Source: a bacterium (GTDB taxonomy: Bacteria; Patescibacteriota; Minisyncoccia; Phycocordibacterales; Phycocordibacteraceae). Taken from it: 64,000 nucleotides of DNA. The translations under genes were made by a program, and so were the position numbers. The first letter of the stretch is position 1; the number at the start of each line of letters is the position of its first letter. Below the pieces are notes generated by a model. The model had not been told where the DNA came from. It saw only the letters and a list, made by a program, of their open reading frames with translations, and searched no databases. The stretch is from contig JBBCGK010000001.1 of assembly GCA_037200965.1 (NCBI GenBank), positions 768,001 to 832,000 of the forward strand. The letters are read 5' to 3'. Shown here piece by piece: positions 1 through 64,000 of the stretch.

Positions 1-3000
1 GGGGGACTCACCATCACCAACACGGGCATCACGTCCGTCACGCCGCAATTCGGTGCGGCCATCAGTAACGGCGGGCTAACCGTCGCGTCCTCGACGGCGG
101 GCACCGACTTTTCGATAACCGGATCGGGAAGCACGATCACGTTCAATCTTCCGACCGCGTCTGCCGCAAACCGCGGCTTGCTTTCCTCCGCCGACTGGAG
201 CGCCTTCAGCGCCAAGCAGGGCGCGCTTACGTTCGCGTATCCGCTCCAGAATAGCGCGAATACCGTATCGCTCGCCTTCGGGACGACGACCGCGAATACC
301 TGGGGACCGGTGCAAACTTTCACGAACGTTCCCGTGCTCGGCACTCTTTCGGGAATCATTTATGGGAATAACGGATCGCTTGCCGCGACCGCCACTTCGA
401 CGCTTGGCGTCGCGCTTGCGGACACTACGGGCTCGCTCCCGGTCGACCGGGGAGGCACCGGATCGACGACGCTCGGCGGCATTTTGAAGGGAAACGGAAC
501 TTCCGGCATCGCGACCGCCGTCCCCGGCATCGATTATCAGCCCGCCGGGAGCTATCTCACCGGCAACCAGACGGTTACGCTTTCGGGCGACGTCTCGGGA
601 AGCGGCGCCACTTCGATCACGACCGCGATCGGGGCGGGGAAGGTGACGAATGCGATGCTCCTGGGCGCTATTGCCGCCGCGAAGCTCATCGGAACCGATA
701 TCACGACCGTCGGGACGATCGTAAGCGGCGTGTGGCAGGGCTCCGTGATCGGATCAGCCTACGGCGGGGCGGGAGCCGTAAGCGGAATACTCAAAGCGAA
801 CGGTTCCGGCAACGTCTCCGCCGCCTCCGCCGGAACCGACTACGTCGCTCCGAACTCCTCGCCCACATTTGCGGGCCTCACGCTCCTAAGCGCGCTTCCC
901 GTCGCAAGCGGCGGGACGGGCTGGAGCGCGATACAGTCCGGCAGCATCCCGTACGGAAACGGTTCCGGTGCCCTCGCGACTACCTCGAGCGGGGCGGCGG
1001 GGAGCGTGCTCGCGCTTGTCGCCGGAGTTCCGGCCTGGGTCGCGACGACCACGTTCTCCACGGGCCTTACGTATACGGCCGGAAGCGTGACCGTGAACAC
1101 CGCACAGAGCATCGCGAAGCTTTCGAACCTGACAAGCAATGGATTCGTCAAAACTATAAACGGCGACGGCACGCTCTCGGTCGATACGAACACCTACCTC
1201 GCCTCCATTGGTCCCGCAGGACAAAGCCAGAGCGGCCCCGCAATTACGATCGCAACTTCGACCGCGGGAACCGACATATCGGTGACGGCTTCCGGCAATA
1301 CGATCACGTTCAACCTCCCGACCGCATCTGCCGCAAACCGCGGCTTGCTTTCCTCGTCCGATTGGACGACATTCAACGGCAAAGTGTCGACCGGCGCGTT
1401 CACATCCTCCGGCCTCACCCTTTCGACCGGTAAGCTTCTCGGAAGAAGTTTGGACGGTACGGGAGCGGCCGAAGAGATAACGGTCGGGAGCGGCCTCTCT
1501 CTTTCTGGCGGGACTCTCTCCGCGTCTGGGAGCGGCATCAGCGCACTTGGTCCTTCGGGACAAACCCAAAGCGGTGCGACGGTCACCATTGCCACCTCGA
1601 CAAGCCTTGCAAACGGCGTCACGTCCGCGCTTGTGGTCGTGGGTTCTTCGAACACGCTTATGTTCACTCCTTCCGTTTCCGGCGTGCTCACGGTTCCTGG
1701 GGGAGGCACCGGTGCCGGTACGCTCACGGGACTCGTTTCGGGAAACGGCACGAACGCTTTCACCGCGACCGCGAACGGCGCAAACGGCCAGGTGCTTGCT
1801 ATGTCCGCCGGAGCGCCGACCTGGGTCGCAACGACCACGTTCTCGACCGGACTTACGTACACGGCGGGCACGGTGACGGTCAACACGGTGCAAAGCGTCA
1901 CGAAGCTTTCGAATCTCGCCACGAACGGATTCGTGAAAACGATCAACGCCGACGGCACGCTCTCGATCGACACCAACACCTATCTCACCTCTGCCCTCAC
2001 CTCAATAGGTCCCGCCGGTCAGGTACAGAACGGCCCGGCTATCGTTATCGCCACCTCGACGACCGCATTTAACGGCATTACGGTGGGCGACACGATAACC
2101 GGTTCGGGGAACACGCTTACGTGGAAGCCCAGCTGGAGCGGTTCGCTCAGCGTCCCTGGCGGCGGCACGGGGGCGACTTCGTTCGGGCAGGGCTGGATAT
2201 TCTCAAGCGGCGGCACGGGTGCCCTTGCTGCCTCGACAAGCCCGACCGTGAACTATCTTATCGCCACCTCGACGACCGCCGCTTCGATCTTCAATTACCG
2301 CGTCGGCATCGGTACGAACGCCCCCGCAACCGCGCTTGACGTGAACGGCGATATCACGATCGAGACCTTGACCTGCAACACATCGCTCGTCGGACTGGGC
2401 ACCGACGCGAACGGCAAGATCTATTGCAAGAGCGTCGTAGGTTCCGATGAGCGGCTTAAGTCGAATATCGAAAGTCTCGGCGACGAAAATGGCCTTGCTC
2501 TCATAGACTCGCTGCGCCCTGTCTCCTATGACTGGAAGGACCCGAACGTGTATGGCGGCATGTCCGGCCTCCAGTACGGGTTCATCGCGCAGCAGGCGCT
2601 TTCTGCCGCGCCGACTCTCGTCGGCACGACGTCGCCGACAGAACTGACGCCCGACGTCACGTACACGTTCAACTATTTCGGCCTCATCGCGCCCCTCGTG
2701 AAAGCGACACAGCAGCTTGACGCGCGGTTCGGCGCGATTGCTTCAACGAGCGCGGATGCGTCTCCGACGTCTTTTGCTCAGGCATTCTTTGGCCGTCTTC
2801 GGGAATGGTTCGCCGACGCGGCAAACGGAATCGAGGACTTCTATGCGAATCGTGTCCATACTTCGCAACTATGCTTAGCAGTCTCCGGCGGGGAAGAGGA
2901 ATGCTTTACGGGCGACGAGCTGAAAGCCCTTAAGGAGAAAGCCGGACAGCATGACAAGGTTCCGCCGCCCGGCATCGGGCCTGTCATCATCGAGGATGTT

Positions 3001-3105
3001 CCGCCGCCGGACACCACTGCCTCATCGTCCGAGCCGGAATCAGAAGCCGCTGCGGCTATGCCAGTGCCTCCCGATCCCGCTACTGACTTACCCGCGCCCG
3101 AGTAA
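1..3105 (+). CDS. Large repetitive surface / tail-fibre-like protein with C-terminal peptidase S74 intramolecular chaperone domain (5' partial; ORF is open from nt 1).
   Basis: The frame is open from position 1; the track M at 178 is a TTG. Gly/Thr/Ser-rich with recurring GGTG motifs and long internal repeats (for example GSGNTITFNLPTASAANRGLLSS.DW at about nt 100 and 1290, and P.WVATTTFSTGLTYTAG.VTVNT at about 1020 and 1810). The C-terminus carries DERLKSNIESL...LRPVSYDWKD...YGFIAQQ, which is the endosialidase / tail-fibre chaperone (S74) signature, followed by a Pro-rich tail. Confidence 0.75.
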   Translation, partial: GGLTITNTGITSVTPQFGAAISNGGLTVASSTAGTDFSITGSGSTITFNLPTASAANRGLLSSADWSAFSAKQGALTFAYPLQNSANTVSLAFGTTTANTWGPVQTFTNVPVLGTLSGIIYGNNGSLAATATSTLGVALADTTGSLPVDRGGTGSTTLGGILKGNGTSGIATAVPGIDYQPAGSYLTGNQTVTLSGDVSGSGATSITTAIGAGKVTNAMLLGAIAAAKLIGTDITTVGTIVSGVWQGSVIGSAYGGAGAVSGILKANGSGNVSAASAGTDYVAPNSSPTFAGLTLLSALPVASGGTGWSAIQSGSIPYGNGSGALATTSSGAAGSVLALVAGVPAWVATTTFSTGLTYTAGSVTVNTAQSIAKLSNLTSNGFVKTINGDGTLSVDTNTYLASIGPAGQSQSGPAITIATSTAGTDISVTASGNTITFNLPTASAANRGLLSSSDWTTFNGKVSTGAFTSSGLTLSTGKLLGRSLDGTGAAEEITVGSGLSLSGGTLSASGSGISALGPSGQTQSGATVTIATSTSLANGVTSALVVVGSSNTLMFTPSVSGVLTVPGGGTGAGTLTGLVSGNGTNAFTATANGANGQVLAMSAGAPTWVATTTFSTGLTYTAGTVTVNTVQSVTKLSNLATNGFVKTINADGTLSIDTNTYLTSALTSIGPAGQVQNGPAIVIATSTTAFNGITVGDTITGSGNTLTWKPSWSGSLSVPGGGTGATSFGQGWIFSSGGTGALAASTSPTVNYLIATSTTAASIFNYRVGIGTNAPATALDVNGDITIETLTCNTSLVGLGTDANGKIYCKSVVGSDERLKSNIESLGDENGLALIDSLRPVSYDWKDPNVYGGMSGLQYGFIAQQALSAAPTLVGTTSPTELTPDVTYTFNYFGLIAPLVKATQQLDARFGAIASTSADASPTSFAQAFFGRLREWFADAANGIEDFYANRVHTSQLCLAVSGGEEECFTGDELKALKEKAGQHDKVPPPGIGPVIIEDVPPPDTTASSSEPESEAAAAMPVPPDPATDLPAPE

Positions 3106-4162
3106 GGGGGCCGAAGTATCCTGCGGCCGGAGCTATACCGTTTGCGACCTGATATTCCGCAAGCGCGGCCTGCGTGACCGGGCCGAAGTATCCCGTCGCT
3201 CCGGCTGCCGCGAGCGCGCGGGCTCCCGGCCCGCTGTTTTTCCCTATGAGAAATGCCTGAAGCGCGGTCACGTCGCTTCCGCGCGCGCCGACGATCAGGT
3301 CGCGATAGAAAGTTGAGGTGGTCACCGCCGTGTTTCCCGCTGCTTCAAGCGCGTCATCGATCGCGGAGGGAAGGTTCATGCCAAGCGCGAGCGCTCCGAG
3401 GAAGGTTCCGCGATAGTTTCGCACGAGCATTTCGGCATCCTCGTCTTCGTCTTCGTCATCGGCATCCTTAAGCGCGTCTTCGACCGCATCGATGCGCTCG
3501 TCGAGCGTGAATTCGCGGGCTAGGCGAGGGAACGGATCGGTCGCCGTCCTTCCGTGGCGTATCTCGAAATGGAGATGGGTTACTCCGCCTTTCGCGTCCC
3601 CGGTGTCTCCCACATACCCGATGAGGTCGCCTTTCTTGAGCACCGAGCCTCTCTTAAGCCCTTCGGCGAATTTGTCGAGATGCATGTACGCGAATGTCTC
3701 GTCCCCGGGATTCGCCGTATAGACATAGTTTCCGGCGCTCGAGCCCGTGCCCATGCTCGTCACCACCGCGTCGGTGGGGGAGACGATGTAGTCGTCCTTG
3801 GGCGCAAGGATGTCCTCGCCCTCGTGCTTGCGCGCCCCGCCGTCGCGCGGGTCGCCGAAGTTCGGCGTGATGTCCACGAGCGAAACGCCAAGCAGCACGG
3901 GTATCGGAAGGTTCTTGACGGGATCGTCGTCAAGCGCGTCGATGGCCTTCTGCGCCGCGGAAGATATGCCGCGGCGGGACGTCGCGCGTTCGATCGTCTC
4001 CTGGCTCGCGCTCCCTTCCGAGGAATTGCGCCAATAGTCGTATGTTCTCGAATACTGCGGCCGTGTCGCCGCCTGTGCGGCCGGCGGGCAAGCGGCCGCG
4101 AAGACGAACGCGCTGATAAAGGAAACGGCAAGCACCGCCCGTGCCCGGTAAGCGTATGTCAT
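3080..4162 (-). CDS. Secreted M23 family metallopeptidase with C-terminal peptidoglycan-binding (PG_binding_1-like) domain.
   Basis: N-terminal signal peptide. HLDKFAEGLKRGSVLKKGDLIGYVGDTGDAKGGVTHLHFEIRHG matches the M23 LytM-type HxH active-site region. The C-terminal ALQAFLIGKN...GYFGPVTQAALAEYQ resembles a PG-binding repeat. The 3' end overlaps the convergent fibre gene by about 26 nt. Confidence 0.8.
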   Translation of the reverse strand: MTYAYRARAVLAVSFISAFVFAAACPPAAQAATRPQYSRTYDYWRNSSEGSASQETIERATSRRGISSAAQKAIDALDDDPVKNLPIPVLLGVSLVDITPNFGDPRDGGARKHEGEDILAPKDDYIVSPTDAVVTSMGTGSSAGNYVYTANPGDETFAYMHLDKFAEGLKRGSVLKKGDLIGYVGDTGDAKGGVTHLHFEIRHGRTATDPFPRLAREFTLDERIDAVEDALKDADDEDEDEDAEMLVRNYRGTFLGALALGMNLPSAIDDALEAAGNTAVTTSTFYRDLIVGARGSDVTALQAFLIGKNSGPGARALAAAGATGYFGPVTQAALAEYQVANGIAPAAGYFGPLTRARVSQ

Positions 4163-4214
4163 GCGCGAAGTATAGCCCGGATCTCCGTGAGATATGCGTG
4201 AAGAAAAGGGGAGC

Positions 4215-4745
4215 TTACCGCAATTTTTTAAATTCCCGGATTATCGGAGTATGCTCGCCTCGCGTTTCAGCACGTTTCAACTGTTGTAATTCGCCTATAT
4301 CGAAGACGCTGTCGAATCCGTCTTCAACCACAGGAGGAGTACGGATAAGCATATTGTGCATGCGCCTGATCGCGTGTTCGGGAACCATAGGTTCACGTAA
4401 ACGATTACGTTCGAGGGCGACCTCCATGGGAACGGCGGCCACCATGCCTTGCACCTTGCTTGCGCCATGTTCGCGGGCGAAGCGAATAAACTCCTTGCGT
4501 TCGAAGTCTTTGGCGAATGTCGCATCGAATACGACCGTCTCCCCGCGCCGCAACGCATCGGCGGTTCTTCGATGTGCTTCTTCCCACACTTCCTTGTTTT
4601 TTGACTGCTCAGTCGCATCGCCAAGCATTTCGAATCGTATATCATCGGGGGAGATGTAGGTATAGGAATTTTCTTCCGCAAAAGGTTTCAGAATTGTCGT
4701 TTTCCCGGAACCGGGAACGCCGATGCCCATAATAAGCTTTGCCAT
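4215..4745 (-). CDS. P-loop NTPase / predicted kinase (AAA_33 or zeta-toxin-like fold).
   Basis: Walker A GIGVPGSGKTT lies close to the N-terminus, with a DxTF-type segment (VFDATF) downstream. I chose the internal ATG at 4745 (MAKLIMGIG...) over the longer track start at 4823. Confidence 0.6.
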   Translation of the reverse strand: MAKLIMGIGVPGSGKTTILKPFAEENSYTYISPDDIRFEMLGDATEQSKNKEVWEEAHRRTADALRRGETVVFDATFAKDFERKEFIRFAREHGASKVQGMVAAVPMEVALERNRLREPMVPEHAIRRMHNMLIRTPPVVEDGFDSVFDIGELQQLKRAETRGEHTPIIREFKKLR

Positions 4746-4960
4746 GTTCTTAAGTATACCTGTGGTCAAAGTCTTATCCCCACGCGAATCATAGGAGGCC
4801 GCGCGCCTGCGGCTATACTTCAAGTACCACGGTGTTGCGCACCGAGTCTCTCCGGACCCGAAAGGGAGTGGTCCGCGTCATGCGCACCCAAACGCTCAAG
4901 CGATTCAGTCTTTATAAACATATCTCCGCGAAGCGGGGCTAACTTCATATATACCGGCGT

Positions 4961-5500
4961 ATGCGCCGCACTCGTCCTATGGCAGCTAAGAATGAAAAGA
5001 TGGATATAGATGTCTCCGAGCCAGTGCCCGAAGCGCCGTGGCCTCCGGCCGCGCCGGGACCAAGGAACGGGCGCAGGATGCGGCGCGGATGGTCCAAGAT
5101 TCTCGCCGCGCTCATCCTGGTCCTCGTCCTCGCCGCGCTTGCGTACTATTTTGTGCAATACCAGCGCCTCAGCCGCGACCCGGCGGTGGTCGCGCGGGCC
5201 GAAGACGCGAAAGTCATACAGGAACTTTCGAAGGTGATGGTGGTCCCGAACGATCCGAGCCCCGTCATTGCGACCGTGTCCGACAAAAGCAAGCTTGCCG
5301 ACCAGCCTTTCTTCGCGCAGGCGCAAAACGGCGACCAGGTCATCATCTTCCCGGTTTCGATGAAAGCCGTGCTCTATCGTCCGTCGGCCCGAAAAATAAT
5401 CGACATCGCGCCGCTTGCAACCGGTGCCTCGGCGTCTGCCGCCGCCCCGTCTCCCGTACCCGCAAAGGCGAAGGCGGCCGCGACGAGCACGACTCCTTAA
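4961..5500 (+). CDS. Hypothetical membrane-anchored protein (single TM, Ala/Pro-rich tail).
   Basis: Hydrophobic segment ILAALILVLVLAALAYYF and a low-complexity C-terminus. No recognisable domain. Codon bias is consistent with the neighbouring genes. Confidence 0.4.
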   Translation: MRRTRPMAAKNEKMDIDVSEPVPEAPWPPAAPGPRNGRRMRRGWSKILAALILVLVLAALAYYFVQYQRLSRDPAVVARAEDAKVIQELSKVMVVPNDPSPVIATVSDKSKLADQPFFAQAQNGDQVIIFPVSMKAVLYRPSARKIIDIAPLATGASASAAAPSPVPAKAKAAATSTTP

Positions 5501-5504
5501 ACGC

Positions 5505-6689
5505 ATGAATATCCGACTCGGCACCATTTCGCTCGTCGCACTCATTTTCTTTTCCTTCGCGCTTCCCGCGTTCGCGTCGGAAACATCCGGAACGGTGCTC
5601 GATTCGCAGAAGTTCGGATGGGGCGACAAGATCGGGTGGATCAATTTCGCACCGACCGACGGCTCCGAGTACGTCGGCCTCGTGATCACCGACAGCGCGG
5701 TGACGGGCTTCGCGTGGAGCAGGGATTTCGGATGGATACGGTTCGATCCGCCGAATTCCGGACAGGGGGTTACGAACACGCCGGAAGGCGTTCTTGGCGG
5801 TTCCGCATGGGTCGCGTCGCTCGGATGGATATCGATGGAGGGCGTAACGATAAATCAAAACGGCGAGTTCACGGGCATCGCCGGAGTCGCTGGCACCGAT
5901 ACCGCGCGTATTTCCTTCGATTGCTCGCGGTGCGGCGTGCAGACTGACTGGCGCCCGGCATCCGTGCGAGGCGGCGGCGGAAACAACGGGGGAGGCAGCG
6001 GCAACAACGGGCGTTCCGGCAGTTCCGTTCCGGACGCATCCTCGCCAGAACCCTCCTCAAGCGGTGGCGGGATCGGTATCGTGCCGTTCTTTCAGAACTT
6101 ATTTACGGGCATCTTCGGCGCAGCTCCCGGGACGAACGCCGGTACCGCTGGCGCGGCGGGCGCTGCCGTTCCGAACAGCCTGTTCGACATTTCGCTCGCG
6201 CTTGAAAAGAGCGTCGTGCCCGCAGGCGAGCCGCTCGTCGCGCTCGTCTCGTTCGCGAACTTCGGAAAGGTTACTACCGCGGCCGACCTCGCCTTCTCCA
6301 TCGTCAACGGCGAGGGAACCGTATTCGCGACATCGACCGCGCGCACGAGCGTCGAAACCGAGAACCTCGTGCGGCAGACGTTTGCTACGACGGCATTCTC
6401 TCCCGGAACGTACTGGATAAAGCTCAGGGTCACGTACGGTTCGCCCGTCATCACCGAAGACTTCAACCAGCAGTTCACAATCACGGCCGCGCAGACGTTC
6501 GCCGGGCGGTGCGGGTTCCCGTGGCCGCTGTCGTATGCCGTGGATCACATCGCGTTCCTCGCCTGGTTCGGCTGTGTATTCCCGTGGATCATCATTATCG
6601 TCACGATACTGATGATCGTCGCTCTCTTCTATTATCTTGTTCATCCGCGTGGAAAGGACCGGCATGCGGCCCGCGCTTTCTCCCGATGA
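5505..6689 (+). CDS. Secreted protein with three GW(I)xF-type repeats, a Gly/Asn-rich linker, a CARDB-like beta-sandwich region and a C-terminal TM anchor.
   Basis: Signal peptide MNIRLGTISLVALIFFSFALPAFA. Repeats GWGDKIGWINFAP, GFAWSRDFGWIRFDP and SAWVASLGWISMEG. C-terminal hydrophobic stretch FPWIIIIVTILMIVALFYYLV. The stop overlaps the next start (ATGA). Confidence 0.55.
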   Translation: MNIRLGTISLVALIFFSFALPAFASETSGTVLDSQKFGWGDKIGWINFAPTDGSEYVGLVITDSAVTGFAWSRDFGWIRFDPPNSGQGVTNTPEGVLGGSAWVASLGWISMEGVTINQNGEFTGIAGVAGTDTARISFDCSRCGVQTDWRPASVRGGGGNNGGGSGNNGRSGSSVPDASSPEPSSSGGGIGIVPFFQNLFTGIFGAAPGTNAGTAGAAGAAVPNSLFDISLALEKSVVPAGEPLVALVSFANFGKVTTAADLAFSIVNGEGTVFATSTARTSVETENLVRQTFATTAFSPGTYWIKLRVTYGSPVITEDFNQQFTITAAQTFAGRCGFPWPLSYAVDHIAFLAWFGCVFPWIIIIVTILMIVALFYYLVHPRGKDRHAARAFSR

Positions 6690-7693
6690 AGTACCTGCGC
6701 ATCACGATAACGGCAGGACTTCTGTTTCGCGGTCTTGCGCTCCTGCTCGTCATTCTCGCGGTCTCGCTTACGATCCACGAGTGGGCGCTCATGGCCGAGC
6801 GGGACCACCTGTACCAAGCGGCCGCGAACGAAGCCCTCGATGAGCGGCTCGAGTCTGTCGGCGACGGGCTCACGGAGGTTTTCGCGAGCGCTCGTGAAGG
6901 GCTCCGGTCGCTTTCGTCCGTACTCGCGGTCTATTCGGGAGTATCTGACGGCCGCGCGGGCGCCGAACAGGCGCTCCGCATCGCGCGGGACGCCCACCCC
7001 GAGTATTATTTCGTTCGTTATATAGGCGCGGACGGGTCCGCGTTCGTCACGCTTTCGCCGCCCGGCATGTCGGTGGGGGACGAGACGGTATTCGATGCCG
7101 GATTCGACGGCCTCCTGCAGGACGCGCAAAATTCAATCACCGGGGACATTCTCGTGTCGGGGCTCTCGTGGTATCCCGTCATCGGCGGCACGAAGATTCC
7201 GCTCGTGTATGCAATTACGCCGGTTGTGGCGGCAGGGAAAACGTACGGATATCTCGAAGTGGCGCTTGATATACGCAACTCGTTCACGGCGGTGACGCAG
7301 GCGCAGCGCGCCGAAGACGTCCTGTTCCTTCTGGATAGCGAAGGGAAATACCTTGTCGCGCCGCACGGTACGCCAGTTCCGGAAGATACGGTCACGAGCC
7401 GGTATCCAAAAGAGGTGGTTGACCACCTGTACGGGCCGGACACAGTCGGTGCCTTCACGTACGGCGATCGGGTCTTCGCGTATGAGCACTTGCGGACGAC
7501 CGGCGTCGGCATGCGGTCGGGTGATCCCGAATTTTGGGTGCTCGTCAGCGTGTCCGATACCCGCTCCGTCTTCAGCGCGGCGCGGCGCGCGAGAAACGAA
7601 TCGGTCTTTTCCCTGGCCGTGTTCCTTCTGCTTGCGGGTCTCGCCGGCCTCTTGGTGTACCGCCTGCGCATGATGCTGCACACTCATCTATGA
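6686..7693 (+). CDS. Membrane protein with a periplasmic Cache-like sensor domain between two TM helices and no output domain.
   Basis: N-terminal TM (LALLLVILAVSL) and C-terminal TM (VFSLAVFLLLAGLAGLLVY). The roughly 280-aa extracytoplasmic region has a double-Cache-like pattern of alternating predicted strand and helix. The start overlaps the previous stop (ATGA). Confidence 0.5.
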   Translation: MKYLRITITAGLLFRGLALLLVILAVSLTIHEWALMAERDHLYQAAANEALDERLESVGDGLTEVFASAREGLRSLSSVLAVYSGVSDGRAGAEQALRIARDAHPEYYFVRYIGADGSAFVTLSPPGMSVGDETVFDAGFDGLLQDAQNSITGDILVSGLSWYPVIGGTKIPLVYAITPVVAAGKTYGYLEVALDIRNSFTAVTQAQRAEDVLFLLDSEGKYLVAPHGTPVPEDTVTSRYPKEVVDHLYGPDTVGAFTYGDRVFAYEHLRTTGVGMRSGDPEFWVLVSVSDTRSVFSAARRARNESVFSLAVFLLLAGLAGLLVYRLRMMLHTHL

Positions 7694-8187
7694 AGCGGAT
7701 CCTGAAGCTGTCGGCGGGCCTGGGTGCGGTCCTGCTGTGCGCGGGTATCGTTCCAGCATCCGTACATGCGGCGAGCGTGGCGCTTTCCATCCCCGACCGG
7801 TACGCGCAAGTGGATCCCGACGACCGTTTTTACTACCAGCTTAACGTCCTGTATCCGGAAAACGTCCAGCGGAGGGACCTCACCGTCACTTACCGCGTCG
7901 AGGAGGGGCAGGCGACGATCGTCAGCGGCCAGTACCTGCGGGCAGTCGAGACGCAGGCATCCTTCTCCGATTACATCGTCATTCCGACCGACGCCCGGGA
8001 AGGCCTCCATACGATAGAGATCGCGGTCACCGACGGCGACAAGCCGCTCGCGCAGGTGAGCGGAAGCTTCCAGGTCAATCCGCAGGAAGACTGGGTCATG
8101 ATCTACTTCTCGATACTTCTTGCCGCCGTGCTGCTGGTCGGCGTCGGCCTGTTCGTCGAGATCCTTATCGTGTCCCGCCGCGCATGA
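7690..8187 (+). CDS. Small secreted protein: signal peptide + CARDB-like beta-sandwich + C-terminal TM anchor.
   Basis: Start MKRILKLSAGLGAVLLCAGIVPASVHA (signal peptide), found at the 53rd codon of the track ORF. C-terminal hydrophobic WVMIYFSILLAAVLLVGVGLFVEILIV. ATGA overlap with the upstream gene. Confidence 0.5.
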   Translation: MKRILKLSAGLGAVLLCAGIVPASVHAASVALSIPDRYAQVDPDDRFYYQLNVLYPENVQRRDLTVTYRVEEGQATIVSGQYLRAVETQASFSDYIVIPTDAREGLHTIEIAVTDGDKPLAQVSGSFQVNPQEDWVMIYFSILLAAVLLVGVGLFVEILIVSRRA

Positions 8188-8291
8188 CTTGTCCACACCG
8201 CGAATGCTTGAACGGGACAGGTGCTGCTAGACTCAAGAGTGTTCCGGTGTTGCGCACCGCATCTGTCCCGGGGACGATTAATTCTCGTCTC

Positions 8292-11282
8292 ATGCGCACC
8301 ATCTTCACCTCTCCTTTGCTAGCGTTCGCGGGACGCTTCACCGCGGTTTTCTTTTTCGTATTTGCAGCAAACGGTATCGTCGGTTTTCCCGCCGCGCATG
8401 CGGCATGGGACGGTAATCCGTACGAGCCCGAGGAAACACTCGATCCGGAATGCTCGCCGAATCAGGGGCAGTGCCGTATCACGCAGCCCGTCAGCGCCGG
8501 AGAGAGCGTACCGGCAGGCTCGCTTCTCTATACCGACGGTACGGATTCATGGACGACGCTTCCCATCGGCAGCGACGGCAAGGTGCTCAAGATAAGCGGC
8601 GGTTCGGTCGTCTGGGGAGACGATAACGGCGGCATCTCGTACAGCGCATCCGAACAGGGGCTGCACCTTGATGCGGGCACGCACGTGCTCTCTATCACGC
8701 TTGACGGCTCGACGCTCTCCGCGTCCGGAAGCGGACTCCGGCTTGCGGCCGCCTATCCCGGTCAGGCATCCATTACGACGCTCGGTACCATTACGACCGG
8801 CACGTGGCATGGTTCCGCAGTAGCTCCGGCCTATGGCGGTACGGGCGCGTCGTCAGCTCCCGCAAACGGCCAGCTTCTCATCGGCAACGGATCGACGTAT
8901 ACGGTCGCGAACGCGAGCGGCTCGGGCGGCATACAAATCACGAACGGTTCGGGATCGCTTGGCATCGGCCTTTCCATAAGCGGATTGTCGGCAGTCTCAA
9001 GCGCCGCGAACGGCGATTATCTCGCGCTCTACGATGACAGCGCGGGGGCGAACAGGAAGATCAGCATCAGCGACCTGTTCGCGAACGTTATCGGCTCTCT
9101 TAATTTCCAAGGCACGTGGGATGCGGATGCGAACAGCCCGTCCCTTTCCGACGGCATGTGCACGGCAAGCGAAAACGGATACTTCTATATCGTCGGCACG
9201 TCCGGAGCGACGACTCTGGGCGGCGTGTCCTCATGGGACGTGGGCGACTGGCTTATCTGCGACGGCACGGGCTGGGGCAAGGTCGCGGATACGAGCGCCA
9301 TCGCGAGTGTGTTCGGGCGCACCGGCGCGGTCACTGCTCAGAGCGGGGACTATACCGGCGACCAGATCATCAATGTCGCGGCGGGCACGATCGCCTCGAC
9401 GAACGTGCAGGGCGCCATTAACGAGCTCGCAAGCGAGAAAGAAGCGGCGATAGCGTCGGGCCTTACGACCCAGTACTGGCGCGGCGACAAGACGTGGCAG
9501 ACCTTGAATACGCTCGCGGTGGCCGAGAATCCCGCCCACCTCTATTACACCGACGCCCGCGCGAGAAACGCGTTTTCTTCGGGCAGTGCATCGCTTTCGT
9601 ACGATTCCTCGACCGGCGTCATCGCCGTTACGGGCGGATACAGCATTCCGGAATCGGGGACCATCGAAGGGGATACGCTCGTCTGGGACGGATCGAACTG
9701 GGTTCCGACCGAGGGCGCGATGTCGTTCTCTTTGTCCACCGGCCTTCTCTCGATCGATGGCACCGCCTCGTCTACCGACCTTTATATCGCGGATGATGCC
9801 ATCATAGCCTCCGCCGATATCGGATCGCTTTCCGCCGATTCGCTCTCGCTTTCCGCCGCCCTTGGCGCAGGGTCAGGCGGTACCGGCATCACGAGTCCTG
9901 TCTCGGCCGGAATTCTTATCGGTACGCAGGGAGGCGGAGCGTGGCAGCAGGTCGCGACCTCGACGCTCCGCATCGCGCTTGCCGATACGACCGGAACCCT
10001 TTCGGTCGTCAAGGGCGGTCTTGGTCTCACTGCCGCGCCTTCGTTCGGGAATCTCCTCATGGGTAACGGTTCGGGCGGCTATACTTCGGTCGCGACTTCT
10101 TCGCTCGGCCTTACGTTCTCTTCGATCGCGGGGACGCTCGGGGTTTCCGCGGGAGGAACCGGCGTAGTTTCCGCGCCTTCATTCGGGGAGCTCCTGCTTG
10201 GAAACGGCTCAGGAGGATATGCGCTCGCCGCCACCTCGACTCTCGGTCTCAATCTCTCCTCGCTTACCGGAACCCTTGGCGTCGCCGCAGGCGGTACCGG
10301 AGCGGCGAGTCTTGGCCAAGGATGGCTCTATTCGACCGGCGGCGGCATCGCGCTCTCCGCGTCCACGTCGCCGACCGTGAACTACCTTCTCGCCACCTCG
10401 ACGACGCAAGCATCCGCGATTGCCTACCGTCTCGGCGTCGGGAGTACGACGCCGCTTGCGACCCTTGCGGTTAAGGGTGCGGGAACCGGCGCGGGCGTCA
10501 CGCTTCAGACGACCGACAGCGCCGACATCGCGGGCCTTACGGTTCTCGACAAGGGATTCGTCGGCATAGGCACGACATCTCCGGTGGCTGCGCTTGCGGT
10601 GAGCGCGGCGGCCGGCGTCGCGCCGTTCGCGGTGGGTTCGTCGACGGGGGGAATCAAGCTCACCGTCGCCGCGAACGGCTTCGTCGGCGTCGGCACCTCA
10701 AGCCCTACGTATCCGCTCGACGTGCGGGGAGATGTCGGCGGAACGGTCGCGCGTTTCCAGACTACGACAAATTCGCTCTTCTGCCTCCTCTCCTCGATTA
10801 CCGGGCTTTTGAGTTGCGCATCGGACGAGCGGCTCAAGAAGGACATTACGCCGCTTGACGCGTCGACGCTCGACCAGGTCCTCGCGCTCAAGCCGGTTTC
10901 GTACCACTGGAAGACCGATGATTCTTCCGCCGGACTCAAGTATGGATTCATCGCGCAGGATGTCGAGAAGATATTTCCCGAACTCGTTTCCGCCGATCCC
11001 ACCACCGGCTACAAGTCCCTTTCCACCGGCGGCATGATGCCATACGTCGTGAAAGCTCTTCAAGAGCAGCAAGTCGAAATCGAGGATCTCAAGGCGCAGA
11101 TAGCGGTGCTTGCCGCTCATCTTCCGCATGTGTCCGGAGATGACGAAACTCCCGCACCGGTTCCTCCTTCCGGGCCCGAAGAGGAGGAAGGAAGCGTGAC
11201 CCCTCCTGTTCCTGAGGAGGAAGTTCCGGCTCCCGTACCGCCGACCGTGAATACTGACGATGCTCCGGTCGCAACTCCGTAG
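8292..11282 (+). CDS. Large repetitive surface / tail-fibre-like protein with C-terminal peptidase S74 intramolecular chaperone domain (complete, about 996 aa).
   Basis: Signal-peptide-like N-terminus (AVFFFVFAANGIVGFPAAHAA). GGTG-rich repeats, including about three tandem 31-aa repeats (GLGLTAAPSFGNLLMGNGSGGY...). C-terminal DERLKKDITPLD...LKPVSYHWK...YGFIAQDVEKIFPELV matches the S74 chaperone signature, followed by a Pro/Glu-rich tail. The N-terminal AAHAAWDGNPYEPEETLDPECSPNQGQC motif is shared with the gene starting at 63474. Confidence 0.75.
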   Translation: MRTIFTSPLLAFAGRFTAVFFFVFAANGIVGFPAAHAAWDGNPYEPEETLDPECSPNQGQCRITQPVSAGESVPAGSLLYTDGTDSWTTLPIGSDGKVLKISGGSVVWGDDNGGISYSASEQGLHLDAGTHVLSITLDGSTLSASGSGLRLAAAYPGQASITTLGTITTGTWHGSAVAPAYGGTGASSAPANGQLLIGNGSTYTVANASGSGGIQITNGSGSLGIGLSISGLSAVSSAANGDYLALYDDSAGANRKISISDLFANVIGSLNFQGTWDADANSPSLSDGMCTASENGYFYIVGTSGATTLGGVSSWDVGDWLICDGTGWGKVADTSAIASVFGRTGAVTAQSGDYTGDQIINVAAGTIASTNVQGAINELASEKEAAIASGLTTQYWRGDKTWQTLNTLAVAENPAHLYYTDARARNAFSSGSASLSYDSSTGVIAVTGGYSIPESGTIEGDTLVWDGSNWVPTEGAMSFSLSTGLLSIDGTASSTDLYIADDAIIASADIGSLSADSLSLSAALGAGSGGTGITSPVSAGILIGTQGGGAWQQVATSTLRIALADTTGTLSVVKGGLGLTAAPSFGNLLMGNGSGGYTSVATSSLGLTFSSIAGTLGVSAGGTGVVSAPSFGELLLGNGSGGYALAATSTLGLNLSSLTGTLGVAAGGTGAASLGQGWLYSTGGGIALSASTSPTVNYLLATSTTQASAIAYRLGVGSTTPLATLAVKGAGTGAGVTLQTTDSADIAGLTVLDKGFVGIGTTSPVAALAVSAAAGVAPFAVGSSTGGIKLTVAANGFVGVGTSSPTYPLDVRGDVGGTVARFQTTTNSLFCLLSSITGLLSCASDERLKKDITPLDASTLDQVLALKPVSYHWKTDDSSAGLKYGFIAQDVEKIFPELVSADPTTGYKSLSTGGMMPYVVKALQEQQVEIEDLKAQIAVLAAHLPHVSGDDETPAPVPPSGPEEEEGSVTPPVPEEEVPAPVPPTVNTDDAPVATP

Positions 11283-11318
11283 CAGGTCTTGGTTTGGGAG
11301 CAGCGCGCCACGCTATTC

Positions 11319-12122
11319 ATGAGATTGTCGTTCCCCATTCGTTTTTTGTTTGTTCTGCTCGCAGCGGCAGTCCTGTCGGGGCTGTCGGTTCCTATGGAGC
11401 GGGCTTTTGGCGCGAACCAGGAAGACGGTATCCGGGCGACAGCCGCGAGCCTCGTATCCCGCGTGGCGCCCGGCGGGACGCTCTCGTTCTCGCTCACGCT
11501 TCTTAACTTCGGCACGGCGCGCCGGGCCGATGTCGTCATCACATACCGGATACTCGATGCGGCGGGCGCCGAAGCCTATTCGCAGCAGGAGACCGTCGCG
11601 GTCGACACGACCGCGAGCGTTGTGCGGCACGTGGAAGTGCCGGGGACCCTCGCGCCCGGACGCTATACGCTCGAAAGCGAAGCGCGCTATCCCTTTCAGG
11701 AAGCGCCCGCCGTCTCCCGCTTCTCGTTCACCGTCGAGCGCGCGTATCTGGGCGTCTATATCACGGACTGGCTCCGATACGGCGGCCTCGCCCTTCTTCT
11801 GGCGCTCGCGTCGTTTATCGGCGGCCGGCTCCTCATCCGGGCCAGGGCCCGCCGCGCCGTGCTCCATGACTACGCGGACAAGCCCAAAGACGAACGCATC
11901 TATTACGAAATCATAAGCGACACCGTAAGCCAGATGCGCCAGCGGGCGGGCGACCGGGCGCTTGAGATCGCGGCGAAAACGAAGGGTCTTTCCATCGATT
12001 CCGATACCGGCAAAGTTCTCAAAATCACGGAGAACCCCGCGCAAGTCGTCGCGGCGCTCGTGTCCGGGTACGAAGCGGCGCTCGGGAAGAAGGTGAGCTT
12101 CGCGCTCAGAAAGAACGGCTGA
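11319..12122 (+). CDS. Secreted/anchored protein: signal peptide + CARDB-like beta-sandwich + TM + cytoplasmic tail.
   Basis: MRLSFPIRFLFVLLAAAVLSG signal peptide (ATG at 11319; the track begins at a TTG at 11289). A TM helix (GGLALLLALASFIGGRLLI) follows the beta-rich domain. Same architecture as 7690..8187. Confidence 0.5.
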   Translation: MRLSFPIRFLFVLLAAAVLSGLSVPMERAFGANQEDGIRATAASLVSRVAPGGTLSFSLTLLNFGTARRADVVITYRILDAAGAEAYSQQETVAVDTTASVVRHVEVPGTLAPGRYTLESEARYPFQEAPAVSRFSFTVERAYLGVYITDWLRYGGLALLLALASFIGGRLLIRARARRAVLHDYADKPKDERIYYEIISDTVSQMRQRAGDRALEIAAKTKGLSIDSDTGKVLKITENPAQVVAALVSGYEAALGKKVSFALRKNG

Positions 12123-12140
12123 TCACGTAATCCATATTCT

Positions 12141-12524
12141 ATGAACCAAAAAACCATACTCATCGTCGAAGACGAAAAAGATATCAGGGAAGCGCTTCGG
12201 GACATGCTCGCCGACAAGGGATACCGCGTCCTTGAGGCCGGAAACGGGCGGGAAGGCGCGGCAAGCGCTCTTGCCGAGCACCCCGACCTCATCCTTCTCG
12301 ATCTCCTCATGCCCGAAGTGGATGGCATGACAGCGCTCGGACAGATCCGGGAGGATTCGTGGGGGAAGGGCGCATCCGTCATGATCCTCACGAACGTGAA
12401 CGCGAGCAGCGAACAGGTCGTCAAGGATATCGTGACGCACAAGCCGCTTGAATACCTCATCAAGTCGGACTGGAAGATCGCCGATGTCCTGAGGAAAGTC
12501 GAGCGGGTGCTCGCGGGGAAGTAG
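12141..12524 (+). CDS. Single-domain response regulator (CheY-like receiver).
   Basis: ILIVEDE...DLILLDLLMP...MILT matches the REC domain acidic pocket and phospho-acceptor Asp pattern. At 127 aa there is no output domain. Confidence 0.8.
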   Translation: MNQKTILIVEDEKDIREALRDMLADKGYRVLEAGNGREGAASALAEHPDLILLDLLMPEVDGMTALGQIREDSWGKGASVMILTNVNASSEQVVKDIVTHKPLEYLIKSDWKIADVLRKVERVLAGK

Positions 12525-12564
12525 CTTCCGCCATGGCGCCGTTTCTTGCTCGTTTCGGCCGCAC

Positions 12565-12606
12565 CTATACGACAACGGACTCCGTGCGGAGTCCGTTGTC
12601 GTATAG
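12565..12606. repeat. Perfect 19-bp inverted repeat hairpin (4-nt loop GTGC) in the convergent intergenic region.
   Basis: CTATACGACAACGGACTCC-GTGC-GGAGTCCGTTGTCGTATAG. There is no clear U-tract on either strand, so it is not a canonical intrinsic terminator. Confidence 0.5.
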
Positions 12607-12631
12607 AGTCCTCTTAGAGAAAACGATCTGA

Positions 12632-13096
12632 CTATTGATAGTCCGACGCCGTGCGTTGAGGATTCGAGAGCGCCGCGACGCCAAGCGCTACGATCGCGAG
12701 GAGCACGATGAGGGAGAGCCAGAGGAGCGGGGAAGAGAAGTCCCAGAAAGATACCGGAACATTCGCCGCGTTCGTGGTTTCCGGTATCGTCGCGTCGTTC
12801 GTGTATTCGATGACGGCCGGGGCCGCTGCCGCAGGGGCGGTCGTGTCTATCGCTCCTGGAGCCGGATAATCCTCTGCCGCAGTGTCGGCCGCTACGACGT
12901 TTCCGGTCGCGCCGTAATCGGCCGTGAGAGCCCCTCCCGCGCCGGTCGCGAGCCCCTGCGTGTATGCGTATCCCGTCTCATATCCGGTCGTGTCCGCAGC
13001 CGCGGGGCTCGCGAAGAGCAGCCCGCTTACCGCGAGAAGGCCAAGCGCGCTTATCGCCGCGCCGCTTCCGACTGCTATGCGTTTGACTGCTTGCAT
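12632..13096 (-). CDS. Hypothetical secreted low-complexity protein with C-terminal TM anchor.
   Basis: Start taken at MQAVKRIAVGSGAAISALGLLAVSGLLFASPAAA (signal peptide). Ala/Thr/Gly-rich middle region. C-terminal hydrophobic LLWLSLIVLLAIVALGVAAL. Confidence 0.4.
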   Translation of the reverse strand: MQAVKRIAVGSGAAISALGLLAVSGLLFASPAAADTTGYETGYAYTQGLATGAGGALTADYGATGNVVAADTAAEDYPAPGAIDTTAPAAAAPAVIEYTNDATIPETTNAANVPVSFWDFSSPLLWLSLIVLLAIVALGVAALSNPQRTASDYQ

Positions 13097-13221
13097 ATGG
13101 GTGTTAGGCGTTAGGCTTCTAAACCGCTGCCGTGTGGCCCTTATGTGGCCCTGGCTAATCGGTGCGCCTAGTATGCGAAACACGCCATGAACGGTGTGTG
13201 AAAGATGGTTTGTATACTAAT

Positions 13222-14388
13222 CTATACAAACTTCGGGCTGACTGCCCGCCTAAAAAATACAGTGAAAAGCCTGTTCGAGAGGATGCCAAGCGTATTGAAC
13301 ATGCGTTTGGCGAAGGGCCCGTATTCCTTCCTGACGGCATTTGCTCGCGGGAGCGAGTTTTTGATTACCACGTCCTGGAGCGCATAAAGCTGCTCCACTC
13401 TTTTATTGCGTGCCCGGGAAAACTCCTCAAGCAGAATTTCTATGCGCCCGCTCCACGAGTCGCCATCAAGCTGATTCAGGGATCTGGCCAAATAAAAAGC
13501 ATCTTCCGTAGCGAGCGTCGTGCCGACGCCAAGCACCGGCAATCTCCCGTGCGCGGCATCTCCGAGCAGGATCATCCTATTGGCATGAGAGTTCGGGACA
13601 TGCACGTCTTTTAATTCGAATACTCTCGTGGTTCCCCGGTATACCGGCCTGCACTGCGGCCCGTAGATGCGGACAAGCATCTTCTCCAAGCCTTCTCGCA
13701 TCACGTCTCTTTGGGCCGCATACTCCGGTTCTTTCGCGAAAAAGAAATGCGCGATCATGGCGCTCGTCGGCGAGGTCATTAGGACCCCCGTCATGTTATT
13801 GATGCCGAAGACGACGTTTTCTCCCTCGAGCATCGGGATTCGTTCGATTTCCGCATATTCGACCGCGTAATCCGAAGGTGAGATCCCGACGCCCTCGAAA
13901 CAGCCGCTCCGAGTTAGCGAGCTGATGCCTTCGGCCACAACGACCAGGTCGTACGCATCGTTTTGACCGGTGCTGAGTGTCACTATATGCTTTCCGTCCC
14001 TGACCACCGTGGAAGGGATAGCCGTGTCGAGAATCATGCGTCCTTCCATATTCCGCGCTTCGGCGAGGAGCATATCGTGAAACGCTTCCCGATCAACGAT
14101 GTATCCGAGATCCTTCAAGGAATACAAGCTTTCGGGGAAAGTCGACTCGTTGAGCATGAGGGTTCTCTTGAGCTTGATGAAGCGATTCTCATATGCGCCG
14201 CGCCGCATCAGCGTTCTCTTTAGGAGATCATAGCCACAGCTCCAAATCGTGATCGCATATCCAACCGAGCGGAATTGCTCGCCTTTTTCGATCAGTGTCA
14301 TCTCGTATTTACTCCGGTCCAGGTAGATGTAGGTAAGTAATCCGGCTATCCCGGCTCCCGAGATCAGAACTTTCTTCTTAGAAGTCAT
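13222..14388 (-). CDS. FAD-dependent monooxygenase / oxidoreductase (UbiH/GG-reductase-like Rossmann fold).
   Basis: N-terminal dinucleotide-binding motif VLISGAGIAGL. DLVVVAEGISS and GDAAH..P..G.G...A..DA are typical of PF01494-type flavin monooxygenases. Confidence 0.7.
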   Translation of the reverse strand: MTSKKKVLISGAGIAGLLTYIYLDRSKYEMTLIEKGEQFRSVGYAITIWSCGYDLLKRTLMRRGAYENRFIKLKRTLMLNESTFPESLYSLKDLGYIVDREAFHDMLLAEARNMEGRMILDTAIPSTVVRDGKHIVTLSTGQNDAYDLVVVAEGISSLTRSGCFEGVGISPSDYAVEYAEIERIPMLEGENVVFGINNMTGVLMTSPTSAMIAHFFFAKEPEYAAQRDVMREGLEKMLVRIYGPQCRPVYRGTTRVFELKDVHVPNSHANRMILLGDAAHGRLPVLGVGTTLATEDAFYLARSLNQLDGDSWSGRIEILLEEFSRARNKRVEQLYALQDVVIKNSLPRANAVRKEYGPFAKRMFNTLGILSNRLFTVFFRRAVSPKFV

Positions 14389-14461
14389 GCGAACGAAGGA
14401 TAGCACGATCACTCAACTCCAAAGCGGACCCTTGAAAACTTCGCGTATGGATGAGTGTTCA

Positions 14462-15514
14462 CTACTTAAGCGAGCCGTATACACTCGGAATTTCAAGGCC
14501 AAGCGTCCAGAGCGAAACGCCGCGGAGCCCGTGGCTCTTCGCGAGCGCGACCTTCACTGCGACGCTCCGCGCGTTTTCATACCAAATCGTGTACCCGGTG
14601 GGGCCGTTGAAATAATGAAGGTACGGAGCCTGTGCCGTTTCGTCATAGATCATGAACGCGTCGTTCGGGTGATTCTTAAATACGTTCTGTATGCCCTCGT
14701 TCCCCCCGATGCCGACCAGCTTTCCGGTCATGTCGTTCCATTGCCAGTAGTAGAGAGGGATGCCAAGCGAGAGTTTTTCGGGTGGGATATGCGCGAGCGC
14801 GTAGTCAAGGACGCGCGTAAGCCAGGGATAGGGAGCGATAGCGCCTTTCGAGTCCGGCGCGTCATAGGACATGAGGCTTATGAAATCCGCGGAGCGCGCA
14901 AGGGCGTCGTAGTCATAAACGCCGATGAGCTTGTTCCAGAGGTCGTTCTTATAGTCGCTTGGCGTATCGGACACTTTTGAAATGACGGCGACCGAAAGCA
15001 TAAGGCCGTGCGCATGGAGCGCTTTCGCCGTTTTGGCGACGAAGGCGGAAAATCCATCCTTGTCGGCAAGTTCCATCTGCTCGAAATCTATCTGCCAGCC
15101 GATATAGCCCCGATCTTTCGCTTCGGTTATGAGCGCGCTTATGGCGGTGTCCTGCTTTTTTATATCGGTGAGGAGCGCTTTGTACGCGGCGGGGCTGAAG
15201 CTTCCGTTCGTTACGAGCGGCATCACTTGGATATTATTCTTCTTCGCGAAATCGAGTATGTCCTGATCGAGGGTTCCCGAAAGCGTGCCGTCTTCGTTTA
15301 TCGCGTACACTTGCGGCGCGAAAATGTCGATCGAGTCCGCGTGCGCGAAGAAAGACTGTTTCGCGAGCTCGCCGTCGCGATAATAGAAGAGGCGTTCGTA
15401 GTGGGGTGCGGCCGGGGTTGCTGCTAGGGCAGGTAAAGGAAGGTATACCGCTCCAAAAAACGATACAAGCACAAGGAGAACGGCCGTACGCTGCATGAGA
15501 GAGAGGGTAATCAT
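14462..15514 (-). CDS. Secreted glycoside hydrolase family 18-like protein.
   Basis: Signal peptide. GYIGWQIDFEQM resembles the GH18 catalytic D-x-D/E-x-E region, and the (beta/alpha)8-like sequence pattern (SLMSYD..., YYWQW) fits the family. Confidence 0.65.
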   Translation of the reverse strand: MITLSLMQRTAVLLVLVSFFGAVYLPLPALAATPAAPHYERLFYYRDGELAKQSFFAHADSIDIFAPQVYAINEDGTLSGTLDQDILDFAKKNNIQVMPLVTNGSFSPAAYKALLTDIKKQDTAISALITEAKDRGYIGWQIDFEQMELADKDGFSAFVAKTAKALHAHGLMLSVAVISKVSDTPSDYKNDLWNKLIGVYDYDALARSADFISLMSYDAPDSKGAIAPYPWLTRVLDYALAHIPPEKLSLGIPLYYWQWNDMTGKLVGIGGNEGIQNVFKNHPNDAFMIYDETAQAPYLHYFNGPTGYTIWYENARSVAVKVALAKSHGLRGVSLWTLGLEIPSVYGSLK

Positions 15515-15609
15515 ATTTGTAGTATACGCCCTGCATATCTGTTTGTATTGCTTTCGAAATGAATTCCGGATGAGGACGTAGTATTAGTCATACGATTCAC
15601 CCGTTCTTC

Positions 15610-16374
15610 ATGAAGAATTTTGCTCGCTCTCGGAAAAGATTTCATACCATGGCCGCATGTTCGGTCCTCGCCTTCGGGGCTTTTCTTTTTATCCAAAGCT
15701 TCGTTCCTGCGGCATTTGCCGCTCCGCTGGCTGCCCTTAACAGCGCCGCCGGTCCCGGTGTTTCTCATAACTGGGCCGGATACGCGGCGACCGACGGAAC
15801 CTATACTGCCGTGCGTGGGAGCTGGATCGTCCCCGAATCTCGGGCTACGGAGGCCGTTTCCGGCGATTCAACCTGGGTTGGTATCGGCGGGGCCGAATCG
15901 ACGGATCTCATACAAGCCGGGACAGAGGCCATCACCGACTCCAAAGGGAGGATGCGGTATTTCGCGTGGTACGAGCTTTTGCCGGAGACCGCAAAGCGCA
16001 TTTCCTCGCTTTCCGTGCGTCCGGGCGACGAGATCAGCGTATCGGTCGGGAAGCAGTCCGGAAACGACTGGCTCATCCGCATCGAAAACCGTACGACGGG
16101 CGATACGTTCGAGAAAAACGTCTCCTATGAATCCTCGCTATCTTCGGTGGAGTGGATACAGGAACGCCCGACGGGAAAAGATAGGCTTGTGGCACTCAAT
16201 GATTTCGGCGATGTGACTTTCAGCGCCGCAGGAGCCGTAGCGGACGGGGAAGAGGCGACAATAGAGGAAGCGGGCGCCAAACCCCTGTCGCTTATCGGAG
16301 AGCGTAAAGAGTCCCTGGCCATGCCTTCCGCTCTCAGCGCTTCAAAATCGGGGTTTACCGTTTCCCGCCGATAA
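15610..16374 (+). CDS. Peptidase family G1 (eqolisin / scytalidoglutamic peptidase-like) with signal peptide.
   Basis: Hallmark SHNWAGYAA and WVGIGG motifs. Candidate catalytic Gln (DLIQAGTEA) and Glu (VEWIQERP) sit at the expected spacing. Confidence 0.65.
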   Translation: MKNFARSRKRFHTMAACSVLAFGAFLFIQSFVPAAFAAPLAALNSAAGPGVSHNWAGYAATDGTYTAVRGSWIVPESRATEAVSGDSTWVGIGGAESTDLIQAGTEAITDSKGRMRYFAWYELLPETAKRISSLSVRPGDEISVSVGKQSGNDWLIRIENRTTGDTFEKNVSYESSLSSVEWIQERPTGKDRLVALNDFGDVTFSAAGAVADGEEATIEEAGAKPLSLIGERKESLAMPSALSASKSGFTVSRR

Positions 16375-16511
16375 TAAGCGAGGACTAAAGGAACTGCTTG
16401 CGTTACAGACATATATATGTTATAGTCAGGCCTGGTAGGCACGCGGAGGAATTCGTTTGCCGTGAACCGTATAAATAGGCCCCTCGCGGCCTTACGAAAG
16501 GAAAGCGCCTC

Positions 16512-17063
16512 ATGACGCACTGGTATAGCCGGTTCTCCGGCTGGCTGGTCCGCCATCGGGTGCGGATCAAGACAATAGGTACGGGGTTGTTTCTCTATGA
16601 ATCCTACAACGTCCTATACGACTATGGGTTCTATGCGTTCGCGATCCTTCAGTGGGGGCTCGTGATCGGCAGCATCATCGCCACGCTCGGGTCGCTCATT
16701 CAGAACGGACTTATGTTCTGGCTCTATGACCGGCAGGGGATCGACTGGCTCGGGGCTCATATACTCCGCGAACTCGAAGCAAAGGAGAATAAAAATCGCT
16801 TTGAGCGCCTTGCCGTCTGGCTCGGCAAAGCGGAAAAGACGCGAGCGGAGGTGGTTCTCGCTGCTGTCGCGTTCGTCGGCCTCCTCTGGCGCGTCGATCC
16901 ACTTATCGTTGCGGTTCATTTCCGCCGGGAGCATTTCCGAGGGCTCACGGCCAAAGACTGGGGCATTCTTCTGGCAGCAGTCGCCGTGGGGAATGCCTGG
17001 TCAATTCTTGAAATGGGAATCATCGTCGAGACCTTTCGTTTCGGCTGGGAGGCGGTCTTCTGA
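16512..17063 (+). CDS. Hypothetical polytopic membrane protein.
   Basis: Several hydrophobic helices. No recognisable domain. Confidence 0.45.
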   Translation: MTHWYSRFSGWLVRHRVRIKTIGTGLFLYESYNVLYDYGFYAFAILQWGLVIGSIIATLGSLIQNGLMFWLYDRQGIDWLGAHILRELEAKENKNRFERLAVWLGKAEKTRAEVVLAAVAFVGLLWRVDPLIVAVHFRREHFRGLTAKDWGILLAAVAVGNAWSILEMGIIVETFRFGWEAVF

Positions 17064-17064
17064 T

Positions 17065-17100
17065 CGGCGGCAACGCATACGTTGCCGCCGAATTTTTATC
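17065..17100 (+). terminator. Rho-independent terminator after 16512..17063.
   Basis: CGGCGGCAACG-CATA-CGTTGCCGCCG followed by AATTTTTAT. Confidence 0.6.
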
Positions 17101-17131
17101 TTTACTCAAATAAATATGGTATAACTTTTAT

Positions 17132-17500
17132 ATGGAGAATCCCCCGAAGCAGCCTGTTCCTTGGCTTGCGTGGCTGCTTCTTCTTTCAGTGCTCGTGGGC
17201 TTCGGCGTCAGCATCTATAGATACGACATCGCGAAGAATTATTCTCTTTTTGTGGAAGCCCCTTGCGATCCTCTCACTAACGAATGCTATGTCCGGGATT
17301 GTGATAACGACGGTTGTCCGCCAAACGATCTCGCGGTATATCGAACATTTACTTTGCCAGCTCAGGAATTCGCGCATTGCACCGATAATTCGTGTCTCAG
17401 TATTTGTCCGTCGGAAGCGCACTCTTGCACGGAAATTATGTGTTCTGATCAAGACGACGTTTCATGCGAAGGCCCTGGCGCGGTATCTGGTGCCGAATAA
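17132..17500 (+). CDS. Small Cys-rich secreted/anchored protein (hypothetical).
   Basis: N-terminal TM/signal (WLAWLLLLSVLVGFGVSIY) followed by about 12 Cys in CxxC or C-x-C-type spacing. Unknown family. Confidence 0.4.
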   Translation: MENPPKQPVPWLAWLLLLSVLVGFGVSIYRYDIAKNYSLFVEAPCDPLTNECYVRDCDNDGCPPNDLAVYRTFTLPAQEFAHCTDNSCLSICPSEAHSCTEIMCSDQDDVSCEGPGAVSGAE

Positions 17501-17505
17501 TTGAA

Positions 17506-18336
17506 ATGAAAACGAACAAGCAAACGATCGACGACGTGAAGTATTCTATAAACGGGGTCATTCGCTTCGATGCGTTTGATTATTTCCATACCGAACCGCG
17601 CATGGCCTTATGGGAGCTCGCTCAGCGTAGGAAAGAATCAGGACTTAAAGAAAAAGTGCGGCAAACACTTGGCTCTACTGCCGAGACCATATTGAAGAAG
17701 TTTATTCAGCCCCGGGCGGTACTCTTCCGCCAGGTAGCAACGCCGACGCATGAGATCATCCGTTTTTTGCGGCTAGCGAAGCATATGAAGCTCAAGCCGC
17801 TCATACTTGAGTACCATGGCGATAAGTTTGTGAGCTCAGACAACCGCTATAAGCGTTCCTTGGGCAAAATGCCCATCTATGAACATACCGGTTCCGACGG
17901 CCGCGACATGGTTCGATACGAAACAGTATGCGACTTCAATACGTCGACCGGCAAGCCGTTTACCGACATACAGTGCCTTCATGGGGAATCCCTTATCGCA
18001 TTCCATCACCGCCTCTTTCGCGCCATAACGGGTCTTAATCCAAAAACGCATTGTGTCGATGCGACGCATTGGTTCGATGCGAACGGAAGGAAGGCGGTCG
18101 ATTACTACGAACATCTCCTTACCTTATTCGTGCGCGACGGCATTTTGTTCGAAAACTACTTCACTACCAAGAGCGAAGGGCCGTTCGTGACCGAATCGGT
18201 CCTCCCCGCGTTCAAGCGTATTCAGCAAACATACGGATATTCGCCGCTCATTGTCCGGCTGTTGCCAAGCAACGAGGAACTTAGGCTCTTTTGGGATGCG
18301 TATCCGAAGAAGGTACGGCGCGCCCTCGCGCGATAG
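17506..18336 (+). CDS. Hypothetical protein (no recognisable domain); moderately lower GC than its neighbours.
   Basis: An intact 277-aa ORF from the ATG at 17506 with reasonable codon usage. No motif that I recognise. Confidence 0.45.
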   Translation: MKTNKQTIDDVKYSINGVIRFDAFDYFHTEPRMALWELAQRRKESGLKEKVRQTLGSTAETILKKFIQPRAVLFRQVATPTHEIIRFLRLAKHMKLKPLILEYHGDKFVSSDNRYKRSLGKMPIYEHTGSDGRDMVRYETVCDFNTSTGKPFTDIQCLHGESLIAFHHRLFRAITGLNPKTHCVDATHWFDANGRKAVDYYEHLLTLFVRDGILFENYFTTKSEGPFVTESVLPAFKRIQQTYGYSPLIVRLLPSNEELRLFWDAYPKKVRRALAR

Positions 18337-18349
18337 TATACTTATCCGC

Positions 18350-19978
18350 ATGGACATCAATACCTGCTTCGCTACGACAAGCGCATTTCGTGAACTGGCC
18401 CTCTATTCCCACCTCGTTCCAGGGGTTGCGAGCCTTATTCTCGGAGCAGTTGCCTATTTCAATGCGCCGAATAGGTACAAAGCCGTTTTCTTCTTCGGTT
18501 TTACCATTGCGTTCGCTCTCTGGCTCGGCGGAGACTTAATCAATTGGGTGGCGAATGACTATCATCTCGTCGCGGCCACCTGGGCGCCGCTCGACTATAT
18601 CAATATCGTATTTTTCGCGCTCCTCTTCGGTTTTGTCTATACTGACCTGTCTTCGCGCCCGATGCCGGTGTGGCTCTCGGGACTTCTGATTCTCTCCGCC
18701 GTTGTGCCTTTTTTCCTTACGGTAACCGGTCAGGCCGTCTTTCAGCTGAACCAGCCGCAATGCGAAATGGTCGATAACGAATTTCTTGCGAACTACAAGG
18801 CGATATTTGAAGCCCTGATTTTGGGAGCGACGCTCCTGTTCGGTATATATCGAATGATACAGTCATGGAAAAATCGCCGTGAACGGATTCGCGTACTGCT
18901 TGTCGTTGGCTCCATCGTTTTGTTCATGGGCATTTTTGCCGGAGCAGAATACGTGTCGACAGCGACTTCCATATTCGAAATAACCTTGTATTCACTCTTC
19001 GCTCTTCCGTTTTTCATCCTTTTCCTGACTATTGCGATTACCAATTACGAAACATTCAAGATCGGCGATAAGGGAGTCCAGGTACTTTTCTACATATTCA
19101 TTCTGATCGGCGGCGCTGAGTTCTTCTTCGTTCAAAATCCTACCGATCTTCTCCTGACCATTTTAGGATTTGCCGTAACCCTCGGATTCGGTGCACTCCT
19201 TTTTCAGTCGGCCAAGCGAGAGATACGCAACAGGCACGAGATCGAAGAACTGGCTGGGAATTTGGAGGCCGCGAACGCGCGGCTCAAGGAGCTCGACCAG
19301 CTCAAGAGCGAATTCCTTTCGATCGCGTCGCACCAGCTGCGCGCCCCGCTTACCGCTATTCGCGGCTACGCCTCTCTCGTTGTCCAGGGCGACTACGGGA
19401 CTGTTCCGGAGGCCCTCAAAGAGCCGCTGGATCGCATTGCCGAGTCTTCGCGCGTCATGGCGTCCTCTATTGAGGATTATCTGAATATCTCCCGCATCGA
19501 GCAGGGAAGGCTCAAGTACGAAATGGCGCCCGTCGCGCTTGGCGACCTCGCGCGCAAAGTCACCGACGAGCTGCGACCCGTCGCGACGGAACACGGACTT
19601 GCGCTCACTTATCTCGCTCCTCCTCAGGAAGTCACGGTGACGGCGGATGTTGGGAAGGTAAAACAGGTTATCACCAACCTCGTCGACAACGCGATCAAGT
19701 ACACGCCCGCCGGAAGCGTATCGGTCGCCGTTGAAAGGGCTGGTGTCGGCGCCCGCGTCACCGTTTCCGATACGGGCATCGGCATCGGGAAAGATGAGAT
19801 CGGCGGGCTCTTCGAGAAATTCAAGCGCGCCCGCGACGCGAACAAGGTGAACACGACCGGAACCGGGCTCGGGCTCTATGTCGCCAAGCAGCTGGTCGAG
19901 GGTCATAAGGGGAAGATATGGATCGAGTCCGAAGGCACAGGCAAGGGCACGAAGTTTATCGTTGAGCTTCCGGCGTAG
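18350..19978 (+). CDS. Sensor histidine kinase with polytopic (7TM-like) N-terminal membrane domain.
   Basis: About 7 TM helices, then a coiled coil, HisKA (LSIASHQLRAPLTAIRGYASL) and HATPase_c (NLVDNAIKYTP...DTGIGIGKDE...GTGLGLYVAKQLV). Confidence 0.8.
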   Translation: MDINTCFATTSAFRELALYSHLVPGVASLILGAVAYFNAPNRYKAVFFFGFTIAFALWLGGDLINWVANDYHLVAATWAPLDYINIVFFALLFGFVYTDLSSRPMPVWLSGLLILSAVVPFFLTVTGQAVFQLNQPQCEMVDNEFLANYKAIFEALILGATLLFGIYRMIQSWKNRRERIRVLLVVGSIVLFMGIFAGAEYVSTATSIFEITLYSLFALPFFILFLTIAITNYETFKIGDKGVQVLFYIFILIGGAEFFFVQNPTDLLLTILGFAVTLGFGALLFQSAKREIRNRHEIEELAGNLEAANARLKELDQLKSEFLSIASHQLRAPLTAIRGYASLVVQGDYGTVPEALKEPLDRIAESSRVMASSIEDYLNISRIEQGRLKYEMAPVALGDLARKVTDELRPVATEHGLALTYLAPPQEVTVTADVGKVKQVITNLVDNAIKYTPAGSVSVAVERAGVGARVTVSDTGIGIGKDEIGGLFEKFKRARDANKVNTTGTGLGLYVAKQLVEGHKGKIWIESEGTGKGTKFIVELPA

Positions 19979-20060
19979 TGTAATAATCCCCCCCATCTCT
20001 TTTTCTCCAGCTGTGGAGAAAAGTACTTTAGTTATATAGAATCGAGGTTACTATATACCT

Positions 20061-20735
20061 ATGGCTAAGAGCGATAGAAAACAAGAAGCAAGGCGACTTC
20101 GCGCCCGCGGACTTATGTTTGCTGAGATTGCAAAGCGGTTGAATATTTCAAAGTCCACGGCGGGGCTTTGGTGTAAAGATTTGAAGCTCACTTCGATCGC
20201 TTTAGCAAAGCTTGCAAAAAAAGCTGGAGACGGACGCCAAAGAGGAAGGCTACTCGGTTCTCAAGCGATCAAGCGGGCAAGACTCGAAAGAGTGAATCAG
20301 GCAGAAACAGAGGCCAGGAAACTCATTGGAATGATCAATGCCCGCGATTTACTGGTAGCAGGTGCTGCGTTGTATTGGGGTGAAGGAAGTAAAGATAGAA
20401 AGCTAACTTTTACCAACACCAATCCTCACATGTTGCGATTTGTTCTTAAGTGGTTTTTCGATTCCTTGAACGTTGCTCATGAGGACATTCGTGTCTGGAT
20501 ATACATTAATTCTACTCACGCGGATAGAAGCACCCAGATTTTCCGTTTTTGGAGACGCGAACTGGGATTGCCAGCTGCTCAATTTGCCAATCCGGTTTTA
20601 CTTAAAGCAAGACAAGGAAAGGTTTACGAAAAACGCGAAACGTATTATGGTGTAGTATCGCTTCGGATAAAGAAAAGTACCGAATTGCAGTACAAGATTC
20701 TTGGTCTTATAAAAGCGATGCAATTGCCGGCGTAG
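20061..20735 (+). CDS. HTH + LAGLIDADG-like homing-endonuclease-like protein (tentative); low-GC insertion.
   Basis: N-terminal sigma-70 region-4-like HTH (LRARGLMFAEIAKRLNISKSTAGLW). Central LLVAGAALYWGEGSK resembles a LAGLIDADG motif. GC is clearly lower than the flanks. The last 10 nt overlap the 5' acceptor stem of tRNA-Met. Confidence 0.4.
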   Translation: MAKSDRKQEARRLRARGLMFAEIAKRLNISKSTAGLWCKDLKLTSIALAKLAKKAGDGRQRGRLLGSQAIKRARLERVNQAETEARKLIGMINARDLLVAGAALYWGEGSKDRKLTFTNTNPHMLRFVLKWFFDSLNVAHEDIRVWIYINSTHADRSTQIFRFWRRELGLPAAQFANPVLLKARQGKVYEKRETYYGVVSLRIKKSTELQYKILGLIKAMQLPA

Positions 20736-20800
20736 TTCAAGGGTTAGAACGAGACACTCATAAAGTCTAGACGGTGGCTCGACTCCACCCGCCGGCACCA
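20726..20800 (+). tRNA. tRNA-Met (anticodon CAT), CCA encoded.
   Basis: Hand-folded: acceptor GCCGGCG/CGCCGGC; D-arm GTTC-AAGGGTTA-GAAC; anticodon loop CTCATAA with U33 and A37; T-arm GGTGG-CTCGACT-CCACC; discriminator A followed by CCA. Confidence 0.75.
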
Positions 20801-20833
20801 AGATTCGGGCAGGACACGGTATACTGGGGGTGA

Positions 20834-21088
20834 ATGGACATACCTCTCCTCATCATCGGCACGATCGGCGCAGCAGTCCTTCTTGCGGCGTTCGCGCTTG
20901 AGCAAACGGGCGTGATTACTGACAAATCCTATGCCTACGACTGTGCCAATGTCATCGGTTCGGGGCTTTTGGGCTGGTATGCGTTCGTGGGCCACGTCTA
21001 CCCATTCGTCGTGCTTGAGGTGGTATGGGCTACGGTTGCCCTATACTACATCCTCGGCCGTCTTGCCGGGAAGGGCAAAGGCGGGTAA
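20834..21088 (+). CDS. Small membrane protein (2-3 TM), hypothetical.
   Basis: 84 aa, strongly hydrophobic, with good codon usage. Confidence 0.4.
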   Translation: MDIPLLIIGTIGAAVLLAAFALEQTGVITDKSYAYDCANVIGSGLLGWYAFVGHVYPFVVLEVVWATVALYYILGRLAGKGKGG

Positions 21089-21149
21089 AGTATCGAAGCT
21101 GCGAGAACGCGATGCCCGCGTCGTCTCGCGGCATAAGCTGGTTTTCAAT

Positions 21150-21221
21150 TGCGGCTGTAGCTCAACGGTAGAGCGCCGCCCTGTCACGGCGGAGGCCGTG
21201 GGGTCAGCACCCATCAGCCGC
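21150..21221 (+). tRNA. tRNA-Asp (anticodon GTC), no encoded CCA, atypical T-loop.
   Basis: Acceptor GCGGCTG/CAGCCGC; D-arm GCTC-AACGGTA-GAGC; anticodon stem CCGCC/GGCGG with loop CTGTCAC. The T-arm GTGGG-GTCAGCA-CCCAT deviates from the TTCGAAT consensus. Confidence 0.6.
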
Positions 21222-21223
21222 GC

Positions 21224-21260
21224 AAAATGAATGAGCCCCGTACGGGGCTCATTCATTTTG
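21224..21260. terminator. Bidirectional rho-independent terminator.
   Basis: AAAATGAATGAGCCCCG-TAC-CGGGGCTCATTCATTTT, a 17-bp stem flanked by A and T runs, between tRNA-Asp (+) and the convergent gene at 21282 (-). Confidence 0.7.
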
Positions 21261-21281
21261 CGCGGCGCTTAGCAGCAAACG

Positions 21282-21662
21282 CTACGCCCCTCTCCTGTGC
21301 CGCTGTGCGTCGAGTTCCCGGAGTTCCTTGAATTCCTCCTGGAGCACGTCGAGCGCCTTATCCTCAAGATCCTCCGCATCGATAAATGAGTTGCGCGCGG
21401 GCTTGATAGCGCGGATGACCTCGTCAAGCTTCAGGTGTATCGCATGCGCGTCGCGGTTCTGCGTATTTTGGATGAGAAAGACCATGAGGAAGGTGAGGAT
21501 GGTCGTTCCCGTGTTAATGACGAGCTGCCAGGTGTCCGAGAAGCCGAAGACAGGTCCTGTTGCTCCCCAGACGACGATCGCAAGCACGGCGACGACAAAA
21601 GCTCCCGGCGAGCCGGTAGCCTTGCTGGTCCAGTGCGCGATGCGCCTGAAGAGGCTGCTCAT
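21282..21662 (-). CDS. Low-affinity iron permease family protein (small bacterial Fet4-like, PF04120-type).
   Basis: Two TM helices and the conserved TILTFLMVFLIQNTQNRD stretch typical of this family. Assigned from memory. Confidence 0.55.
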   Translation of the reverse strand: MSSLFRRIAHWTSKATGSPGAFVVAVLAIVVWGATGPVFGFSDTWQLVINTGTTILTFLMVFLIQNTQNRDAHAIHLKLDEVIRAIKPARNSFIDAEDLEDKALDVLQEEFKELRELDAQRHRRGA

Positions 21663-21678
21663 GAATATCGCTGGCAGC

Positions 21679-21906
21679 CTACGACCACTTCGCCCCCTGG
21701 TGGTTTTCCTTGCAGCACTTGCAGCCTCCGAGCTTTACGGCGCCGATGACGATGAGAAGGACCGGCCAGATAACGGCAACGGCTCCCATGGTGAGGATAT
21801 CCCAAGTCTGAAGTAGGAATGCGAGACCGATGAGAATGATGGCGACCGGCACGACCTTGTGGTGCGGGCACTTGCAGACTTTCATTTCCATATGATTGTT
21901 TTCCAT
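21679..21906 (-). CDS. Small Cys/His-rich membrane protein (hypothetical).
   Basis: KVCKCPHHK ... TM ... TM ... GGCKCCKENH, which may bind metal. Confidence 0.4.
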   Translation of the reverse strand: MENNHMEMKVCKCPHHKVVPVAIILIGLAFLLQTWDILTMGAVAVIWPVLLIVIGAVKLGGCKCCKENHQGAKWS

Positions 21907-22037
21907 GCGGTACGGTTACGGTTTATAAGCAACGCTTTAAGGATAGCACGTGGGCTTTAGGCGCCAGCGGGCCGGGTGCGTTACTTTGGCTTCACTGCGT
22001 TACGTGCTAGCATCGGCTAGTTCCTTTCGGGGAACAT

Positions 22038-22110
22038 GCCGATGTAGCTCAGCTGGTAGAGCAACTCCATGGTAAGGAGTAGGTCCCCGGTTCAAATCCG
22101 GGCATCGGCT
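22038..22110 (+). tRNA. tRNA-Thr (anticodon GGT).
   Basis: GCCGATG acceptor; D-arm GCTC-AGCTGGTA-GAGC; anticodon stem ACTCC/GGAGT with loop ATGGTAA; T-arm CCCGG-TTCAAAT-CCGGG. Confidence 0.85.
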
Positions 22111-22180
22111 CAGAGGTAAAAAGCACTCGTAGTCCAGCTCACTGTTGTGAGAGTGCGTTCTGTGGTAAAAATCTAGGTAC

Positions 22181-22253
22181 GCCGGAGTAGCTCAGTTGGT
22201 AGAGCACGTCATTCGTAATGACGGGGTCGTCGGTTCAATCCCGACCTCCGGCT
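22181..22253 (+). tRNA. tRNA-Thr (anticodon CGT).
   Basis: GCCGGAG acceptor; D-arm GCTC-AGTTGGTA-GAGC; anticodon stem CGTCA/TGACG with loop TTCGTAA; T-arm GTCGG-TTCAATC-CCGAC. Confidence 0.85.
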
Positions 22254-22260
22254 CAAGCAC

Positions 22261-22292
22261 AAAAGGCGCAGCTCTTTTAGCTGCGCCTTTTG
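22261..22292 (+). terminator. Rho-independent terminator after the tRNA-Thr pair.
   Basis: AAAAGGCGCAGC-TCTTTTA-GCTGCGCCTTTTG. Confidence 0.7.
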
Positions 22293-22305
22293 TTATACTC
22301 GGCAG

Positions 22306-23184
22306 ATGACGGACGGCGAGAAACGGCTTGCGGAACTCGAAGCGCTCATGGCCTCGGGCGATTTCTGGCTTGATAAGGAGAAGGCGCAGGCTTTGGTGCG
22401 CGAATACCAGATTCTTAAGGAAAGCGGCGGAGAAGAGGGGCATGACGGAGGGGGTGCGACCCTTGCGGTTCTTGCGGGCGCCGGGGGCGACGATGCGGAG
22501 GATTTCGCGCGCATGCTTTTGCATATGTATCGCGGATACGCGGCCGCGAAGGACTGGGGCGTAAAGCTTCTCGATGATACTGAAAACGACAATGGCGGAT
22601 ACCGCAGCGCGCTTCTTGAGATAAGCGGCAAGGGCGCATACGGACGCCTCAAGCATGAAGCGGGCGTGCACCGGCTCGTACGGCAGTCCCCGTTCAATTC
22701 CCAGGCAAAGCGGCAGACCAGCTTCGCGCTCGTTGAAGTGCTTCCCAAGCTCGCACCTTCGGAAGGAATAGTCTTTTCTCCGGACGACATCGAAATACAG
22801 TTCGCCAAATCAGGCGGAGCGGGCGGACAAAATGTGAACAAGCGCGAGACCGCGGTGCGCATCCTCCACAAAGCATCAGGTATTTCAGTACATGTTTCAA
22901 GCGAACGCAGCCAGCAGGCAAACCGCGAGAAGGCACTCGAACTCCTGCGCGCCAAACTCTTCACGGCCCAGGAAGAGCAGGCCAAGGCCGAGAAGGAAGG
23001 CCGCTCCATCGCGAAGACGACCGCGAACGAGTGGGGAAGCCAGATACGCTCCTACGTGCTCCATCCGTACAAGCTCGTGAAGGATCACAGGACGAATCAT
23101 GAGTCGCATGATCCCGAGCGGGTACTTGAGGGGGATTTGGACGGATTCATAGACGCGGTTGCGAATCTACAGCCCGGGGAGTAA
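22306..23184 (+). CDS. prfB: Peptide chain release factor 2, short form without programmed frameshift.
   Basis: SPF motif ([16 protein letters not shown]) and GGQ motif ([20 protein letters not shown]). Domain 2 begins at about residue 55, so the N-terminal domain is about 50 aa shorter than in E. coli RF2. Continuous ORF with no +1 frameshift site. Confidence 0.85.
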
Positions 23185-23220
23185 CCTGCGCTGCAGGCGA
23201 ATGATCACAGGAGATGACCC

Positions 23221-23607
23221 GTGGCAACACAAAGCACTGTTTTTACCGTTACCCAGTACGCAAAAAGACCGCGCTTCCGTCAGGGCGAGCTGAATCCCAT
23301 CCATGTCGATTGCCTCCTCCCGTTCGTGCTTGGTGCCGGCGCGCGCGTTCGGATCATCCGGAATCATTTGATGTTCGATACCGGCTCGGTTCGGTGGGAA
23401 GGCGGAATCGGCGGTCGGCGCAACTTTTGCGGGCTGGGCAAGCTCTTCGACGCGCTCCCGGATTCGTGCGCCGTGATCAAAACGACGCGGCTTGCCCCGA
23501 TGCTCGCGGCGGAATGGTTCGAGCCGGATGACGTCGTCAAGCTCGAGATCTCGCCCGCTGCTTTCAGAGCACACTATCACGCGGAGCCCGGGCGTTGGCG
23601 GATGTAG
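23221..23607 (+). CDS. Hypothetical protein (weak call).
   Basis: The ORF has host-like GC3-rich codon usage and an intrinsic terminator immediately after its stop. The overlapping minus-strand ORF 23167..23580 is the alternative. Confidence 0.4.
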   Translation: MATQSTVFTVTQYAKRPRFRQGELNPIHVDCLLPFVLGAGARVRIIRNHLMFDTGSVRWEGGIGGRRNFCGLGKLFDALPDSCAVIKTTRLAPMLAAEWFEPDDVVKLEISPAAFRAHYHAEPGRWRM

Positions 23608-23627
23608 GAGCGCAAACTATTTAACCG

Positions 23628-23658
23628 GCAGGCGGCCTAGTGCCGCCTGCTTTCTTTT
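23628..23658 (+). terminator. Rho-independent terminator.
   Basis: GCAGGCGGC-CTAGT-GCCGCCTGC followed by TTTCTTTT. Confidence 0.6.
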
Positions 23659-23806
23659 GTCGGGTATCCGCGCGACTTTACGTATACGAAGCGCTCAGCG
23701 AAGCCGACAGTCGGGCAACGCTTTCTTTATCCCCACCTCGGCCCGTGCGTTTCCTTCATGTTTCTAGACGAGCGGTTTTCGAATAGGGTACAATGGTACG
23801 AACGGC

Positions 23807-24487
23807 ATGATTTACTTCGACAAGGTCACCAAGATCTATAACGGCAGCGAACCCGCGCTTGAGGACATAACTCTCTCCATCGCCCCCAAGGAATTCGTTT
23901 CCATCGTCGGGCACTCGGGCGCGGGGAAGACAACGCTCCTCAAGATGCTCCTTGCGGAAGAGAAGCCCACCGACGGCTCGATATTCTTCGAATCGATCGA
24001 CGTGCATGCTCTTCCTTCCGCGGCGCTTCACCACTACCGCCGCAAGATCGGCGTCGTATTCCAGGATTTCCGGCTCATCCCGACGAAGACCGCGTACGAG
24101 AACATCGCCTTCGCGATGGAGGCCGCGGGACGCCCCGACGACGAGATCGCCTCCGATGTACCGTATATCCTCGAGCTCGTCGATCTCGCGAATAAAGCGA
24201 ACCATTTCCCTTCGCAGCTCTCGGGCGGCGAGAAGCAGCGCGTGGCGATCGGAAGGGCGATCGTAAACCAGCCAGAGCTTATCGTTGCCGACGAGCCGAC
24301 GGGGAATCTCGATCCGATCAACACCTATGAGATCGTCGAGATACTCAAGAAGATCAACGAGCTTGGCACCACGGTCGTGATCACGACGCACAACAAGGGT
24401 GTCGTCGACGCCGTCGGAAAGCGGGTCGTGACTATGGACCGCGGGAAAGTGGTGCGCGATGATCCGCAAGGCGCCTACGTCTTATAA
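23807..24487 (+). CDS. ftsE: Cell division ATP-binding protein FtsE.
   Basis: Walker [13 protein letters not shown] signature [14 protein letters not shown], Walker [13 protein letters not shown], about 226 aa, immediately followed by ftsX. Confidence 0.9.
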
Positions 24488-24497
24488 CGATATTTCT

Positions 24498-25424
24498 ATG
24501 AACTGGACCAACATCCGCCGCATACTTTCCCAGGGAGCAACTACGTTCGTACGTAGCGGCTCGGTGTCCTTTGCGACCGTGCTCATCATGACGGTGACGC
24601 TCGGCATCATCGCGTTCCTCATTTTCCTCTCGGCGGTACTCAACTTCACGCTCGACTCGATCAAGGACAAGGTGGACGTGAACGTGTATTTCGTCACGAC
24701 CGCGGCCACAAGTGATATCAACGCGCTTAAGGATAAGCTCGAGAAGCTTCCCGAGGTGCGGGAAGTGACCTATACCTCCCGCGAGCAGGCGCTCGCCGAT
24801 TTCACCGCGCGCCACGCAAGCGATCAGCTCACGCTCCAGGCGCTTGATGAGCTTGGCGAGAATCCGCTCGGTGCGAACCTTGCCGTGAAGGCCAAAGATC
24901 CTTCGCAGTACGAGGGGATCGTCAGCTTCCTTGGCGGCCAGCCGGCGCTTTCCTCCGACGGCGCGTCGATCATCGACCGCATCAACTACCAGCAGAATAA
25001 GACCGTGATCGACCGCCTCACGGGCGCCATCGACGCGACGAGGAAGGTCGGCGTCGTGATCGTCCTTCTCTTCGCTCTTGCTTCGATCACGATCGCCTTC
25101 GCTACCATCCGCCTCGCCATCTACACCGCGCGAGACGAGATCGGCGTGATGCGGCTCGTCGGGGCTTCGAACTCCTATATCCGCTATCCGTTTGTCGTCG
25201 CGGGCATGATCGCGGGGCTTCTTGCCGCGCTTATCGTGCTCTTCATCCTCTATCCGGCTACCTGGTACGCCGCGAGCGCAACGACGACATGGCTTGGGGG
25301 CTTCAGCCTCTTCTCGTACTACGCGGGCAACTTCGCCGCGATCTTCTTCGCGCTTGTCGGTTCGGGAGTGATCCTCGGAGGCCTCGCGAGCTTCCTCGCG
25401 GTGCGCCGGTATCTCAAGATCTAG
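24498..25424 (+). CDS. ftsX: Cell division permease FtsX.
   Basis: N-terminal TM, a large periplasmic loop and 3 C-terminal TM helices; sits downstream of ftsE. The ATG at 24498 was chosen (MNWTNIRRIL). Confidence 0.85.
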   Translation: MNWTNIRRILSQGATTFVRSGSVSFATVLIMTVTLGIIAFLIFLSAVLNFTLDSIKDKVDVNVYFVTTAATSDINALKDKLEKLPEVREVTYTSREQALADFTARHASDQLTLQALDELGENPLGANLAVKAKDPSQYEGIVSFLGGQPALSSDGASIIDRINYQQNKTVIDRLTGAIDATRKVGVVIVLLFALASITIAFATIRLAIYTARDEIGVMRLVGASNSYIRYPFVVAGMIAGLLAALIVLFILYPATWYAASATTTWLGGFSLFSYYAGNFAAIFFALVGSGVILGGLASFLAVRRYLKI

Positions 25425-25425
25425 T

Positions 25426-27081
25426 ATGGCAAAGCAGCCGCACAAATACATCTTCGTCGTCGGCGGGGTGATGAGCGGCGTGGGGAAAGGCGTCGCGACC
25501 GCGTCGATCGGGAAGATACTTTCCTCGCGCGGCTTCAAGGTGAACCTCGTCAAGATCGATCCGTACCTCAATGTCGATGCGGGCACGATGAATCCGACCG
25601 AGCACGGCGAAGTGTTCGTGCTCGACTCGGGGCTCGAGACCGACCAGGACATGGGCAACTACGAGCGCTTCCTCGGCCGCGGGCTCGGGCCCGAGGACTA
25701 TATGACTTCCGGGATGGTATACAAGGCGGTCATCGAGCGCGAGCGGGCGCTCGGGTACAAAGGCAAGTTCGTCGAAGCCATCCCGCACGTGCGCGACGAG
25801 ATCATCGAGCGGCTCGAGCGGGCAAGCGAGGCTGCAGGTTCCGATGTATCGGTCATCGAGATCGGCGGCACCGTGGGGGACTTCCAGAACGCCCTTTTCA
25901 TCGAGGCCGGACGCGTCATGCACATGCGGGATCCCCGGGACGTGCTTTTTATCATGGTCTCCTATCTTCCGGTTCCGGGCACCATCGGGGAAATGAAGAC
26001 CAAACCGACCCAAAGCGCGATACGGGATTTGAACCGCTATGGCGTGCAGCCCGAGATCATCATCGCCCGCTCGACGCACGCGCTTGACGCGAAGCGCAAG
26101 GAAAAGCTCGCCGTCTGGTGCAACGTCCTTCCCGAGCGCGTGATCTCCGCGCCGGACGTCAAAAGCGTGTATGACGTGCCGACGAATTTCGAGCGCGACC
26201 GGCTCTCCGATATCCTCCTTAAGATACTCGACCTCAAGACCCGGAAGAGCGCGGACCTCAGGGAATGGGAGCAGTTCGCGAAGCGCGCGCATAACGGCAA
26301 GTCAGCGGTCAAGATCGCGATTGTCGGAAAGTATTTCGATACGGGCGACTTCGTCCTCTCCGACGCCTATCTGTCCGTCATCGAGGCCATCAAGTATTCG
26401 GCGTACGCGCTTGGCGTCCGGCCCGAGCTCCATTGGCTTTCCTCGCACGAGTTCGAGAAGGACCCGAAGGCGGTCGCGAAACTGAAGTCGTACGACGGCA
26501 TCATCGTTCCCGGGGGCTTCGGCGAAAGCGGGATAGAGGGGAAGATACACGTGATCCGCTACGCGCGGGAGAAGAAGATCCCGTATTTCGGCCTCTGCTA
26601 CGGCATGCAGCTCATGACCGTCGAGTTCGCGCGAAACGTCGCGGGCCTCAAGGGCGCGAACACGACCGAGATCAACAAGGATACGCCGCATCCGGTGATC
26701 GATATCCTTCCGGAGCAGAAGGAAAAGCTTGAAAAGAAAGACTATGGCGGCTCCATGCGCCTTGGCGCCTATCCCTGCTACCTGAAGCCCGCAACCATCG
26801 CCCGCGCGGCATACGGGAAGGAAATGGTCGCCGAGCGGCACCGCCACCGCTACGAGGTCAATCCCGACTACGTCTATCGATTGCAGAAGGCGGGCCTCGT
26901 CTTTTCCGGCGTCTCTTCCTTCGCGCACGGGGGCGACCTCATGGAAATCGCGGAGCTTCCGAAATCGAAGCACCCGTTCATGCTCGGCACGCAGTTCCAT
27001 CCCGAATTCAAGGCGCGTCCGCTCTCGCCGCACCCGCTCTTCACCGCGTTCATCAAGGCCGCAAAGGGAAAAAAGAAATAG
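25426..27081 (+). CDS. pyrG: CTP synthase.
   Basis: N-terminal synthetase domain (YIFVVGGVMSGVGKGVATASIG) and a C-terminal class I glutamine amidotransferase domain (GLCYGMQ, H-P-E). Confidence 0.95.
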   Translation: MAKQPHKYIFVVGGVMSGVGKGVATASIGKILSSRGFKVNLVKIDPYLNVDAGTMNPTEHGEVFVLDSGLETDQDMGNYERFLGRGLGPEDYMTSGMVYKAVIERERALGYKGKFVEAIPHVRDEIIERLERASEAAGSDVSVIEIGGTVGDFQNALFIEAGRVMHMRDPRDVLFIMVSYLPVPGTIGEMKTKPTQSAIRDLNRYGVQPEIIIARSTHALDAKRKEKLAVWCNVLPERVISAPDVKSVYDVPTNFERDRLSDILLKILDLKTRKSADLREWEQFAKRAHNGKSAVKIAIVGKYFDTGDFVLSDAYLSVIEAIKYSAYALGVRPELHWLSSHEFEKDPKAVAKLKSYDGIIVPGGFGESGIEGKIHVIRYAREKKIPYFGLCYGMQLMTVEFARNVAGLKGANTTEINKDTPHPVIDILPEQKEKLEKKDYGGSMRLGAYPCYLKPATIARAAYGKEMVAERHRHRYEVNPDYVYRLQKAGLVFSGVSSFAHGGDLMEIAELPKSKHPFMLGTQFHPEFKARPLSPHPLFTAFIKAAKGKKK

Positions 27082-27137
27082 GCTTGCGTGTGTAAAGCGA
27101 AGGGGCGGCACCGGGATGAAACCCGGCGCCGCCCGTT

Positions 27138-27575
27138 TCAGAAGAATATCCTGATGTCGCGTATTGCCTCGTTTGCGTCACGCGGCCGATGCAGCGCGTT
27201 TCGCCAGTATTTCCGCCTGCCGCCGATGATATCGGCGTTCGGAATGCCGAACTGCCGGCGCAGCGTCGATTCATGGCATTTGCCCGGATTGGTTTCTTTT
27301 CCCGCGAGCGCGAAGAAACGACGTATCGCGTCTTTGCCCTCGAGGAGGAGGACCGGAGTCGCATGGCCGAGATAGTGGTCGACAGTCGCTTCCACGATCT
27401 CCTCGGGGCATCGCGGGTACATGCTCTGGATGGTGTTTAGCGCGTTGGCTCGGAAATCCCAGCGATATTCCCGCTGACCCACCACCATAAGTCCGATATT
27501 GGCGATACGGCGCCGTATTTCGGGCGCATACCGCACCGCCTCAGGTTTCAGCAGTGCAACAGTGTGTTCACGCAT
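27138..27575 (-). CDS. Nucleoside diphosphate kinase-like protein (divergent, catalytic His retained).
   Basis: ALLKPEAV aligns with NDK IMIKPDGV. TNPGKCHESTLRRQFG aligns with TNPADSKPGTIRGDF. NALHRPRDANEAIRDIRIFF aligns with NIIHGSDSVESAEKEIALWF. GGAG-type RBS upstream of the ATG at 27575. Confidence 0.6.
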   Translation of the reverse strand: MREHTVALLKPEAVRYAPEIRRRIANIGLMVVGQREYRWDFRANALNTIQSMYPRCPEEIVEATVDHYLGHATPVLLLEGKDAIRRFFALAGKETNPGKCHESTLRRQFGIPNADIIGGRRKYWRNALHRPRDANEAIRDIRIFF

Positions 27576-27663
27576 GGTGTTCTCCCGGAACTGTCTCGGA
27601 TTGCATCGTAACTCGTATGTAAGTTCGTGTCAAGCTCTGCTTCGTGCTGTATACTCGTGCGTA

Positions 27664-28248
27664 ATGGAGGAGATAGAAGCTAAGTTTCTTGGGATAGATA
27701 CCGAGACCATCGAAAAGAGACTTCAGGAGTTAGGGGCGATATTCGAAAAGGAACGCCTCATGTACGCGATATCGTTCGATTTTCCGGGATTTCCGCTCGA
27801 CGCGAACTCCGCGTGGGTCCGGCTCCGCAACGAAGGGGATGTAATCAAAATCGCGTTCAAACAACGGCTTGGGGTAAAGGCCGACGGCGGGAACGACGAC
27901 GGCATGAGAGAAATAGAAACCGAAGCAGGGCACTTTGAGGACATGCGTCAGATATTGCTTGCGATCGGAATGGTGGAGAAGTTCGTTATGGAAAAGAAGC
28001 GCCGTTCCTGGGTTAAGGATGGTATCCGTTACGATATCGATTTCTGGCCGCGGCTCGATCCGTATCTTGAGATCGAGACTGACAGCTGGGACAGGCTCGA
28101 GGAAGCCGCCCGCGAACTGGGCCTCAAGCCCGAAGAGAAGAAGATTTTCTCCGCAAGCCAGATTTATAAAATGGCGGGAATCAACGACACCGACTATGTT
28201 CAGATGACTTTTGCAGAGTGGGTGCCGAGAGATCCGTCCGCTTCGTAA
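27664..28248 (+). CDS. CYTH domain protein (triphosphate tunnel metalloenzyme; CyaB / ThTPase family).
   Basis: N-terminal EIEAKF (ExExK) signature at the ATG at 27664, followed by alternating acidic beta-strand motifs (DIDFWP, LEIETD). About 194 aa. Confidence 0.75.
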   Translation: MEEIEAKFLGIDTETIEKRLQELGAIFEKERLMYAISFDFPGFPLDANSAWVRLRNEGDVIKIAFKQRLGVKADGGNDDGMREIETEAGHFEDMRQILLAIGMVEKFVMEKKRRSWVKDGIRYDIDFWPRLDPYLEIETDSWDRLEEAARELGLKPEEKKIFSASQIYKMAGINDTDYVQMTFAEWVPRDPSAS

Positions 28249-28296
28249 AGCGAAAGGGCGGCACCGGGATGAACCCAGTGCCGCCCCGTAACATCT

Positions 28297-28740
28297 CTAC
28301 GCCCAACATTCGAAGAGCGACGCATCCCAGCGGGCTTCGTCCTGATTTGCCGGACGAAGAACGCCGTTCTTCCAGTATCGCAGGCCATCGCCGAGGTCGT
28401 CAGGGTGATGCACGCCGTACAGATAGCGGAGGGTACGTGTTCCGCATTCGCCAGGGCTCATCTGCGCGCCCGCAAGTTCGCGGAATCTTTCGATCGCATC
28501 GCGCCCGGTGATCAAGAGCATGGAGACGCGATAACCAAGAAAGCTTTGAACCGTCGCCTCGATGACATCGCCCGGGACGCGATACAGCAGATGACCCACG
28601 TATTCTTCGGTCTTCGCGCGGTTGTCGCAGTAAAAACTGGTTTCCCGCGAGATGGTCAGGCCGCTTACCGCGATGTTGCCGCGGATGGCAGGGAGGCGGC
28701 CGATAGCTTCCGGGCGGATAATGGCCACGGTGGATTGCAT
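28297..28740 (-). CDS. Nucleoside diphosphate kinase-like paralog lacking the catalytic histidine.
   Basis: VAIIRPEAIGR ... SPGECGTRTLRYLYG ... YWKNGVLRP aligns with the copy at 27138..27575, but the position of the phospho-His (NALH) is NGVL. GGAGT RBS upstream of the ATG at 28740. Confidence 0.55.
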   Translation of the reverse strand: MQSTVAIIRPEAIGRLPAIRGNIAVSGLTISRETSFYCDNRAKTEEYVGHLLYRVPGDVIEATVQSFLGYRVSMLLITGRDAIERFRELAGAQMSPGECGTRTLRYLYGVHHPDDLGDGLRYWKNGVLRPANQDEARWDASLFECWA

Positions 28741-28872
28741 GGGATACTCCTTACGCAGAGGAACTGTTGCGGTCCGTACCATACACCCCGCAGGAGTGGA
28801 TTGTCGAGCGGACGAAACCGATATCGTTTATGAAAAAAAGGACGGGCCCGAAAGCCCGCCCTCCATCTGCCT

Positions 28873-29508
28873 TTAGACCCTAGCAATCCGCGCCCAGAAC
28901 GTTTCACCGTCCTCCTCCGATCCCAGCTGCAAAGCAAACCCGCAAGCCGCAAGATGCGGAGTGAGGGTCTCCAGCGTCCAGTCGGTAACGAGCATCCTAT
29001 GCTCCGAAGGAATAAGGGGATTGTCGGCGCTCGTCAGTATCCGGTCACCCGTTCCTGACGAACCGATGATAATACCGGATGCCTCTGGCTTGAGGATCCG
29101 GCGGATGCTCGTAAGCGCGGCTTCTATGTTATGGCGCCGGATATGAGCCAACGAGAATGCCGCGACGAATCCGTCGCACCGTTCCGTGACGACCGATGCC
29201 AGATTAAGCACGTTTCCGATCCGGAAGTCGTTTTTCGGATAGCGGAAACGGGCGATAGCGACGAGTTCGGGGCAGGGATCCACCCCTATCGGGTGCCGTA
29301 TTCCGAGTTCGCCGAATGCTTCCATGGCGCCTCCGAACCCGCATCCGATATCCGCAACGACCGGATGCTCGGGTAGGGCATACCGCCAGTGCCATAAAAA
29401 CGAAGTGGCGGTCATGCGGTCGTCGAAGCTTGCGTAGGCAGCGGCCGTGGCGCCGTATGCGGCGAGTGTCGCCCGTTCCATTTCGTCCTGCGGTATGTGC
29501 GCGTTCAA
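28873..29508 (-). CDS. Class I SAM-dependent methyltransferase.
   Basis: Motif I VVADIGCGFGG, motif II-like PIGVDP, and a small Rossmann-fold layout. Confidence 0.7.
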   Translation of the reverse strand: MNAHIPQDEMERATLAAYGATAAAYASFDDRMTATSFLWHWRYALPEHPVVADIGCGFGGAMEAFGELGIRHPIGVDPCPELVAIARFRYPKNDFRIGNVLNLASVVTERCDGFVAAFSLAHIRRHNIEAALTSIRRILKPEASGIIIGSSGTGDRILTSADNPLIPSEHRMLVTDWTLETLTPHLAACGFALQLGSEEDGETFWARIARV

Positions 29509-29587
29509 GGGAACCTCCCCAATGTTTTTCCTGCCTCAATATAACTGTATATCTCTGTATGTCAAATAGCGACTCTTTGTCTGATTT

Positions 29588-30364
29588 CTATTGCCTCAGC
29601 CCAAGTCCTTTCTTTATGAAATACCAGTTGACGGCAAGGAGGATGCCCGCAAGCGCGACCAGAACTCCGGTCGAAGCGAAGATGGAGACGTCGGCAAAGC
29701 CGAGGAAGCCGTACCGGAATCCGTTCACGATATAGAAGATCGGATTGAAAAGCGTCGCTGTCTGCCACCAGTCCGGGAGCGTCCCGATCGAATAGAAGAC
29801 GCCGCCGAGATAGACGAGCGGGGTGAGGACGAAGGTCGGTACGATGGTGATGCCGTCGAAGTTCGTCGCATAGATGCCGTTTATGAGTCCGCCAAGGGCG
29901 AATACGAGGCTTGCGAGCACGAGGAAGAGAAGAACGATGAGCGGATGCGCGATCGAGGGGAGCGCGAAGAAAAGCGAAACCAGAAGCACGAGAATGCCGA
30001 CGAGGACGCCGCGGACGATGCCGCTCGCCACGTACCCGGCGATAAGCGTCACGGGAGAAGTGGGTGAGACAAGCACTTCGTCGATGTTGCGCGAGAAGAA
30101 CTTGGACGTGAAGAAGGTGGTCGCCACGTCGGTATACGCGTTCGTGATCACGGCGAGCATCACGAGTCCCGGGACGACGAAGAGGATATACGGCACGCCC
30201 TCGATGGTGCCGATCCGTGAGCCGAGGATCGCCCCGAAGACCGCGAAATAAAGCACGGACGTGACGAGCGAGGGAAGAAGCGTCTGCGACCAAATGCGGA
30301 TGATGCGCATCACGCCTTTGCGGAGGATCGTATAGAAGGAAACGAGCTGCTGGTCGAAGGGCAT
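29588..30364 (-). CDS. ABC-2 type transporter permease.
   Basis: 6 TM helices with the ABC-2 pattern. The start is adjacent to the upstream ATPase stop. Confidence 0.75.
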   Translation of the reverse strand: MPFDQQLVSFYTILRKGVMRIIRIWSQTLLPSLVTSVLYFAVFGAILGSRIGTIEGVPYILFVVPGLVMLAVITNAYTDVATTFFTSKFFSRNIDEVLVSPTSPVTLIAGYVASGIVRGVLVGILVLLVSLFFALPSIAHPLIVLLFLVLASLVFALGGLINGIYATNFDGITIVPTFVLTPLVYLGGVFYSIGTLPDWWQTATLFNPIFYIVNGFRYGFLGFADVSIFASTGVLVALAGILLAVNWYFIKKGLGLRQ

Positions 30365-30365
30365 A

Positions 30366-31124
30366 TCAGTTCTGGGTGAGCTTCACGAAAATATCCTCGA
30401 GCTTGCCGCCGCCGTAGCCGCTCGCGGGCGCGCTGTCGTCGTGAAGCGCGAGGATTTCCTGCATCGTGCCCTTGGCGACGATCTCGCCCTTGTTGATGAT
30501 CGCCACGTGCTTCGCGAGCCGCTCCGCTTCCTCGAGATAATGGGTCGTGAGGAGGATGGTGATGCCTGCTTTGGTAAGGGTCGTGAGATAGTCCCACATG
30601 CTTCTTCGAAGTTCCACGTCGACGCCTGCCGTCGGCTCGTCGAGGATGAGGAATTTCGGCTCATGGATGAGCGCGCGGGCGATCATGAGCCTTCGCTTCA
30701 TGCCGCCCGAGAGCTTGAAGCCGATCTGGCCGAGCTTATCGGAGAGTCCCATGTCGGCGAGGAGCTTCTCGGCGCGCGGTATCGCGATCTTTCTCGGGAT
30801 ACCGTAGTACCCCGCCTGGTTTACGAGAATATCCAAAGGCTTCTCGAAGGGATTGAAGTTGATCTCCTGCCCGCAGACTCCGATCATGGTACGTGCCTTT
30901 CCTGAATCCGTATCGATATCGTGCCCGAAGACCTTCACGCCGCCGCCTGTCTTGTTCACGAGTCCCGTGACGATGCCGATGATGGTCGTCTTCCCGGCAC
31001 CGTTGGGGCCAAGGAGCGCAAAGAAGTCGCCTGCGGGGACGGTGAGGGAGACGCCCTTGAGGGCTTCGGTGCCGGTATCGTATTTCTTCTTGAGGTCGGT
31101 AAGGACGAGCGCGGGTTCCTGCAT
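30366..31124 (-). CDS. ABC transporter ATP-binding protein (ABC-2 exporter partner).
   Basis: Walker A GPNGAGKTT, signature LSGGMKRRLMIARA, Walker B ILDEPTAGVD. Confidence 0.9.
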   Translation of the reverse strand: MQEPALVLTDLKKKYDTGTEALKGVSLTVPAGDFFALLGPNGAGKTTIIGIVTGLVNKTGGGVKVFGHDIDTDSGKARTMIGVCGQEINFNPFEKPLDILVNQAGYYGIPRKIAIPRAEKLLADMGLSDKLGQIGFKLSGGMKRRLMIARALIHEPKFLILDEPTAGVDVELRRSMWDYLTTLTKAGITILLTTHYLEEAERLAKHVAIINKGEIVAKGTMQEILALHDDSAPASGYGGGKLEDIFVKLTQN

Positions 31125-31309
31125 GAGGTTAGGAGTATAGCATATGCGACTTTTCCGGATTTTCTATGAATCTACGAAACGACCCTTGTTTCATAGGATG
31201 TGGAGAACTTTGCTTTCCGGGACCGGAAGAGTATAATAGAGGTCTAACAGCACCACCTCTGTCCTCACGGGCAGGGGTGGTTCTTTGTCTGGCTGGCTTA
31301 TAATTATCA

Positions 31310-31603
31310 AATGGCGAAAGAACGAGTTGCGGTGTACATCGACGGAGGCAACACCTAGATGTAAAGATCGCCGTGGATGTGGTCATCGGAGCCGCCGACG
31401 ACCTGTACGATACGGCGATTATCGTCAGTTCCGATACGGACCTCATACCGGCAGTTAAATATGTGCGCAACGGGAAGAAGAAGGCGGTCGAATACGTTGG
31501 CTTTGCAGGCTCGCCCTCGCTCGGCATGATCAAGGAGTGTAATCAGCAACGCCTTCCGGCGAAGGAAGACTTGTTGCCCTTTCAATATACAAAAGAGTCG
31601 TAA
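31310..31603 (+). pseudogene. Decayed NYN/LabA-like (PIN-like) nuclease gene: N-terminal MAKERVAVYIDGGN stub, in-frame stops, then a frameshifted C-terminal part.
   Basis: ATG GCG AAA GAA CGA GTT GCG GTG TAC ATC GAC GGA GGC AAC ACC TAG ATG TAA. A different frame then continues LDVKIAVDVVIGAADDLYDTAIIVSSDTDLIPAVKYVRNGKKKAVEYVGFAGS (the NYN D..I.VS.D.D motif). The middle of the domain is missing. Confidence 0.5.
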
Positions 31604-31618
31604 ACGACCGAAGGCGTT

Positions 31619-32344
31619 TTAGAGCGTGCGAAGTTCCTCGGTAAGCCGGTCTACGTAGGAAAAGAATTCCGGAGAGCGCGGATTGCGCGGCCGGGGAAGA
31701 TCGATCGCGATGGTCTTCCGTACCATCCCCGGATGTGCGCCCATGATGAGTATCTCGTCGGAGAGCTCTATCGCGTCCGGAATCAGGTGGTTCACCATCA
31801 GTATCGTCATGCCGTACTGCTTCCAGAGCTTAAGGAGGTCGGCTTTGAGTTCCTCGGCGGTGATGGTATCGAGGTTCGAGAACGGCTCGTCCATAAGGAG
31901 AAGATCGGGCGAGACGGCGAGCGCCCGGGCAAGCCCGACCCTCTGGCGCTGGCCGCCCGAGAGCGCGCCTGGATAGTGGCGCTCGAGGTGCGGAAGACCT
32001 ACCTCCATGAGTTTCTCCCGCGCTATCTTCTCGCGCTCCTTTCGGCCCATGCCTTCCATTTTGAGCCCGTATGCGACGTTTTCGAGGGCCGTGAGCCAGG
32101 GGAAGAGCGCGTAGTTCTGGAATACCATCGCCGGCTTCTTGAAGTCGCGCGCGATCTCGCCTTCGCGTACCGGAATGAGGCCGAGGATGGCGCGAAGCAG
32201 GGTCGATTTGCCCGCGCCCGAAGGCCCCGAGATCGAAACAAAGGAGCCCTTCTTCAAGAAGAATGAGATATTCCTGAGGACATCACCGTGCGCGAGGTCG
32301 TCGTGGAAGCCGATGCTGACGTCTTTGAGCGCGAGGGTGTTCAT
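31619..32344 (-). CDS. ABC transporter ATP-binding protein (SsuB/TauB/NrtD-like).
   Basis: Walker A GPSGAGKST, Q-loop, signature LSGGQRQRVGLARA, Walker B LLMDEPFSNLD. Confidence 0.85.
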   Translation of the reverse strand: MNTLALKDVSIGFHDDLAHGDVLRNISFFLKKGSFVSISGPSGAGKSTLLRAILGLIPVREGEIARDFKKPAMVFQNYALFPWLTALENVAYGLKMEGMGRKEREKIAREKLMEVGLPHLERHYPGALSGGQRQRVGLARALAVSPDLLLMDEPFSNLDTITAEELKADLLKLWKQYGMTILMVNHLIPDAIELSDEILIMGAHPGMVRKTIAIDLPRPRNPRSPEFFSYVDRLTEELRTL

Positions 32345-32345
32345 A

Positions 32346-33095
32346 TCATTCGCTGTAGTGTTTGGAGCTTTCGGCGAGAAGCGGAGCCCAGATAAGGCGG
32401 TTCAGCATGAAGACGAGGACGAGTATCGCGAGCGTTCCGGCGACCGTCGTCTGGCTTATGCCTTCCGTCCCGGCGGTCTTTATGAACGCGCCGAACCCGG
32501 TCGTGTCCGCGATGATCTCGGCACCGATGACCGCCTCCCAGCCGATCGCGATGCCGACGATGGAGCCCGTGAGGATGGCGGGGAAAGAGAGCGGGGCGAG
32601 ATAGTAGCAGATGCGGCGCCAGCCGTTCGCGCCGAAGATGGTCGCGGCGTCGTTTAAGTCGGCGTGTACGGTGCGTATCGCGGTCAGGGTCGAGAAGAGG
32701 ATCGGCCACACGATCGAACTCACGGCGAACAGTATGATCATCTCGTCCGTGAAGCCGAAGAAGTAGATGAAGATGGGGATGAGCGCGAAGGACGGCACAT
32801 TCTGGAGGACGTCGAAGAGGGGAAAGAGGAAGTCACTGAAGCGGCTCCAGCCTACAAGGAGCCCAAGCGCCGCCCCGAGCGCGAGCGCTATGACGTACGC
32901 GAGCGCGAGGCGGTACGTGGATCGTACGAGCGCTATGGCAAGCGTTGCCCAGTCTACGTTTGCGAAGTATCCGAAGACGCCGAATCCGATCGCGACGACC
33001 GCTATCGCGCCCACGATCGCCCATGCATGCCGGGCGTGCTTCGTGTGCGCCCGGTGTATGGCTTTCGTTGCCGGGTGCGCGAGGCTTCGTATCAT
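32346..33095 (-). CDS. ABC transporter permease (SsuC/TauC-like binding-protein-dependent transport family).
   Basis: 6 TM helices with an EAA-like loop, adjacent to the ATPase. No substrate-binding protein gene at this locus. Confidence 0.8.
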   Translation of the reverse strand: MIRSLAHPATKAIHRAHTKHARHAWAIVGAIAVVAIGFGVFGYFANVDWATLAIALVRSTYRLALAYVIALALGAALGLLVGWSRFSDFLFPLFDVLQNVPSFALIPIFIYFFGFTDEMIILFAVSSIVWPILFSTLTAIRTVHADLNDAATIFGANGWRRICYYLAPLSFPAILTGSIVGIAIGWEAVIGAEIIADTTGFGAFIKTAGTEGISQTTVAGTLAILVLVFMLNRLIWAPLLAESSKHYSE

Positions 33096-33168
33096 ACCTC
33101 CAGTTTACCGCGCTTAAGGTTGAATTACCGCCCGTTTTCCAGTATCGTCACCGAGTGCGGTATCATAT

Positions 33169-33242
33169 TGCCAGATCGTCTAAAGGTAGGACTCGAGACT
33201 CTGAATCTCGCTATCTAGGTTCGAATCCTAGTCTGGCAGCCA
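33169..33242 (+). tRNA. tRNA-Gln (anticodon CTG), CCA encoded.
   Basis: Acceptor TGCCAGA/TCTGGCA; anticodon stem CGAGA/TCTCG with loop CTCTGAA; T-arm CTAGG-TTCGAAT-CCTAG; G-CCA 3' end. Confidence 0.75.
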
Positions 33243-33398
33243 ATTTGAACTCTAAGCCTCCAGCCTTCAATATGAATGACGGAAAGCTTCAAACGGTTTT
33301 AAAAGGCGGTGCATCAAGGCAGGACTGAAAAGTCTCTAAAAGAAAACTTTAACGTGCACAACCTCCTCGAAAGAGGACGGAAAAGTAAGGGCAAGGCA

Positions 33399-35291
33399 AT
33401 GAAAATGGATATGAACAAACAAAGCTCAAACAATAAAAAAGTACACCTCACCTCCGCCAATCTCTCCGAGGAGAAGCTGTTTGAGCTACGCCGCATCCTT
33501 CCCGAAGCGTTCAGCGAAAACAAGATTGACTGGGAGAAGCTCCGCACCGTTCTTGGTGACGCAGTAGACGCCCATATCGAGAAGTTCGGCTTTACCTGGG
33601 CAGGAAAAAGCAACGCTATCAAGAATGTTTTGATACCAAGCAAAGCCACACTCAACCCCGCTCCCGACGAGAGCGTGAAGTTCGATGAAAGCGAGAATCT
33701 CTTTATCGAAGGCGACAACCTCGAAGTCTTGAAGCTCTTGCAAAAAGCGTACTTCGAGAAGGTGAAGATGATTTATATAGACCCGCCATACAACACGGGC
33801 GGCGACTTCGTGTATAAGGACAACTTTGCCGCACCGCTCGACAACTATCTCAAGCAGACCGGCCAGAAGAACGGCAACGGCGAGCATCTCACAACCAACA
33901 AGGAGACCAACGGCCGCTTCCACAGCGACTGGCTTTCAATGATGTACCCACGCCTCAAGCTCGCGTGGAATCTTTTGCGTGATGATGGAGTGATATTTGT
34001 TTCGATTGACGATAACGAAGTGCATCATTTGCGAATACTAATGAATGAGATTTTTGGTGAGGAAAACTTCATCACTAATTTTGTTTGGCACTCTAGTACA
34101 GGTGGTGGTATCAGAAGCAAGTTTGCAAACCAGTCTCATCAATACGTTCTATGCTATGCAAAGAGTGTAGAAGACGTTGAGATGTTCTATGCGCCTCTTT
34201 CTGAAGATGCGAAGAAGCAATATAAGAAAGAGGATGAAAAAGGAGTCTATCGGGAGAAGGATTTTGCTTGGAAAAACTCATCGTGGGGAGCAAATCAAAA
34301 ATACTTCATCGAGTGTCCTGATGGTGAAAAAGCGAGACCAAAGGACGGGTATCTTTACCGCTTCATCGAACCAACTTTCAAGGAGAGTCTGGCAAATAAT
34401 ATGGTTGTCTTCAAAGAAGCAAGAAATAGTCCACTGGTAAATGAAAAAGGCGAGCAATCAAAATGGAACATCTATATCAAAAAGTATTTAGGTGATGGGA
34501 CAGGTGCTCCTTCATCAGTCATTCCGCGAGATTTAGTAGGAATCAATAATGAAGGCACTACAGAACTCAATGAACTGTTTGGTTCGAGTTTGTTTGAAAG
34601 CCCGAAGAATGTCCGGCTTTTGACATACCTACTCTCGTTAGCAGATAGCGATGATGGCGACATAATCCTCGATTTCTTTGCTGGCTCTGGTAGCACCTCT
34701 CACGCAGTGATGGCTCTGAACCAAAAGGATGGAATCAATAGAAAGTGGATTGTGGTTCAACTTCCAGAAAAGACTGACACGGATAGTGCCGCGTACAAAG
34801 CTGGATACAAAACCATTGCTGAACTTTCTGTAGAACGCATACGTCGCGCCGCGAAAAAGCTGGATGTCCAAGACGGCTTCAAGGTATTTAGACTGGCAGC
34901 ATCAAACTACCCAGAGAATACTTTTGAGTTCGACCCAGACAAGGCCGAGGAAGAGAACAAGGCGGCCTTCGAGGATTATTTGAAGCAAGCAAAGCGCGCC
35001 AAGCTTATTGACGACCTAGACGAGACGAGCGTCATCTACGAAAACATCGTCAAGGAAGGATTCTCGCTCAACTCCAAGATTCAGGAAGGCGTGCCAGGAA
35101 ACAACAAGGTCTACACCATCACCGACGGCGACCGGCAGTTTTCTATCTGCCTCGACCGTTCGATTGATGACACGACCGTAAAGAACATCACGGAGTGGGC
35201 TAAAGGAGCGACCTTTATCTGCTTCGATAATGCGCTCTCTGACAGCCAGAAAGCAAACCTCGGCCTCCACGTGGAGCTGAAAACGATATAA
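33399..35291 (+). CDS. mod: Type III restriction-modification system methyltransferase subunit (Mod; N6-adenine MTase).
   Basis: DPPY catalytic motif (IYIDPPYNTGGDFVYKDNF) and SAM-binding FxGSG (DFFAGSGST). Directly upstream of, and 3 nt from, a res-like helicase/endonuclease gene. Start taken at MKMDMNK (33399). GC is lower than the host. Confidence 0.85.
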   Translation: MKMDMNKQSSNNKKVHLTSANLSEEKLFELRRILPEAFSENKIDWEKLRTVLGDAVDAHIEKFGFTWAGKSNAIKNVLIPSKATLNPAPDESVKFDESENLFIEGDNLEVLKLLQKAYFEKVKMIYIDPPYNTGGDFVYKDNFAAPLDNYLKQTGQKNGNGEHLTTNKETNGRFHSDWLSMMYPRLKLAWNLLRDDGVIFVSIDDNEVHHLRILMNEIFGEENFITNFVWHSSTGGGIRSKFANQSHQYVLCYAKSVEDVEMFYAPLSEDAKKQYKKEDEKGVYREKDFAWKNSSWGANQKYFIECPDGEKARPKDGYLYRFIEPTFKESLANNMVVFKEARNSPLVNEKGEQSKWNIYIKKYLGDGTGAPSSVIPRDLVGINNEGTTELNELFGSSLFESPKNVRLLTYLLSLADSDDGDIILDFFAGSGSTSHAVMALNQKDGINRKWIVVQLPEKTDTDSAAYKAGYKTIAELSVERIRRAAKKLDVQDGFKVFRLAASNYPENTFEFDPDKAEEENKAAFEDYLKQAKRAKLIDDLDETSVIYENIVKEGFSLNSKIQEGVPGNNKVYTITDGDRQFSICLDRSIDDTTVKNITEWAKGATFICFDNALSDSQKANLGLHVELKTI

Positions 35292-35293
35292 CT

Positions 35294-37924
35294 ATGAAGT
35301 TCAAGTTTGACGCAAACCAAGATTTTCAAATAAACGCAGTCAACGCCATCGTTGGCGTCTTTGAAGGTCAGCCGAAGCGTCAAAGTGTGGTAGTAAATGT
35401 GCCCGCACTTTCCGTTTCCGGCTCATTGCCGCTCCAAACTACATACGGCATCTATCCGAACGAGCTGACGCTTTCCGACGAGGAGGTGTTTGCCAACGTC
35501 TGGAAGATTCAAGAGCAAAACAAAATCGGCAATGGCGGCACGGTTGAGGAGTACGACTTTTCTATCGAGATGGAGACGGGTACGGGTAAGACGTATGTGT
35601 ACCTTCGTACCGTCTTTGAACTCAACAAGCAATACGGATGGAAGAAGTTTATCGTTCTCGTGCCGTCCGTCGCCATCCGCGAGGGCGTCATCAAGACGCT
35701 CCAAATCACCAAAGACCACTTCGCCGAGCTGTACGACAACGTGCCGTACCGCTTCTACGAGTACCAGTCCAAGAACATCTCGCAGGTGAAGCGCTTTGCG
35801 GAATCCAGCAACCTGGAGATTATGGTGATGACGGTAGGTGCGTTCAACAAGGACGCGAACGTGCTCTATGCCGCCCGCGACCAGATGCAGGGCGAGCAGC
35901 CTATCAGCTACATCCAGCGCAGCAACCCCGTCCTCATCCTCGACGAGCCGCAGAATATGGAAGGTGAAGCGACGAAGGAGGCGCTCAAGAACTTCAACGC
36001 GCTTGCACGCCTGCGATACTCCGCGACGCATCGCAATCCGTACAACCTCATGTACCAGCTCACGCCGTTCGATGCGTATCAGCTCGGCCTCGTAAAGAAG
36101 ATTGAGGTGTATTCCGTTACGGATGACGACACCGGCATCTCGCGCCCGTCGCTCAACCTCATCTCCGTTGAATCCGGCAAGGCGCTCAAGGCAAAGTTAG
36201 AGGCCATCGTGAAAGATGCCGACGGCGCATTGAAGCGCAAGAAGCTCACCGTCAAACAGAACGACGACCTCGCGCAGAAGACCGGCAACGACGTATACGC
36301 CGGCTATATCGTGGACGAGCTTGACGCCGATGCGCCAGACCTCGGGCAGATTGGTAGGATTCGCTTTCGCAACAACGTGGAGATTCGCCAGGGTGAAGGC
36401 GTAGCAAACAACAACGAGCAAGTGATGCGCGAGCAGATTGAGCAGACCATCCGCCGCCACTTCGAGAAACGCAACCAGCTCCGCGATATGGGCATCAAGG
36501 TGCTCTCCCTCTTTTTCATAGACAAGGTAGACAACTACGTTCAATCAGACGGGTTTATCCGCTCTGCGTTCATAGCCGAGTTCAATCGCCTCAAGAAAGA
36601 CTATGGCGCTGACGGCATGGACGTGGATACCGTCCACAAGGGATATTTCGCCAAGCGCGGCGAGGAGTATTTGGAGCGAGAGTCCAGCATCGCCGAGAAC
36701 CAGGAAGCATACGAGCTGATTATGAAGGACAAGGAGCGCCTGCTTTCCTTCGATGAGCCGACGGAGTTCATCTTCTCGCACTCCGCACTCAAGGAAGGAT
36801 GGGACAACCCAAACATTTTCAATATCTGCACCCTGCGCGAGACCGTTTCAGTCATCCGCAAGCGCCAGGAGATTGGCCGAGGTATGCGCCTCTGCGTCAA
36901 TCAGGACGGAGAGCGTATTTTCTTGCGCAGCGTCAACCTGCTCTCCGTGATTGCAAACGAGAGCTATACGGAATACGTCTCATCGCTCCAGGGCGAATAC
37001 GAGGAGGACGGTATCTACAAGTCTGCGCCGTTGCCGAACAATGCCAAGCGAAAGACCACGGTGAAGCTCAAGAAAGATTTTGATAAGGACACGGACTTTG
37101 CTGGTATCTGGGAACGCATCTCGAAGAAGACCCGCTATGTCGTGCAGGTTGATAGCGAGCGCGTCATCGAAGCGTCCGCAAAGCAGATTGCGAAGCTCCA
37201 TCTCGCAAAGCCCAAGATGCGCGTCGAGCGCGCGGGCGTGAACATCGCGGCCGAAGGCATCACCGCAAACATCGTAGGCACCCGTGCCGAGGATTTGAGC
37301 CAGACCAAACGCACCATTGACCCTATCGAACTCATCAAAAACGAGACCAAGCTGACGCGCCACACGGTCGCGGAGATTTTGGCGAAAGCGGACAATACCG
37401 ACTCCTTCCTCAAGAATCCCGAACGCTTCTGCTTCGAGGCAACGCGCATCATCAAGGCCGAGCTGGTGAAGGATTACGTTTCCCAGATTCGCTATGAGGT
37501 ACTGCCGGAGCAGTATGACCTCAAGCAGTTCGAGGACATCCCGAGCTACAAGGACGCGACGCACAAGGTGAACAACTCCATCTACGACGCCATCGTGTAT
37601 GACTCCGACGTGGAGAAGAACTTTGCCGTCGCCCTCGATGCCGACGAGCGCGTGAAGCTCTTTATCAAGATGCCCAACTGGTTCAAGGTGAACACGCCTA
37701 TCGGCGGCTACAACCCCGACTGGGCAATCGTTACGGCCAAGCGAGACCTCCAGGGCAATGAGGAGAAGGAGCGCGTGTATTTCGTGATTGAGACGAAGGG
37801 CGACATCTCCAACATGCGCGAGAGCGAAGGACAAAAGATTGCTTCCGCCAAAAAGCACTTTGAAGTCATCGAGGTGAACTACAAGGAGGTCGAGAATTAT
37901 GGACAGTTTGCTGAACAACTATGA
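35294..37924 (+). CDS. res: Type III restriction enzyme Res subunit (SF2 helicase + endonuclease).
   Basis: Helicase motif I METGTGKTYV and motif II ILDEPQN, further SF2 motifs, and a C-terminal nuclease region. About 876 aa. Confidence 0.85.
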   Translation: MKFKFDANQDFQINAVNAIVGVFEGQPKRQSVVVNVPALSVSGSLPLQTTYGIYPNELTLSDEEVFANVWKIQEQNKIGNGGTVEEYDFSIEMETGTGKTYVYLRTVFELNKQYGWKKFIVLVPSVAIREGVIKTLQITKDHFAELYDNVPYRFYEYQSKNISQVKRFAESSNLEIMVMTVGAFNKDANVLYAARDQMQGEQPISYIQRSNPVLILDEPQNMEGEATKEALKNFNALARLRYSATHRNPYNLMYQLTPFDAYQLGLVKKIEVYSVTDDDTGISRPSLNLISVESGKALKAKLEAIVKDADGALKRKKLTVKQNDDLAQKTGNDVYAGYIVDELDADAPDLGQIGRIRFRNNVEIRQGEGVANNNEQVMREQIEQTIRRHFEKRNQLRDMGIKVLSLFFIDKVDNYVQSDGFIRSAFIAEFNRLKKDYGADGMDVDTVHKGYFAKRGEEYLERESSIAENQEAYELIMKDKERLLSFDEPTEFIFSHSALKEGWDNPNIFNICTLRETVSVIRKRQEIGRGMRLCVNQDGERIFLRSVNLLSVIANESYTEYVSSLQGEYEEDGIYKSAPLPNNAKRKTTVKLKKDFDKDTDFAGIWERISKKTRYVVQVDSERVIEASAKQIAKLHLAKPKMRVERAGVNIAAEGITANIVGTRAEDLSQTKRTIDPIELIKNETKLTRHTVAEILAKADNTDSFLKNPERFCFEATRIIKAELVKDYVSQIRYEVLPEQYDLKQFEDIPSYKDATHKVNNSIYDAIVYDSDVEKNFAVALDADERVKLFIKMPNWFKVNTPIGGYNPDWAIVTAKRDLQGNEEKERVYFVIETKGDISNMRESEGQKIASAKKHFEVIEVNYKEVENYGQFAEQL

Positions 37925-38169
37925 ACTTCTATGGAGTCTTTATCGGGATAGACAGATACGCCTCTCCAAGTATCAACATGTTCGTGGACGAAGTGGCGGC
38001 AAACCGGAAGCTCGACACCGACAAGGTTGCGGCGCTCGCTGATGGCCGCACCTACGTTGGCACGGATGCCGTGAGCAACGGGCTGATTGACGGCATCGGC
38101 AGCATCCCCGAAGCGTCCGACTATCTCACTCAACAGATTGGTGAGCAGGCGTCTGTGTGTTGGTACTAA
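37921..38169 (+). pseudogene. Possible 3' remnant of a signal peptide peptidase A (S49, sppA) gene.
   Basis: ADGRTYVGTDAVSNGLIDGIGSIPEASDYL resembles the SppA C-terminal G-R-V-W-T-G..A...GL-V-D..G motif. Only 82 codons, beginning exactly at the res stop. Confidence 0.3.
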
Positions 38170-38174
38170 AAATT

Positions 38175-38699
38175 ATGAACCTCTACGTCATCGCAGCAAT
38201 CATCATCGCCCTCGTCATCGTACTCGCTATACTCAAGGCGGTTGTTGAAGGCAGTGGTGGAGACAAGGAAAAGTCGAAGTACCGCTACACTCGCAAACAG
38301 TTTTTCCTTACCCGCGCCGAGCACGAGTGCTATGACGCCCTCGTTGCAGCGGTTGGCGATAAGTATTACGTCTTCGCGCAGGTACACCTTCCGACCATTC
38401 TCGATAACAAGGTGAAGGGGCAAGATTGGCGTGCCGCGCTTGCGCACGTCAGCCGCAAGTCCGTTGACTTCGTGCTCTGCGACAAGGCATACATTTCGCC
38501 GAAGCTCGCCATTGAGCTGGACGACAAGAGCCACGAGCGACCCGACCGGCAAGAACGGGACCGAGAAGTTGAGCGTATCTTGAGTGATGCAGGACTACCG
38601 CTTCTTCGACTGGAGAATCGCGGGGCGTTCAATACTGCGGAGCTGCTACAGAGGATTGATGATGCAGTGAAAGGTTTTGGTGAAAAAACCTCCTCCTAG
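38175..38699 (+). CDS. DUF2726-like (restriction-endonuclease-fold / NERD-like) protein with N-terminal TM.
   Basis: LTRAEHECYDAL ... YYVFAQVHL ... VDFVLCDK ... AIELDDKSH ... E..RD pattern, recalled from DUF2726 proteins found in defence islands. Confidence 0.55.
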   Translation: MNLYVIAAIIIALVIVLAILKAVVEGSGGDKEKSKYRYTRKQFFLTRAEHECYDALVAAVGDKYYVFAQVHLPTILDNKVKGQDWRAALAHVSRKSVDFVLCDKAYISPKLAIELDDKSHERPDRQERDREVERILSDAGLPLLRLENRGAFNTAELLQRIDDAVKGFGEKTSS

Positions 38700-39100
38700 A
38701 GAGGGCATCCCCCGCCGAAAGGTCGGAAGCAAAAAGGAAACTACCACCACCCAGATTCCATATTTTCGTAGAAAACATTGAAGATGCACGGGGTATACCC
38801 CTCTGATGTACCTCTGCGTGTCTTCTGCTACAGAATAAGCACTAGAAAGCACACAGTGCCGGATAAAGGGAACACTGGTAAAGCAAGGCCAGGCGCGCGA
38901 CAGTGCTCCTGGCCTTGTGCGGCAGTGGGGTGGCTATGCGGCTACTACCGAGAGTAATTGCTGCATCTGCTGGAGAGAAACGGTAGGATATGGGAACATC
39001 CAGCCAGTTGATAGTTCGTAGTTCCTCCCTCCAAGCCAGCCAACTTGAGGCAGGTTCGGTAGTCCGAGGTGCATCAAAATCGTCTGTTACAATTTTCGTA

Positions 39101-39634
39101 ATGAAAACCATCCTTGTCATTCGACATTCTCATTGGGATGGGCAAACAGATACTCTCAGCCTGGAAGGTATAGCTGATTGCGAAGCAAAGAAGACCACTC
39201 TTGGATCTTTTACTACAGTTATTGCCTCTCCCTTCAATCGCACGGTAGAAGCGGCTCGGCTCCTAAGTGGTAATGATCCAGTTGTCGATGACCGAGCATC
39301 TATGCTCGCCTTAACACCGGAAGAGGCTGCCTGGCTGAAGGAGGCTCGCAAGAACTCTCCGCTCGGAGTGGCGGGGGTTATTTTCGGTCGACCAGATTTT
39401 CTAGAACCAGTAAAAGTCGCTGGAGAAAAGTGTCTTTCGCTTATAGAAGAGACGCTCGAAAAGTTACCTCTTGATGGGAGAGCACTTATTGTCTCGCATG
39501 ACGGGACTATGGTTGCAGTCGAGAAGTTACTCAAAAATGAACCGTTTTCTGGTCCGTTAGACCATACCTACGGAAACCTTGAAGGATTTGAGGTTGATGC
39601 TAACCTTAAATTCACTAAGCTCGCCTTCACATGA
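39101..39634 (+). CDS. Histidine phosphatase superfamily (phosphoglycerate-mutase-like) protein.
   Basis: ILVIRHSHWDG aligns with the RHG catalytic motif; about 178 aa. Confidence 0.5.
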   Translation: MKTILVIRHSHWDGQTDTLSLEGIADCEAKKTTLGSFTTVIASPFNRTVEAARLLSGNDPVVDDRASMLALTPEEAAWLKEARKNSPLGVAGVIFGRPDFLEPVKVAGEKCLSLIEETLEKLPLDGRALIVSHDGTMVAVEKLLKNEPFSGPLDHTYGNLEGFEVDANLKFTKLAFT

Positions 39635-40608
39635 TCGTCCCTGCAAAAGAACTCCTAGATTTTGCCTACAAGAAATTCTCTGTGGGTGCCTATAACATCC
39701 ACAACCTCGAGCAGTTGATGGGACTCCTCTATGGAAGCCAAAAATCAAACGCGCCCTTTATCGTTCAGGCGTACCCGAGCACCCTCAACTACACGGACGC
39801 TAGCATGCTCGAAGCCCTTTTCCATGAGGCAGACAAGCTTTTTCCTGACCTGATTTTTGCCGTCAGTATTGATCATGGCGATGAAGCTACATGTATGAGA
39901 GCTATTGATTCGGGAGCGTACTCACACGTGATGATAGACGCTTCAATGGAAACCTTTGAGAAGAATATCGAGATTACGAAACGTGTCGTCGATCATGCGC
40001 ATTCTCGCGGCGTATCCGTGGAAGGTATGGTAGGAAAACTCGGTGGTCTGGAAAAGCACATGAAAGTTCTCGACGTATCCGAAGTGCAATTGACCACCGT
40101 TGAACAGGCACGAGAGTTTGCGGAGAGAACTGGCTGCGACAGTCTTGCTGTGTCTATCGGTACACTACATGGTGCTAACAAGGCTCCAGACGGCATACCT
40201 CGAAAGGTAGACCTCGATCGTCTCAAGGAAATAGGTGAAGCGCTCGAAGGTACTCCACTTGTTATGCACGGTTCGTCCTGCCTGCCACAGGAGGAAGTAA
40301 GACGGGTAGACGCCGCAGGAGGAAAGCTTGAACGCGTCGGAGGAATGGATGAAACACAGCAAAGTGAGGTACATAAACTTGGAGTTGCTCAGATAAATGT
40401 AAACAGCGATGGCCTTCTTATCTGGACGCGCTCGATCAGAGAATATCTGAGGGACTATCCAGGCGTGATTGATTTACGTGAGTCGGGCAAGGCTTTTATG
40501 CAGGAGTATGCGAGTTTCATAGCTCACAAGAATGATGTGTTCGGCTCATCCGGCAAACTTGATGCGTTGACAGAACACTACGAAACCCCATGGACATTAA
40601 TGAACTAG
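39631..40608 (+). CDS. fba: Class II fructose-bisphosphate aldolase family protein.
   Basis: VSIDHGDE (zinc-binding His), HGSS, and a GTLHG motif. About 325 aa. Confidence 0.85.
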   Translation: MIVPAKELLDFAYKKFSVGAYNIHNLEQLMGLLYGSQKSNAPFIVQAYPSTLNYTDASMLEALFHEADKLFPDLIFAVSIDHGDEATCMRAIDSGAYSHVMIDASMETFEKNIEITKRVVDHAHSRGVSVEGMVGKLGGLEKHMKVLDVSEVQLTTVEQAREFAERTGCDSLAVSIGTLHGANKAPDGIPRKVDLDRLKEIGEALEGTPLVMHGSSCLPQEEVRRVDAAGGKLERVGGMDETQQSEVHKLGVAQINVNSDGLLIWTRSIREYLRDYPGVIDLRESGKAFMQEYASFIAHKNDVFGSSGKLDALTEHYETPWTLMN

Positions 40609-41348
40609 AAAAAATCGATACGACCGTTATCAGCGACCTAATCGTCTCGCGTCTTCCATTGCCACTGCAAACATCACAAAAAGAGAATTTACTCTCGCCC
40701 AAGCCTCAAGCGTTACAAGACGTCATTGCTGATATCGAAAAGATAGAACATGAATGGAAGCTTGATACTGCTGACGAAGGTCACACTTACGGACGTAAGC
40801 ATGCTGGTGAGACTATTCAACTTTGGTCTGTGCCGCCTAAGAGTGCGCAAGTACTGGAGAATCTCGTTGTACTTACGGGCGCTAAGACCATTCTTGAAAT
40901 AGGAACCTCAGCAGGATACGCTGCGCTTTTCTTAGCTCATGGTGCCAAAGCAAATGGCGGACATGTTTATACGATCGAGCTTCTTAAGGAGAAAGCTGAC
41001 CTTGCTCGGGGTAATTTTGATAAGTCTGGCCTTGATAACATCACGCTTATAGAAGATGAGGCGTCAAAAGTCTTGAGCGCTTGGGATAATGGGAAAATAG
41101 ACTTTGTTTTTCTCGATGCCGATAAGGAAAACTACGGAAAATATTTTGACCAACTTGTACCACTTATGAATATTAGTGGTCTTATCGTAGCTGATAACGT
41201 GAATGACTACGGTCACATGATGGAAGATTATTTGCAGAAGGTAAGTGGTACGCATCTTCCAAAGACGAGAACTGATCACAGGGTTAAGAGCTATTACCTA
41301 GCAATGCTTGAAAATGGGTTGATGGTTACTCAGAAGATATCTGAATAG
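40590..41348 (+). CDS. Class I SAM-dependent O-methyltransferase (catechol-OMT-like, family 3).
   Basis: ILEIGTSAGYAALFLA, DFVFLDADKENY and the LIVADNV motif. Confidence 0.8.
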   Translation: MDINELEKIDTTVISDLIVSRLPLPLQTSQKENLLSPKPQALQDVIADIEKIEHEWKLDTADEGHTYGRKHAGETIQLWSVPPKSAQVLENLVVLTGAKTILEIGTSAGYAALFLAHGAKANGGHVYTIELLKEKADLARGNFDKSGLDNITLIEDEASKVLSAWDNGKIDFVFLDADKENYGKYFDQLVPLMNISGLIVADNVNDYGHMMEDYLQKVSGTHLPKTRTDHRVKSYYLAMLENGLMVTQKISE

Positions 41349-41526
41349 TTTTATTATTGAGAATTATTTTACTTTTCAAGCATCCTGAGAAATTAGGTCC
41401 AGAAGTACATATTTGGACTTCTCAAAAGGTAGTTTGGGCTCATATCTGCGACAGCCGACCTCAGCGAGAGCAGGACTAGCGTTCCAACACCGTCCCAGAC
41501 TCCCGCTCGATAAGCTTACTTTCTTC

Positions 41527-42126
41527 ATGGAGAAAATAGAGCAGCTGCGGGATGAGGTGCACAATCTATATGCCCAAAAACTTCCTGGCCGTGCTGACTG
41601 GGCTGACTGGATCTATGATAAGCATGTCGTTCTTGTTGGCAATGAAGCAAGGAAGATAGCCGAAATGTACGGAGGAAGTCCGGAGCTTGCAGAGGCTGCT
41701 GGACTTTTGCACGATGTGGCCGACGCAGTAATGAAGCGGCAGGATCCGAATCATGAAAAGGAAAGCCTGCGTATTGCACGGGAGATGCTGCAGAAGACCG
41801 GATTTGGCGACAAGGAGATAGCCATAGTGGTAGACGATGCGATCGCGAAGCATAGTTGCCATGGAGAGACTCGGCCCGTCTCTGCAGAGGGGAAGGCAAT
41901 GGCAGCGGGAGACGGTGTCGTTCATCTCACAAGTGATTTTTATAAGATTGCCGAGGCGGGGAAACTTGGTCATAAATCACCACGAGAGGTTGCAGAGTGG
42001 GCCCTGCCAAAACTAGAACGCGATTTCACCAATAAGATTGCCTATGATGATTTAAGGGAGGAGATACGGCCAGATTACGAACAACTTAGGAAACACTTTC
42101 AGGATCTAGCCTCGGCCGGGGTGTAG
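41527..42126 (+). CDS. HD domain phosphohydrolase.
   Basis: H...LLHDVAD motif. Start at MEKIEQL (ATG 41527). Confidence 0.7.
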   Translation: MEKIEQLRDEVHNLYAQKLPGRADWADWIYDKHVVLVGNEARKIAEMYGGSPELAEAAGLLHDVADAVMKRQDPNHEKESLRIAREMLQKTGFGDKEIAIVVDDAIAKHSCHGETRPVSAEGKAMAAGDGVVHLTSDFYKIAEAGKLGHKSPREVAEWALPKLERDFTNKIAYDDLREEIRPDYEQLRKHFQDLASAGV

Positions 42127-42179
42127 AGGTCCAACTTCGTACCGGACAGCCAGCCGACAGTTTCGCCCGCTTGCCATCC

Positions 42180-43300
42180 TGCACAAGTTCAGATACATAT
42201 GGCACTCCTCCTAACTGAGGAGCGATGCGTCAATTCAACATACTGAAGGATACCGAGGGCTGGTTGTATATGCGCGAGCGGAGCATACGCTTCCTGCATA
42301 TGAGGAACAACGACGAGGTGCGGCATCGGGTCAAGGTGCTGGACTTCTGGAAAACGCACGGGGAGCGTGCGGCCAGGGACGCCTTCAGCGTCTCTCGCCG
42401 CACGCTCTTCCGTTGGCAGGCGAAGCTCGACCGCGCGCACGGGAGACTCGACGCGCTCGATCCCAAGTCGACGGCACCGAAGAATCGGAGGAGACGCATC
42501 GTCCTCCCCGAGGTCGAGACGTTCATCCTGAAGGAGCGCGCGGAGCATCCGAGGCTCGGCAAGGCGAAGCTCGCAGCCCTGCTGCGGGAGGACGGGTACC
42601 GGGTATCCGAATCGTATGTCGGGAGGGTCGTCGCGGACCTCAAGAGGAGAGGGCTGCTGCTCCCGCACAAGCCGCTCTCATACTATGCGCGAAGCGGCAC
42701 GTATCGGGAGAAGCCCGTATCGAAGCGCACGAAGCTGCGCAGGCGGCACAAGCGGGGCATGGAGCTCGACACCGTCGTCCGCTTCATCGACGGCGTGAAG
42801 CGGTACGTCCTGACCGCCATCGATGTCGAGAAGAAGTTCGCCTTCGCCGGCGCGTATACCGTCCACTCCTCCGCGTCCGCCGCCGATTTCCTCGCGCGCG
42901 TCATCGCGGTGTGCCCCTTCGACATCACGGAGCTCCAGACCGACAACGGCCCGGAGTTCGCCAAGAACTTCGAGGCGGGGTGCCGCGCCCTCGGCCTCAC
43001 CCACTTCAATACGTTTCCCCGCAGCCCGAAGATGAACGCGTTCGTCGAGCGGTTCAACCGGACGATCTCGGAGGACTGCATCATGCTCAATCGGCCGCTC
43101 CTGCGGGACGACGTCGCGGCATTCAACCTGAAGCTGGTCGACTGGCTGCTCTGGTACAACGCCCGGCGTCCGCACGAGTCCCTGGGACAGGTGCCGCCGC
43201 TCCGGTATATACTCTCCTCATTAACGGCCGAGGAGTGCCAGAGGTACTGGACGCGTACACATCCTTGACAGAATTTAGACCAGGCTGCATTGTGGCGTCG
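42180..43300 (+). mobile_element. IS481-family insertion sequence (boundaries approximate; terminal inverted repeats not resolved).
   Basis: A single transposase ORF whose GC content differs from the left flank. I could not confidently pair terminal IRs by eye. Confidence 0.5.
42225..43268 (+). CDS. IS481-family DDE transposase (integrase core).
   Basis: N-terminal HTH, then an rve-type core with TDNGPEF and a downstream catalytic Glu (FNRTISED). High GC, unlike the lower-GC island to its left. Confidence 0.85.
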   Translation: MRQFNILKDTEGWLYMRERSIRFLHMRNNDEVRHRVKVLDFWKTHGERAARDAFSVSRRTLFRWQAKLDRAHGRLDALDPKSTAPKNRRRRIVLPEVETFILKERAEHPRLGKAKLAALLREDGYRVSESYVGRVVADLKRRGLLLPHKPLSYYARSGTYREKPVSKRTKLRRRHKRGMELDTVVRFIDGVKRYVLTAIDVEKKFAFAGAYTVHSSASAADFLARVIAVCPFDITELQTDNGPEFAKNFEAGCRALGLTHFNTFPRSPKMNAFVERFNRTISEDCIMLNRPLLRDDVAAFNLKLVDWLLWYNARRPHESLGQVPPLRYILSSLTAEECQRYWTRTHP

Positions 43301-43355
43301 GCAAGCCCTCTTGAGGCCTGTCCCTTGACAGTCGAAAAGAAAGGAGAAATCGAAT

Positions 43356-43616
43356 GTGAAGGACCCCCCTTGTTACAGGGGTATTGTCAGGAACATTCTT
43401 CCTGGCAACGACCCGTACGCCGTCGTTGAATGCGACGGCGTGCCTGACCTCGTTACCGTTTCTCTGGGCGCACAAAGAGGCGTTTGGGAAGACTCAAGCC
43501 TGCCAGTGGTAGGCTCTGCAGTGATCCTCAGCGACGTTCAGTGCGTTCATGGGAAGTGGCGGGCCTACAACGCCCGGTTGTTCAAACCATCAGATGGAAG
43601 AGGAGTCCATGGCTAA
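43356..43616 (+). CDS. Small hypothetical protein (GTG start with AAAGGAG RBS).
   Basis: AAAGGAGAAATCGAAT-GTG spacing is ideal. 86 aa, no known motif. Confidence 0.35.
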   Translation: MKDPPCYRGIVRNILPGNDPYAVVECDGVPDLVTVSLGAQRGVWEDSSLPVVGSAVILSDVQCVHGKWRAYNARLFKPSDGRGVHG

Positions 43617-44262
43617 CAAAGGAGTCATGGGGATTCTTGAAAGTATCGGGGCAGTCGAAGTCGTGAATGACGGAGACCCACCCCCACCACCTTCAAGTTT
43701 CCCACCCACCGCAGCGCCAACACCGGTCCTGCAGCCAAGTGTGGCTGTACCGGCTGCCGGCACGGCCGACCAGGGTATGGTCGGTAAAATCCGTGGGGCT
43801 GTCACCAGCCGCACGCATTCGCCTGGATTTGCGATTTTTCTGGCAAATTTCGAGAAGGCAAAACAAGCCTTCCCGAACGACCCTCGAAATGCCGCAGCCG
43901 CAGCGCTTGTCTTTTCTTCGCAGACCTCGCAAGAGATCGGCGCAGAACTGAGTCGCTCTGTGGCGGCATCTCTGGCCGAAGCCGGATCGCAGATCAATGT
44001 CGACATCGCGCAACAGCGCGAGAGGTTGGCAGGCCAGCTCGATGGCGAAGAAAGCAGTCTCGACGGTGAGATTCACCGATTCGAGGCGGATCTCGCCGCC
44101 ATCCAGAAAAAGCTCGACGATGCGAAAGGCGCGAAAGCGCAGATCGCGAGTCGTCGTGCTGATGGCAGGGCAGCCATCGACTCTCGTCTCGCAACGGCAC
44201 TCGCCAGTCTGGCAGTCGTTCGTGACGAGATCGCAACCATCAAATCAATATTGCCGTCGTAA
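43609..44262 (+). CDS. Hypothetical protein: Pro-rich N-terminus + coiled-coil.
   Basis: ATG at 43609 (MANKGVMGIL). The C-terminal half has heptad-like periodicity (LDGEIHRFEADLAAIQKKLDDAKGAKAQIASRRADGRAAIDSRLATALASL). Confidence 0.45.
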   Translation: MANKGVMGILESIGAVEVVNDGDPPPPPSSFPPTAAPTPVLQPSVAVPAAGTADQGMVGKIRGAVTSRTHSPGFAIFLANFEKAKQAFPNDPRNAAAAALVFSSQTSQEIGAELSRSVAASLAEAGSQINVDIAQQRERLAGQLDGEESSLDGEIHRFEADLAAIQKKLDDAKGAKAQIASRRADGRAAIDSRLATALASLAVVRDEIATIKSILPS

Positions 44263-44294
44263 CCCGGCGGCTAGGAGAAAAGGATCAAAGGAAA

Positions 44295-45326
44295 ATGGCT
44301 CAACAGTCGAACATGAATGACTTCTTCGACCAGCTCCCGACTCCCCCACGGGAGAAGGCGATACGCTGGGGGTTCTATGCCGGTGTGAGCTTGCTCGCGC
44401 TTGGCGTGGGACTCAAGATCATGCCTCCTGTCAACAATCTGCTCGACATGATGCTTCATGGCGCGTGGACTCTCGGCGAGATCGGTCTGGTCGGCGCCAG
44501 CATCGCAGTCGGCACAGTGGCTTTTACCAGCCTCTGGCCGTCGTACCGTCGCTTCATGGAAAGTGTCGCGCGGCGCACAACCGTCGCGATCTATGGCGAC
44601 GATCCGATCACGCCGCTCCACATGTGGCTCGCGGAAGTGAGCTCGGATTGCGAACAGATCGAAGCAGCGCAAAGTGAAGTCAGCGGCATCATCGAGGAGA
44701 ACAAGAAGGCCGCCTCTGACAATCTGACGCTGCTTGCGCAATCCGATGCCAGGTTTGCTTTCGCGGTACGGAAGCACGGCGAAGAGAGTGACCAAGCCAG
44801 AAACGCCTCCGCGGAATCTGGTGGCTACAAAGATCGGGCCGAAAATGCAGACCGCATCAACGTCCCGCTCATTGAGCTTTATGAACTGCTTGATGAGATC
44901 GCGAAAGCGAATCGTCATGTCGAGCATGAAGCCAAAATCGCCATCGAGACAGCGGAGCAGGAATGGCGTGCCGCCCTCAAGGCAGAGATTGCCATGGGCG
45001 CGGCGACTCGCACTCTCAACAAGCGCAGTGAGCGGTATGTCAACGCCACCCTGGCGTTCGGCATCATCCGCCAGAAGTACGCCGGCAACTTCGGCAAGCT
45101 TCGTTCGCTGCGTCGCCTATCGGAGCAGGCCATCAATTCGGCGGCTCTGGAAGGAGGTGTCAAACTGCAGGAATCGCTTGCCCGCCTCCGTGCGGAAAGC
45201 AAGTCGCTTCTCGGTCACGCCCCCGCGCTTGCCGTCCCGGATTTCTCCGGAAAGGGCAGGCAGAAGGTTCCGGTTCCAGCTGGTTCCGGGCCCGCGTCCC
45301 TTCGTCTGTTCGACGAAGAGAAGTGA
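44295..45326 (+). CDS. Hypothetical membrane protein (2 TM) with long cytoplasmic coiled-coil.
   Basis: TM helices at about residues 25-45 and 60-80, then a helical Glu/Ala/Arg-rich region. Resembles TelA / toxic-anion-resistance-like architecture only loosely. Confidence 0.45.
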   Translation: MAQQSNMNDFFDQLPTPPREKAIRWGFYAGVSLLALGVGLKIMPPVNNLLDMMLHGAWTLGEIGLVGASIAVGTVAFTSLWPSYRRFMESVARRTTVAIYGDDPITPLHMWLAEVSSDCEQIEAAQSEVSGIIEENKKAASDNLTLLAQSDARFAFAVRKHGEESDQARNASAESGGYKDRAENADRINVPLIELYELLDEIAKANRHVEHEAKIAIETAEQEWRAALKAEIAMGAATRTLNKRSERYVNATLAFGIIRQKYAGNFGKLRSLRRLSEQAINSAALEGGVKLQESLARLRAESKSLLGHAPALAVPDFSGKGRQKVPVPAGSGPASLRLFDEEK

Positions 45327-45369
45327 AATAACGCGTAACTCAGGAAAACAGTAACCAAGGAGAAAAGAA

Positions 45370-46926
45370 GTGGAACACCAGATTACCCTCAAAGGAAGAA
45401 TCTACCTCGGACTCGGAATCGCTGCGCTAGCGGTAATTCTGATCTGGGTCCTTCAGAACTTCATCCCGACCTCGTGGAAGGATGCAGTCACCGAGACAGT
45501 CGCGCCGGGCGGAAGCCCGACGACGCTTTCCAGTGACGGTTCGGACGTGATCAACGTCTGTGTCGTCACCTGGGGTGGCTACGTGGGTGGCGAGTACTTC
45601 AACGGCGGCTTCAAGCCGTCGGAGCAGTCCCGCTACTACAAGCAATACGGCCTGAAGGTCAAGTTCCAGATCATGGACGAGTTCGTTCCCTCGCGGGATG
45701 CGTGGAAGTCCGACAAGTGTCATCTTCTCTGGGCGACCGTCGACGCCTTCACCACGGAGGCGGCGAACCTCCAGAGAGCGGGGTACGACCCCCGGTTTGT
45801 CTTCCAGGCGGACTGGTCGCGCGGCGGCGATGCTATCGTCGTCGGCCCCGGCATCAATTCGATGCGGGACCTGCGTGGCAGGACGATTGCGGTGGCCTAC
45901 GGGACACCGTCACACACGTTCTTGCTGCGCATGCTCGAATCGGCAAACATGCAGAAAGGAGACGTCACCCTTATCGATACCGGAAGCGCTATCGATGCGG
46001 CCAAGGCGTTCCAGACGCGCAGCGCAGATGCGGCTGTGGTCTGGTCTCCGGATGACGTGGCCAGTGTCAGGGCGATTCCTGGCGCCAAGGTCCTCGTCAG
46101 TTCCAAGCAGGCATCGCACATCATCGCCGATGGCTTCTTCGCGAAGGAGGAATACATCGCGGCACACCGTGAACAACTCCAGCACCTCATCGAAGGCTGG
46201 ATGATCGGTGCCGCCGAGATCAACTCCGATCCCGCGGCGAAGCAGAAGGCTGCAACCATCCTGGCCGACGGTCTCAATCTGTCGGTCGACGATGCTCTGG
46301 CAGCCATCAACAACGTCCGGCTCACCACGTTCGGTGACAACCTGGCGTTCTTCGGCCTCGACAGCAGCTATACCGGCATGACTGGTGAACGGCTCTTCCG
46401 CGACAGCGGCGCGCTGTACCAGAAGAACGGGTACGCAAATCTGGTGCCGAGCGTGCCGGACTGGCGTACGGTCATCGACCTGAGCCTGCTGCGTAACATC
46501 AGCCTGACGGGCCCGGAACATGCGGCCGAAAGCACGGTTCGTTTTGCCGTGCCGACGACCGCAGATGTCAAGGCCAATGCCTTCTCGTCGAAGGCGCTGT
46601 CGGTCCAGTTCTCAATCGGGTCCGCAGTGCTGACTGACGAGGCGAAGGCGAACATCGCGACCAACTTCGTGCCGACGGCACAGTCGTTCGCGAATGCGCG
46701 CATTCGTATCGAAGGCAACACCGACAGCACGGGCAGCCGTGCGATCAATGTCGATCTGTCCCGCCGGCGTGCCCAGGCAGTCGCAGACTACCTGGGCAGC
46801 TTCGGTTTCGATCCCAACCGCTTCATCGTGGCGGGGAACGGGCCGGACAAGCCAGCATGTGGTACGAGCGATGCCGGGTGCCTGGCACAGAATCGTCGTA
46901 CCGACTTCGAGCTGCTGAACAACTAG
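45370..46926 (+). CDS. Fusion protein: ABC substrate-binding protein (NMT1/SsuA-like) + C-terminal OmpA-like peptidoglycan-binding domain.
   Basis: N-terminal TM/signal, then an SBP-like domain (VCVVTWGGYVGGEYF ... RGRTIAVAYGTPSHTFLL ... VVWSPD). C-terminal NTDSTGSRAINVDLSRRRAQAVADYL...RRTDFELL matches the OmpA C-terminal motif (NxxLSxxRA). Immediately upstream of the cognate permease and ATPase. Confidence 0.65.
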   Translation: MEHQITLKGRIYLGLGIAALAVILIWVLQNFIPTSWKDAVTETVAPGGSPTTLSSDGSDVINVCVVTWGGYVGGEYFNGGFKPSEQSRYYKQYGLKVKFQIMDEFVPSRDAWKSDKCHLLWATVDAFTTEAANLQRAGYDPRFVFQADWSRGGDAIVVGPGINSMRDLRGRTIAVAYGTPSHTFLLRMLESANMQKGDVTLIDTGSAIDAAKAFQTRSADAAVVWSPDDVASVRAIPGAKVLVSSKQASHIIADGFFAKEEYIAAHREQLQHLIEGWMIGAAEINSDPAAKQKAATILADGLNLSVDDALAAINNVRLTTFGDNLAFFGLDSSYTGMTGERLFRDSGALYQKNGYANLVPSVPDWRTVIDLSLLRNISLTGPEHAAESTVRFAVPTTADVKANAFSSKALSVQFSIGSAVLTDEAKANIATNFVPTAQSFANARIRIEGNTDSTGSRAINVDLSRRRAQAVADYLGSFGFDPNRFIVAGNGPDKPACGTSDAGCLAQNRRTDFELLNN

Positions 46927-47004
46927 ACGCAGCTTGAATAGCTTGAGCCTTGGGGGAGGTGGTCGAGAGATCACCTCCCCTTTCTGTTAGAGGAGACAAA
47001 GGGT

Positions 47005-47811
47005 ATGCAAGAGAGGCTGACGAATTTGTTCGAGTTGCGCGGTAACGCGTCGGCTCGGCAAAATACGTTGCTTGGCATCGTGGGAGTGTCCCTCTGGTTG
47101 TTCTCATGGTGGCTCTTCGCCACCCTCGGGATTCTGCCGCGGCAGATTGCTCCCGGACCGTTTGAGGTCCTCGGGGTGGTACCGGACATGCACTTCCATG
47201 ACATGCTTGTGCGCAATGTCTGGTTTAGCTTCGAGATGAATCTCCTGGCGACCTTCATTGCGATCGTGATCAGTGTACCCATGGGGCTGGCGCTGGGCCT
47301 GCTGCCGTTCTTCCGCGGCATGTCCACGCCATTCTTCGTCGGGCTGCGCTTTCTGCCGCTGCCAGTGGCCACGATCCTGTTCATGGCGTGGCTGGGTATC
47401 GGCTACACCATGAAAACGGCCTTCCTCACGGTGGCCATTGCCGTCTATCTGGTGCCAACCGTGATCCAGCGGGTCGACGAAGTGCGTCAAGTCTATGTCG
47501 ACACGGTGCGGACACTCGGCGCGAATGAATGGCAGCTGGTCCGCTACGTCTATCTTCCCGATGTGTTCTCGCGCGTCTGGGACGATATCGTGATCCTGGT
47601 CGGTCTCTCGTGGACCTACATCAGTTTCATCGAGCTCATCAACAAAGGCGAGGGCGGCATCGGCGCGCTGATCTATTCGGCTCAACGCACCCATAGCATG
47701 GAGAAGTACTATGCACTCCTGCTGATCATTATGTTCGTGGCGTTCATCCAGACAGCCATCTTCAAACTGATCGGCCGGGTGCTCTTCCCCTATAAGCGCA
47801 TCGGAGGCTAG
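47005..47811 (+). CDS. ABC transporter permease (SsuC/TauC-like).
   Basis: 6 TM helices, a conserved EAA-like loop, and operon context. Confidence 0.8.
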
Positions 47812-47813
47812 CC

Positions 47814-48617
47814 ATGACTGGTGTGGAATTCGTCAACACCGACCTCCCCGATATCATCGAATTGCGGGGGGTTACCCAGCGCTATGGGCAGAGGACGGTT
47901 CTGGACGGACTCAACCTGCTCATTGAAGACAAACCCGATCAGGGCCAGTTCGTAGTCCTGCTCGGCATCTCCGGCTCCGGCAAGTCAACGATCTTCCGCT
48001 ATCTCAATGGTCTGCAGACGCCGACCAGCGGGGCGGTGCTGATCAAGGGCAAGCCGGTGTCAGAGTATGGTGCGGTCAGTACGGTATTCCAGGACTATTC
48101 GTCCTTGCCGTGGCGGACCGTGCTTCAAAACGTCGAACTTCCGCTCGTCTTCAAAAGCGTGAAGAAGAGGGAACGGCGTGAGCGGGCGCTCGAGATAATC
48201 GCCCGTGTGGGACTTAAGGGTCACGAGCATAAATACGCTCGTACCCCGACGCTCTCCGGCGGCCAGCTGCAGCGGGTCGCTATCGCGAGAAGCTTGATTG
48301 CAAATCCGGAGATCATCCTGATGGATGAACCTTTCGGCGCGCTTGACGGCATCACCCGCTTCGAAATGCAGCAGCTGCTCGCTGATCTGTGGAAGACTTC
48401 GCAGTCGACCATCGTCTTCGTCACGCATGACCAGCAAGAAGCGGTCTTCCTGGGCGACGACATCTATGTGCTGGATCCGCGGATCGGCAAGATCGGTTCG
48501 CGTATCCGTGTGGATCTTCCGCTCGTGCGGGACCTTTCCACCAAACGTGACCCGCGCTTCATGCAGCTGGTCACCGAGGTAGATATGGCTCTGATGGAGA
48601 CCAGTCTGCCGCGCTAA
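47814..48617 (+). CDS. ABC transporter ATP-binding protein (SsuB/TauB-like).
   Basis: Walker [10 protein letters not shown], signature [14 protein letters not shown], Walker [12 protein letters not shown]. Confidence 0.9.
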
Positions 48618-48646
48618 GAATTGTTATTTCTACTGCACCTTCAGAA

Positions 48647-48678
48647 GGCGGAGCCGCAAGCTCCGCTTTTCTTTTTAT
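48647..48678 (+). terminator. Rho-independent terminator after the ABC operon.
   Basis: GGCGGAGC-CGCAA-GCTCCGC followed by TTTTCTTTTTAT. Confidence 0.65.
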
Positions 48679-48882
48679 ATTGTTCCCTAACTTTCCTGCA
48701 CACAGCCGAGAGGACCTCGTTCCTTGGAGGCGGGTATTGGGGTTTGGGTCCCTGTCGGGCAGCCAAATCATGCGAGGTTGCTGCGCTCGAGACGCGCTGT
48801 TTTTAGCTAATTCGATTTGCCAAATAAAGTAAGAAAAGGTCTGGGAGCTTTTAGTTCTAACAAGAAATGGTAATCCAAACTC

Positions 48883-49212
48883 TTATACGGACAGGAATTT
48901 TGCTATATTAAATTTCTCATTCTGATTAAGCGCTGAGTCCAGGAAAGTAAAGGCTTCGTTATGCTTTATAATCGCCGCTGCAATTACCTTCTGTAATTCA
49001 TTAAGAATTTCTGCTGGCAAGTGTCCAATCTTACGATATTTTTCTAGAAGCTGCTTTTCGCTTACATATGCTCGTGTAGGATTATAAAACCAGCCACGAT
49101 TATCTGTATATTCTATATAATAACAACCACCAGTACTATCCTTTGTCGTGATTATACGGGACTCGCCAAACTCACTTCGAACCACATCTCCTACCAAAAG
49201 TTCTTTCTTCAT
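48883..49212 (-). CDS. Hypothetical protein (AT-rich orphan).
   Basis: 109-aa ORF in a distinctly AT-rich segment. No known motif. Confidence 0.4.
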   Translation of the reverse strand: MKKELLVGDVVRSEFGESRIITTKDSTGGCYYIEYTDNRGWFYNPTRAYVSEKQLLEKYRKIGHLPAEILNELQKVIAAAIIKHNEAFTFLDSALNQNEKFNIAKFLSV

Positions 49213-49411
49213 ATGATTATCTTGATTAGAATTCTATTCCTTTAAATTCTCTTTGCAATGGCTCTGGATAGTGCACGAGACGCGTCGTTTGGATAGTGTA
49301 AATGGAGTCAATCCGACTAAACGGGGCTTAACCATCCACGGTTCTAACACGAGACGGCCAGTCCGTAACTTCTAAGGCCCGTTCACAGTTAGATGTACTA
49401 TAACCGCAACT

Positions 49412-49669
49412 ATGCCTTTCAAATCAAAATGGGGCTCATACCTTGCCTTGGGCGTAACCGCTCTCCTGCTGTCTCGCGGAATGTTTGCCGCTTTCAACGA
49501 TCCTGAGGGCCCGAATCTGCTTATTGTCGTAGGGATGGCAGCGATCATATATTCCTTATCGCTCACGGTATACGCGTTCGGCTCTCCTGCTGCTGATCTC
49601 AAGAAACTCCTGTCAGCGGTTCTTATTCAAATGCTTCTGGTTATAAGTCTCTATGTTCTGTTGGGCTAG
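49412..49669 (+). CDS. Small membrane protein (3 TM), hypothetical.
   Basis: 85 aa, hydrophobic. Confidence 0.35.
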   Translation: MPFKSKWGSYLALGVTALLLSRGMFAAFNDPEGPNLLIVVGMAAIIYSLSLTVYAFGSPAADLKKLLSAVLIQMLLVISLYVLLG

Positions 49670-49719
49670 AGTCCTGACATTGTTCCAAACAGCCGCCTAA
49701 GCCATTTCTCCCGCTTACC

Positions 49720-50181
49720 ATGCAACTTACTTTCGAAAGGTTCGACATGGCAACCGAGGAAAACGAATACCTGGAGCTTATCGACGACAACCTACGCGTC
49801 ATCCGGGGAACGTTCGTACACTTCTTTTTGAGGAACGGCGAGAAAAAGCGGCTCCGGAAGTTCCTGCGAGGCTCCGCGCTGCTCACTATCAAGGTGAATG
49901 GGGAATTGGCTGGATTCATCGCGTACACCCTTATCAACAACGGGTCAACGGCATACATCGAACGGTTCAACCTGAAAGCGCGGTTTAGAGGACAGGGTTT
50001 CGGAACCCGAACGCTTGAATTCGTGGAAACTAAAGCGAGAGAGTCCGGATGCTCAAGACTGGAGCTCGCCGTGCAAGCCAGCAATCCGGCGCTTCGGTTA
50101 TATAAGAGATTCGGCTTTAAGGAAACCGGATTTTTCCGCGGGGTGTGCTGGTGGATATACAATATGAGAAAGGAGCTTTGA
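49720..50181 (+). CDS. GNAT family N-acetyltransferase.
   Basis: Motif A region RFRGQGFGTRTL and the C-terminal LYKRFGF. The start may instead be the ATG at 49750. Confidence 0.75.
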   Translation: MQLTFERFDMATEENEYLELIDDNLRVIRGTFVHFFLRNGEKKRLRKFLRGSALLTIKVNGELAGFIAYTLINNGSTAYIERFNLKARFRGQGFGTRTLEFVETKARESGCSRLELAVQASNPALRLYKRFGFKETGFFRGVCWWIYNMRKEL

Positions 50182-50271
50182 TCAGGCGATCTCACGCTAT
50201 CAGCACCGGAAAACAAAAACAGTGCAGGTCCGGGCTGGACCTGCACTGCTCTGCACTTGCGCGGAGGATGT

Positions 50272-50736
50272 TTACGGTTTGATCATTTCGTACAGTTCCA
50301 TGACTTGCCGATGGCGTTGCGGCGTGCCGTCGTCAAGCAGCAAGCGCGGACCTCTCCATGGGTCTCCGCCACCGTTGTCGAGTTGGATAGCGTTCATCAG
50401 GCCGACTGGCTCAAAGAGCGGCAACACCAAGATCATGCTGCTGCCTCCGAACGGGCTTCCGACCGTGGCTACCGCCATAGGCTGCCACTCCCTGAGAGGA
50501 AAGGGGAACCACCCGATGGCGGTGATATCCAGAAAATGCCGGGTTTTCCAGCCGTTGACGACCGCCTTCACGTCCAGGTATTTCCCGAGCGGAAGCGCGT
50601 TTTCGACAAGCTCCCGATCCGCCGCGGAAGGGTTGGCATGCATTCGTTTGGTGGCTGCGGCAACGGCCTCGCTATGAGCAGCCATCAATTCGTAGGCCCG
50701 CGGGCCGAACGGGTCGGCCGGATATGAAGTTTTCAT
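50272..50736 (-). CDS. Hypothetical protein.
   Basis: 154-aa ORF with host-like codon usage; unknown family. Confidence 0.4.
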   Translation of the reverse strand: MKTSYPADPFGPRAYELMAAHSEAVAAATKRMHANPSAADRELVENALPLGKYLDVKAVVNGWKTRHFLDITAIGWFPFPLREWQPMAVATVGSPFGGSSMILVLPLFEPVGLMNAIQLDNGGGDPWRGPRLLLDDGTPQRHRQVMELYEMIKP

Positions 50737-50961
50737 GGGAACAGTTCCTTCTAGGGTGCCGAACCGCAGGATACCTTATTTTATTGCGTAATCAAATTCT
50801 ACCGAGCCCGCTTATGCACCCGCTAAAGACGCATGACGTACTAAAAGGCTATTTGCCGGATTCGATATCCCGAACGGCACCACTTTAACTTTCCTTTAAG
50901 TCGCCCCTGCTATAAGGGAAGGGCCTCTTAAAGACGCCGTTATCCCTAATCCTCCTGGCAC

Positions 50962-51540
50962 ATGGAATCAAAAACGACTCCGGATTTCCGCAGCATATTC
51001 GAATCCCTCCCCGAAAACTATCTCATCCTGCTGCCCGACACGCCCCATTTCACCATCGTCGCGGTAAGCGACGCGTACGCGAAAGCCACAAAGACGGTGC
51101 GCGAGCAGATTCTGGGGAAGGGCCTGTTTGAGGTTTTTCCGGATAATCCGAACGACCCGAAAGCGACCGGCGTCGCGAACCTCACGGCCTCCCTCAACCG
51201 CGTGCTCGTCAACAGGACGATCGATTTCATGGCGATACAGAAATACGACATTCCGCGCCCGGAACGGGGGCCGGGAGTCTTCGAGGAGCGCTATTGGAGT
51301 CCTGATAATTCCCCCATATGCGGCGAGGACGGCTCCGTCACGTATATCATCCATCACGTCACTGACGTCACGGAGCAGGAAATGCTCCTTCGCATGTACG
51401 GAGGGAGCCAGACCGACGGGAAAGAGGCGGGCGCGGGACATATCACGCAGGTGAAGAGGATGGAAAAGATCATGATCGAGCGCGAGGTGAAAATGTCGGA
51501 ACTCAAGAAAGAGATCGAGGCGCTCAAAGGAAAGCAATGA
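50962..51540 (+). CDS. Stand-alone PAS domain protein with C-terminal coiled-coil.
   Basis: PAS-like fold pattern (FRSIFESLPENYLILLPD ... RYWSPDNSPICGEDGSVTYIIHHVTDVTEQ), then a helical tail. The stop overlaps the next start (ATGA). Confidence 0.6.
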   Translation: MESKTTPDFRSIFESLPENYLILLPDTPHFTIVAVSDAYAKATKTVREQILGKGLFEVFPDNPNDPKATGVANLTASLNRVLVNRTIDFMAIQKYDIPRPERGPGVFEERYWSPDNSPICGEDGSVTYIIHHVTDVTEQEMLLRMYGGSQTDGKEAGAGHITQVKRMEKIMIEREVKMSELKKEIEALKGKQ

Positions 51541-53051
51541 CGGGGAACGAGCCGCGGATCGACTACCGCTCCCTCTTCGATCATATGATCGAGGGATGCC
51601 AGATCATCGACCCCGGTTTCCGGTATCTCTACGTGAACGAGGCGGTCGCGCGGCAGGGCAGGCACACGAAGGAAGAGCTCGTGGGGCGCACCATGATGGA
51701 AATGTACCCGGGCATCGAACGGACGGAGATGTTCTCGCATTTGCGAACCTGCATGGAGAGGCATACGCCGCAGCGCCTGGAGAACGAGTTCGTGTTTCCC
51801 GACGGAAACAAAGGATGGTTCGCGCTTCTCATAGAGCCGATACCGGAAGGCGCGTTCATCTTTTCCCTGGACATCACTGAACGCAAGCTCATCGAGCACG
51901 ACCTTGAGGACGCGAAAATAGCGGCCCGGAACATCATTGACGATCTCGCGCAGGAAAAAGAGCGGGCGCAAGGAATCGCGGAAGAACTCGAGAAGTTCAA
52001 GCTGGCGGTCGACGGGGTATCGGAACATATCGTCATCACCGACCCCGAAGGGATCATCCTGTTTGCGAACCCCGCAGCGGAACGCATCACCGGATTTACC
52101 CGAGCGGAAATCCTCGGAAAGAAATCGGGGAGCCGAGAGCTCTGGGGAGGGCTCATGGACACCGACTTCTATCGCACCCTCTGGCAGACGATAAAGGTCG
52201 AGAAGAAGACCTTCTCGGGCGAAATCAAAAACCACCGCAAAAGCGGGGAAGAATACGACGCCCACACGGTCATTTCACCTATTCTCGATGACGAAGGCGG
52301 GGTGGAGTTCTTCGTGGCCATCGAGCGGGACATCACGAAGGAGAAGGAGGTCGACAAAGCGAAGAGCGAATTCGTCTCGCTCGCCTCGCATCAGCTCCGG
52401 ACCCCGCTCACGAGCATCAACTGGTACAGCGAGATGCTCCTTGGGGACGAAGTCGCCAAGACCGCCAGGCGGCAGGATGAGTATCTGGCAAAGATCCATG
52501 CGGGAAGCCAGAGGATGGTCGTGCTCGTCGATGCGCTTCTCGACGTATCCCGCATCGAACTCGGGACGCTCCAGACCGAGCTCAAGCCGGTTTCGGTGAC
52601 CGGGCTTCTCGGGGACGTGATCGGCGAGCAGAAGCCCCAGATAGACGCCAAGCGCATCACGGTCGCCACCGATTTCCCCAAGCAGGTGCCCGTCCTTGAG
52701 ACCGATCCGAGCCGCGTCCGCATGATATTCCAAAACCTCCTTTCGAACGGGATAAAATACACTCCCTCCGGCGGACGGATCAGTATTTCGGTGTCTTTGG
52801 AGGATAGCCGCAATGTGCGGGTCGTCTTCTCCGATACCGGATACGGCATACCAAAAAAAGACCAGGACAAGATATTCACGAAAATGTTCCGCGCGGACAA
52901 TATAAAAACGAAGGGCGAGGACGGAACGGGCCTCGGACTCTATATCGTCAAATCGGTGCTTACGGCCCTTGGCGGTTCGGTCAGGTTCGAGTCCGAAGAA
53001 AACAAGGGAACGACCTTTTATGTCACGCTCCCGCTTGCGGTGCGGCAATGA
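51537..53051 (+). CDS. Cytoplasmic PAS/PAC sensor histidine kinase (two PAS + HisKA + HATPase_c).
   Basis: Two PAS segments, HisKA H-box SLASHQLRTPLTSI, and HATPase_c (NLLSNGIKYTP ... DTGYGIP ... GTGLGLYIVKSV). Confidence 0.85.
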   Translation: MTGNEPRIDYRSLFDHMIEGCQIIDPGFRYLYVNEAVARQGRHTKEELVGRTMMEMYPGIERTEMFSHLRTCMERHTPQRLENEFVFPDGNKGWFALLIEPIPEGAFIFSLDITERKLIEHDLEDAKIAARNIIDDLAQEKERAQGIAEELEKFKLAVDGVSEHIVITDPEGIILFANPAAERITGFTRAEILGKKSGSRELWGGLMDTDFYRTLWQTIKVEKKTFSGEIKNHRKSGEEYDAHTVISPILDDEGGVEFFVAIERDITKEKEVDKAKSEFVSLASHQLRTPLTSINWYSEMLLGDEVAKTARRQDEYLAKIHAGSQRMVVLVDALLDVSRIELGTLQTELKPVSVTGLLGDVIGEQKPQIDAKRITVATDFPKQVPVLETDPSRVRMIFQNLLSNGIKYTPSGGRISISVSLEDSRNVRVVFSDTGYGIPKKDQDKIFTKMFRADNIKTKGEDGTGLGLYIVKSVLTALGGSVRFESEENKGTTFYVTLPLAVRQ

Positions 53052-53117
53052 GCCTGGAAGGCATGCCACCAAGAGCCTAAGAAGGCTGCAGCAAGACCGA
53101 ATAAAAAGAAAAGGAGG

Positions 53118-53564
53118 TCATACAAGACCTCCAGTTCGCGTTAACAGCCGATTGATCGCTTCGCCCGCGCGCTCTTCGGCATCCGGATCCTCTTCTTCCA
53201 TCCGTTCGTGCTCGAGCAATGCGAGAAAGCCCCTGAACCCGCCTTCCGGGTCACCGGACGTTATGGCTTCTTTAAGCAGGTCGCCGATGTCCCCAACCGA
53301 TTCTTGTCGTCGTTTTTCGCTTTGTACCGCGAACTCGACAATATCGTCCGGGACCTCTGTTTCGCCGACGAGCTGATAGTTCTGCTCCAGATGCTGGATG
53401 GTTGGAATGAAACCTCCATTCACCTGGTAATACCCGTCAGTGCGAAATGCCGCCACAACCCACTTCTCGGCCCCGTTTTTCATGACGAAGACTTGAATAT
53501 GAACTGCCGGAACATAGAGACACCGACGTCCGGTCGCCGTCTCAATCAAGATTTGCGCACGCAT
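53118..53564 (-). CDS. Hypothetical acidic protein.
   Basis: 148 aa, Glu/Asp-rich C-terminus, followed on the minus strand by a hairpin and T-run. Confidence 0.4.
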   Translation of the reverse strand: MRAQILIETATGRRCLYVPAVHIQVFVMKNGAEKWVVAAFRTDGYYQVNGGFIPTIQHLEQNYQLVGETEVPDDIVEFAVQSEKRRQESVGDIGDLLKEAITSGDPEGGFRGFLALLEHERMEEEDPDAEERAGEAINRLLTRTGGLV

Positions 53565-53677
53565 GATGACGCTCCCACAGTTGCCGCCGATCGGACTGTA
53601 TCATATCTAACCCGCTTTAGGCTACCCTGATCCTATTCAAAGTATTTACCGCTCGAGAATCGTGTTACACTTTTAAT

Positions 53678-53968
53678 ATGAAAACAGCTTTGATCGCGCT
53701 TATAGCGCTCGTTATTATCGGAGGCGGCTATTATTGGTATTCTCACGCAACTACCGCCGAAACATCGTACCCTTCGGATGAAAACGGTGCGCCAGCGCAG
53801 GGCAAGCTCAATATCAATGTCGTGTGCGAAGGAGCGCTCGCATACATGACATTCCCCGACGGGGAAAGCGCACAGAAGTTCGTTGCGGAATGCAAGGCGG
53901 GAGAGCATCCGGAAGTCATCGAGCGCTACAAAGCCGAGATGCATCTCGGGGAAGGGGCGGCGATATAA
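53678..53968 (+). CDS. Small signal-anchored hypothetical protein.
   Basis: N-terminal TM (LIALIALVIIGGGYYWY); 96 aa. Confidence 0.4.
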   Translation: MKTALIALIALVIIGGGYYWYSHATTAETSYPSDENGAPAQGKLNINVVCEGALAYMTFPDGESAQKFVAECKAGEHPEVIERYKAEMHLGEGAAI

Positions 53969-54039
53969 CCCGGTGCTATACATACGCGGCTTCTTGGGGC
54001 TGGCCGGCTAGGGTGCGATAAGCGTCCTGTCCCGGTGTT

Positions 54040-54429
54040 ATGCTTATGACCATGAGCACCGACATGCGGATAAACGTGCTCCTGCTCACGTCGTTCGTCC
54101 TCGCCCTCCTGCTTTTGTTGTGGGGCGGTTTCAAGGAGACCGAGACGATGCAGATCGTGAGTCTCGTGACGACCCTTTCCGTCACGATGGCCGGTTTCGG
54201 CATAGTGGCGTTCCAAATCGGGAAGTCATCGAACGAGCTGCGAAGCGATTTCATCGAGACCAGCACCCTGCTTCTTCTGAGCACGCTTTCCGGCTTCTTC
54301 TATCTCGTCTATCCGGACAAGACGGTCTTTTCCTTCAATTTCGGGGAGGCCAGCATATTCATATTCTTTTGGGCGTTCATCCTGTTTCTCATCATTTTAG
54401 TGGACCGGAGATTCAACCTATTAACCTAA
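54040..54429 (+). CDS. Hypothetical 4-TM membrane protein.
   Basis: Four hydrophobic helices. Confidence 0.4.
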   Translation: MLMTMSTDMRINVLLLTSFVLALLLLLWGGFKETETMQIVSLVTTLSVTMAGFGIVAFQIGKSSNELRSDFIETSTLLLLSTLSGFFYLVYPDKTVFSFNFGEASIFIFFWAFILFLIILVDRRFNLLT

Positions 54430-54453
54430 TTAGCCCCAGGCGTGCCGCCGTAT

Positions 54454-54873
54454 ATGAAAATAAAGCCGCTGATACCTGCTCTTCTCATATCGGTTATTGC
54501 GATCGGTGCCGGGGTATACGGATACCGCTCGTCTTTGCCGCGCGTGTGGGAAACGCCCACGCCGGTGACTCCTGGAGCGACGGTATCGATTTGGGGCGAA
54601 GGGTTTAGTCCGGACGATAATACGGTCACGATAGGGCGGACCGCCATTCAAGAGTTGCCGTCTCGTCCCGCGGTATTTGGCGGCAAGGAAAGTCCGGAGT
54701 ATGCGAAAGGGTCTGTTATCAGCTTTACGGTACCGTCGTTGCCGGATGGCACCTATGCTCTTTTTGTGACAACCAGCAAAGGCAAAAGCAATACCGAATG
54801 GATAGTTATCGCGGGCGTCCCGCCGCCATCCGTGCTGCCCGGGCAATCGTCTCCGGAAATCCGCGCGGATTGA
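54454..54873 (+). CDS. Secreted protein with Ig-like (IPT/TIG-like) beta domain, hypothetical.
   Basis: Signal/anchor MKIKPLIPALLISVIAIGAGVYGY, and beta-rich motifs (ATVSIWGEGFSPDDNTVTIG, TYALFVTTS). Confidence 0.4.
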   Translation: MKIKPLIPALLISVIAIGAGVYGYRSSLPRVWETPTPVTPGATVSIWGEGFSPDDNTVTIGRTAIQELPSRPAVFGGKESPEYAKGSVISFTVPSLPDGTYALFVTTSKGKSNTEWIVIAGVPPPSVLPGQSSPEIRAD

Positions 54874-55064
54874 CGGGGTCATAGCCGATAGCGCCGCGCT
54901 CGCGCTGGTTATGCCCGTGGTTTTGACGATATAAAACACGGAAGTTGAAAAGACGAGATGAATCGGCCCCTTCCGGTTGTCTTGTCCCGGACATTCTCCT
55001 CCTTGGCGCGCGAGCATCGCGCTGGCGGTTTGAGGGGATATGTGTATCGCGTATACTATCCTGC

Positions 55065-55676
55065 ATGGACGCTGTCAGCAGGGTAAACCGCGCATACTAC
55101 GATGCGCATGCCAAGAAATGGTCGGAGTCCCATAACAATTCTTTTTGGCACGAGGAAGCGTTTCGATCGTTCATGCGCTACCTGCCAGCCGGGGCGTCGG
55201 TGCTCGATATCGGCGCGGCGTCCGGCATTCATGTGCCGCTGTTTCTCGGCATGGGCCGGATGCTCAAATATTTCGGTATCGATATCAGCAGGAATTTCCT
55301 CAAAATCGCCAAGCGGCGCTATCCGCAGATGCGGTTCGCATACGGGGACATTTTAGACGCAGAGACGCTTCCAAAAAAGAAATTCGATGCGTTTTGGGCG
55401 GCTGCGGTGCTTCAGCATATTCCGCTTGCGCAGTGGCCGGAAGCGCTCTCCAATATCGAGCGCCATATGACACGCGGCGCTATCGGCTATCTTACGGTTC
55501 CGGAAGAGCGACCGAGCCCGGCCTCGGAAAAAGATCGGCGCTATTTCGAGCTGTTCGATGATAAGAAATTCCGCGCGGTACTTGTACCGAGGAAATGGCG
55601 GATACTCAAGGCAGGGGCAAGGAAAGGAAAGACCGGAGGGGTGGTATGGCGGTGGTATATCGTGAAGCTGCCGTAG
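55065..55676 (+). CDS. Class I SAM-dependent methyltransferase.
   Basis: Motif I VLDIGAASG and a post-I acidic residue (GIDIS). ATG at 55065. Confidence 0.65.
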   Translation: MDAVSRVNRAYYDAHAKKWSESHNNSFWHEEAFRSFMRYLPAGASVLDIGAASGIHVPLFLGMGRMLKYFGIDISRNFLKIAKRRYPQMRFAYGDILDAETLPKKKFDAFWAAAVLQHIPLAQWPEALSNIERHMTRGAIGYLTVPEERPSPASEKDRRYFELFDDKKFRAVLVPRKWRILKAGARKGKTGGVVWRWYIVKLP

Positions 55677-55712
55677 CCACACGACTGGTCGGATCCGTAC
55701 TACAATCGTAAC

Positions 55713-56273
55713 GTGATAAAAGTCTTTATCGTTCATGGATTTCAAGGAGCGCCCAATAGCGGGTGGAAGCCGTGGCTTATGGAAGAGTGCGCCAAACAAG
55801 GTATCTACGCCTGCGCGCTTTCGATGCCAAGCCCCGGCAGCCCGGTTCCTTCTGAGTGGGTCGAAGAAATCTCCCGACACGTCGATGCAAACAAAAAGGA
55901 CCCGATATACCTTATCGGACACAGCCTCGGCGCCACCGCTATCCTGCGATATCTTGAAACAACAAAAGCAAAGAATATACAGGGTGCAGTCTTTGTTTCC
56001 GCGCCTGTCTTCAAAAGCACAAAGCGAAAGGTGCAAGCTTTCCTTAAAAAACCTTTCGACTACGAAGCTATCAGAGCAAGGGTGCCGAAGATGGTCGTTA
56101 TCCATGGCGATAACGACAAGAGCGTGTCCGCGGACCAGGGAAAGACTTTGGCCAGGGAATTGGGAGCGAAACTGGTGCTTATCAAGAACGGCGGGCACCT
56201 GAACGGCTCCGCAGGCTGGCACAAGCTCCCGCAGTGCCGGGATGCTTTGCTGGGAATGATAAATGGCGGTTAG
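55713..56273 (+). CDS. Alpha/beta hydrolase, serine hydrolase family (RBBP9/YdeN-like).
   Basis: GHSLG nucleophile elbow, a C-terminal HGDNDKSV (Asp), and GGHLN (His). Confidence 0.7.
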   Translation: MIKVFIVHGFQGAPNSGWKPWLMEECAKQGIYACALSMPSPGSPVPSEWVEEISRHVDANKKDPIYLIGHSLGATAILRYLETTKAKNIQGAVFVSAPVFKSTKRKVQAFLKKPFDYEAIRARVPKMVVIHGDNDKSVSADQGKTLARELGAKLVLIKNGGHLNGSAGWHKLPQCRDALLGMINGG

Positions 56274-56282
56274 AGGGCTTTT

Positions 56283-56984
56283 ATGCAAAAGAACATTCTC
56301 ATCACCGGCAGGCCAGGGAGCGGGAAGTCGACGCTCCTGCGGAAACTAATCGGTCGTATTCCGGCAAAGGAAGGGTTTGTCACGAACGAAATCCTTGGCG
56401 AACACGGGCGGCTAGGTTTTGAGGTAGAAACCCGTTCCGGAAGCAAGGCGGTCTTGGCGCACATCAATTTCAACACCCCGCGCAAGGTTTCCAAGTATTT
56501 CGTCGATATCGGCAGCCTCGAGTCGATGCTTCCCGCAGTTTCCGACTTCAAGGACGGCGGTATCCTTTATCTAGACGAGATCGGGCAGATGCAGCTTTTT
56601 TCGGAACGCTTCAAAGATCTGGTCTTGCGGTACCTGGACGCCCGGAATACCTGTATCGCTACCCTTTCCTCTGTATTCGAGGATGGCTTTACAGATGCCA
56701 TCAGGAAGCGGGACGACATAGTCCTGGTCGAGATTTCGGCAGCAAACAGGGAAGAGCAGGAGGTGTTTATAACTCAGCTTCTGAAGAAGATCGAAAAAGC
56801 GAGAAAGTACAGTTCCGAACCCGAGCGGTTCACCCGCACGGAATCGGGAATAGAACTGCACTCGGAGCATGGCACGAGAACGCTGGTTCATACGGAAGGA
56901 AAGTGGCACTGCGATTGCGAATTCTTCAAACGATACGGGATCTGCAGCCATGCTATAGCTGCCGGGGAATTTGCTAGGATGTAG
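56283..56984 (+). CDS. P-loop NTPase (THEP1 / NTPase_1-like) fused to a C-terminal SWIM zinc finger.
   Basis: Walker A ITGRPGSGKSTL, Walker B ILYLDEIG, and a C-terminal CDCEFFKRYGICSHAIA (a CxC...CxH SWIM pattern). Confidence 0.6.
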   Translation: MQKNILITGRPGSGKSTLLRKLIGRIPAKEGFVTNEILGEHGRLGFEVETRSGSKAVLAHINFNTPRKVSKYFVDIGSLESMLPAVSDFKDGGILYLDEIGQMQLFSERFKDLVLRYLDARNTCIATLSSVFEDGFTDAIRKRDDIVLVEISAANREEQEVFITQLLKKIEKARKYSSEPERFTRTESGIELHSEHGTRTLVHTEGKWHCDCEFFKRYGICSHAIAAGEFARM

Positions 56985-56986
56985 TC

Positions 56987-57442
56987 ATGGACGCGCTCAA
57001 AAAGTTCTTGAAATCACAACGCCTTTTAGCTCTCGCCGTGCACGGTGAAAATGGACCATGGATAGCTAACGTCTATTTTGGCAGCGACGATGTGAACCGC
57101 CTCTACTTCATAAGTTCCGACACCAACATCCACAGTCTGATGATCCTGAAGGATCCGCGTGTGGCGTTCTCGACGGCATGGTTCGATCCCACAAACCACG
57201 GGGATCGAAAAGGGGTACAAGGGAAGGGTGTCTGCCGTCCGGCGAAAAACGACGAAGAAATCGCTGTGGGCGTCCGGTTGCATAACGAGAATTTCCCTGA
57301 GTTTAAGAAGAAAGTTACGACAGACTGGATCCGCACGAACGCAGGGGGCTCCACGGTCTGGGTGGTCGAGCCGAGCTATATGAAATACTGGGATGATGCG
57401 GTGTATGGAGACGACGAAAGCGAGGAATTCGCTATCGGCTAG
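56987..57442 (+). CDS. Pyridoxamine 5'-phosphate oxidase-like FMN-binding split-barrel protein.
   Basis: PNPOx-like pattern (LALAVHGENGPWIANVYF ... RVAFS ... VVEPSYMKYWD). Starts 3 nt after the upstream stop. Confidence 0.65.
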   Translation: MDALKKFLKSQRLLALAVHGENGPWIANVYFGSDDVNRLYFISSDTNIHSLMILKDPRVAFSTAWFDPTNHGDRKGVQGKGVCRPAKNDEEIAVGVRLHNENFPEFKKKVTTDWIRTNAGGSTVWVVEPSYMKYWDDAVYGDDESEEFAIG

Positions 57443-57452
57443 TACATAACGG

Positions 57453-58046
57453 ATGGAAACCGAAATAGAAGCCAAGTTCGCGGACATACATACTGAAACG
57501 CTTCGCGCCAGGCTCAAGGAGATCGGCGCGGTTCTTGAATACCCCGAAACGCTGATGCGGCGCAGGAATTTCGACTATCCCGACGGCCGTCTTAATACGA
57601 TCGGCGGGTGGATCCGCATCCGGGATGAGGGGAACAAAGTCACCTTAAGCTATAAGCAGCTTAACGACCGGACGCTCCACGGAACGAAGGAGGTGTCGGT
57701 GGACGTAAGCGATTTTGACAAGGCCGCGGATTTCCTGACTTCGATCGGGCTCGAGGCGAAATCCTATCAAGAGACGAAACGGGAGAAATGGATGTATCAA
57801 GACATGGAAATCACCATCGATACCTGGCCCTGGATTCCGCCGTTCATGGAGCTTGAAGGATCGAGCGAAGAAGCGCTTAAAGATGCCGCAGCCGCACTTG
57901 GTCTCGACTGGTCCCGCGCCATGCACGGAAGCGTTGAGACGGTATATCAGATGCACTACGATTTCCCCGAATCGGAAATCGATGCGTGGGGAAGCATCAC
58001 GTTCGTCCCGGAGCCGGACTGGCTCCTTACACGGAAGAAGGCATAG
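57453..58046 (+). CDS. CYTH domain protein (second paralog).
   Basis: N-terminal METEIEAKF (ExExK), with DTWPW and MELEGS acidic strands. Clear paralog of 27664..28248. Confidence 0.75.
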   Translation: METEIEAKFADIHTETLRARLKEIGAVLEYPETLMRRRNFDYPDGRLNTIGGWIRIRDEGNKVTLSYKQLNDRTLHGTKEVSVDVSDFDKAADFLTSIGLEAKSYQETKREKWMYQDMEITIDTWPWIPPFMELEGSSEEALKDAAAALGLDWSRAMHGSVETVYQMHYDFPESEIDAWGSITFVPEPDWLLTRKKA

Positions 58047-58062
58047 CGAGCTGATCCCCGTC

Positions 58063-58503
58063 ATGATCTATCTTGAGCGGCCGGAAGATTTCAATCCGAA
58101 ATTCGAGATCGGGAGCTGTTTTCTTAAGCGGGACGGAAAGTTCCTCCTGCTGTTGCGGCAGGATCATAAGCCGGAAGGGAATACCTGGGGCGTCCCGGCA
58201 GGGAAGATAGATGCGGGAGAGACTCCTGCGCAGGCCACAGCGAGAGAAATGGCGGAAGAAACGGGATACTCGGCAGCCCCGAAAGACCTGCGGTTTTTCA
58301 GGACAGGATATTCCCGCTTTCCCGAGTACGACTTTATCTATCACATGTTCTTCTTGAATCTGGCACGTGATCACGAAGTAGTGATTGACCCAGCTTCGCA
58401 CAAGGATTTCAGATGGGTAACCCCTGCGGAAGCGTTTGCGATGCCGCTTATCGGGGATCTCGAGGACTATATCAAGCTGTTTTACGAAGCTGATACACTT
58501 TAA
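58063..58503 (+). CDS. NUDIX hydrolase.
   Basis: Nudix box GKIDAGETPAQATAREMAEETGY (GX5EX7REUXEEXGU). ATG near 58062-58064. Confidence 0.8.
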   Translation: MIYLERPEDFNPKFEIGSCFLKRDGKFLLLLRQDHKPEGNTWGVPAGKIDAGETPAQATAREMAEETGYSAAPKDLRFFRTGYSRFPEYDFIYHMFFLNLARDHEVVIDPASHKDFRWVTPAEAFAMPLIGDLEDYIKLFYEADTL

Positions 58504-58505
58504 GG

Positions 58506-59024
58506 ATGCTCGGAGTAAAGCGAGGGACGGTAGTATTGGTTCCGCATAATCCGGAGTGGCCCCCGCTGTTCGATAAAGAGAAAAAACTACTTCTTGAAGC
58601 ATTCGGAGACAGAATAAAAGCCATAGAGCATATCGGAAGCACCGCGATTCCCGGTATGCCCGCAAAGCCGATCATAGATATCAATGTGGCCGTCAAATCG
58701 CTTGATGATATCGGTGATTTCATCCAGATACTTCCCGGGCTTGGATATGAATATATTCCGGAGAGACGTTTTGCTGACCGTCAGTTCTTTCCCAAGGGTC
58801 CGCCGGAATATAGAACCCATCATTTGAATCTCGTGGAAATAACCAGCAAGACCGGATGGATGAATGCTCTTGCATTCCGGAACTATCTGCGGAAGAATTC
58901 TTTAGCTAGGGAAGAATATCGGAAACTGAAGGAATCGTTGGCAGACCAGTATGCTGATAATCGTGAGGAGTATACCGAGCGCAAGAGCGCCTTCGTACAT
59001 GAAATACTGAAGAAAGCCCAGTGA
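58506..59024 (+). CDS. GrpB family protein (UPF0157; nucleotidyltransferase-fold).
   Basis: HIGSTAIPGMPAKPIIDINV signature. About 172 aa. Confidence 0.7.
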   Translation: MLGVKRGTVVLVPHNPEWPPLFDKEKKLLLEAFGDRIKAIEHIGSTAIPGMPAKPIIDINVAVKSLDDIGDFIQILPGLGYEYIPERRFADRQFFPKGPPEYRTHHLNLVEITSKTGWMNALAFRNYLRKNSLAREEYRKLKESLADQYADNREEYTERKSAFVHEILKKAQ

Positions 59025-59096
59025 CCGCTATCGGCAACAAAGTCCGAGTCGATAGAGTTTGTTATACTTCAACCATTAGCGGCTAAAACGATCCTT

Positions 59097-59534
59097 ATGG
59101 CGCGGACGAGCACCTATCTCAATTTCACGAACAAGAGCGAAGAGGCGTTTACTTTCTATAAATCAGTCTTCGGCGGCGAATTCACGGGAGGCATACACCG
59201 GATGGGCGATGTCCCGCCGCAGGAAGGCGTCCCGGCGCTTGCGGAGGCCGATAGGAATCTCGTAATGCATATCGAGCTCTCGATACTCGGCGGGCACGTT
59301 CTCATGGGAACCGATGCACCGGAATCGATGGGCTTCAAGCTCGTCGAGGGCAATAACGTGCACGTCAATCTCGAGCCGGATACGAAAGAAGAAGCCGAGC
59401 GACTTTTCACGGCCCTTTCGGAAGGAGGGAAAGTATCGATGCCGCTCCAAATGATGTTCTGGGGCGCGTACTTCGGGTCGTTCTCCGACAAGTACGGAAT
59501 CAACTGGATGGTGAACTATAGCTCAAAGGATTAG
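59097..59534 (+). CDS. VOC superfamily / PhnB-like (3-demethylubiquinone-9 3-methyltransferase-domain) protein.
   Basis: YLNF ... EEAFTFYKSVFG ... GHVLMGTDAP ... MFWGAYFGSFSDKYGINWMV pattern. Confidence 0.65.
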   Translation: MARTSTYLNFTNKSEEAFTFYKSVFGGEFTGGIHRMGDVPPQEGVPALAEADRNLVMHIELSILGGHVLMGTDAPESMGFKLVEGNNVHVNLEPDTKEEAERLFTALSEGGKVSMPLQMMFWGAYFGSFSDKYGINWMVNYSSKD

Positions 59535-59538
59535 CCCC

Positions 59539-60285
59539 ATGGCCAAGCCGACAACGAATGAGTTTTTCGATCTCAATAAATTTCCGAAGGAGCCTGGCAT
59601 CGTGTATTTCGCGCTCTCGATGCCGCTTCTGAATAACACTCAGAGCCCGCAGAACTGCTACGGCGCGGACGAGCACCTCATATCCAAGATTCAGGTCTCG
59701 AATGTCGGGGCGCAGGTCGTCTATACCGACAGCTTGTATCTCTACAGCGGCGAGCCCGCGATGGAACTGAAGCTCAAGCATCAGAAGCTTATCGAAGAGC
59801 ACAAGCAGGGATGGCTCAACCTCATCAAGAAGAATATTTATATCGTCCCGAGCGGCTTTACTTTCATGACCTGGAGCCAGCTTCTCCTCGACTGCCCGAA
59901 GTTCTCCTCGTACCTTGTCGAATTCCGCCGCATCTTTGAAAATGATGCGCAGCTCCGCGGGTATGTCACGCTCGATATCCAAGGAACCGGAAGGGAAGTG
60001 AATGAATACAGTATCGGCTACATGCTCGAAGAAATACTGACGGATTACCTGGTCGCCAAGGGCCACATGCGTCTCCAGAACGATTACACCAAGGACAAGG
60101 AGCAGTGGATACTCAACTGCTACCACGGAAAACCCCATCGCTCCCATATCTATCTGCACCAGCGGAATTTCTTTAAGCTCGACAATGCGAAGAACGTATA
60201 CCAGAACGCGTGGTATGACCTGGTGGCCAAAAAGCTCTACGAATTCGACCGGCTCGATATTGATACGTTCGACTTCGGGAAGTGA
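59539..60285 (+). CDS. Hypothetical protein (last gene of the 56283..60285 operon).
   Basis: 248-aa ORF starting 5 nt after the upstream stop. No known motif. Confidence 0.45.
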   Translation: MAKPTTNEFFDLNKFPKEPGIVYFALSMPLLNNTQSPQNCYGADEHLISKIQVSNVGAQVVYTDSLYLYSGEPAMELKLKHQKLIEEHKQGWLNLIKKNIYIVPSGFTFMTWSQLLLDCPKFSSYLVEFRRIFENDAQLRGYVTLDIQGTGREVNEYSIGYMLEEILTDYLVAKGHMRLQNDYTKDKEQWILNCYHGKPHRSHIYLHQRNFFKLDNAKNVYQNAWYDLVAKKLYEFDRLDIDTFDFGK

Positions 60286-60390
60286 GATACTCACCTCATT
60301 GCCTCTTCATTGGCATTTGATATACTAGCCTCGTGCCTGTGGGGCGTCAGCCCTATTTCGGCTAATACATAAGCCGAAGGCAGGCATAGC

Positions 60391-60420
60391 AAAAATACCG
60401 ACATCAAGTCGGTATTTTTG
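60391..60420 (+). terminator. Rho-independent terminator.
   Basis: AAAAATACCGAC-ATCAA-GTCGGTATTTTTG. Confidence 0.65.
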
Positions 60421-60516
60421 CTATTTAGTCCGCCTCCGGATCGACTTTCATCGTGCTGAAGAGTTTCATGTCGCGGTATTTGTTCGTCTCCCTTGGATGG
60501 CGCATACTACGAGGGA

Positions 60517-61341
60517 ATGAAAACGAAACCCGACGGGCGCGAACTCAAGGGGTGGCGGCTTACGCTGCACCGCGTCATCTTCGAGTCGGATACGCCCGCC
60601 GGACGTTTCTTCGACACGGCGCTCCTGTGGATCATCGTGCTTTCGGTGCTCGTCGTAGTGCTCGACAGCGTCGAATCGTTCCACGCCCCGTTCGGTGCGT
60701 TCTTCCGTTATGCGGAATGGACGTTCACCATCCTCTTTACTATCGAGTACGTGCTTCGCCTTGTCTCGGTGCGCCGCCCCGCGCTCTATGCTACGAGCTT
60801 CTTCGGCATCATCGACCTCCTGGCGATCGTTCCGGCCTATGCCGCGGTACTTATCCCGGGCTTCCAGGCGGCCATGATTCTCCGCGTATTCCGGCTTTTG
60901 AGGGTCTTCCGGATACTGAAGCTCGCGCGGTTCGTCGTCGAGGGCGATACCCTGATGCAGGCGCTTCGCGCGAGCAAGGAGAAGATCGCCATTTTCATTC
61001 TCTTCGTCGCCTTTTCCGTTATATCGATGGGAAGCCTTATGTATCTCGTCGAAGGCCCCGAGCACGGGTTCACGAATATTCCCACGGGCATCTATTGGGC
61101 CATTGTGACGCTTTCGACCGTGGGCTTCGGCGATATAACGCCCGAGACCCCGCTTGGCCAGGCGATCGCGAGCTTCGTGATGCTTCTTGGCTACGGATTT
61201 ATCGCGGTGCCGACCGGGATCGTAACGTCGGAAATGGCGCGGGCAAAACACGGGGTCAACCGGCACGCGTGCGACGACTGCGGGAACACCGCTAATGATC
61301 CCGATGCGAGGTTCTGCAAGGTCTGCGGCGGAGCCTTATAG
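60517..61341 (+). CDS. Voltage-gated potassium channel (6TM Kv-like) with C-terminal zinc ribbon.
   Basis: S4 with a regular Arg repeat (RVFRLLRVFRILKLARF), K+ selectivity filter TLSTVGFGD, and C-terminal CDDCGN...CKVCGG. ATG at 60517 chosen. Confidence 0.8.
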   Translation: MKTKPDGRELKGWRLTLHRVIFESDTPAGRFFDTALLWIIVLSVLVVVLDSVESFHAPFGAFFRYAEWTFTILFTIEYVLRLVSVRRPALYATSFFGIIDLLAIVPAYAAVLIPGFQAAMILRVFRLLRVFRILKLARFVVEGDTLMQALRASKEKIAIFILFVAFSVISMGSLMYLVEGPEHGFTNIPTGIYWAIVTLSTVGFGDITPETPLGQAIASFVMLLGYGFIAVPTGIVTSEMARAKHGVNRHACDDCGNTANDPDARFCKVCGGAL

Positions 61342-61430
61342 CTATCCAAGCGCCCAGGGAGCTTATCCCCACCTGAAAGGAAAAACCGCGCTCGCTATAC
61401 TAAAGGGCATAGCCATAACGACGCATCACT

Positions 61431-62039
61431 ATGAGACTGTACTACTCCCCGGGCGCCTGCTCTCTTTCCCCGCATATCGTCGCCCGCGAAGCGGGGCTTC
61501 CGGTCGAACTTGATAAAGTCGATTTTAACGACGGACGGAAAACCGAGGACGGCTCGACGCTCGGGGAGGTGAACCCGAAGGGATATATCCCCGCACTGCG
61601 GCTCGATGACGGTCCGGTCCTTACCGAAGGAGTGGCGATCGTCCAGTACCTCGCCGATCAGGCGCCCGAAAAGAAGCTCATGCCGGAGCGGGGAACCACG
61701 GACTACTATCGCGCGCTCGAATGGCTTACGTTTATAAGCTCGGAGCTCCACAAGGGCTTCAGCCCCCTCTATAACCCCGCGATCGCGGAAGATGCGAAGA
61801 AAGCGGCAATTGAGAAAATCGGGAAGCGCGTAAGCTACGTGGAAGGAATGCTCGCGGGGAAGCAGTACCTTCTCGGAGACTCCTTCATGATTCCCGATGC
61901 CTATCTCTATACGATTCTGCGCTGGGCAAAGCGCTTCGAGATCGACCTGTCGGTATATCCGAACGTTACGGCGTTCATGGAACGGATGAGGGCGCGCCCG
62001 GGAGTTTCCGCGGCGCTTGCGGAAGAGGGCCTCGAATAA
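61431..62039 (+). CDS. Glutathione S-transferase (beta/GstB-like).
   Basis: N-terminal thioredoxin-like [16 protein letters not shown], a C-terminal helical domain, 202 aa. Confidence 0.85.
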
Positions 62040-62529
62040 CATGCAGAAAATCACCCCCTTTCTCTGGTTTAACGATACGGCGGAAGAGGCCGCGAACTTC
62101 TACGTATCCGTATTCAAGAACTCGAAGCTCGGCCGTATTGCCCGCTATCAGGGGAAGGAAGCGGAGCAAGTCTCGGGACGGCCGGAAGGTTCGGTGATGA
62201 CGGTCGGGTTCGAACTTGACGGTCAGGCGTTCACGGCGCTCAACGGCGGCCCCTTTTTCAAGTTTACGGAAGCGATCTCGTTCGTCGTGAACTGCGAAGG
62301 GCAGGAGGAGGTGGACGAGTTCTGGGACAAGCTCTCGGAAGGCGGGGAGAAGGGCCGGTGCGGATGGCTTAAGGATAAGTTCGGCGTATCCTGGCAGATC
62401 GTTCCTGTGGCGCTTGCGAGGCTCATGAGCGATCCTGATCCGGAGAAGTCAAAGCACGTAACGGCGGCGATGCTCCGGATGACCAAGCTCGACGTAGCGA
62501 CGCTTGAAGCGGCGTACGAAGAGGGATAA
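62017..62529 (+). CDS. VOC superfamily / PhnB-like protein (second paralog).
   Basis: [22 protein letters not shown] ... [14 protein letters not shown] pattern. Overlaps the GST stop by 23 nt. Confidence 0.65.
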
Positions 62530-62572
62530 CGCTCCGATTTCCCAAAACCGGTTTTTATGCGATTATCCGCCC

Positions 62573-63403
62573 ATGGCTGAAAAGCGCCTGGAATCCGTCC
62601 ATGTCGTCCCGGGATATACCTTCTTCTATTGGGGGTTTACGCTTCCCAAGAAGGACTACGGTTCGTTTACGAAGCACTTCCGCCTCAAAGCCGGAAGCCT
62701 TACCACCCGCATCAGGCTCCTGATCGCGGGCAAGACATATCCCGCCAGGATCCGGCTTACCCGCATCACGACGAAGAACTCGCCGAACCGGGAAGTGGTG
62801 CAGATCTACTATGAGCGCGATTACGACACGCTGAAAGCGCTTCGGAAGTTCTTCATCTACAGCTACGCCTCCACGATCCGCAAGAGCAAGCCCAAGCTCA
62901 AGGAACTCATGGAGCTTGAACACATGGGCGGCGATTTGTTTAAGGTAGTCGCGCTCTCGAAGCAGGAAACGGACTTCGACGCGATGTTCCGTTTTATGGA
63001 GGAGAAGAACCTGTTCGAATTCTGGAGGGACGCGAAGAAGGGCAAGCGCGAATCTTTCTTTCTCGATTTCGCGCGGCACTGGATACCGGCGAAAGATCTC
63101 AGCAAGTATCGCGAGCGCGTGAACGTGATCTACGTCCTCTACAGTGAAAAGGATAAGCACCTGTATGTCGGCAAGGCGAACCGTTTCGGCGCGCGCCTTA
63201 AGGAAGGGCAGGGGCGTATCGGCCTTAAGAGCTGGGACAAGTTCATGTATTTCGAAATCGATCCTAAGTACGCGCACGCGCTCGAGGAAATCGAGGCGTA
63301 TACGATCAGGGTGCTCGCGTCGCTTTTCGACAACGACGTCAGGATGGCACCGCTCGGGCGGAAGGTGGAGCGGCTGGTGAACCGGCAGCTGAGGAGAAAA
63401 TAG
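62573..63403 (+). CDS. Hypothetical protein with C-terminal GIY-YIG-like motif.
   Basis: VIYVLYSEKDKHLYVGKANRFGARL resembles the GIY...YIG...R core. The N-terminal region is unknown. ATG at 62573. Confidence 0.4.
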   Translation: MAEKRLESVHVVPGYTFFYWGFTLPKKDYGSFTKHFRLKAGSLTTRIRLLIAGKTYPARIRLTRITTKNSPNREVVQIYYERDYDTLKALRKFFIYSYASTIRKSKPKLKELMELEHMGGDLFKVVALSKQETDFDAMFRFMEEKNLFEFWRDAKKGKRESFFLDFARHWIPAKDLSKYRERVNVIYVLYSEKDKHLYVGKANRFGARLKEGQGRIGLKSWDKFMYFEIDPKYAHALEEIEAYTIRVLASLFDNDVRMAPLGRKVERLVNRQLRRK

Positions 63404-63473
63404 GGATTCCGTTGTCCACACGTTTTATCGCTTCTTTATCTGCATTTTAAGAGCGGTTCAATGGCGTATGCAT

Positions 63474-64000
63474 ATGGTTCCAAGGAACCATATTGCCGTG
63501 GCCATAACTACTTCGCTAAAGACCGGTTTCCTCCTCCTCGTCCTTGCAGGGTTGCTGGTTGCGGGCACGGCGGCGCACGCGGCTCCGCGCGTCTCTCCGT
63601 ACGGACCGGGCGAAACGCTCGCGCCCGACTGCCTTCCGGGCGAGGCGAACTGCAGCGTGCACGTGTCGACGAGCGATATCGCCGAAGGGGCGAATGCTTA
63701 TTACAGCGACGCGCGCGTGCTCTCGTATCTCGATTCTCTCGACGCCAGCCGGTTCTTTTCGACGACCTCGGCCGAGTACCTCCTTTCGCAGGGCGGCAGC
63801 GCCTCGTTCTCAAATGCGAGCATCACGAATGCCACGACGACGAACCTGTTTGCTTCGAACCTGACGCTTGGCACGCTCACGGGGTTTCTGAGGGCGACTG
63901 CGGGGGTGGTTGCGACGGCGCTCGTGAACCTGGCGTCGGACGTAACGGGCATATTGCCGATCGCAAACGGCGGCACGGGCAATCCGGCGGGCGGAACAAC
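63474..64000 (+). CDS. Third large surface / fibre-like protein paralog (N-terminal part; continues beyond the window).
   Basis: Signal peptide (LKTGFLLLVLAGLLVAGTAAHAAP). AAHAAPRVSPYGPGETLAPDCLPGEANCSV is paralogous to AAHAAWDGNPYEPEETLDPECSPNQGQCRI of 8292..11282, followed by LPIANGGTG-type repeats. The frame is open to the window end. Confidence 0.6.
   Translation, partial: MVPRNHIAVAITTSLKTGFLLLVLAGLLVAGTAAHAAPRVSPYGPGETLAPDCLPGEANCSVHVSTSDIAEGANAYYSDARVLSYLDSLDASRFFSTTSAEYLLSQGGSASFSNASITNATTTNLFASNLTLGTLTGFLRATAGVVATALVNLASDVTGILPIANGGTGNPAGGT

What the first reader, a model, noticed from the sequence alone, without database searches (positions are those of the whole stretch)
33169..43300. 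Lower-GC genomic island inserted at tRNA-Gln: Type III R-M, sppA remnant, DUF2726-like gene and cargo, ending at an IS481 transposase
Immediately 3' of tRNA-Gln (CCA at 33240-42) the GC content drops. A Type III mod/res pair follows (33399..37924), then an 82-codon fragment that resembles only the C-terminus of SppA and begins at the res stop, a DUF2726-like restriction-endonuclease-fold protein with a TM anchor, a histidine phosphatase, a class II aldolase, an O-methyltransferase and an HD hydrolase. The island ends at a high-GC IS481-family transposase. This is classic tRNA-targeted horizontal acquisition of a defence island. The sppA stub suggests the R-M cassette replaced or truncated a resident gene.
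Basis: partly seen in the sequence, partly recalled or inferred. Interest (0 to 1): 0.55.

Follow-up and report, generated by a model that had tools for sequence, protein, structure and literature searches.

The report
Decayed defence island beside tRNA-Gln
A 10-kb low-GC stretch next to a glutamine tRNA gene in a tiny Patescibacteria (CPR) bacterium is an ordinary patchwork island: an intact Type III restriction system, the remains of a larger defence operon that lost about 3.7 kb, a small metabolic gene cassette and a later insertion sequence. The 'sppA stub' is the scar of that deletion, not a broken housekeeping gene.

Summary
The 8.9-kb block 33243-42179 has GC 0.50, against 0.57 for the rest of the window, and is lower than any equal-sized window outside it.

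- **No att pair or integrase.** The window has no integrase gene and no repeat of the tRNA 3' end.
- **The IS481 element is a later insertion.** It spans 42180-43259, has its own 5-bp target duplication (CATCC), and does not define the island's end.
- **The 'sppA stub' is a deletion scar.** A metagenomic contig (L071) whose Res is 90% identical carries an intact, translationally coupled operon: mod, res, a 1027-aa PHP/ABC ATPase (PplA-like), a full S49 peptidase and DUF2726. The window matches it up to the res stop and again from the last 189 nt of the S49 gene. About 3.7 kb in between is missing and 56 nt of unrelated filler sits there.
- **The mod-res cassette is mobile among CPR bacteria.** It is 88% identical in DNA to a copy in an unrelated context, and each copy has a different Mod target-recognition domain.
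- **The four metabolic genes are a separate, lower-GC module.**

The island itself is ordinary. The lead worth following is the ATPase, S49 peptidase and nuclease add-on to restriction operons.

The parts
33169..33242 (+). tRNA-Gln(CTG) with encoded CCA. This is the left anchor of the variable region.
   Evidence: ARAGORN and Rfam tRNA at 60.6 bits. Logan contig L002 is 100% identical to window 24221-33242 and ends exactly at base 33242.
33243..33398 (.). 156-nt spacer between the tRNA and mod (GC 0.44). It resembles no upstream region of the related cassettes.
   Evidence: DNA homology to L071/L072 begins at 33405 and to L069 at 33436. No recombinase remnant was found by tblastn.
33399..35291 (+). 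Type III mod (630 aa), intact. The target-recognition domain at about 34065-34664 (GC 0.41) is unique to this copy.
   Evidence: PADLOC MTase_III 595 bits. The DPPYNTG and FFAGSGST motifs are present, and it aligns with the Mod of PDB entry 6k0w and with EcoP15I Mod. Residues ~31-210 and ~500-630 are 83-100% identical to the L069 and L072 Mods, while residues ~240-410 are only 3-37% identical.
35294..37924 (+). Type III res (876 aa), intact: SF2 helicase plus a C-terminal PD-(D/E)xK endonuclease domain.
   Evidence: PADLOC REase_III 797 bits; Pfam ResIII and RE_endonuc. It aligns with EcoP15I Res, PDB 4zcf, with TGTGKT, DEPQ and PDW...ETK motifs. Homologues at 94% and 90% identity exist in other contexts.
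37925..37980 (+). 56-nt filler at the deletion junction, with no match in any fetched locus apart from copies of this same region.
   Evidence: blastn-short search of all loci fetched up to that call. It lies between the two blocks of homology to L071.
37921..38169 (+). 82-codon chimeric ORF. It consists of a start codon overlapping the res stop, 18 filler codons, and the last 63 codons of an S49 (SppA-like) peptidase gene. It is a pseudogene remnant.
   Evidence: Pfam Peptidase_S49 positions 96-150 of 154 only. Residues 19-82 align with the extreme C-termini of 270-330-aa S49 proteins; the best is P0018, 75% identity to its residues 211-274 of 274. Window 37981-38169 matches the last 189 nt of the L071 S49 gene. 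The GASAAYW nucleophile motif lies upstream of the break.
38157..38699 (+). DUF2726 protein (180 aa): an N-terminal membrane helix plus a Vsr/DUF559-like PD-(D/E)xK nuclease domain. It is the last gene of the former operon.
   Evidence: Pfam DUF2726 104 bits, with MTES_1575 and DUF559 hits. It is 81% identical to the L071 homologue, and it overlaps the S49 ORF upstream by the same 13 nt in both loci. Codon differences are 69 synonymous and 33 non-synonymous. Hydrophobic helix at residues 12-30.
38700..39072 (.). Conserved non-coding tail of the operon. The homology to L071 ends at 39072, which marks the right border of module A.
   Evidence: blastn window 37981-39072 = L071 8288-9417. In the alignment, a block of about 130 nt is roughly 90% identical. 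No gene is called there and there is no Rfam match.
39101..39634 (+). Histidine-phosphatase-family protein (PhoE-like). The true start is probably 39101.
   Evidence: Pfam His_Phos_1 hit below the cut-off. Homologues of 173-180 aa at 44-53% identity are annotated PhoE or His_Phos_1. The stop overlaps the aldolase start.
39631..40608 (+). Divergent class II ketose-bisphosphate aldolase family protein.
   Evidence: Pfam F_bP_aldolase 225 bits. It scores below every NCBIfam equivalog cut-off.
40590..41348 (+). SAM-dependent O-methyltransferase (Methyltransf_3). It overlaps the aldolase gene by 19 nt.
   Evidence: Pfam hit at 93 bits.
41413..42126 (+). HD-domain phosphohydrolase, the last gene of the low-GC block.
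   Evidence: Pfam HD 40.7 bits. The gene is called in GCA_015689235.1 but not in the source record's annotation.
42180..43259 (+). IS481-type insertion sequence, 1080 bp. Termini are TGCAC...GTACA with imperfect inverted repeats of 31 and 30 nt. It is flanked by a 5-bp target duplication, CATCC, at 42175-42179 and 43260-43264. The transposase ORF 42225-43268 reads through the right end.
   Evidence: Inverted-repeat alignment and duplication. The best NCBIfam match is transpos_IS481 at 169 bits. Two independent Logan contigs start at 43230, which is k-1 (30 nt) before the inferred IS end, as expected for a multi-copy repeat.

Best explanation
The region is a composite variable region downstream of tRNA-Gln(CTG) in a Kaiserbacteria-like Patescibacterium (source: GCA_037975565.1, a 960-kb contig). 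It was built from at least three separate events.

**Module A (33399-39072)** is a horizontally mobile defence operon led by a Type III restriction-modification pair.
- In its intact form the operon reads mod, res, PHP/ABC ATPase (PplA-like), membrane S49 peptidase, membrane-anchored DUF2726 nuclease, all translationally coupled.
- In this genome an internal deletion of about 3.7 kb removed the ATPase gene and roughly the first 209 codons of the peptidase gene.
- The start codon that overlaps the res stop now reads through 18 filler codons into the last 63 peptidase codons. That product is the '82-aa SppA fragment'.
- mod and res remain intact. Presumably Mod methylates an asymmetric site set by its private target-recognition domain, and the Mod-Res complex cuts unmodified DNA, as in EcoP15I.
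- DUF2726 is intact and shows purifying selection.

**Module B (39101-42126)** is a separate cassette of still lower GC. It encodes a histidine phosphatase, a divergent class II aldolase, an O-methyltransferase and an HD hydrolase. The first three genes overlap, so they probably act together on a sugar phosphate or a similar small molecule. The substrate is unknown.

**An IS481-type element** later transposed into the spacer right of module B and duplicated CATCC.

How modules A and B reached this site is inferred, not shown. The most likely route is decay of, or recombination within, elements that target the tRNA-Gln 3' end with a large serine recombinase. Such elements sit at this position in related genomes.
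For: Deletion scar:
- L071/L072 carry the five-gene operon with 4-, 4-, 4- and 13-nt overlaps.
- Window 33405-34064 and 34665-37924 match L071 up to the res stop at 78-80% identity. Window 37981-39072 matches L071 8288-9417 at 71%. L071 4585-8287 has no counterpart.
- The DUF2726 gene overlaps the S49 ORF upstream by the same 13 nt in both loci.
- The missing gene has PHP motifs (DLHIHT, SGSDAH), a Walker A at residue 364, a Walker B at 926, and a PADLOC Ppl hit of 73.5 bits.

S49 genes in defence or mobile operons:
- L045: type I R-M operon with the S49 gene directly after hsdR; 75% identical to the stub.
- L063: ABC ATPase, Shedu SduA_C nuclease and S49 peptidase on one strand.
- L053: a serine-recombinase element at tRNA-Gln that carries an S49 peptidase.

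Mobility of mod-res:
- L069 shares 88% DNA identity over window 33436-34069 and 34668-37895 only, and sits between Pirin and Band_7 genes.
- Res homologues of 73-94% identity occur in Adler-, Buchanan- and Kaiserbacteria. The neighbouring housekeeping permease is only 62-73% identical to the nearest species.
- The three Mod copies carry three different target-recognition domains.

Intactness: Mod and Res motifs are present. DUF2726 codon differences are 69 synonymous and 33 non-synonymous.

IS: inverted repeats, the 5-bp duplication and the assembly breakpoints.

Composition.

Hot spot.
Against: - No island-free ('empty site') relative was found. Every genome holding these exact flanks carries the same arrangement, so the right border is not fixed. 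hyp217 has a lowish GC3 of 0.57.
- L071 is only about 80% identical in DNA. The stub is closer to the S49 of L045 (76% of 63 residues) than to that of L071 (52%). The direct ancestor may therefore have carried a different gene between res and the S49 gene, and the 3.7-kb figure is an estimate.
- L069 shows that mod-res also travels without the accessory genes.
- The cargo cassette was not found as a unit elsewhere. Homologues of the phosphatase have other neighbours.
- Nothing here shows expression or activity of any gene.
Confidence: 0.75

Rival explanations
1. A single defence island was integrated by a tRNA-targeting integrase at tRNA-Gln. The incoming R-M cassette landed in, or replaced part of, a resident housekeeping sppA. 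The IS481 marks the distal end.
For: The block starts at the first base after the tRNA and has a foreign composition. More distant S49 homologues (40-50% identity) in CPR genomes are housekeeping genes, flanked for example by typA, msrA and rluA.
Against: - The window has no integrase, no att repeat and no recombinase remnant.
- The S49 tail and DUF2726 are collinear with an intact R-M-linked operon elsewhere, down to the 13-nt overlap between the S49 ORF and the DUF2726 gene.
- The closest S49 relatives lie inside R-M operons.
- The IS carries its own target duplication.
- The block has at least two compositional modules, and the homology border at 39072 falls between them.
Confidence: 0.1
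2. The whole block is the decayed remnant of one integrative element of the type seen in L022, L013 and L053. That element would have had a large serine recombinase gene overlapping the tRNA-Gln 3' end and S49 peptidase among its cargo, and would have lost the recombinase and its distal att site.
For: - Three related or CPR loci carry such recombinase genes converging on, and overlapping, tRNA-Gln(CTG) by 30-61 nt.
- In L013 the recombinase is split into two ORFs, which suggests decay.
- The L053 element carries an S49/NfeD1b peptidase that is 52% identical to the stub.
- Partial repeats of the tRNA end lie 100-170 nt downstream of the tRNA in L007, L011 and L016.
Against: - No trace of a recombinase lies in the 156 nt between the tRNA and mod, or anywhere else in the window.
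- The stub is on the opposite strand to the S49 gene in L053.
- The modules differ in composition and have separate homology borders.
- The R-M operon occurs elsewhere without any recombinase.
Confidence: 0.3
3. The region is native DNA. Its low GC would reflect gene-specific constraints or local mutation bias, not horizontal acquisition.
For: - The window has other low-GC patches, at 17-21 kb and 48.5-50 kb.
- res has a native-like GC3 of 0.76.
- The phosphatase's nearest homologues sit on contigs whose gene content looks CPR-like; their taxonomy was not determined.
Against: - The cassette shares 88% DNA identity with a contig of GC 0.50 in an unrelated gene context.
- None of the ten genes is present beside the permease and tRNA-Gln in the related species examined.
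- The block's GC is lower than any equal-sized window in the remaining 54 kb.
Confidence: 0.04
4. The 82-codon ORF is a functional small protein, for example a retained C-terminal S49 module co-translated with Res, rather than a scar.
For: The ORF is open, in frame and start-coupled to res (ATGA). Its 63 homologous codons hold no stop or frameshift and are 76% identical to an intact relative. NCBI annotates it as a gene.
Against: - It lacks the nucleophile-bearing core and the membrane helix.
- No other protein of this architecture turned up among 1.8 billion representatives. The short hits were not examined; I assume they are contig-end fragments.
- Identical copies in three samples say nothing about selection.
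Confidence: 0.08

Closest known systems
EcoP15I-type Type III restriction-modification systems
   Same: The gene order is mod then res. Mod is a beta-class N6-adenine methyltransferase with DPPY and FxGxG motifs and a central variable target-recognition domain. Res combines an SF2 helicase with a C-terminal PD-(D/E)xK nuclease. Both align with the solved EcoP15I chains.
   Different: It occurs in a Patescibacteria genome. Its target-recognition domain is private, so the recognition site is unknown. No simple-sequence repeats that would give phase variation were found. In relatives it is extended by three more coupled genes.
Ppl (PplA) single-gene anti-phage system (PADLOC model 'Ppl'; the description as a PHP domain plus ATPase is from my own knowledge of Gao et al. 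2020)
   Same: The gene deleted here, intact in L071, has PHP-type motifs at the N-terminus and an ABC ATPase with a long coiled-coil insert. It hits the PADLOC Ppl model at 73.5 bits.
   Different: The match covers only the C-terminal half of the model. The gene is not stand-alone: it is coupled to a Type III R-M upstream and to S49 and DUF2726 downstream. It is absent from the window itself.
SppA / peptidase family S49 (signal peptide peptidase; also phage prohead proteases and NfeD-type proteases)
   Same: The stub aligns with the last ~60 residues of 36K-type SppA proteins. The intact relatives have an N-terminal membrane helix and the GxSxxYW nucleophile motif.
   Different: Only the C-terminal quarter is present. 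The nearest intact relatives are encoded inside restriction operons or mobile elements, not in housekeeping contexts.
tRNA-linked genomic islands and genomic islands of Patescibacteria (PMC12455944 reports hundreds of such islands, including one with a full type I R-M)
   Same: It is an atypical-composition block directly 3' of a tRNA gene. It carries defence and metabolic cargo and is absent from related species.
   Different: There is no integrase and no flanking direct repeats. It is mosaic, with an internal deletion and a later IS insertion. In related genomes the local integrases are large serine recombinases, not tyrosine integrases.
DUF2726 / Vsr-DUF559 branch of PD-(D/E)XK nucleases (PMC3424549, PMC3710099)
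   Same: There is a strong Pfam DUF2726 match plus weaker MTES_1575 and DUF559 matches. The literature describes it as a restriction-endonuclease-fold DNase found near mobile elements and fused to Abi-type N-terminal domains.
   Different: Here it is membrane-anchored and is the terminal gene of a restriction-led operon. On proteobacterial plasmids its homologues (about 41% identity) stand alone.
IS481 family insertion sequences
   Same: It has a single DDE (rve) transposase ORF with an N-terminal HTH, is about 1.08 kb long, and has imperfect terminal inverted repeats and a short target duplication. The ORF runs through the right end.
   Different: It scores below the NCBIfam IS481 cut-off (169 against 224 bits). 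The left terminus reads TGCAC rather than TGT.

Membership tests
Type III restriction-modification system | Mod subunit: N6/N4 DNA methyltransferase with motif IV (DPPY) before motif I (FxGxG) and a variable target-recognition domain between them | tested here: met
   Pfam N6_N4_Mtase 116 bits; PADLOC MTase_III 595 bits. DPPYNTG and FFAGSGST are seen in the alignment to PDB 6k0w, and EcoP15I Mod (4zcf) also matches. The central region varies among three homologues.
Type III restriction-modification system | Res subunit: SF2 helicase motifs plus a C-terminal PD-(D/E)xK endonuclease domain | tested here: met
   Pfam ResIII and RE_endonuc (115 bits); PADLOC REase_III 797 bits. TGTGKT, DEPQ and PDW...ETK align to EcoP15I Res. 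It scores below the NCBIfam equivalog cut-off (281 against 564 bits).
Type III restriction-modification system | mod immediately upstream of res in one operon | tested here: met
   The mod stop is at 35291 and the res start at 35294, on the same strand.
Type III restriction-modification system | Hemi-methylation of an asymmetric site and ATP-dependent cleavage that needs two inversely oriented unmodified sites | not testable with these tools
   This needs methylome sequencing and biochemistry.
tRNA-integrated genomic island (integrase-mediated) | Starts at the 3' end of a tRNA gene | tested here: met
   The composition break and the end of synteny fall at 33243, the base after the CCA.
tRNA-integrated genomic island (integrase-mediated) | Integrase or recombinase gene next to the tRNA | tested here: not met
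   No such ORF or remnant lies in 33243-43300 or elsewhere in the window. Relatives do have serine recombinase genes at this position.
tRNA-integrated genomic island (integrase-mediated) | Direct repeat of the tRNA 3' end at the distal border (attL/attR) | tested here: not met
   There is no second copy in 64 kb at up to 3 mismatches in 25 nt. The only 16-nt hit, at 48750 with 3 mismatches, is at chance level.
tRNA-integrated genomic island (integrase-mediated) | Atypical composition and absence from related genomes | tested here: met
   GC 0.501 against 0.572, below every equal-sized outside window. Tetranucleotide divergence is above the 95th percentile. None of the genes lies near the permease and tRNA-Gln in 24 related loci. 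No strain-level empty site was available.
Peptidase family S49 (SppA) | Catalytic core carrying the serine nucleophile (GxSxxYW) | tested here: not met
   The ORF covers only Pfam model positions 96-150 of 154. In the intact relative the motif (IGASAAYW) lies before residue 209, where homology to the stub begins.
IS481 family insertion sequence | Single-ORF DDE (rve) transposase closest to the IS481 family | tested here: inconclusive
   The best NCBIfam hit is transpos_IS481, E 1e-49 at 169 bits, below the 224-bit cut-off. The next is IS3 at 88 bits. Pfam finds HTH_32, rve and rve_3.
IS481 family insertion sequence | Terminal inverted repeats and a short target-site duplication | tested here: met
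   Inverted repeats of 31 and 30 nt with 24 matches and one indel. CATCC is duplicated at 42175-79 and 43260-64. Logan contig starts at 43230 fit an IS end at 43259.
DUF2726 (PF10881) | Score above the Pfam gathering threshold over the full domain | tested here: met
   103.8 bits against a cut-off of 24.7, covering model positions 4-123 of 126.
Ppl (PplA) defence system | PHP-domain plus ABC-ATPase protein present in the locus | tested here: not met
   It is absent from the window. Only the overlapping start codon position survives. It is present in the homologous operon of L071.

The most novel reading that the evidence does not exclude
A PplA-like PHP/ABC ATPase, a membrane S49 peptidase and a restriction-endonuclease-fold nuclease (DUF2726, or a Shedu-type SduA_C domain in L063) may form an undescribed anti-phage module. 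It would ride on the 3' end of restriction-modification operons in Patescibacteria. The window would hold a decayed copy in which only the nuclease survives, under purifying selection, alongside an active Type III system.
Probability: 0.3. Interest if true: 0.6.

Novelty: new member of a known kind. Interest (0 to 1): 0.35.

Why it matters
**Annotation.** The 82-aa 'S49 family peptidase' in the public record is a deletion scar, not a gene and not a broken housekeeping sppA.

**CPR genome biology.** The region gives a base-level picture of how defence DNA turns over in an ultra-small genome:
- a mod-res cassette shared at 88% DNA identity between unrelated contexts;
- target-recognition domains swapped in every copy;
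- accessory genes lost by internal deletion;
- an IS added afterwards.

It also shows that the 3' side of tRNA-Gln(CTG) is a recurrent landing site for large-serine-recombinase elements in this group.

**Discovery.** The intact relatives point to a coupling of ATPase, S49 peptidase and nuclease with restriction systems. I found no report of this coupling in the searchable literature, so it is a testable candidate defence module.

Tried and rejected
- **Repeats of the tRNA 3' end.** Searches with 25-mer and 16-mer patterns at up to 3 mismatches, plus a general repeat search, found no att pair.
- **Word-indexed homologue search with the 82-aa ORF.** It returned only the ORF itself. The exhaustive representative search was needed.
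- **Is the four-gene cargo a conserved operon?** Homologues of the phosphatase (44-53% identity) sit on contigs with CPR-like gene content but have other neighbours. Only L040 has an adjacent HD gene. PADLOC and PHROGs gave only generic methyltransferase or aldolase hits.
- **Empty site.** Exact-protein look-ups of both flanks returned only contigs with the same arrangement, or contigs broken at the tRNA end and at the IS end.
- **Right-flank genes in relatives.** hyp217, hyp343 and NMT1-OmpA were not found within 10 kb of the permease in any related species.
- **DUF2726 on plasmids.** Homologues at about 41% identity stand alone, with no S49 or ATPase neighbour, so they are uninformative.
- **Viral contigs.** These were searched with the S49, ATPase, Res and DUF2726 proteins. 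Only one Res/Mod locus (L075) was found, and no homologue of the accessory genes was detected in it.
- **The 56-nt filler.** It matched nothing outside copies of this region. My impression that 'GVFIGIDRY' looks like the start of a caspase-like domain rests on memory and was not tested.
- **Conserved tail 38700-39072.** There is no Rfam hit, and a two-sequence fold is not informative.
- **AlphaFold model of DUF2726.** A single-sequence run gave mean pLDDT 59, too low for a fold search, so none was run.
- **The L071 ATPase against PDB sequences.** No hits.

Full report
**Observation.** ARAGORN and Rfam both place a tRNA-Gln(CTG) at 33169-33242, with CCA encoded at 33240-42. GC is 0.586 in the 9 kb to the left. 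It drops to 0.44 in the 156-nt spacer after the tRNA, stays at 0.41-0.55 as far as 42126, and jumps to 0.63 in the insertion sequence.

The 8,937-bp block 33243-42179 has GC 0.501, against 0.572 for the rest of the window. None of the 181 equal-sized windows outside it falls below 0.535. Tetranucleotide divergence from the rest of the window exceeds the outside 95th percentile over 33.0-36.5 kb and 38.0-42.5 kb, and is intermediate between those stretches.

- Type III mod, 33399-35291;
- Type III res, 35294-37924;
- an 82-codon ORF, 37921-38169, that matches only the last third of the Peptidase_S49 model and starts on the res stop;
- DUF2726, 38157-38699, with one N-terminal hydrophobic helix;
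- a histidine phosphatase, a class II aldolase, an O-methyltransferase and an HD hydrolase;
- an IS481-like transposase.

**Source and relatives.** The exact proteins occur on a 960-kb contig of GCA_037975565.1. They also occur in GCA_015689235.1 and in two Logan assemblies, always in the same arrangement.

The housekeeping ABC permease left of the tRNA is 62-73% identical to its counterparts in Candidatus Kaiserbacteria, Paceibacterota and other Patescibacteria MAGs. The host is therefore a CPR bacterium with a small genome.

Several of these relatives have tRNA-Gln(CTG) beside the same permease. None has any of the ten island genes, or the window's right-flank genes, within 10 kb. No strain-level empty site could be found.

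**No att pair, no integrase.** The last 25 or 16 nt of the tRNA have no second copy in the 64-kb window above chance, and no direct repeats bracket the block. No integrase ORF or remnant is present. The defining features of integrase-mediated tRNA islands are therefore not met.

The site is nevertheless a demonstrable hot spot in this group. Large serine recombinase genes converge on tRNA-Gln(CTG) and overlap its 3' end by 30-61 nt in three loci:
- L022;
- L013, where the gene is split into two ORFs;
- L053, where the element also carries an S49 peptidase.

In L007, L011, L012 and L016 a partial copy of the tRNA end lies 100-170 nt downstream of the tRNA. What follows the tRNA differs in every relative.

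**The IS is a later, simple insertion.** The element spans 42180-43259. It has imperfect terminal inverted repeats (TGCAC... and ...GTACA, 24 matches and one indel over 31 nt) and is flanked by a 5-bp duplication, CATCC.

Two independent Logan contigs (L037, L038) are 100% identical to the window and both begin at 43230. That is k-1 = 30 nt before the inferred right end, assuming Logan's assembly k-mer is 31 (from my own knowledge). This is the breakpoint expected when a repeat shared by several loci ends at 43259.

The IS composition looks native. The DNA on its two sides was contiguous before insertion, so the IS does not define the island's end.

**The sppA stub.** An exhaustive profile search shows that residues 19-82 of the ORF align with the extreme C-termini of 270-330-aa S49 proteins. 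The best is P0018, at 75% identity to its residues 211-274 of 274.

That protein is encoded directly after hsdR in a type I restriction operon that also contains a ClpP-like gene (L045). DNA identity to the window is 75% over the last 191 nt and stops at the stop codon.

The decisive comparison came from Res homologues. P0187 is 90% identical to the window's Res and lies in contigs L071/L072. There it is part of a five-gene operon with overlapping stops and starts: mod, res, a 1027-aa protein, a full-length S49 peptidase (271 aa) and DUF2726 (182 aa).

The 1027-aa protein has these features:
- PHP-type motifs at the N-terminus;
- a Walker A motif at residue 364;
- a long coiled-coil insert;
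- a Walker B motif at residue 926;
- a PADLOC Ppl hit.

The window aligns with L071 from the mod start to the res stop, except for the Mod target-recognition domain. It aligns again from the last 189 nt of the S49 gene through DUF2726 and about 370 nt of non-coding tail, ending at 39072. L071 4585-8287 has no counterpart in the window, and 56 nt of unrelated filler sits in that position.

The 82-codon ORF is therefore made of three parts: the start codon that overlaps the res stop, 18 filler codons, and the last 63 S49 codons in frame. It lacks the membrane helix and the GASAAYW nucleophile region.

This is a deletion scar inside a defence operon, not a resident gene clipped by an incoming cassette. 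One caveat applies. The stub is closer to the S49 of L045 (76%) than to that of L071 (52%), so the direct ancestor's middle gene, and the exact size of the deletion, are inferred.

**Mobility of mod-res.** P0186 is 94% identical to the window's Res and lies in L069/L070 between Pirin and a 166-aa/Band_7 pair. DNA identity to the window is 88% over 33436-34069 and 34668-37895 and nil outside those stretches.

The three Mod proteins are 83-100% identical in their N- and C-terminal parts but only 3-37% identical over residues ~240-410. That is three different target-recognition domains. The window's own domain is the lowest-GC segment, at 0.41.

Res homologues of 73-77% identity are named from Adler-, Buchanan- and Kaiserbacteria. 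Mod and Res keep all canonical motifs and align with EcoP15I. No phase-variable repeats are present.

**DUF2726.** The protein is 81% identical to the L071 copy. Codon differences are 69 synonymous and 33 non-synonymous. A distant homologue directly follows a Type III res in L060. The sister contig L057 has a TIR-domain gene pair at the same place instead.

The literature describes DUF2726 only as a Vsr-like restriction-endonuclease-fold DNase of unknown role, found near mobile elements and fused to Abi-type domains (PMC3424549, PMC3710099).

In L063 an ABC ATPase, a Shedu-type SduA_C nuclease and an S49 peptidase lie on one strand. S49 genes thus occur in four independent defence or mobile operons (L045, L053, L063, L071). 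More distant CPR S49 genes are housekeeping. I found no paper linking S49 peptidases to restriction or anti-phage systems.

**Cargo module.** Homology to L071 ends at 39072. From 39101 the genes are a histidine phosphatase, an aldolase and an O-methyltransferase with overlapping stops and starts, followed by an HD hydrolase 65 nt further on. GC is 0.43-0.51 and GC3 is 0.40-0.50.

The aldolase scores below every NCBIfam equivalog cut-off. Homologues of the phosphatase occur on contigs with CPR-like gene content but with other neighbours. I read this as a separately acquired small-molecule (sugar-phosphate) cassette of unknown substrate. Patescibacteria are reported to gain metabolic genes through islands, mostly from other Patescibacteria (PMC12455944).

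**Verdict.** This is an ordinary, mosaic, partly decayed genomic island at a tRNA-Gln hot spot in a CPR genome. The mechanism ('classic' tRNA integration, IS as terminus, truncated resident sppA) is largely not supported.

The most interesting product is indirect. The intact relatives reveal restriction operons extended by a PplA-like ATPase, a membrane S49 peptidase and a membrane-anchored nuclease.

Noticed in passing
L007 174-316(-), L016 7515-7658(-), L012 9007-9148(-), L008 3060-3214(+); not in the window: A conserved element of about 145 nt lies just downstream of tRNA-Gln(CTG) in related Kaiserbacteria-like genomes. Its terminal stem copies the tRNA's acceptor stem and co-varies with it. 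RNAalifold gives 47 pairs, 12 with compensatory changes among only three sequences. A covariance model found a fourth full-length copy (49.6 bits). There is no Rfam family for it and ARAGORN does not call it. It may be a tRNA-like RNA gene or an att-bracketed relic.
   Followed up: partly
window 38700-39072 (especially ~38955-39072) = L071 9013-9417: The non-coding tail after DUF2726 is conserved between the two operons. A block of about 130 nt is roughly 90% identical, better conserved than the coding DNA around it (71-80%). No gene is called there and there is no Rfam hit. Short ORFs on both strands are partly conserved. Its function is unknown.
   Followed up: partly
L022 148-1572; L013 3457-5038(-); L053 11063-12796: Large serine recombinase genes (Resolvase, Recombinase and Zn-ribbon domains) converge on tRNA-Gln(CTG) and overlap its 3' end by 30-61 nt in three CPR loci. 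This implies a family of integrative elements that rebuild the tRNA end. The L053 element carries Nmad3, an S49/NfeD1b peptidase and an AAA_25 protein.
   Followed up: partly
L045 74-8474 (Logan SRR13617040): A type I restriction operon with unusual inserts: hsdM, a ClpP-like protease, hsdS, a 268-aa unknown, hsdR, an S49 peptidase and a 73-aa unknown, all on one strand with 1-12-nt spacers or overlaps. It therefore holds two ClpP/crotonase-fold peptidases.
   Followed up: no
L063 4-3320: An ABC ATPase (its C-terminal 378 aa is 42% identical to the L071 ATPase), a Shedu SduA_C nuclease and an S49 peptidase lie on one strand. This is a second nuclease type in the same apparent module.
   Followed up: partly
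L012 3673-5385: A single 570-aa ORF fuses a LexA DNA-binding domain, a Peptidase_S24 domain and an N6_N4 DNA methyltransferase. It lies in a low-GC patch about 4 kb from tRNA-Gln in a relative.
   Followed up: no
window 48500-50000; 20000-21500; 17000-18500: There are further low-GC, high-divergence patches: GC 0.45-0.49, with tetranucleotide divergence 0.151 at 48.5-50 kb. One adjoins the tRNA-Met/Asp/Thr cluster at 20.7-22.3 kb. They may be other small islands.
   Followed up: no
window 41413-42126 and 41566-41973(-): The source record's gene calls omit the HD-domain gene and give an opposite-strand 135-aa ORF with no Pfam hit instead. The identical DNA in GCA_015689235.1 has the HD gene called.
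   Followed up: yes
window 33242, 37867, 43230 (ends of Logan contigs L002, L004, L037/L038): Assembly-graph breakpoints fall on three boundaries:
- the last base of the tRNA;
- 30 nt before the point where homology to the L069 cassette ends (37896);
- 30 nt before the IS end.
This suggests that alternative joins or extra copies exist in those samples.
   Followed up: partly
L057 7132-9233 vs L060 10836-16642: Two closely related contigs (neighbouring SNase gene 83-85% identical) carry different defence cargo at the same site. L057 has a TIR-domain protein plus a 264-aa protein. L060 has mod, a 197-aa protein, res and DUF2726.
   Followed up: partly

What the first reader, a model, noticed from the sequence alone, without database searches (positions are those of the whole stretch)
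37921..38699. Membrane-anchored DUF2726-like nuclease-fold protein adjacent to the Type III R-M
38175..38699 encodes an N-terminal TM helix followed by a domain with the PD-(D/E)xK-like pattern recalled from DUF2726 (LTRAEHECYDAL ... VDFVLCDK ... IELDDKSH). DUF2726 proteins recur in defence islands with no assigned mechanism. A membrane-tethered version next to an R-M system is a candidate stand-alone anti-phage effector.
Basis: partly seen in the sequence, partly recalled or inferred. Interest (0 to 1): 0.5.

Follow-up and report, generated by a model that had tools for sequence, protein, structure and literature searches.

The report
Membrane-anchored DUF2726 nuclease-fold gene beside restriction system
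The gene is a typical member of DUF2726, a large family of unknown function with a membrane anchor and a nuclease-like fold, and in small-genome (CPR) bacteria it repeatedly sits as the last gene of restriction-modification islands; no function has been shown for it.

Summary

- The membrane anchor is not special. 118 of 132 full-length family representatives have one, as do the IncF (R100 "YihA"), IncHI2 and IncT plasmid copies. Charge distribution predicts a cytoplasmic domain.
- The link to R-M is real and recurrent. In 8 of 82 loci compared (81 related loci plus the window), the gene lies downstream of Type III mod-res on the same strand. Three unrelated Type III lineages are involved. It is the last gene of the shared DNA block in the L044/L081 pair, and the conserved distal gene in the L027/L045/L054 comparisons.
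- At least 18 of 82 loci carry R-M or defence genes within about 5 genes. Other copies sit in serine-recombinase islands next to tRNA genes.
- No PADLOC model matches the protein, and I found no experimental evidence of function.

Best guess (about 0.4): a mobile-element or defence-island nuclease tethered to the inner face of the membrane that acts on entering DNA. It is a new member of a known, uncharacterised family. Interest is moderate.

The parts
38175..38699 (+). Gene for a 174-aa DUF2726 protein (TM anchor, basic linker, Vsr-like nuclease-fold domain)
   Evidence: ORF and sequence; PF10881 E=6.4e-30; 1378 homologues in the indexed search and 6992 clusters at 50% identity; AlphaFold model with pLDDT 77.5.
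38181..38249 (+). N-terminal transmembrane helix (residues 3-25)
   Evidence: Hydropathy about 2.9; model helix H3-25. A TM helix is present in 77 of 82 locus homologues, with 0-1 K/R before it and mostly 5-7 after it. Across family representatives the means are 0.19 K/R before and 3.9 after. By the positive-inside rule this predicts N-terminus out and domain in.
38250..38303 (+). Basic, Tyr-rich juxtamembrane linker (residues 26-43, including the conserved K-Y-x-Y-x-R-K-x-F-F)
   Evidence: pLDDT below 50 for residues 26-41; Y36, Y38, F43 and F44 are invariant.
38304..38657 (+). DUF2726 domain (residues 44-161) with core order alpha-beta-beta-beta-alpha-beta
37921..38169 (+). Remnant of an S49 (SppA-like) peptidase gene, 82 codons, lacking the catalytic core
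   Evidence: PF01343 E=1.3e-11, covering profile positions 96-150 only. tblastn places residues 211-274 of the intact 274-aa L025 protein at 37975..38166, 48% identity. Alignment shown.
35294..37924 (+). Type III restriction subunit (Res, 876 aa)
   Evidence: ResIII and RE_endonuc domains; PADLOC REase_III 5.8e-240. The stop codon overlaps the ATG of the S49 relic.
33309..35291 (+). Type III methyltransferase (Mod, 660 aa)
   Evidence: N6_N4_Mtase 2.6e-33; PADLOC MTase_III 8.7e-179.
33169..33242 (+). tRNA-Gln(CTG) at the left edge of the low-GC block
   Evidence: ARAGORN; Rfam tRNA 60.6 bits. GC falls from about 0.58-0.60 to 0.43-0.55 between about 33.3 and 42.0 kb.
42225..43268 (+). rve-family (IS481-like) transposase at the right edge of the low-GC block
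   Evidence: Pfam rve_3, HTH_32 and rve; GC returns to about 0.62 here.

Best explanation
SHOWN. The gene encodes a standard DUF2726 protein. It has a single N-terminal membrane anchor, a short basic linker and a Vsr/DUF559-like PD-(D/E)xK domain whose acidic and His residues are fully conserved. It lies in a tRNA-adjacent, low-GC island as the gene distal to a Type III mod-res pair, on the same strand, with only a gutted S49 gene in between. The same layout recurs with three unrelated Type III lineages in other CPR genomes. The family is otherwise carried on serine-recombinase islands and conjugative plasmids.

INFERRED. (1) Positive-inside charge bias places the domain in the cytoplasm, held within a few nanometres of the membrane. 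(2) It is an active metal-dependent DNA endonuclease. (3) Because it is tethered where DNA crosses the membrane, it acts on incoming DNA from phage injection, conjugation or transformation. In this locus it would be an accessory to the Type III enzyme, for example by degrading or nicking DNA that the Type III system has cut once. In other contexts it would be a mobile-element exclusion or defence nuclease. (4) It is probably co-transcribed with mod-res, since no promoter or terminator pattern separates them.
For: Family and fold. Conserved catalytic-type residues. TM helix and charge bias across the family. Same-strand Type III mod-res upstream in 8 of 82 loci (the window included), with a 4-bp overlap to a 32-bp gap in four of them. 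The three R-M lineages share only about 20% Res identity, while the DUF2726 proteins share 54-78% and their tree disagrees with the R-M lineages. DNA homology between L044 and L081 covers mod-res-DUF2726 and stops at the 3' end of DUF2726. In L027, L045 and L054 the genes between res and DUF2726 vary while both ends are kept. Type I, Type IIG, Snf2/DrmD-like, OLD-like and Hhe-like neighbours occur in 10 further loci. Pfam counts at gene offsets -1/-2 are ResIII 7, N6_N4_Mtase 3 and Eco57I 2, against ResIII 2 and one D12 MTase at offsets +/-6-7. Island signals in the window (tRNA-Gln, GC dip, transposase). tRNA and serine-recombinase contexts of the closest clade. 2869 plasmids carry a homologue and 85% of them are conjugative. 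No promoter or terminator pattern lies between res and the gene.
Against: No nuclease activity, topology or phenotype has been measured for any DUF2726 protein in the literature searched. No PADLOC model matches. For about 78% of loci no R-M or defence gene was seen nearby, and some neighbours are housekeeping genes (GroEL, DnaG, RpoD, AlaRS). The protein is unusually well conserved for a defence effector, with 47 invariant positions in 32 sequences. It has no obvious DNA-recognition module or self/non-self discrimination. The Pfam tallies list only the 25 commonest families, so the comparison with the control offsets is rough. Gene calls in the loci are crude longest-ORF calls. The R100 copy lies at the trailing end of the transfer region next to the replicon, which does not suggest an early-entry function.
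Confidence: 0.4

Rival explanations
1. Mobile-element housekeeping or establishment factor. The nuclease serves the element that carries it (island or plasmid), for example by processing its own DNA at the membrane during transfer or integration, excluding competing elements, or countering host defences. Its place beside R-M would then simply reflect shared residence in islands.
For: 2869 plasmids carry a homologue, 85% of them conjugative. It is a backbone gene in IncF R100 (between finO and repA2), IncHI2 and IncT plasmids. The closest relatives of the window protein sit in SerRec-c22-DUF2726-p196 modules abutting tRNA-Ser. A 49-member YihA/PF10881 family is listed among 'Other unknown leading families' of plasmids in PMC11541004, supplementary file 3. 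Steczkiewicz et al. 2012 note mobile elements around DUF2726 genes.
Against: It does not explain why the gene so consistently sits distal to res on the same strand, with start/stop overlap, in three unrelated Type III lineages. The window copy has no recombinase or transfer genes next to it.
Confidence: 0.25
2. Nucleotide-salvage or DNA-uptake nuclease of CPR bacteria. A membrane-tethered nuclease would degrade DNA imported by the competence machinery to feed cells that cannot make nucleotides.
For: The subfamily is spread across many Patescibacteria lineages with high conservation. It has a membrane tether. An SNase-family nuclease occurs at +1/+2 in two loci. That CPR bacteria lack nucleotide synthesis is general knowledge and was not tested here.
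Against: No competence genes are among the recurrent neighbours. The tree is discordant and the contexts are island-like, which indicates horizontal movement rather than a core gene. The same architecture is common on enterobacterial plasmids, whose hosts make their own nucleotides.
Confidence: 0.12
3. Vsr-type mismatch-repair nickase that accompanies DNA methyltransferases. This is the meaning of the JGI label 'very-short-patch-repair endonuclease'.
Against: There is no PF03852 (Vsr) hit at E<=0.1. The neighbouring MTases are of the N6_N4_Mtase and N6_Mtase families, not C5-cytosine MTases. There are only two Cys residues, so a Vsr-like Zn site is not evident. A membrane tether is ill-suited to genome-wide repair. 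3hrl (DUF559) and 3r3p (a homing endonuclease) match as well or better.
Confidence: 0.05
4. Selfish free-standing homing-type endonuclease that marks and propagates the edge of islands. A second, less interesting possibility is a passive passenger with no current function.
For: The structural neighbour 3r3p is the catalytic domain of homing endonuclease I-Bth0305I. The gene sits exactly at the end of shared homology blocks and beside tRNA genes. Its phylogeny is discordant with that of its neighbours.
Against: A conserved membrane anchor is not expected for a homing enzyme. There is no extra DNA-recognition domain in a protein of 174 aa. Strong conservation of the whole protein argues against a decaying passenger.
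Confidence: 0.08

Closest known systems
DUF2726 (Pfam PF10881), including plasmid R100/F-type 'YihA' and the IncHI2, IncT and mcr-1-plasmid DUF2726 genes
   Same: Strong profile match. Same size and architecture: a short N-terminal tail, one TM helix, then the domain. Same conserved V-D-[FY/V]...ELDD..H...R.RD core. Residence on mobile DNA.
   Different: Only about 34-38% identical to the plasmid copies. The window belongs to a CPR-centred subfamily of 88 clusters at E<=1e-30. Here it is coupled to Type III R-M rather than to plasmid replication or transfer regions.
DUF559 (PF04480) and MTES_1575 (PF18741) Vsr-like endonuclease domains (structure 3hrl; C-terminal domains of Hhe-like helicases)
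   Different: The DUF559 hit barely passes its cut-off (22.0 against 20.6 bits) and MTES_1575 fails its own (24 against 38.2). Those domains are soluble or fused to helicases, not TM-anchored.
E. coli Vsr (1cw0) and homing endonuclease I-Bth0305I (3r3p)
   Different: No Vsr profile hit, no dcm-type partner, no extra DNA-binding domain, and a membrane anchor.
Canonical Type III R-M systems (EcoP15I-like Mod2Res1/2)
   Same: Mod and Res upstream are typical.
   Different: Textbook Type III systems have two genes. A conserved third, membrane-anchored nuclease-fold gene distal to res is not part of the definition. The PADLOC Type III models do not include it.

Membership tests
DUF2726 (PF10881) | Match to the family profile above the curated gathering score | tested here: met
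   103.9 bits against a cut-off of 24.7, E=6.4e-30, profile positions 4-123 of 126.
DUF2726 (PF10881) | Restriction-endonuclease-like (PD-(D/E)xK, Vsr branch) fold | tested here: met
DUF2726 (PF10881) | Usual architecture: an N-terminal TM helix followed by a single domain, about 160-200 aa in total | tested here: met
   118 of 132 full-length cluster representatives have a TM helix. So do the plasmid copies and the window protein.
Active PD-(D/E)xK nuclease | Acidic residues on alpha1, beta2 and beta3 positioned to bind metal; catalytic activity | tested here: inconclusive
   E49 (helix 47-60), D98 (strand 96-103), E114/D116 (strand 109-116) and H120 are invariant in 32 homologues. The geometry was not measured and activity cannot be tested with these tools.
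Vsr very-short-patch repair endonuclease (PF03852) | Match to the Vsr profile | tested here: not met
   No PF03852 hit at E<=0.1. There is only a fold-level resemblance.
Vsr very-short-patch repair endonuclease (PF03852) | Partnership with a C5-cytosine methyltransferase | tested here: not met
   The adjacent MTase is of the N6_N4_Mtase family, and elsewhere N6_Mtase.
   Not among the Pfam hits at E<=0.1.
Known anti-phage defence systems (PADLOC-DB v2.0.0) | Match to a model of a known or candidate defence protein | tested here: not met
   The best hit is mREase_II at E=0.037 and 11.3 bits, which is not significant.
Known anti-phage defence systems | Enrichment next to known defence genes | tested here: met
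   At least 18 of 82 loci have R-M or defence genes within about 5 genes. 8 have same-strand Type III mod-res upstream. R-M families are commoner at offsets -1/-2 than at +/-6-7. This is a small sample with crude gene calls.
Known anti-phage defence systems | Protection against phage when expressed | not testable with these tools
Type III R-M system (as a third component) | Conserved, co-oriented linkage with mod and res across independent lineages | tested here: met
   Three R-M lineages with about 20% Res identity between them all have the gene distal to res. In the L044/L081 pair, shared DNA homology ends at its 3' end. Only 8-9 of 82 DUF2726 loci are linked to Type III. The fraction of Type III systems that carry it was not measured.

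The most novel reading that the evidence does not exclude
TM-anchored DUF2726 proteins are a widespread, unrecognised class of membrane-proximal 'gatekeeper' nucleases that act on DNA as it enters the cell. They would work as a third component of some Type III (and Type I/IIG) restriction islands in CPR bacteria and as exclusion or defence factors on conjugative plasmids. That would include the decades-old unexplained yihA gene of F/R100-type plasmids.
Probability: 0.2. Interest if true: 0.7.

Novelty: new member of a known kind. Interest (0 to 1): 0.38.

Why it matters
DUF2726 is a large family: 6992 clusters at 50% identity, and about 4% of PLSDB plasmids carry a homologue. It includes a backbone gene of IncF, IncHI2 and IncT plasmids, yet I found no assigned function. 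Two results here make that function testable. First, the membrane anchor with an inward-facing nuclease-fold domain is the rule for the family. Second, in CPR genomes the gene is repeatedly the distal gene of Type III restriction blocks from unrelated lineages. Together these suggest a concrete hypothesis: a nuclease posted at the site of DNA entry. The hypothesis can be tested cheaply in E. coli with existing plasmids. If the gene turns out to be a passenger, the finding is an ordinary annotation of a domain of unknown function.

Tried and rejected
1. Sequence searches of the PDB with the protein and with a 32-sequence profile found nothing meaningful. Only the fold search placed the protein.
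2. PADLOC gave no hit for the protein.
3. I looked for att-like direct repeats of the tRNA-Gln end, or any flanking repeats around the island. Only short chance-level repeats turned up.
4. The promoter/terminator scan of 33.0-39.2 kb was no better than shuffles, and showed nothing between res and the gene.
5. The Rfam scan of 32.5-43.5 kb found only the tRNA and a sub-threshold miRNA artefact.
6. The 196-aa partner (p196), the c22 protein, the serine recombinase and TspO seen beside close homologues are all absent from the window.
7. Phage carriage is slight: 8 weak hits in 50,697 phage records, all in Vibrio phages or small elements, and 3 weak hits in IMG/VR. The subfamily is therefore not typically phage-borne.
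8. I rejected the 'hotspot anchor' idea, in which DUF2726 is a fixed chromosomal gene next to which islands insert. Flanks downstream of DUF2726 are not syntenic even between close copies, while homology blocks include mod-res-DUF2726.
9. The supplementary files of Vassallo et al. 2022 held here do not mention DUF2726.
Full report
**1. What is in the sequence**

The window has an ORF at 38175..38699 (+). The mechanical ORF list begins it at GTG 38157, but homologues start MNLY/MNIY, so ATG 38175 is the start. The 174-aa product opens with a strongly hydrophobic stretch. Kyte-Doolittle hydropathy is about 2.9 over the first 19-mers.

Pfam gives PF10881 (DUF2726) at E=6.4e-30, 103.9 bits against a cut-off of 24.7, over residues 44-161. 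There are weak hits to the related Vsr-like families MTES_1575 and DUF559. There is no hit to Vsr itself or to NERD.

One correction is needed. Bases 37921..38169, included in the finding's interval, are a different object. They form an 82-codon remnant of an S49 (SppA-like) peptidase (PF01343, E=1.3e-11, C-terminal profile positions only). It aligns to residues 211-274 of an intact 274-aa protein that occupies the same position in locus L025. A few scraps of the core are retained (GVFIGIDRY resembling GVVIEIDSYGG) and the catalytic region is deleted.

**2. Fold and catalytic-type residues**

An AlphaFold2 model was built from 32 homologues. Mean pLDDT is 77.5, and the domain blocks mostly score 73-92, with a dip to 59. 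It shows:
- a helix at residues 3-25;
- a disordered basic linker at 26-41;
- an alpha-beta-beta-beta-alpha-beta core.

RAP domains and several Type II restriction enzymes follow. This agrees with the published classification, which puts VSR, DUF559 and DUF2726 in one PD-(D/E)xK group (PMC3424549).

E49 on the first helix, D98 on the second strand, E114/D116 on the third strand and H120 are invariant across 32 homologues. The motif is therefore the D...ExD...H variant of the DUF559/Vsr branch, not a classical D...(D/E)xK. Sequence searches of the PDB found no solved relative. Activity is inferred, not shown.

**3. The membrane anchor is the family norm, and the domain should face the cytoplasm**

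- Among 82 locus homologues, 77 have a TM-like N-terminal 19-mer. They have essentially no K/R before it and mostly 5-7 in the 20 residues after it.
- Among 132 full-length representatives of 50%-identity clusters, 118 have the helix. Mean K+R is 0.19 before it and 3.9 after it.
- The copies on IncHI2, IncT (Rts1) and IncFII (R100) plasmids have the same layout.

By the positive-inside rule, which is established knowledge, the N-terminus is outside and the nuclease-fold domain is inside, tethered to the inner face of the membrane. 'A membrane-tethered version' is therefore simply the standard DUF2726 protein.

**4. Who has it**

The indexed search found 1378 relatives. The top 120 are 64-100% identical and about 165-180 aa long. 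The few that carry organism names are mostly CPR/Patescibacteria. The exhaustive search found 6992 clusters at E<=1e-3, 2850 at E<=1e-10 and 88 at E<=1e-30.

In species-representative genomes the close relatives are almost all Patescibacteria. Examples are Taylor-, Zambryski-, Kaiser-, Adler-, Nomura-, Harrison- and Yanofskybacteria, 'Saccharibacteria' and Microgenomates. More distant ones occur in Bacillota, Chloroflexota and Planctomycetota.

Outside CPR, 2869 of 72,556 PLSDB plasmids carry a homologue at about 34-38% identity, and 85% of these are predicted conjugative. In R100 the gene lies between finO/thermonuclease/hha and repA2. A protein family labelled 'YihA' and 'PF10881 family' is listed in PMC11541004, which matches my own recollection that the R100 gene is yihA; the R100 record itself names no gene. 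Phage genomes and IMG/VR contigs rarely carry it.

**5. Genomic context: method**

I called ORFs crudely in 82 non-redundant loci, the window included. I clustered the products and tabulated the neighbours.

**6. Genomic context: the Type III link**

The order mod-res-(0-3 genes)-DUF2726, all on one strand, occurs in the window and in L025, L027, L044, L045, L053, L054 and L081. That is 8 of 82 loci. L046 has a Type III pair on the opposite strand. In L044, L053, L054 and L081 the DUF2726 start lies between a 4-bp overlap with res and 32 bp beyond its stop.

The Type III systems fall into three lineages:
- A: L025, L044, L053, L081, with Res 65-81% identical to each other;
- B: L027, L045, L054, with Res 76-85% identical;
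- C: the window.

Res identity between lineages is only about 20%. The DUF2726 proteins are 54-78% identical, and their tree cuts across the R-M lineages. For example, the L025 copy (lineage A) is 77-78% identical to those of L027 and L045 (lineage B).

At the DNA level, L044 and L081 share one block running through mod, res and DUF2726 that stops at the 3' end of DUF2726. L027, L045 and L054 share mod-res and DUF2726, while the genes between res and DUF2726 differ or are absent. In these loci, then, DUF2726 belongs to the restriction block and is its distal, conserved end. It is not a chromosomal gene next to which islands happen to land.

**7. Genomic context: other neighbours**

- Type I systems occur in L020, L024, L026, L072, L082 and L031. 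L026 also has an OLD-like ATPase-TOPRIM gene and a Cas4-like nuclease.
- L019 has a Snf2/DrmD-like helicase plus a Type IIG enzyme directly upstream. L056 has a Type IIG enzyme downstream.
- L032 has an Hhe/PDC-S37-like helicase.

In all, at least 18 of 82 loci have R-M or defence genes within about five genes.

Pfam tallies are as follows. At offsets -1/-2: ResIII 7, Resolvase 4, N6_N4_Mtase 3, Eco57I 2, N6_Mtase 2. At offsets +/-6-7: ResIII 2, Resolvase 2 and one D12 MTase. These tallies show only the 25 commonest families, so the contrast is indicative only.

**8. Genomic context: mobile islands**

The clade closest to the window protein (79-82% identity) sits in compact modules of serine recombinase, a 250-aa protein, DUF2726 and an overlapping 196-aa protein with no Pfam match. 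These modules abut a tRNA-Ser gene. Other copies have a tRNA-Ser or tRNA-Asn immediately upstream.

In the window:
- tRNA-Gln (33169..33242) directly precedes mod;
- GC falls from about 0.58-0.60 to 0.43-0.55 between about 33.3 and 42.0 kb;
- an rve-family transposase lies at 42225..43268.

I found no att-like repeat. The window copy lacks the 196-aa partner and the recombinase.

**9. What it most likely does**

Shown:
- family membership, fold and conserved acidic/His residues;
- the N-terminal anchor with a strong charge bias;
- recurrent co-oriented placement distal to Type III res in three unrelated lineages;
- general residence in defence islands, tRNA-adjacent integrative islands and conjugative plasmids.

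Inferred:
- the domain is cytoplasmic and catalytically active;
- being held at the membrane, it meets DNA that crosses the membrane;
- in this locus it is probably co-transcribed with mod-res, since no promoter or terminator pattern intervenes (a weak test for CPR).

My preferred reading, at about 0.4, is an island- or plasmid-borne nuclease that acts on entering DNA. Here it would serve as an accessory to the Type III enzyme.

The rivals are:
- a function serving the mobile element itself (0.25);
- a CPR nucleotide-salvage or DNA-uptake nuclease (0.12);
- a homing-type selfish nuclease or passive passenger (0.08);
- a Vsr-type mismatch nickase accompanying methyltransferases (0.05). This one is contradicted by the absence of a Vsr profile hit, by the non-C5 partner methyltransferases and by the membrane tether.

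**10. Comparison with what is known, and novelty**

The protein passes every membership test I could apply for DUF2726. It fails those for Vsr, NERD and any PADLOC defence protein.

The literature held here has no functional study. It has the PD-(D/E)xK census, a note that a DUF2726 REase domain is fused to AbiJ-type N-terminal domains (PMC3710099), and mentions as a neighbour of mcr-1 on IncX4/IncI2 plasmids. It also has two genetic screens. In Avibacterium paragallinarum, transposon insertions raised biofilm formation (PMC13119452). In Pseudomonas putida, Tn-seq under fluoride stress flagged a DUF2726 gene.

A 49-member YihA/PF10881 family appears among 'Other unknown leading families' of plasmids in PMC11541004, supplementary file 3.

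The window gene is therefore a new member of a known, uncharacterised family. To my knowledge from the library searched, two points are new:
- the TM anchor and inward orientation are family-wide;
- in CPR genomes the gene is repeatedly the distal gene of Type III restriction blocks.

**11. Verdict**

Interest is moderate (0.38). This is an ordinary family member, but the recurrent coupling and the existence of easily manipulated plasmid homologues make the function of a very common unknown domain testable.

Noticed in passing
window 37921-38169: An 82-codon in-frame remnant of an S49/SppA-like peptidase lies between res and the DUF2726 gene. An intact 274-aa TM-anchored version occupies the same slot in L025 (7159-7983), and another lies 4 kb from the DUF2726 gene in L060. 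This suggests an older S49-DUF2726 pairing that is decaying here.
   Followed up: partly
window 33169-43268: There is a low-GC block (0.43-0.55 against about 0.58-0.60) between tRNA-Gln and an rve-family transposase. Besides the R-M genes it carries a His_Phos_1 phosphatase-like gene (38990-39634), a class II fructose-bisphosphate aldolase (39631-40608), an O-methyltransferase (40590-41348) and an HD-domain protein (41413-42126). A central glycolytic gene inside an apparent island is curious.
   Followed up: partly
L001, L010, L014, L015, L016, L042 (about 8488-9078 in each): A 196-aa protein with no Pfam match overlaps the 3' end of the DUF2726 gene by about 40 nt in the clade closest to the window. 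It is followed by tRNA-Ser and preceded by a large serine recombinase and a 250-aa protein that also has no Pfam match. This looks like a compact integrative element of CPR bacteria. The partner is absent from the window.
   Followed up: partly
L096 (R100) 4085-5429; L094 (IncHI2) 2527-6435; two CPR loci at +1/+2: A thermonuclease/SNase-family gene recurs near DUF2726 genes on IncF and IncHI2 plasmids and in two CPR loci (Pfam SNase, 2 members). This may be a pairing of an exported nuclease with a membrane-tethered one.
   Followed up: no
L024 4279-7917 (1213 aa) and 3386-4279; L064 3599-6052 (818 aa): Large proteins directly upstream of DUF2726 on the same strand (overlapping its start in L024) have no Pfam or PADLOC match. 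They occupy the slot that R-M enzymes fill elsewhere, so they are candidates for unknown defence genes.
   Followed up: no
L026 1660-7941: A Type I-like MTase with an HSDR_N_2 domain, an OLD-like AAA_15/TOPRIM ATPase, an S subunit and a Cas4-like PDDEXK_1 protein (L026 7192-7941; Pfam was run on its cluster-mate L045 6020-6799) lie in a row immediately upstream of DUF2726. L045 has the same Cas4-like gene between res and DUF2726.
   Followed up: no
L004 versus L005 (identical protein P0041): The same DUF2726 protein has an identical right flank (SWIB, DnaG, RpoD) but different left flanks in two assemblies. A tRNA-Ser lies just upstream in L004. This suggests a recombination or integration junction right at the 5' side of the gene.
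   Followed up: no
window 43549-45326: Two adjacent ORFs (237 aa and 343 aa) just right of the transposase have no Pfam hit at E<=0.01.
   Followed up: no
window 42363-42407: A 20-nt inverted repeat (90% complementary, 5-nt loop) lies inside the transposase gene. It accounts for a sub-threshold Rfam 'mir-2830' match (31.8 bits against a gathering score of 70), which is an artefact.
   Followed up: yes
literature (PMC13119452): In Avibacterium paragallinarum, two independent transposon insertions in a DUF2726 gene increased biofilm formation. This is one of only two phenotype-related mentions of the family found in the searched library, the other being a P. putida Tn-seq hit under fluoride stress, and it was not interpreted by the authors.
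   Followed up: no

Follow-up and report, generated by a model that had tools for sequence, protein, structure and literature searches.

A membrane-anchored binding protein fused to an OmpA-like domain is encoded in a conserved five-gene cassette with ABC importer genes and a probable PspA/ESCRT-III-like gene

The window, which is the whole stretch of 64,000 nucleotides that was analysed, comes from a patescibacterial genome and carries five genes that follow each other on the same strand, 2-78 nt apart. They encode, in this order, a coiled-coil protein, a putative PspA-like protein, a binding/OmpA protein, a permease and an ATPase. The genes and the features within and around them are as follows.

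43609..44262, plus strand: gene 1, a 217-aa soluble protein, with its ATG at 43609 preceded by GAGGAG
44295..45326, plus strand: gene 2, 343 aa, two N-terminal TM helices followed by a predicted cytoplasmic domain with a helical hairpin
45370..46926, plus strand: gene 3, 518 aa, binding protein with a membrane anchor and a fused OmpA domain
45388..45462, plus strand: N-terminal signal-anchor helix of gene 3, residues 7-31 (AlphaFold2 helix and sequence)
45541..46539, plus strand: class II periplasmic-binding-protein domain of gene 3 with the TauA/SsuA fold, about residues 58-390 (Foldseek, hhalign)
46579..46917, plus strand: OmpA C-terminal-like peptidoglycan-binding domain of gene 3, residues 404-516 (Pfam OmpA, PDB profile search)
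46952..46981, plus strand: hairpin resembling a terminator (13-bp stem), between the binding-protein and permease genes, which are 78 nt apart (consensus scan only)
47005..47811, plus strand: gene 4, ABC importer permease, 268 aa (BPD_transp_1, TauC-like)
47814..48617, plus strand: gene 5, ABC ATPase, 267 aa (ABC_tran, TauB/SsuB-like)
48644..48670, plus strand: hairpin resembling a terminator (11-bp stem, T-rich tail) that lies 27 nt past the ATPase stop (consensus scan only)

Gene 3 is a single unbroken frame of 518 aa that starts with GTG behind the ribosome-binding site AAGGAG (45357-45362), and the identical protein was found on contigs of three independent assemblies. A preliminary description of this DNA had placed a binding domain and an OmpA domain in this one gene and had proposed HMM searches for NMT1 and OmpA. 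Both families matched above their gathering scores within the continuous frame, NMT1 at residues 161-289 (40.2 bits against 20.5) and OmpA (PF00691) at residues 414-501 (E 6.4e-15, 55.7 bits against 27.2), which confirmed the fusion. The 120 best homologues listed were co-linear with the protein, nearly all of them 495-554 aa long with two shorter ones of 474 and 476 aa; the OmpA domain was present in all of them and NMT1 in nearly all. AlphaFold2 modelled the 518-aa protein as one chain with a mean pLDDT of 87.4 and a pTM of 0.82. The concern that a frameshift might have joined two separate genes was thus settled, since the identical protein in independent assemblies, the co-linear homologues and the single-chain model exclude a frameshift or mis-assembly as the source of the fusion. 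The signal-anchor helix lacks a lipobox cysteine, and residues 35-57 behind it form a disordered linker, with a pLDDT below 50.

A profile search of the PDB with the 518-aa protein retrieved OmpA-like domains with E-values of 1e-23 to 1e-17, and the OmpA motif quoted in the preliminary description was found as N460-V-D-L-S-R-R-R467-A-Q-A-V471. We found that D452 and R467, within the motif NTDxTGSxxxNxxLSxxRA, were unchanged in 81 of 81 aligned sequences. They form a predicted candidate diaminopimelate-binding pair, and their spacing of 15 residues equals that of D271 and R286 in the Acinetobacter OmpA domain (PDB 3TD3-5), which bind the diaminopimelate of peptidoglycan. The C-terminal domain is homologous to those of MotB/PomB, TssL, YiaD and Pal (the YiaD, Pal and MotB models match), whose Asp/Arg peptidoglycan-binding pair is conserved in the 518-aa protein. 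MotB and TssL are anchored in the cytoplasmic membrane and reach to the wall, and the same layout is predicted here. However, these known proteins use the OmpA domain as the anchor of a stator, of a secretion baseplate or of the outer membrane, whereas in the 518-aa protein it is fused to a solute-binding domain that would serve an ABC importer. Among the peptidoglycan-related genes of the organism are ftsEX and one for an M23 peptidase that carries PG_binding_1.

The fusion had been called unusual, but this did not hold: homologues fell into 2,637 protein clusters at E ≤ 0.001, the architecture occurred in at least 554 species-representative genomes, mostly outer-membrane-bearing Bacteroidota, and an NCBI product name already exists. 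Among the best 80 genome loci, 66 belonged to Bacteroidota and only six to CPR, the others coming from Fibrobacter, Spirochaetia, Geobacter and Caldithrix; the closest cassettes were those of Paceibacteria. The same distribution, dominated by bacteria that have an outer membrane, lends no support to the earlier idea that such a tether would suit an envelope without a conventional periplasm or outer membrane. Moreover, the OmpA domain would not be needed for retention, because the protein has its own N-terminal membrane anchor. Cultured carriers are found in Aquimarina, Tenacibaculum finnmarkense and Lacihabitans; MAGs assigned to Fibrobacter succinogenes and to Turneriella parva suggest that these two species are carriers as well.

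The conserved unit is larger than the three genes assumed in the preliminary description, as the two upstream genes, 43609..44262 and 44295..45326, are co-conserved with them and bring it to five. The five families were found in 81, 71, 69, 68 and 65 of 81 loci, with the binding-protein family in every locus and the gene 1 family in 71, and the same gene order recurs in related loci. The upstream pair is kept on the same strand in about 70 of the 81, across Bacteroidota, CPR, Spirochaetia, Geobacter and Fibrobacter, and the upstream proteins have diverged to 11-23% identity across the related loci. The binding protein is about 50% identical between phyla, with dozens of invariant residues, and the ABC ATPase retains 53-74% identity across phyla. 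We are highly confident of the architecture of the fused protein and of its membership of a conserved cassette. A tandem AAA+ ATPase gene directly follows the ABC ATPase gene in 22 of the 81 related loci; no homologue of it was found in the 64-kb window (best tblastn E 0.15).

Operons of this type have been described from comparative genomics by Popp et al. 2024 (mSystems, PMC11237479, section 18, Table S3) as PspA/Snf7-associated PBPB-OmpA ABC operons. Their example, OGG56892.1 from Candidatus Handelsmanbacteria, has the order PspA, binding protein, permease, ATPase, membrane-anchored Snf7 and AAA+AAA, and AAA+ genes are said in that paper to be genes that 'may occur' in such operons. The published operon and the present cassette both combine, in one operon, a protein made of signal/anchor, binding domain and OmpA domain with a permease and an ATPase. 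Both also include a PspA/ESCRT-III-superfamily protein, one being membrane-anchored (here gene 2, by prediction). They differ in gene order, and gene 1 of the window cannot be assigned to PspA. The example further has a tandem of an inactive and an active AAA+ ATPase, which is shared by the 22 relatives but absent from the window; the AAA+ ATPase is probably optional in such operons. Neither the NCBI product name nor the assembly accession returned a match in the literature, and Popp et al. 2024 was the only paper found to cover the system. The fused gene is a further member of an already described operon type and not a new architecture.

The protein of gene 1 has a short motif at its N-terminus, continues through a Pro-rich linker into a helical domain and ends in a coiled coil. 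It matched the profile of the genes of about 215-240 aa that lie two genes upstream in related loci (E 2.2e-10), and searches of Pfam, NCBIfam and the PDB gave generic coiled-coil matches only; in the PDB profile search with this 217-aa family, Vipp1/PspA reached just E 0.12, among many coiled coils. Gene 2 matched its own neighbour-derived profile with E 4.9e-40. Its predicted structure consists of a long hairpin, two shorter helices and a flexible tail, this disordered end carrying a conserved 'LF' motif, and its five best Foldseek matches in the PDB were Vipp1/PspA structures (about 220 columns, probability 1.0). In their overall arrangement, the predicted helices compare with those of PspA. 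At the sequence level the similarity is marginal. PspA_IM30 was the Pfam family matched by most members of the gene 2 family, weakly (15 of 34, best E 4.4e-5), and the window protein itself matched no Pfam family at E ≤ 1 and so stayed short of the PspA/IM30 (PF04012) threshold. JGI annotation names several family members 'phage shock protein A', and two have a precomputed PF04012 match. A PDB sequence-profile search with the 343-aa family gave coiled-coil noise only and no PspA. With hhalign, both upstream families scored a probability of about 1.5% against E. coli PspA alone, a one-sequence template that is uninformative, and the two families showed no relationship to each other (7.5%). PspA sequences from plasmid records were nearly all enterobacterial copies, about 93% identical, and gave no diverse alignment to compare with. 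PspA/Vipp1 is a peripheral protein attached by an amphipathic helix, whereas gene 2 is predicted to be integral through its two N-terminal helices. Together, the predicted fold and the weak family matches suggest that gene 2 probably encodes a protein like the membrane remodellers PspA/Vipp1 (IM30) and ESCRT-III (Snf7/CHMP).

The importer genes that had been noted downstream of the fusion were confirmed as a BPD_transp_1 permease and an ABC_tran ATPase; they lie downstream of the binding-protein gene in 68 and 65 of the 81 loci, respectively. By gene content, the fusion protein, permease and ATPase are predicted to make up a type-I ABC importer. The hairpin at 46952..46981 may, by attenuation or by stabilising the mRNA, provide for an excess of binding protein, and the one at 48644..48670 likely marks the operon end, although the total of such sites in the region was not above the count in shuffled sequence.

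A second transporter at 31619..33095 consists of a permease and an ATPase with no adjacent binding-protein gene, as had been reported. The further suggestion that it shares the binding protein of the cassette found no support. Identity between the permeases is just 23-25%, along part of the sequence, and in 25 of 25 metagenome loci of at least 6 kb the relatives of the second pair lie beside pyrG and ftsX with neither a binding-protein gene nor a conserved neighbour of that size. A tblastn search of the window detected no paralogue of the binding protein that could serve the second transporter. The relatives of the second pair come from 0.1-µm groundwater fractions; like the Paceibacteria origin of the closest cassettes, this is in keeping with a CPR source, though no proof of it.

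Foldseek matched the binding domain to TauA (6ssy, E 2.5e-16, target TM-score 0.80) and also to SsuA (2x26), with TM-scores ranging from 0.74 to 0.80, and hhalign against TauA gave a probability of 97.5%. The term SsuABC-like used in the preliminary description is therefore apt at the level of fold, but not beyond it, since the NCBIfam SsuA and TauA scores are far too low and the sulfonate-binding positions are replaced. SsuA_fam scored 67.5 against a cut-off of 163.5, taurine_ABC_bnd 32.4 against 304 and ABC_peri_uca 84 against 334, and every NCBIfam transporter equivalog was far under its cut-off. The sulfonate-coordinating positions of TauA are Q30, G61, G79 and T132 main chain (PMC6906117). 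In the hhalign alignment, G79 corresponds to the invariant D125, T132 to the invariant P180, which is without a backbone NH, and G61 to F105; Q30 probably corresponds to W68, as aligned by eye outside the hhalign range. By contrast, the amine-binding residues E106 and D205 of TauA align with D154 and D254, both of which are invariant. Across all 81 sequences W68, D125, D148, W149, D154, P180, S181, W225, D229, D254 and F256 were conserved, and the invariant residues of the cleft are acidic and aromatic. We rejected assignment as an SsuA/TauA orthologue on the NCBIfam scores and the replaced sulfonate-binding positions. Because the amine-binding acidic residues are kept while the sulfonate-binding positions are lost, a cationic or zwitterionic amine is the more probable ligand, ahead of sulfonate or nitrate, as judged from alignment to TauA at 17-25% identity. 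As to the ligand, the label 'SsuA-like' and the product name given by NCBI ('phosphate ABC transporter…') are both probably misleading.

The E. coli TauABC and SsuABC systems (TauA 6SSY, SsuA 2X26) have the binding-protein fold and the permease and ATPase families in common with the present locus. However, TauA and SsuA are only 17-18% identical to the binding domain, in which Asp, Pro and aromatics now occupy the sulfonate positions; they are free periplasmic proteins, whereas the 518-aa protein is anchored in the membrane and ends in an OmpA domain; and their genes are accompanied by genes for desulfonating enzymes, which are absent at the present locus.

We propose that the binding protein would lie outside the cytoplasmic membrane, with its N-terminal helix as membrane anchor and its OmpA domain attached to peptidoglycan. 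There it would capture a small solute and pass it on to the type-I ABC importer, which would be coupled on its cytoplasmic side, functionally and probably physically, to a PspA/ESCRT-III-like scaffold and its coiled-coil partner, a coupling for which the evidence is gene neighbourhood. Where the tandem AAA+ ATPase is added, roughly a third of related loci in general terms and the 22 of 81 by count, it would presumably remodel the scaffold. We regard this explanation of the five-gene cassette, with its mechanism, as fairly likely overall; the functional coupling and the class of ligand are tentative parts of it, somewhat less likely to be right than wrong. The cassette is best interpreted as a system for envelope maintenance or membrane remodelling, tied to transport at wall-fixed sites, and not as a plain nutrient importer.

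The binding/OmpA protein might instead be mainly a sensor or structural tether that reports a wall-proximal ligand or the wall-membrane distance to the ABC module, with the ATPase cycle driving or regulating assembly of the PspA-like polymer, that is, mechanotransmission or signalling without net import. Its two attachment points, in the membrane and on peptidoglycan, resemble those of inner-membrane OmpA proteins of the MotB or TssL type, the link to an ESCRT-III-like protein and AAA+ ATPase is conserved, and the extreme conservation of the protein between phyla points to a ligand that is universal, for example a component of the wall. However, by family the permease is a canonical importer subunit (BPD_transp_1, type I), and known mechanotransmitting ABC systems such as FtsEX, LolCDE and MacB have a different fold. 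We consider both the sensing role and the further step to polymer control doubtful.

It is distinctly unlikely that the cassette is an ordinary importer of sulfonate, taurine, nitrate or a thiamine precursor, with an incidental wall tether and unrelated upstream genes. Such an importer would agree with the TauA/SsuA fold, with the best scores of the permease and ATPase against the TauC and TauB/SsuB models, with the typical order of binding protein, permease and ATPase, and with the hairpin after the binding-protein gene, which is common in importer operons. It does not account for an upstream pair that is co-conserved across phyla despite its low identity, for equivalog scores that all fall far under their cut-offs, for the loss of the TauA sulfonate positions (G79 to Asp, T132 to Pro) or for the AAA+ tandem that follows in the 22 loci. 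Finally, a mobile anti-phage defence system is very improbable: the cassette does have an IS481-type transposase (42225..43268) immediately upstream, the surrounding region, which begins at tRNA-Gln, also contains a DUF2726 gene and a type III restriction-modification system, and PspA-like and AAA+ components are present in some defence systems, but PADLOC returned only generic MotB/OmpA and generic ABC ATPase matches for all five proteins, cassettes of Bacteroidales sit among the housekeeping genes ribH, recF, ndk and dciA, and the G+C content of the cassette (0.59-0.60) is that of the high-G+C first 12 kb (0.58-0.63) and not that of the low-G+C restriction island.

Taken by itself, the fusion is a matter of routine annotation, and the interest lies in its context: a binding protein with a near-invariant cleft is encoded with ABC importer genes and, from Bacteroidota to CPR, nearly always with a PspA/ESCRT-III-like gene. 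A bolder and rather unlikely extension is that the cassette is no nutrient importer but a trans-envelope machine for membrane repair or remodelling, in which the wall-pinned protein would sense either the geometry of wall and membrane or a cationic ligand derived from the wall, the cycle of the ABC ATPase would then nucleate or position a membrane-integral ESCRT-III-like polymer, and a Vps4-like AAA+ ATPase, where present, would recycle it. If true, a bacterial ESCRT-III system connected to the cell wall would be common to Bacteroidota and the ultra-small CPR. Because cultured carriers exist, the link between an ESCRT-III-like protein, the cell wall and transport is directly testable.

The binding-protein/OmpA gene is the first of three genes in the region 45370..48617, all of which are co-directional, and the features of this region are as follows:

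45370..46926 (+), binding-protein/OmpA gene, an uninterrupted 518-codon frame with a GTG start
46952-46981, terminator-like hairpin (strong 13-bp stem-loop with a T-rich tail, consensus scan only) between the binding-protein and permease genes
47005..47811 (+), permease with a BPD_transp_1 match and its top score against TauC
47814..48617 (+), ATPase with an ABC_tran match and its top score against TauB/SsuB
48644-48670, terminator-like hairpin (consensus scan only) after the ATPase gene

An AAGGAG ribosome-binding site precedes the GTG start by 7 nt, and the first hairpin may set the ratio of binding protein to transporter. The preliminary description had read the first gene as a substrate-binding protein fused to an OmpA domain and had proposed an HMM search for NMT1/SBP_bac and OmpA. 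We found both domains above their Pfam gathering scores, NMT1 at residues 161-289 (40.2 bits against 20.5) and OmpA at residues 414-501 (55.7 bits against 27.2, E 6.4e-15), and the OmpA motif reads N460-VDLSRR-R467-AQAV. An identical protein is encoded on contigs from three independent assemblies, and the 120 best homologues listed were co-linear with it, nearly all of 495-554 aa, with OmpA in 120/120 and NMT1 in nearly all. AlphaFold2 modelled the whole chain with a mean pLDDT of 87.4 and a pTM of 0.82, in the following order:

residues 7-31, N-terminal helix
residues 35-57, disordered linker
residues about 60-390, two-lobed binding domain
residues 404-516, mixed alpha/beta domain of four strands and three helices

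The three assemblies, the co-linear homologues and the single-chain model rule out a frameshift or assembly artefact, and the fusion is a genuine single gene. Since no lipobox cysteine was found in the N-terminus, this segment would most simply be a signal anchor. The earlier observation is confirmed, and its interpretation is partly supported.

The fusion had also been called unusual and suited to an envelope without a conventional periplasm or outer membrane, and neither view held. Homologues of the protein fell into 2,637 protein clusters at E <= 0.001 among only 8,000 scored candidates, and a scan of one genome per species identified relatives in at least 554 genomes. An NCBI product name already exists for family members, and JGI labels them "NitT/TauT family … substrate-binding protein"; the fusion therefore cannot be called rare. 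Among the 80 best loci, 66 belong to Bacteroidota, with Aquimarina, Tenacibaculum finnmarkense and Lacihabitans as cultured examples, and 6 to CPR/Patescibacteria; the others come from Fibrobacter, Turneriella, Spirochaetia, Caldithrix, Geobacter, Thiotrichaceae, an unclassified Gammaproteobacteria MAG and one 'Nanoarchaeota' bin. Because the carriers mostly bear an outer membrane, the fusion is not an adaptation to an envelope that lacks one. Identity across phyla is about 50%, and the CPR proteins, with 39-61% identity among themselves versus 41-54% to Bacteroidota, are no closer to each other. A 'Turneriella parva' MAG and a 'Caldithrix' MAG from one cave metagenome carry binding proteins 92% identical, and the copy in a 'Thiotrichaceae' MAG shares 95% identity with one from Bacteroidota. 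Such near-identical copies across phyla, together with the 'Nanoarchaeota'-binned carrier, point to recent horizontal transfer or mis-binning.

The real unit is five genes, not three. In a Bacteroidales genome, genes of 213 and 343 aa precede the binding-protein gene and a permease and an ATPase follow it, and the window holds equivalents of the former in the same positions, encoding 217 aa (43609..44262, +) and 343 aa (44295..45326, +). Across the 80 genome loci, two same-strand genes of about 335-343 aa and about 215-240 aa lay directly upstream at nearly every locus having enough upstream DNA. Profiles built solely from these upstream genes of related loci matched the window proteins with E 4.9e-40 (343 aa) and E 2.2e-10 (217 aa). 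When every ORF was clustered all against all, the five families were present in 81, 71, 69, 68 and 65 of 81 loci. The neighbourhood is kept even though identity among the upstream proteins has dropped to 11-23%, which argues that the five genes are probably functionally linked rather than inherited in synteny. The gaps between them in the window are 32, 43, 78 and 2 nt. Immediately upstream of the cassette lies an IS481-type transposase gene (42225..43268; HTH_32, rve and rve_3 domains), and one public cassette contig breaks off about 40 nt past the stop codon of the transposase gene, 380 nt short of the first cassette gene, consistent with a repeat having interrupted the assembly. The first cassette gene shares its initial 8 nt with an 86-aa ORF (43356..43616) that has an AAGGAG ribosome-binding site of its own. 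One public assembly annotates this ORF as a gene, the source record does not, and it is not conserved in L005, the nearest of the related loci.

The 343-aa protein was modelled with AlphaFold2 from a 42-sequence alignment (mean pLDDT 62, hairpin 77-91), which gave these elements:

residues 18-53 and 58-100, two hydrophobic N-terminal helices
residues 105-161 and 166-238, long hairpin
residues 247-284 and 288-306, two shorter helices, then a disordered tail

Taken overall, these elements compare with the helix lengths of PspA/Vipp1. Basic residues stand before the first and after the second transmembrane helix, which by the positive-inside rule would place the helical domain in the cytoplasm. 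The five best Foldseek matches in the PDB were all Vipp1/PspA filaments (6zvr, 8qbw, 8qbs, 8qbr and 7o3w; probability 1.0, target TM-score 0.53-0.61, about 220 columns, E 4e-3 to 2e-2). PspA_IM30 was the most frequent Pfam match in the family (15/34 members, best E 4.4e-5), with no such match for the window's own protein, and JGI names several members 'phage shock protein A'. We assign the protein with moderate confidence to the PspA/ESCRT-III superfamily as a membrane-integral member. At its N-terminus the 217-aa protein carries a short motif (consensus LKSLF), and a low-complexity linker leads from there to a helical domain and a coiled coil; its family search returned generic coiled-coil matches only, and hhalign found its family unrelated to the 343-aa family. 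Both LKSLF (window 43609..43660) and a 'Y/L-x-x-LF' motif that closes the PspA-like proteins at their C-terminal end (window 45270..45326) are conserved across phyla beside disordered linkers. They might serve in docking, as the MIM motifs of ESCRT-III do, or form helices that bind membranes. A tandem AAA+ ATPase (622-634 aa) is encoded directly after the ABC ATPase gene in 22/81 loci (e.g. L029:4694-6562), chiefly those of Aquimarina along with some of Bacteroidales; its active AAA domain occupies residues 390-520 and precedes an AAA_lid_6 domain. None of this type is encoded in the 64-kb window.

The solved structures nearest to the binding domain are TauA (6ssy, E 2.5e-16, target TM-score 0.80) and SsuA (2x26, 3ksj), at 17-18% identity. 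The protein scored far under every cut-off of the NCBIfam SsuA, TauA and urea-type models, indicating that it is no orthologue of these proteins and resembles TauA and SsuA in fold, not in orthology. The earlier label 'SsuABC-like' thus stands at the level of fold and fails as a statement of orthology. The ligand contacts of TauA (PMC6906117; numbering checked against the E. coli TauA sequence, hhalign alignment probability 97.5%) correspond to these residues:

E106, amine contact: D154, invariant in 81/81
D205, amine contact: D254, invariant in 81/81
G79, sulfonate contact: D125, invariant in 81/81
T132, sulfonate contact (main chain): P180, invariant in 81/81
G61, sulfonate contact: F105, in 72/81
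Q30, sulfonate contact: probably W68 (aligned by eye), invariant in 81/81

Y71, D148, W149, W225, D229, F256, R317 and D323 are likewise invariant. Rich conservation of acidic and aromatic residues at and around the positions of the TauA ligand contacts is typical of cationic-amine receptors such as polyamine and quaternary-amine binders. From the alignment alone, we infer that the ligand is probably a cationic or zwitterionic amine rather than sulfonate, nitrate or phosphate. The OmpA domain has a candidate peptidoglycan-binding pair in D452 and R467, both invariant (81/81), with a spacing that matches that of the diaminopimelate-binding residues D271 and R286 in the Acinetobacter OmpA domain (PDB 3TD3-5), which was among the top PDB matches. 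Peptidoglycan-related genes are present in the organism, since the window also encodes FtsEX and an M23 peptidase that carries PG_binding_1.

A second transporter, a permease and ATPase pair at 31619..33095, has no binding-protein gene alongside, as had been noted. That it shares the fusion protein is unsupported in these 64 kb of sequence: the two permeases share only 23-25% identity, over part of the length, and the binding/OmpA gene is accompanied by its own permease and ATPase (families in 68/81 and 65/81 loci). The two ATPases share 37% identity. The pair has 62 metagenomic relatives (L087-L148; 62-70% identity), many from 0.1-µm groundwater fractions, in which it adjoins pyrG and ftsX; a conserved neighbour of binding-protein size was found in 0/25 metagenome loci of at least 6 kb. 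The pair may work without a binding protein, or with one encoded elsewhere. Beyond it, a tRNA-Gln (33169-33242) opens a stretch (33169..42126) of lower G+C (0.47-0.55 versus about 0.58-0.63 in the window's first 12 kb), and has the appearance of an integrated island. Its type III restriction-modification pair consists of a methyltransferase (33309..35291; 660 aa, DPPY motif) and a Res subunit (35294..37924; 876 aa, DEAD/ResIII/RE_endonuc domains), and after the pair come a DUF2726 gene and genes for an aldolase and a methyltransferase. Two very large ORFs (178..3105 and 8184..11282; 975 and 1032 aa) each end in a Peptidase_S74 domain, which acts as an intramolecular chaperone in endosialidases and tail spikes, and could encode surface fibres or prophage-derived proteins.

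Beyond the architectures, synteny and invariant residues observed here, the likeliest role of the cassette would be envelope maintenance or membrane remodelling linked to wall-proximal solute uptake. The binding protein would sit on the outer side of the cytoplasmic membrane, anchored there through its helix and tied to the wall through OmpA, and would feed, or signal to, a type-I ABC importer. The importer would act with the membrane-integral PspA/ESCRT-III-like scaffold and its coiled-coil partner at the cytoplasmic face, joined in some lineages by the tandem AAA+ ATPase. The reading of the cassette as a sensor or mechanotransmission machine, with no net import, is rather unlikely but still deserves some weight. 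The odds are longer for a plain nutrient importer, which both the conserved partner genes and the altered pocket weaken, and phage defence is very improbable, with no support from PADLOC and the cassette lying among housekeeping genes elsewhere.

The cassette is a member of the operon type described computationally by Popp et al. (2024, mSystems, PMC11237479), from which the window version differs in being shorter, in lacking the AAA+ ATPase and in gene order. We found no experimental work in the literature on any member, and the cassette belongs to a known, purely predicted, widespread system. The fusion itself is ordinary; it is the cassette that would connect an ABC importer and the cell wall with ESCRT-III-like proteins of bacteria, and experiments could draw on the cultured carriers.
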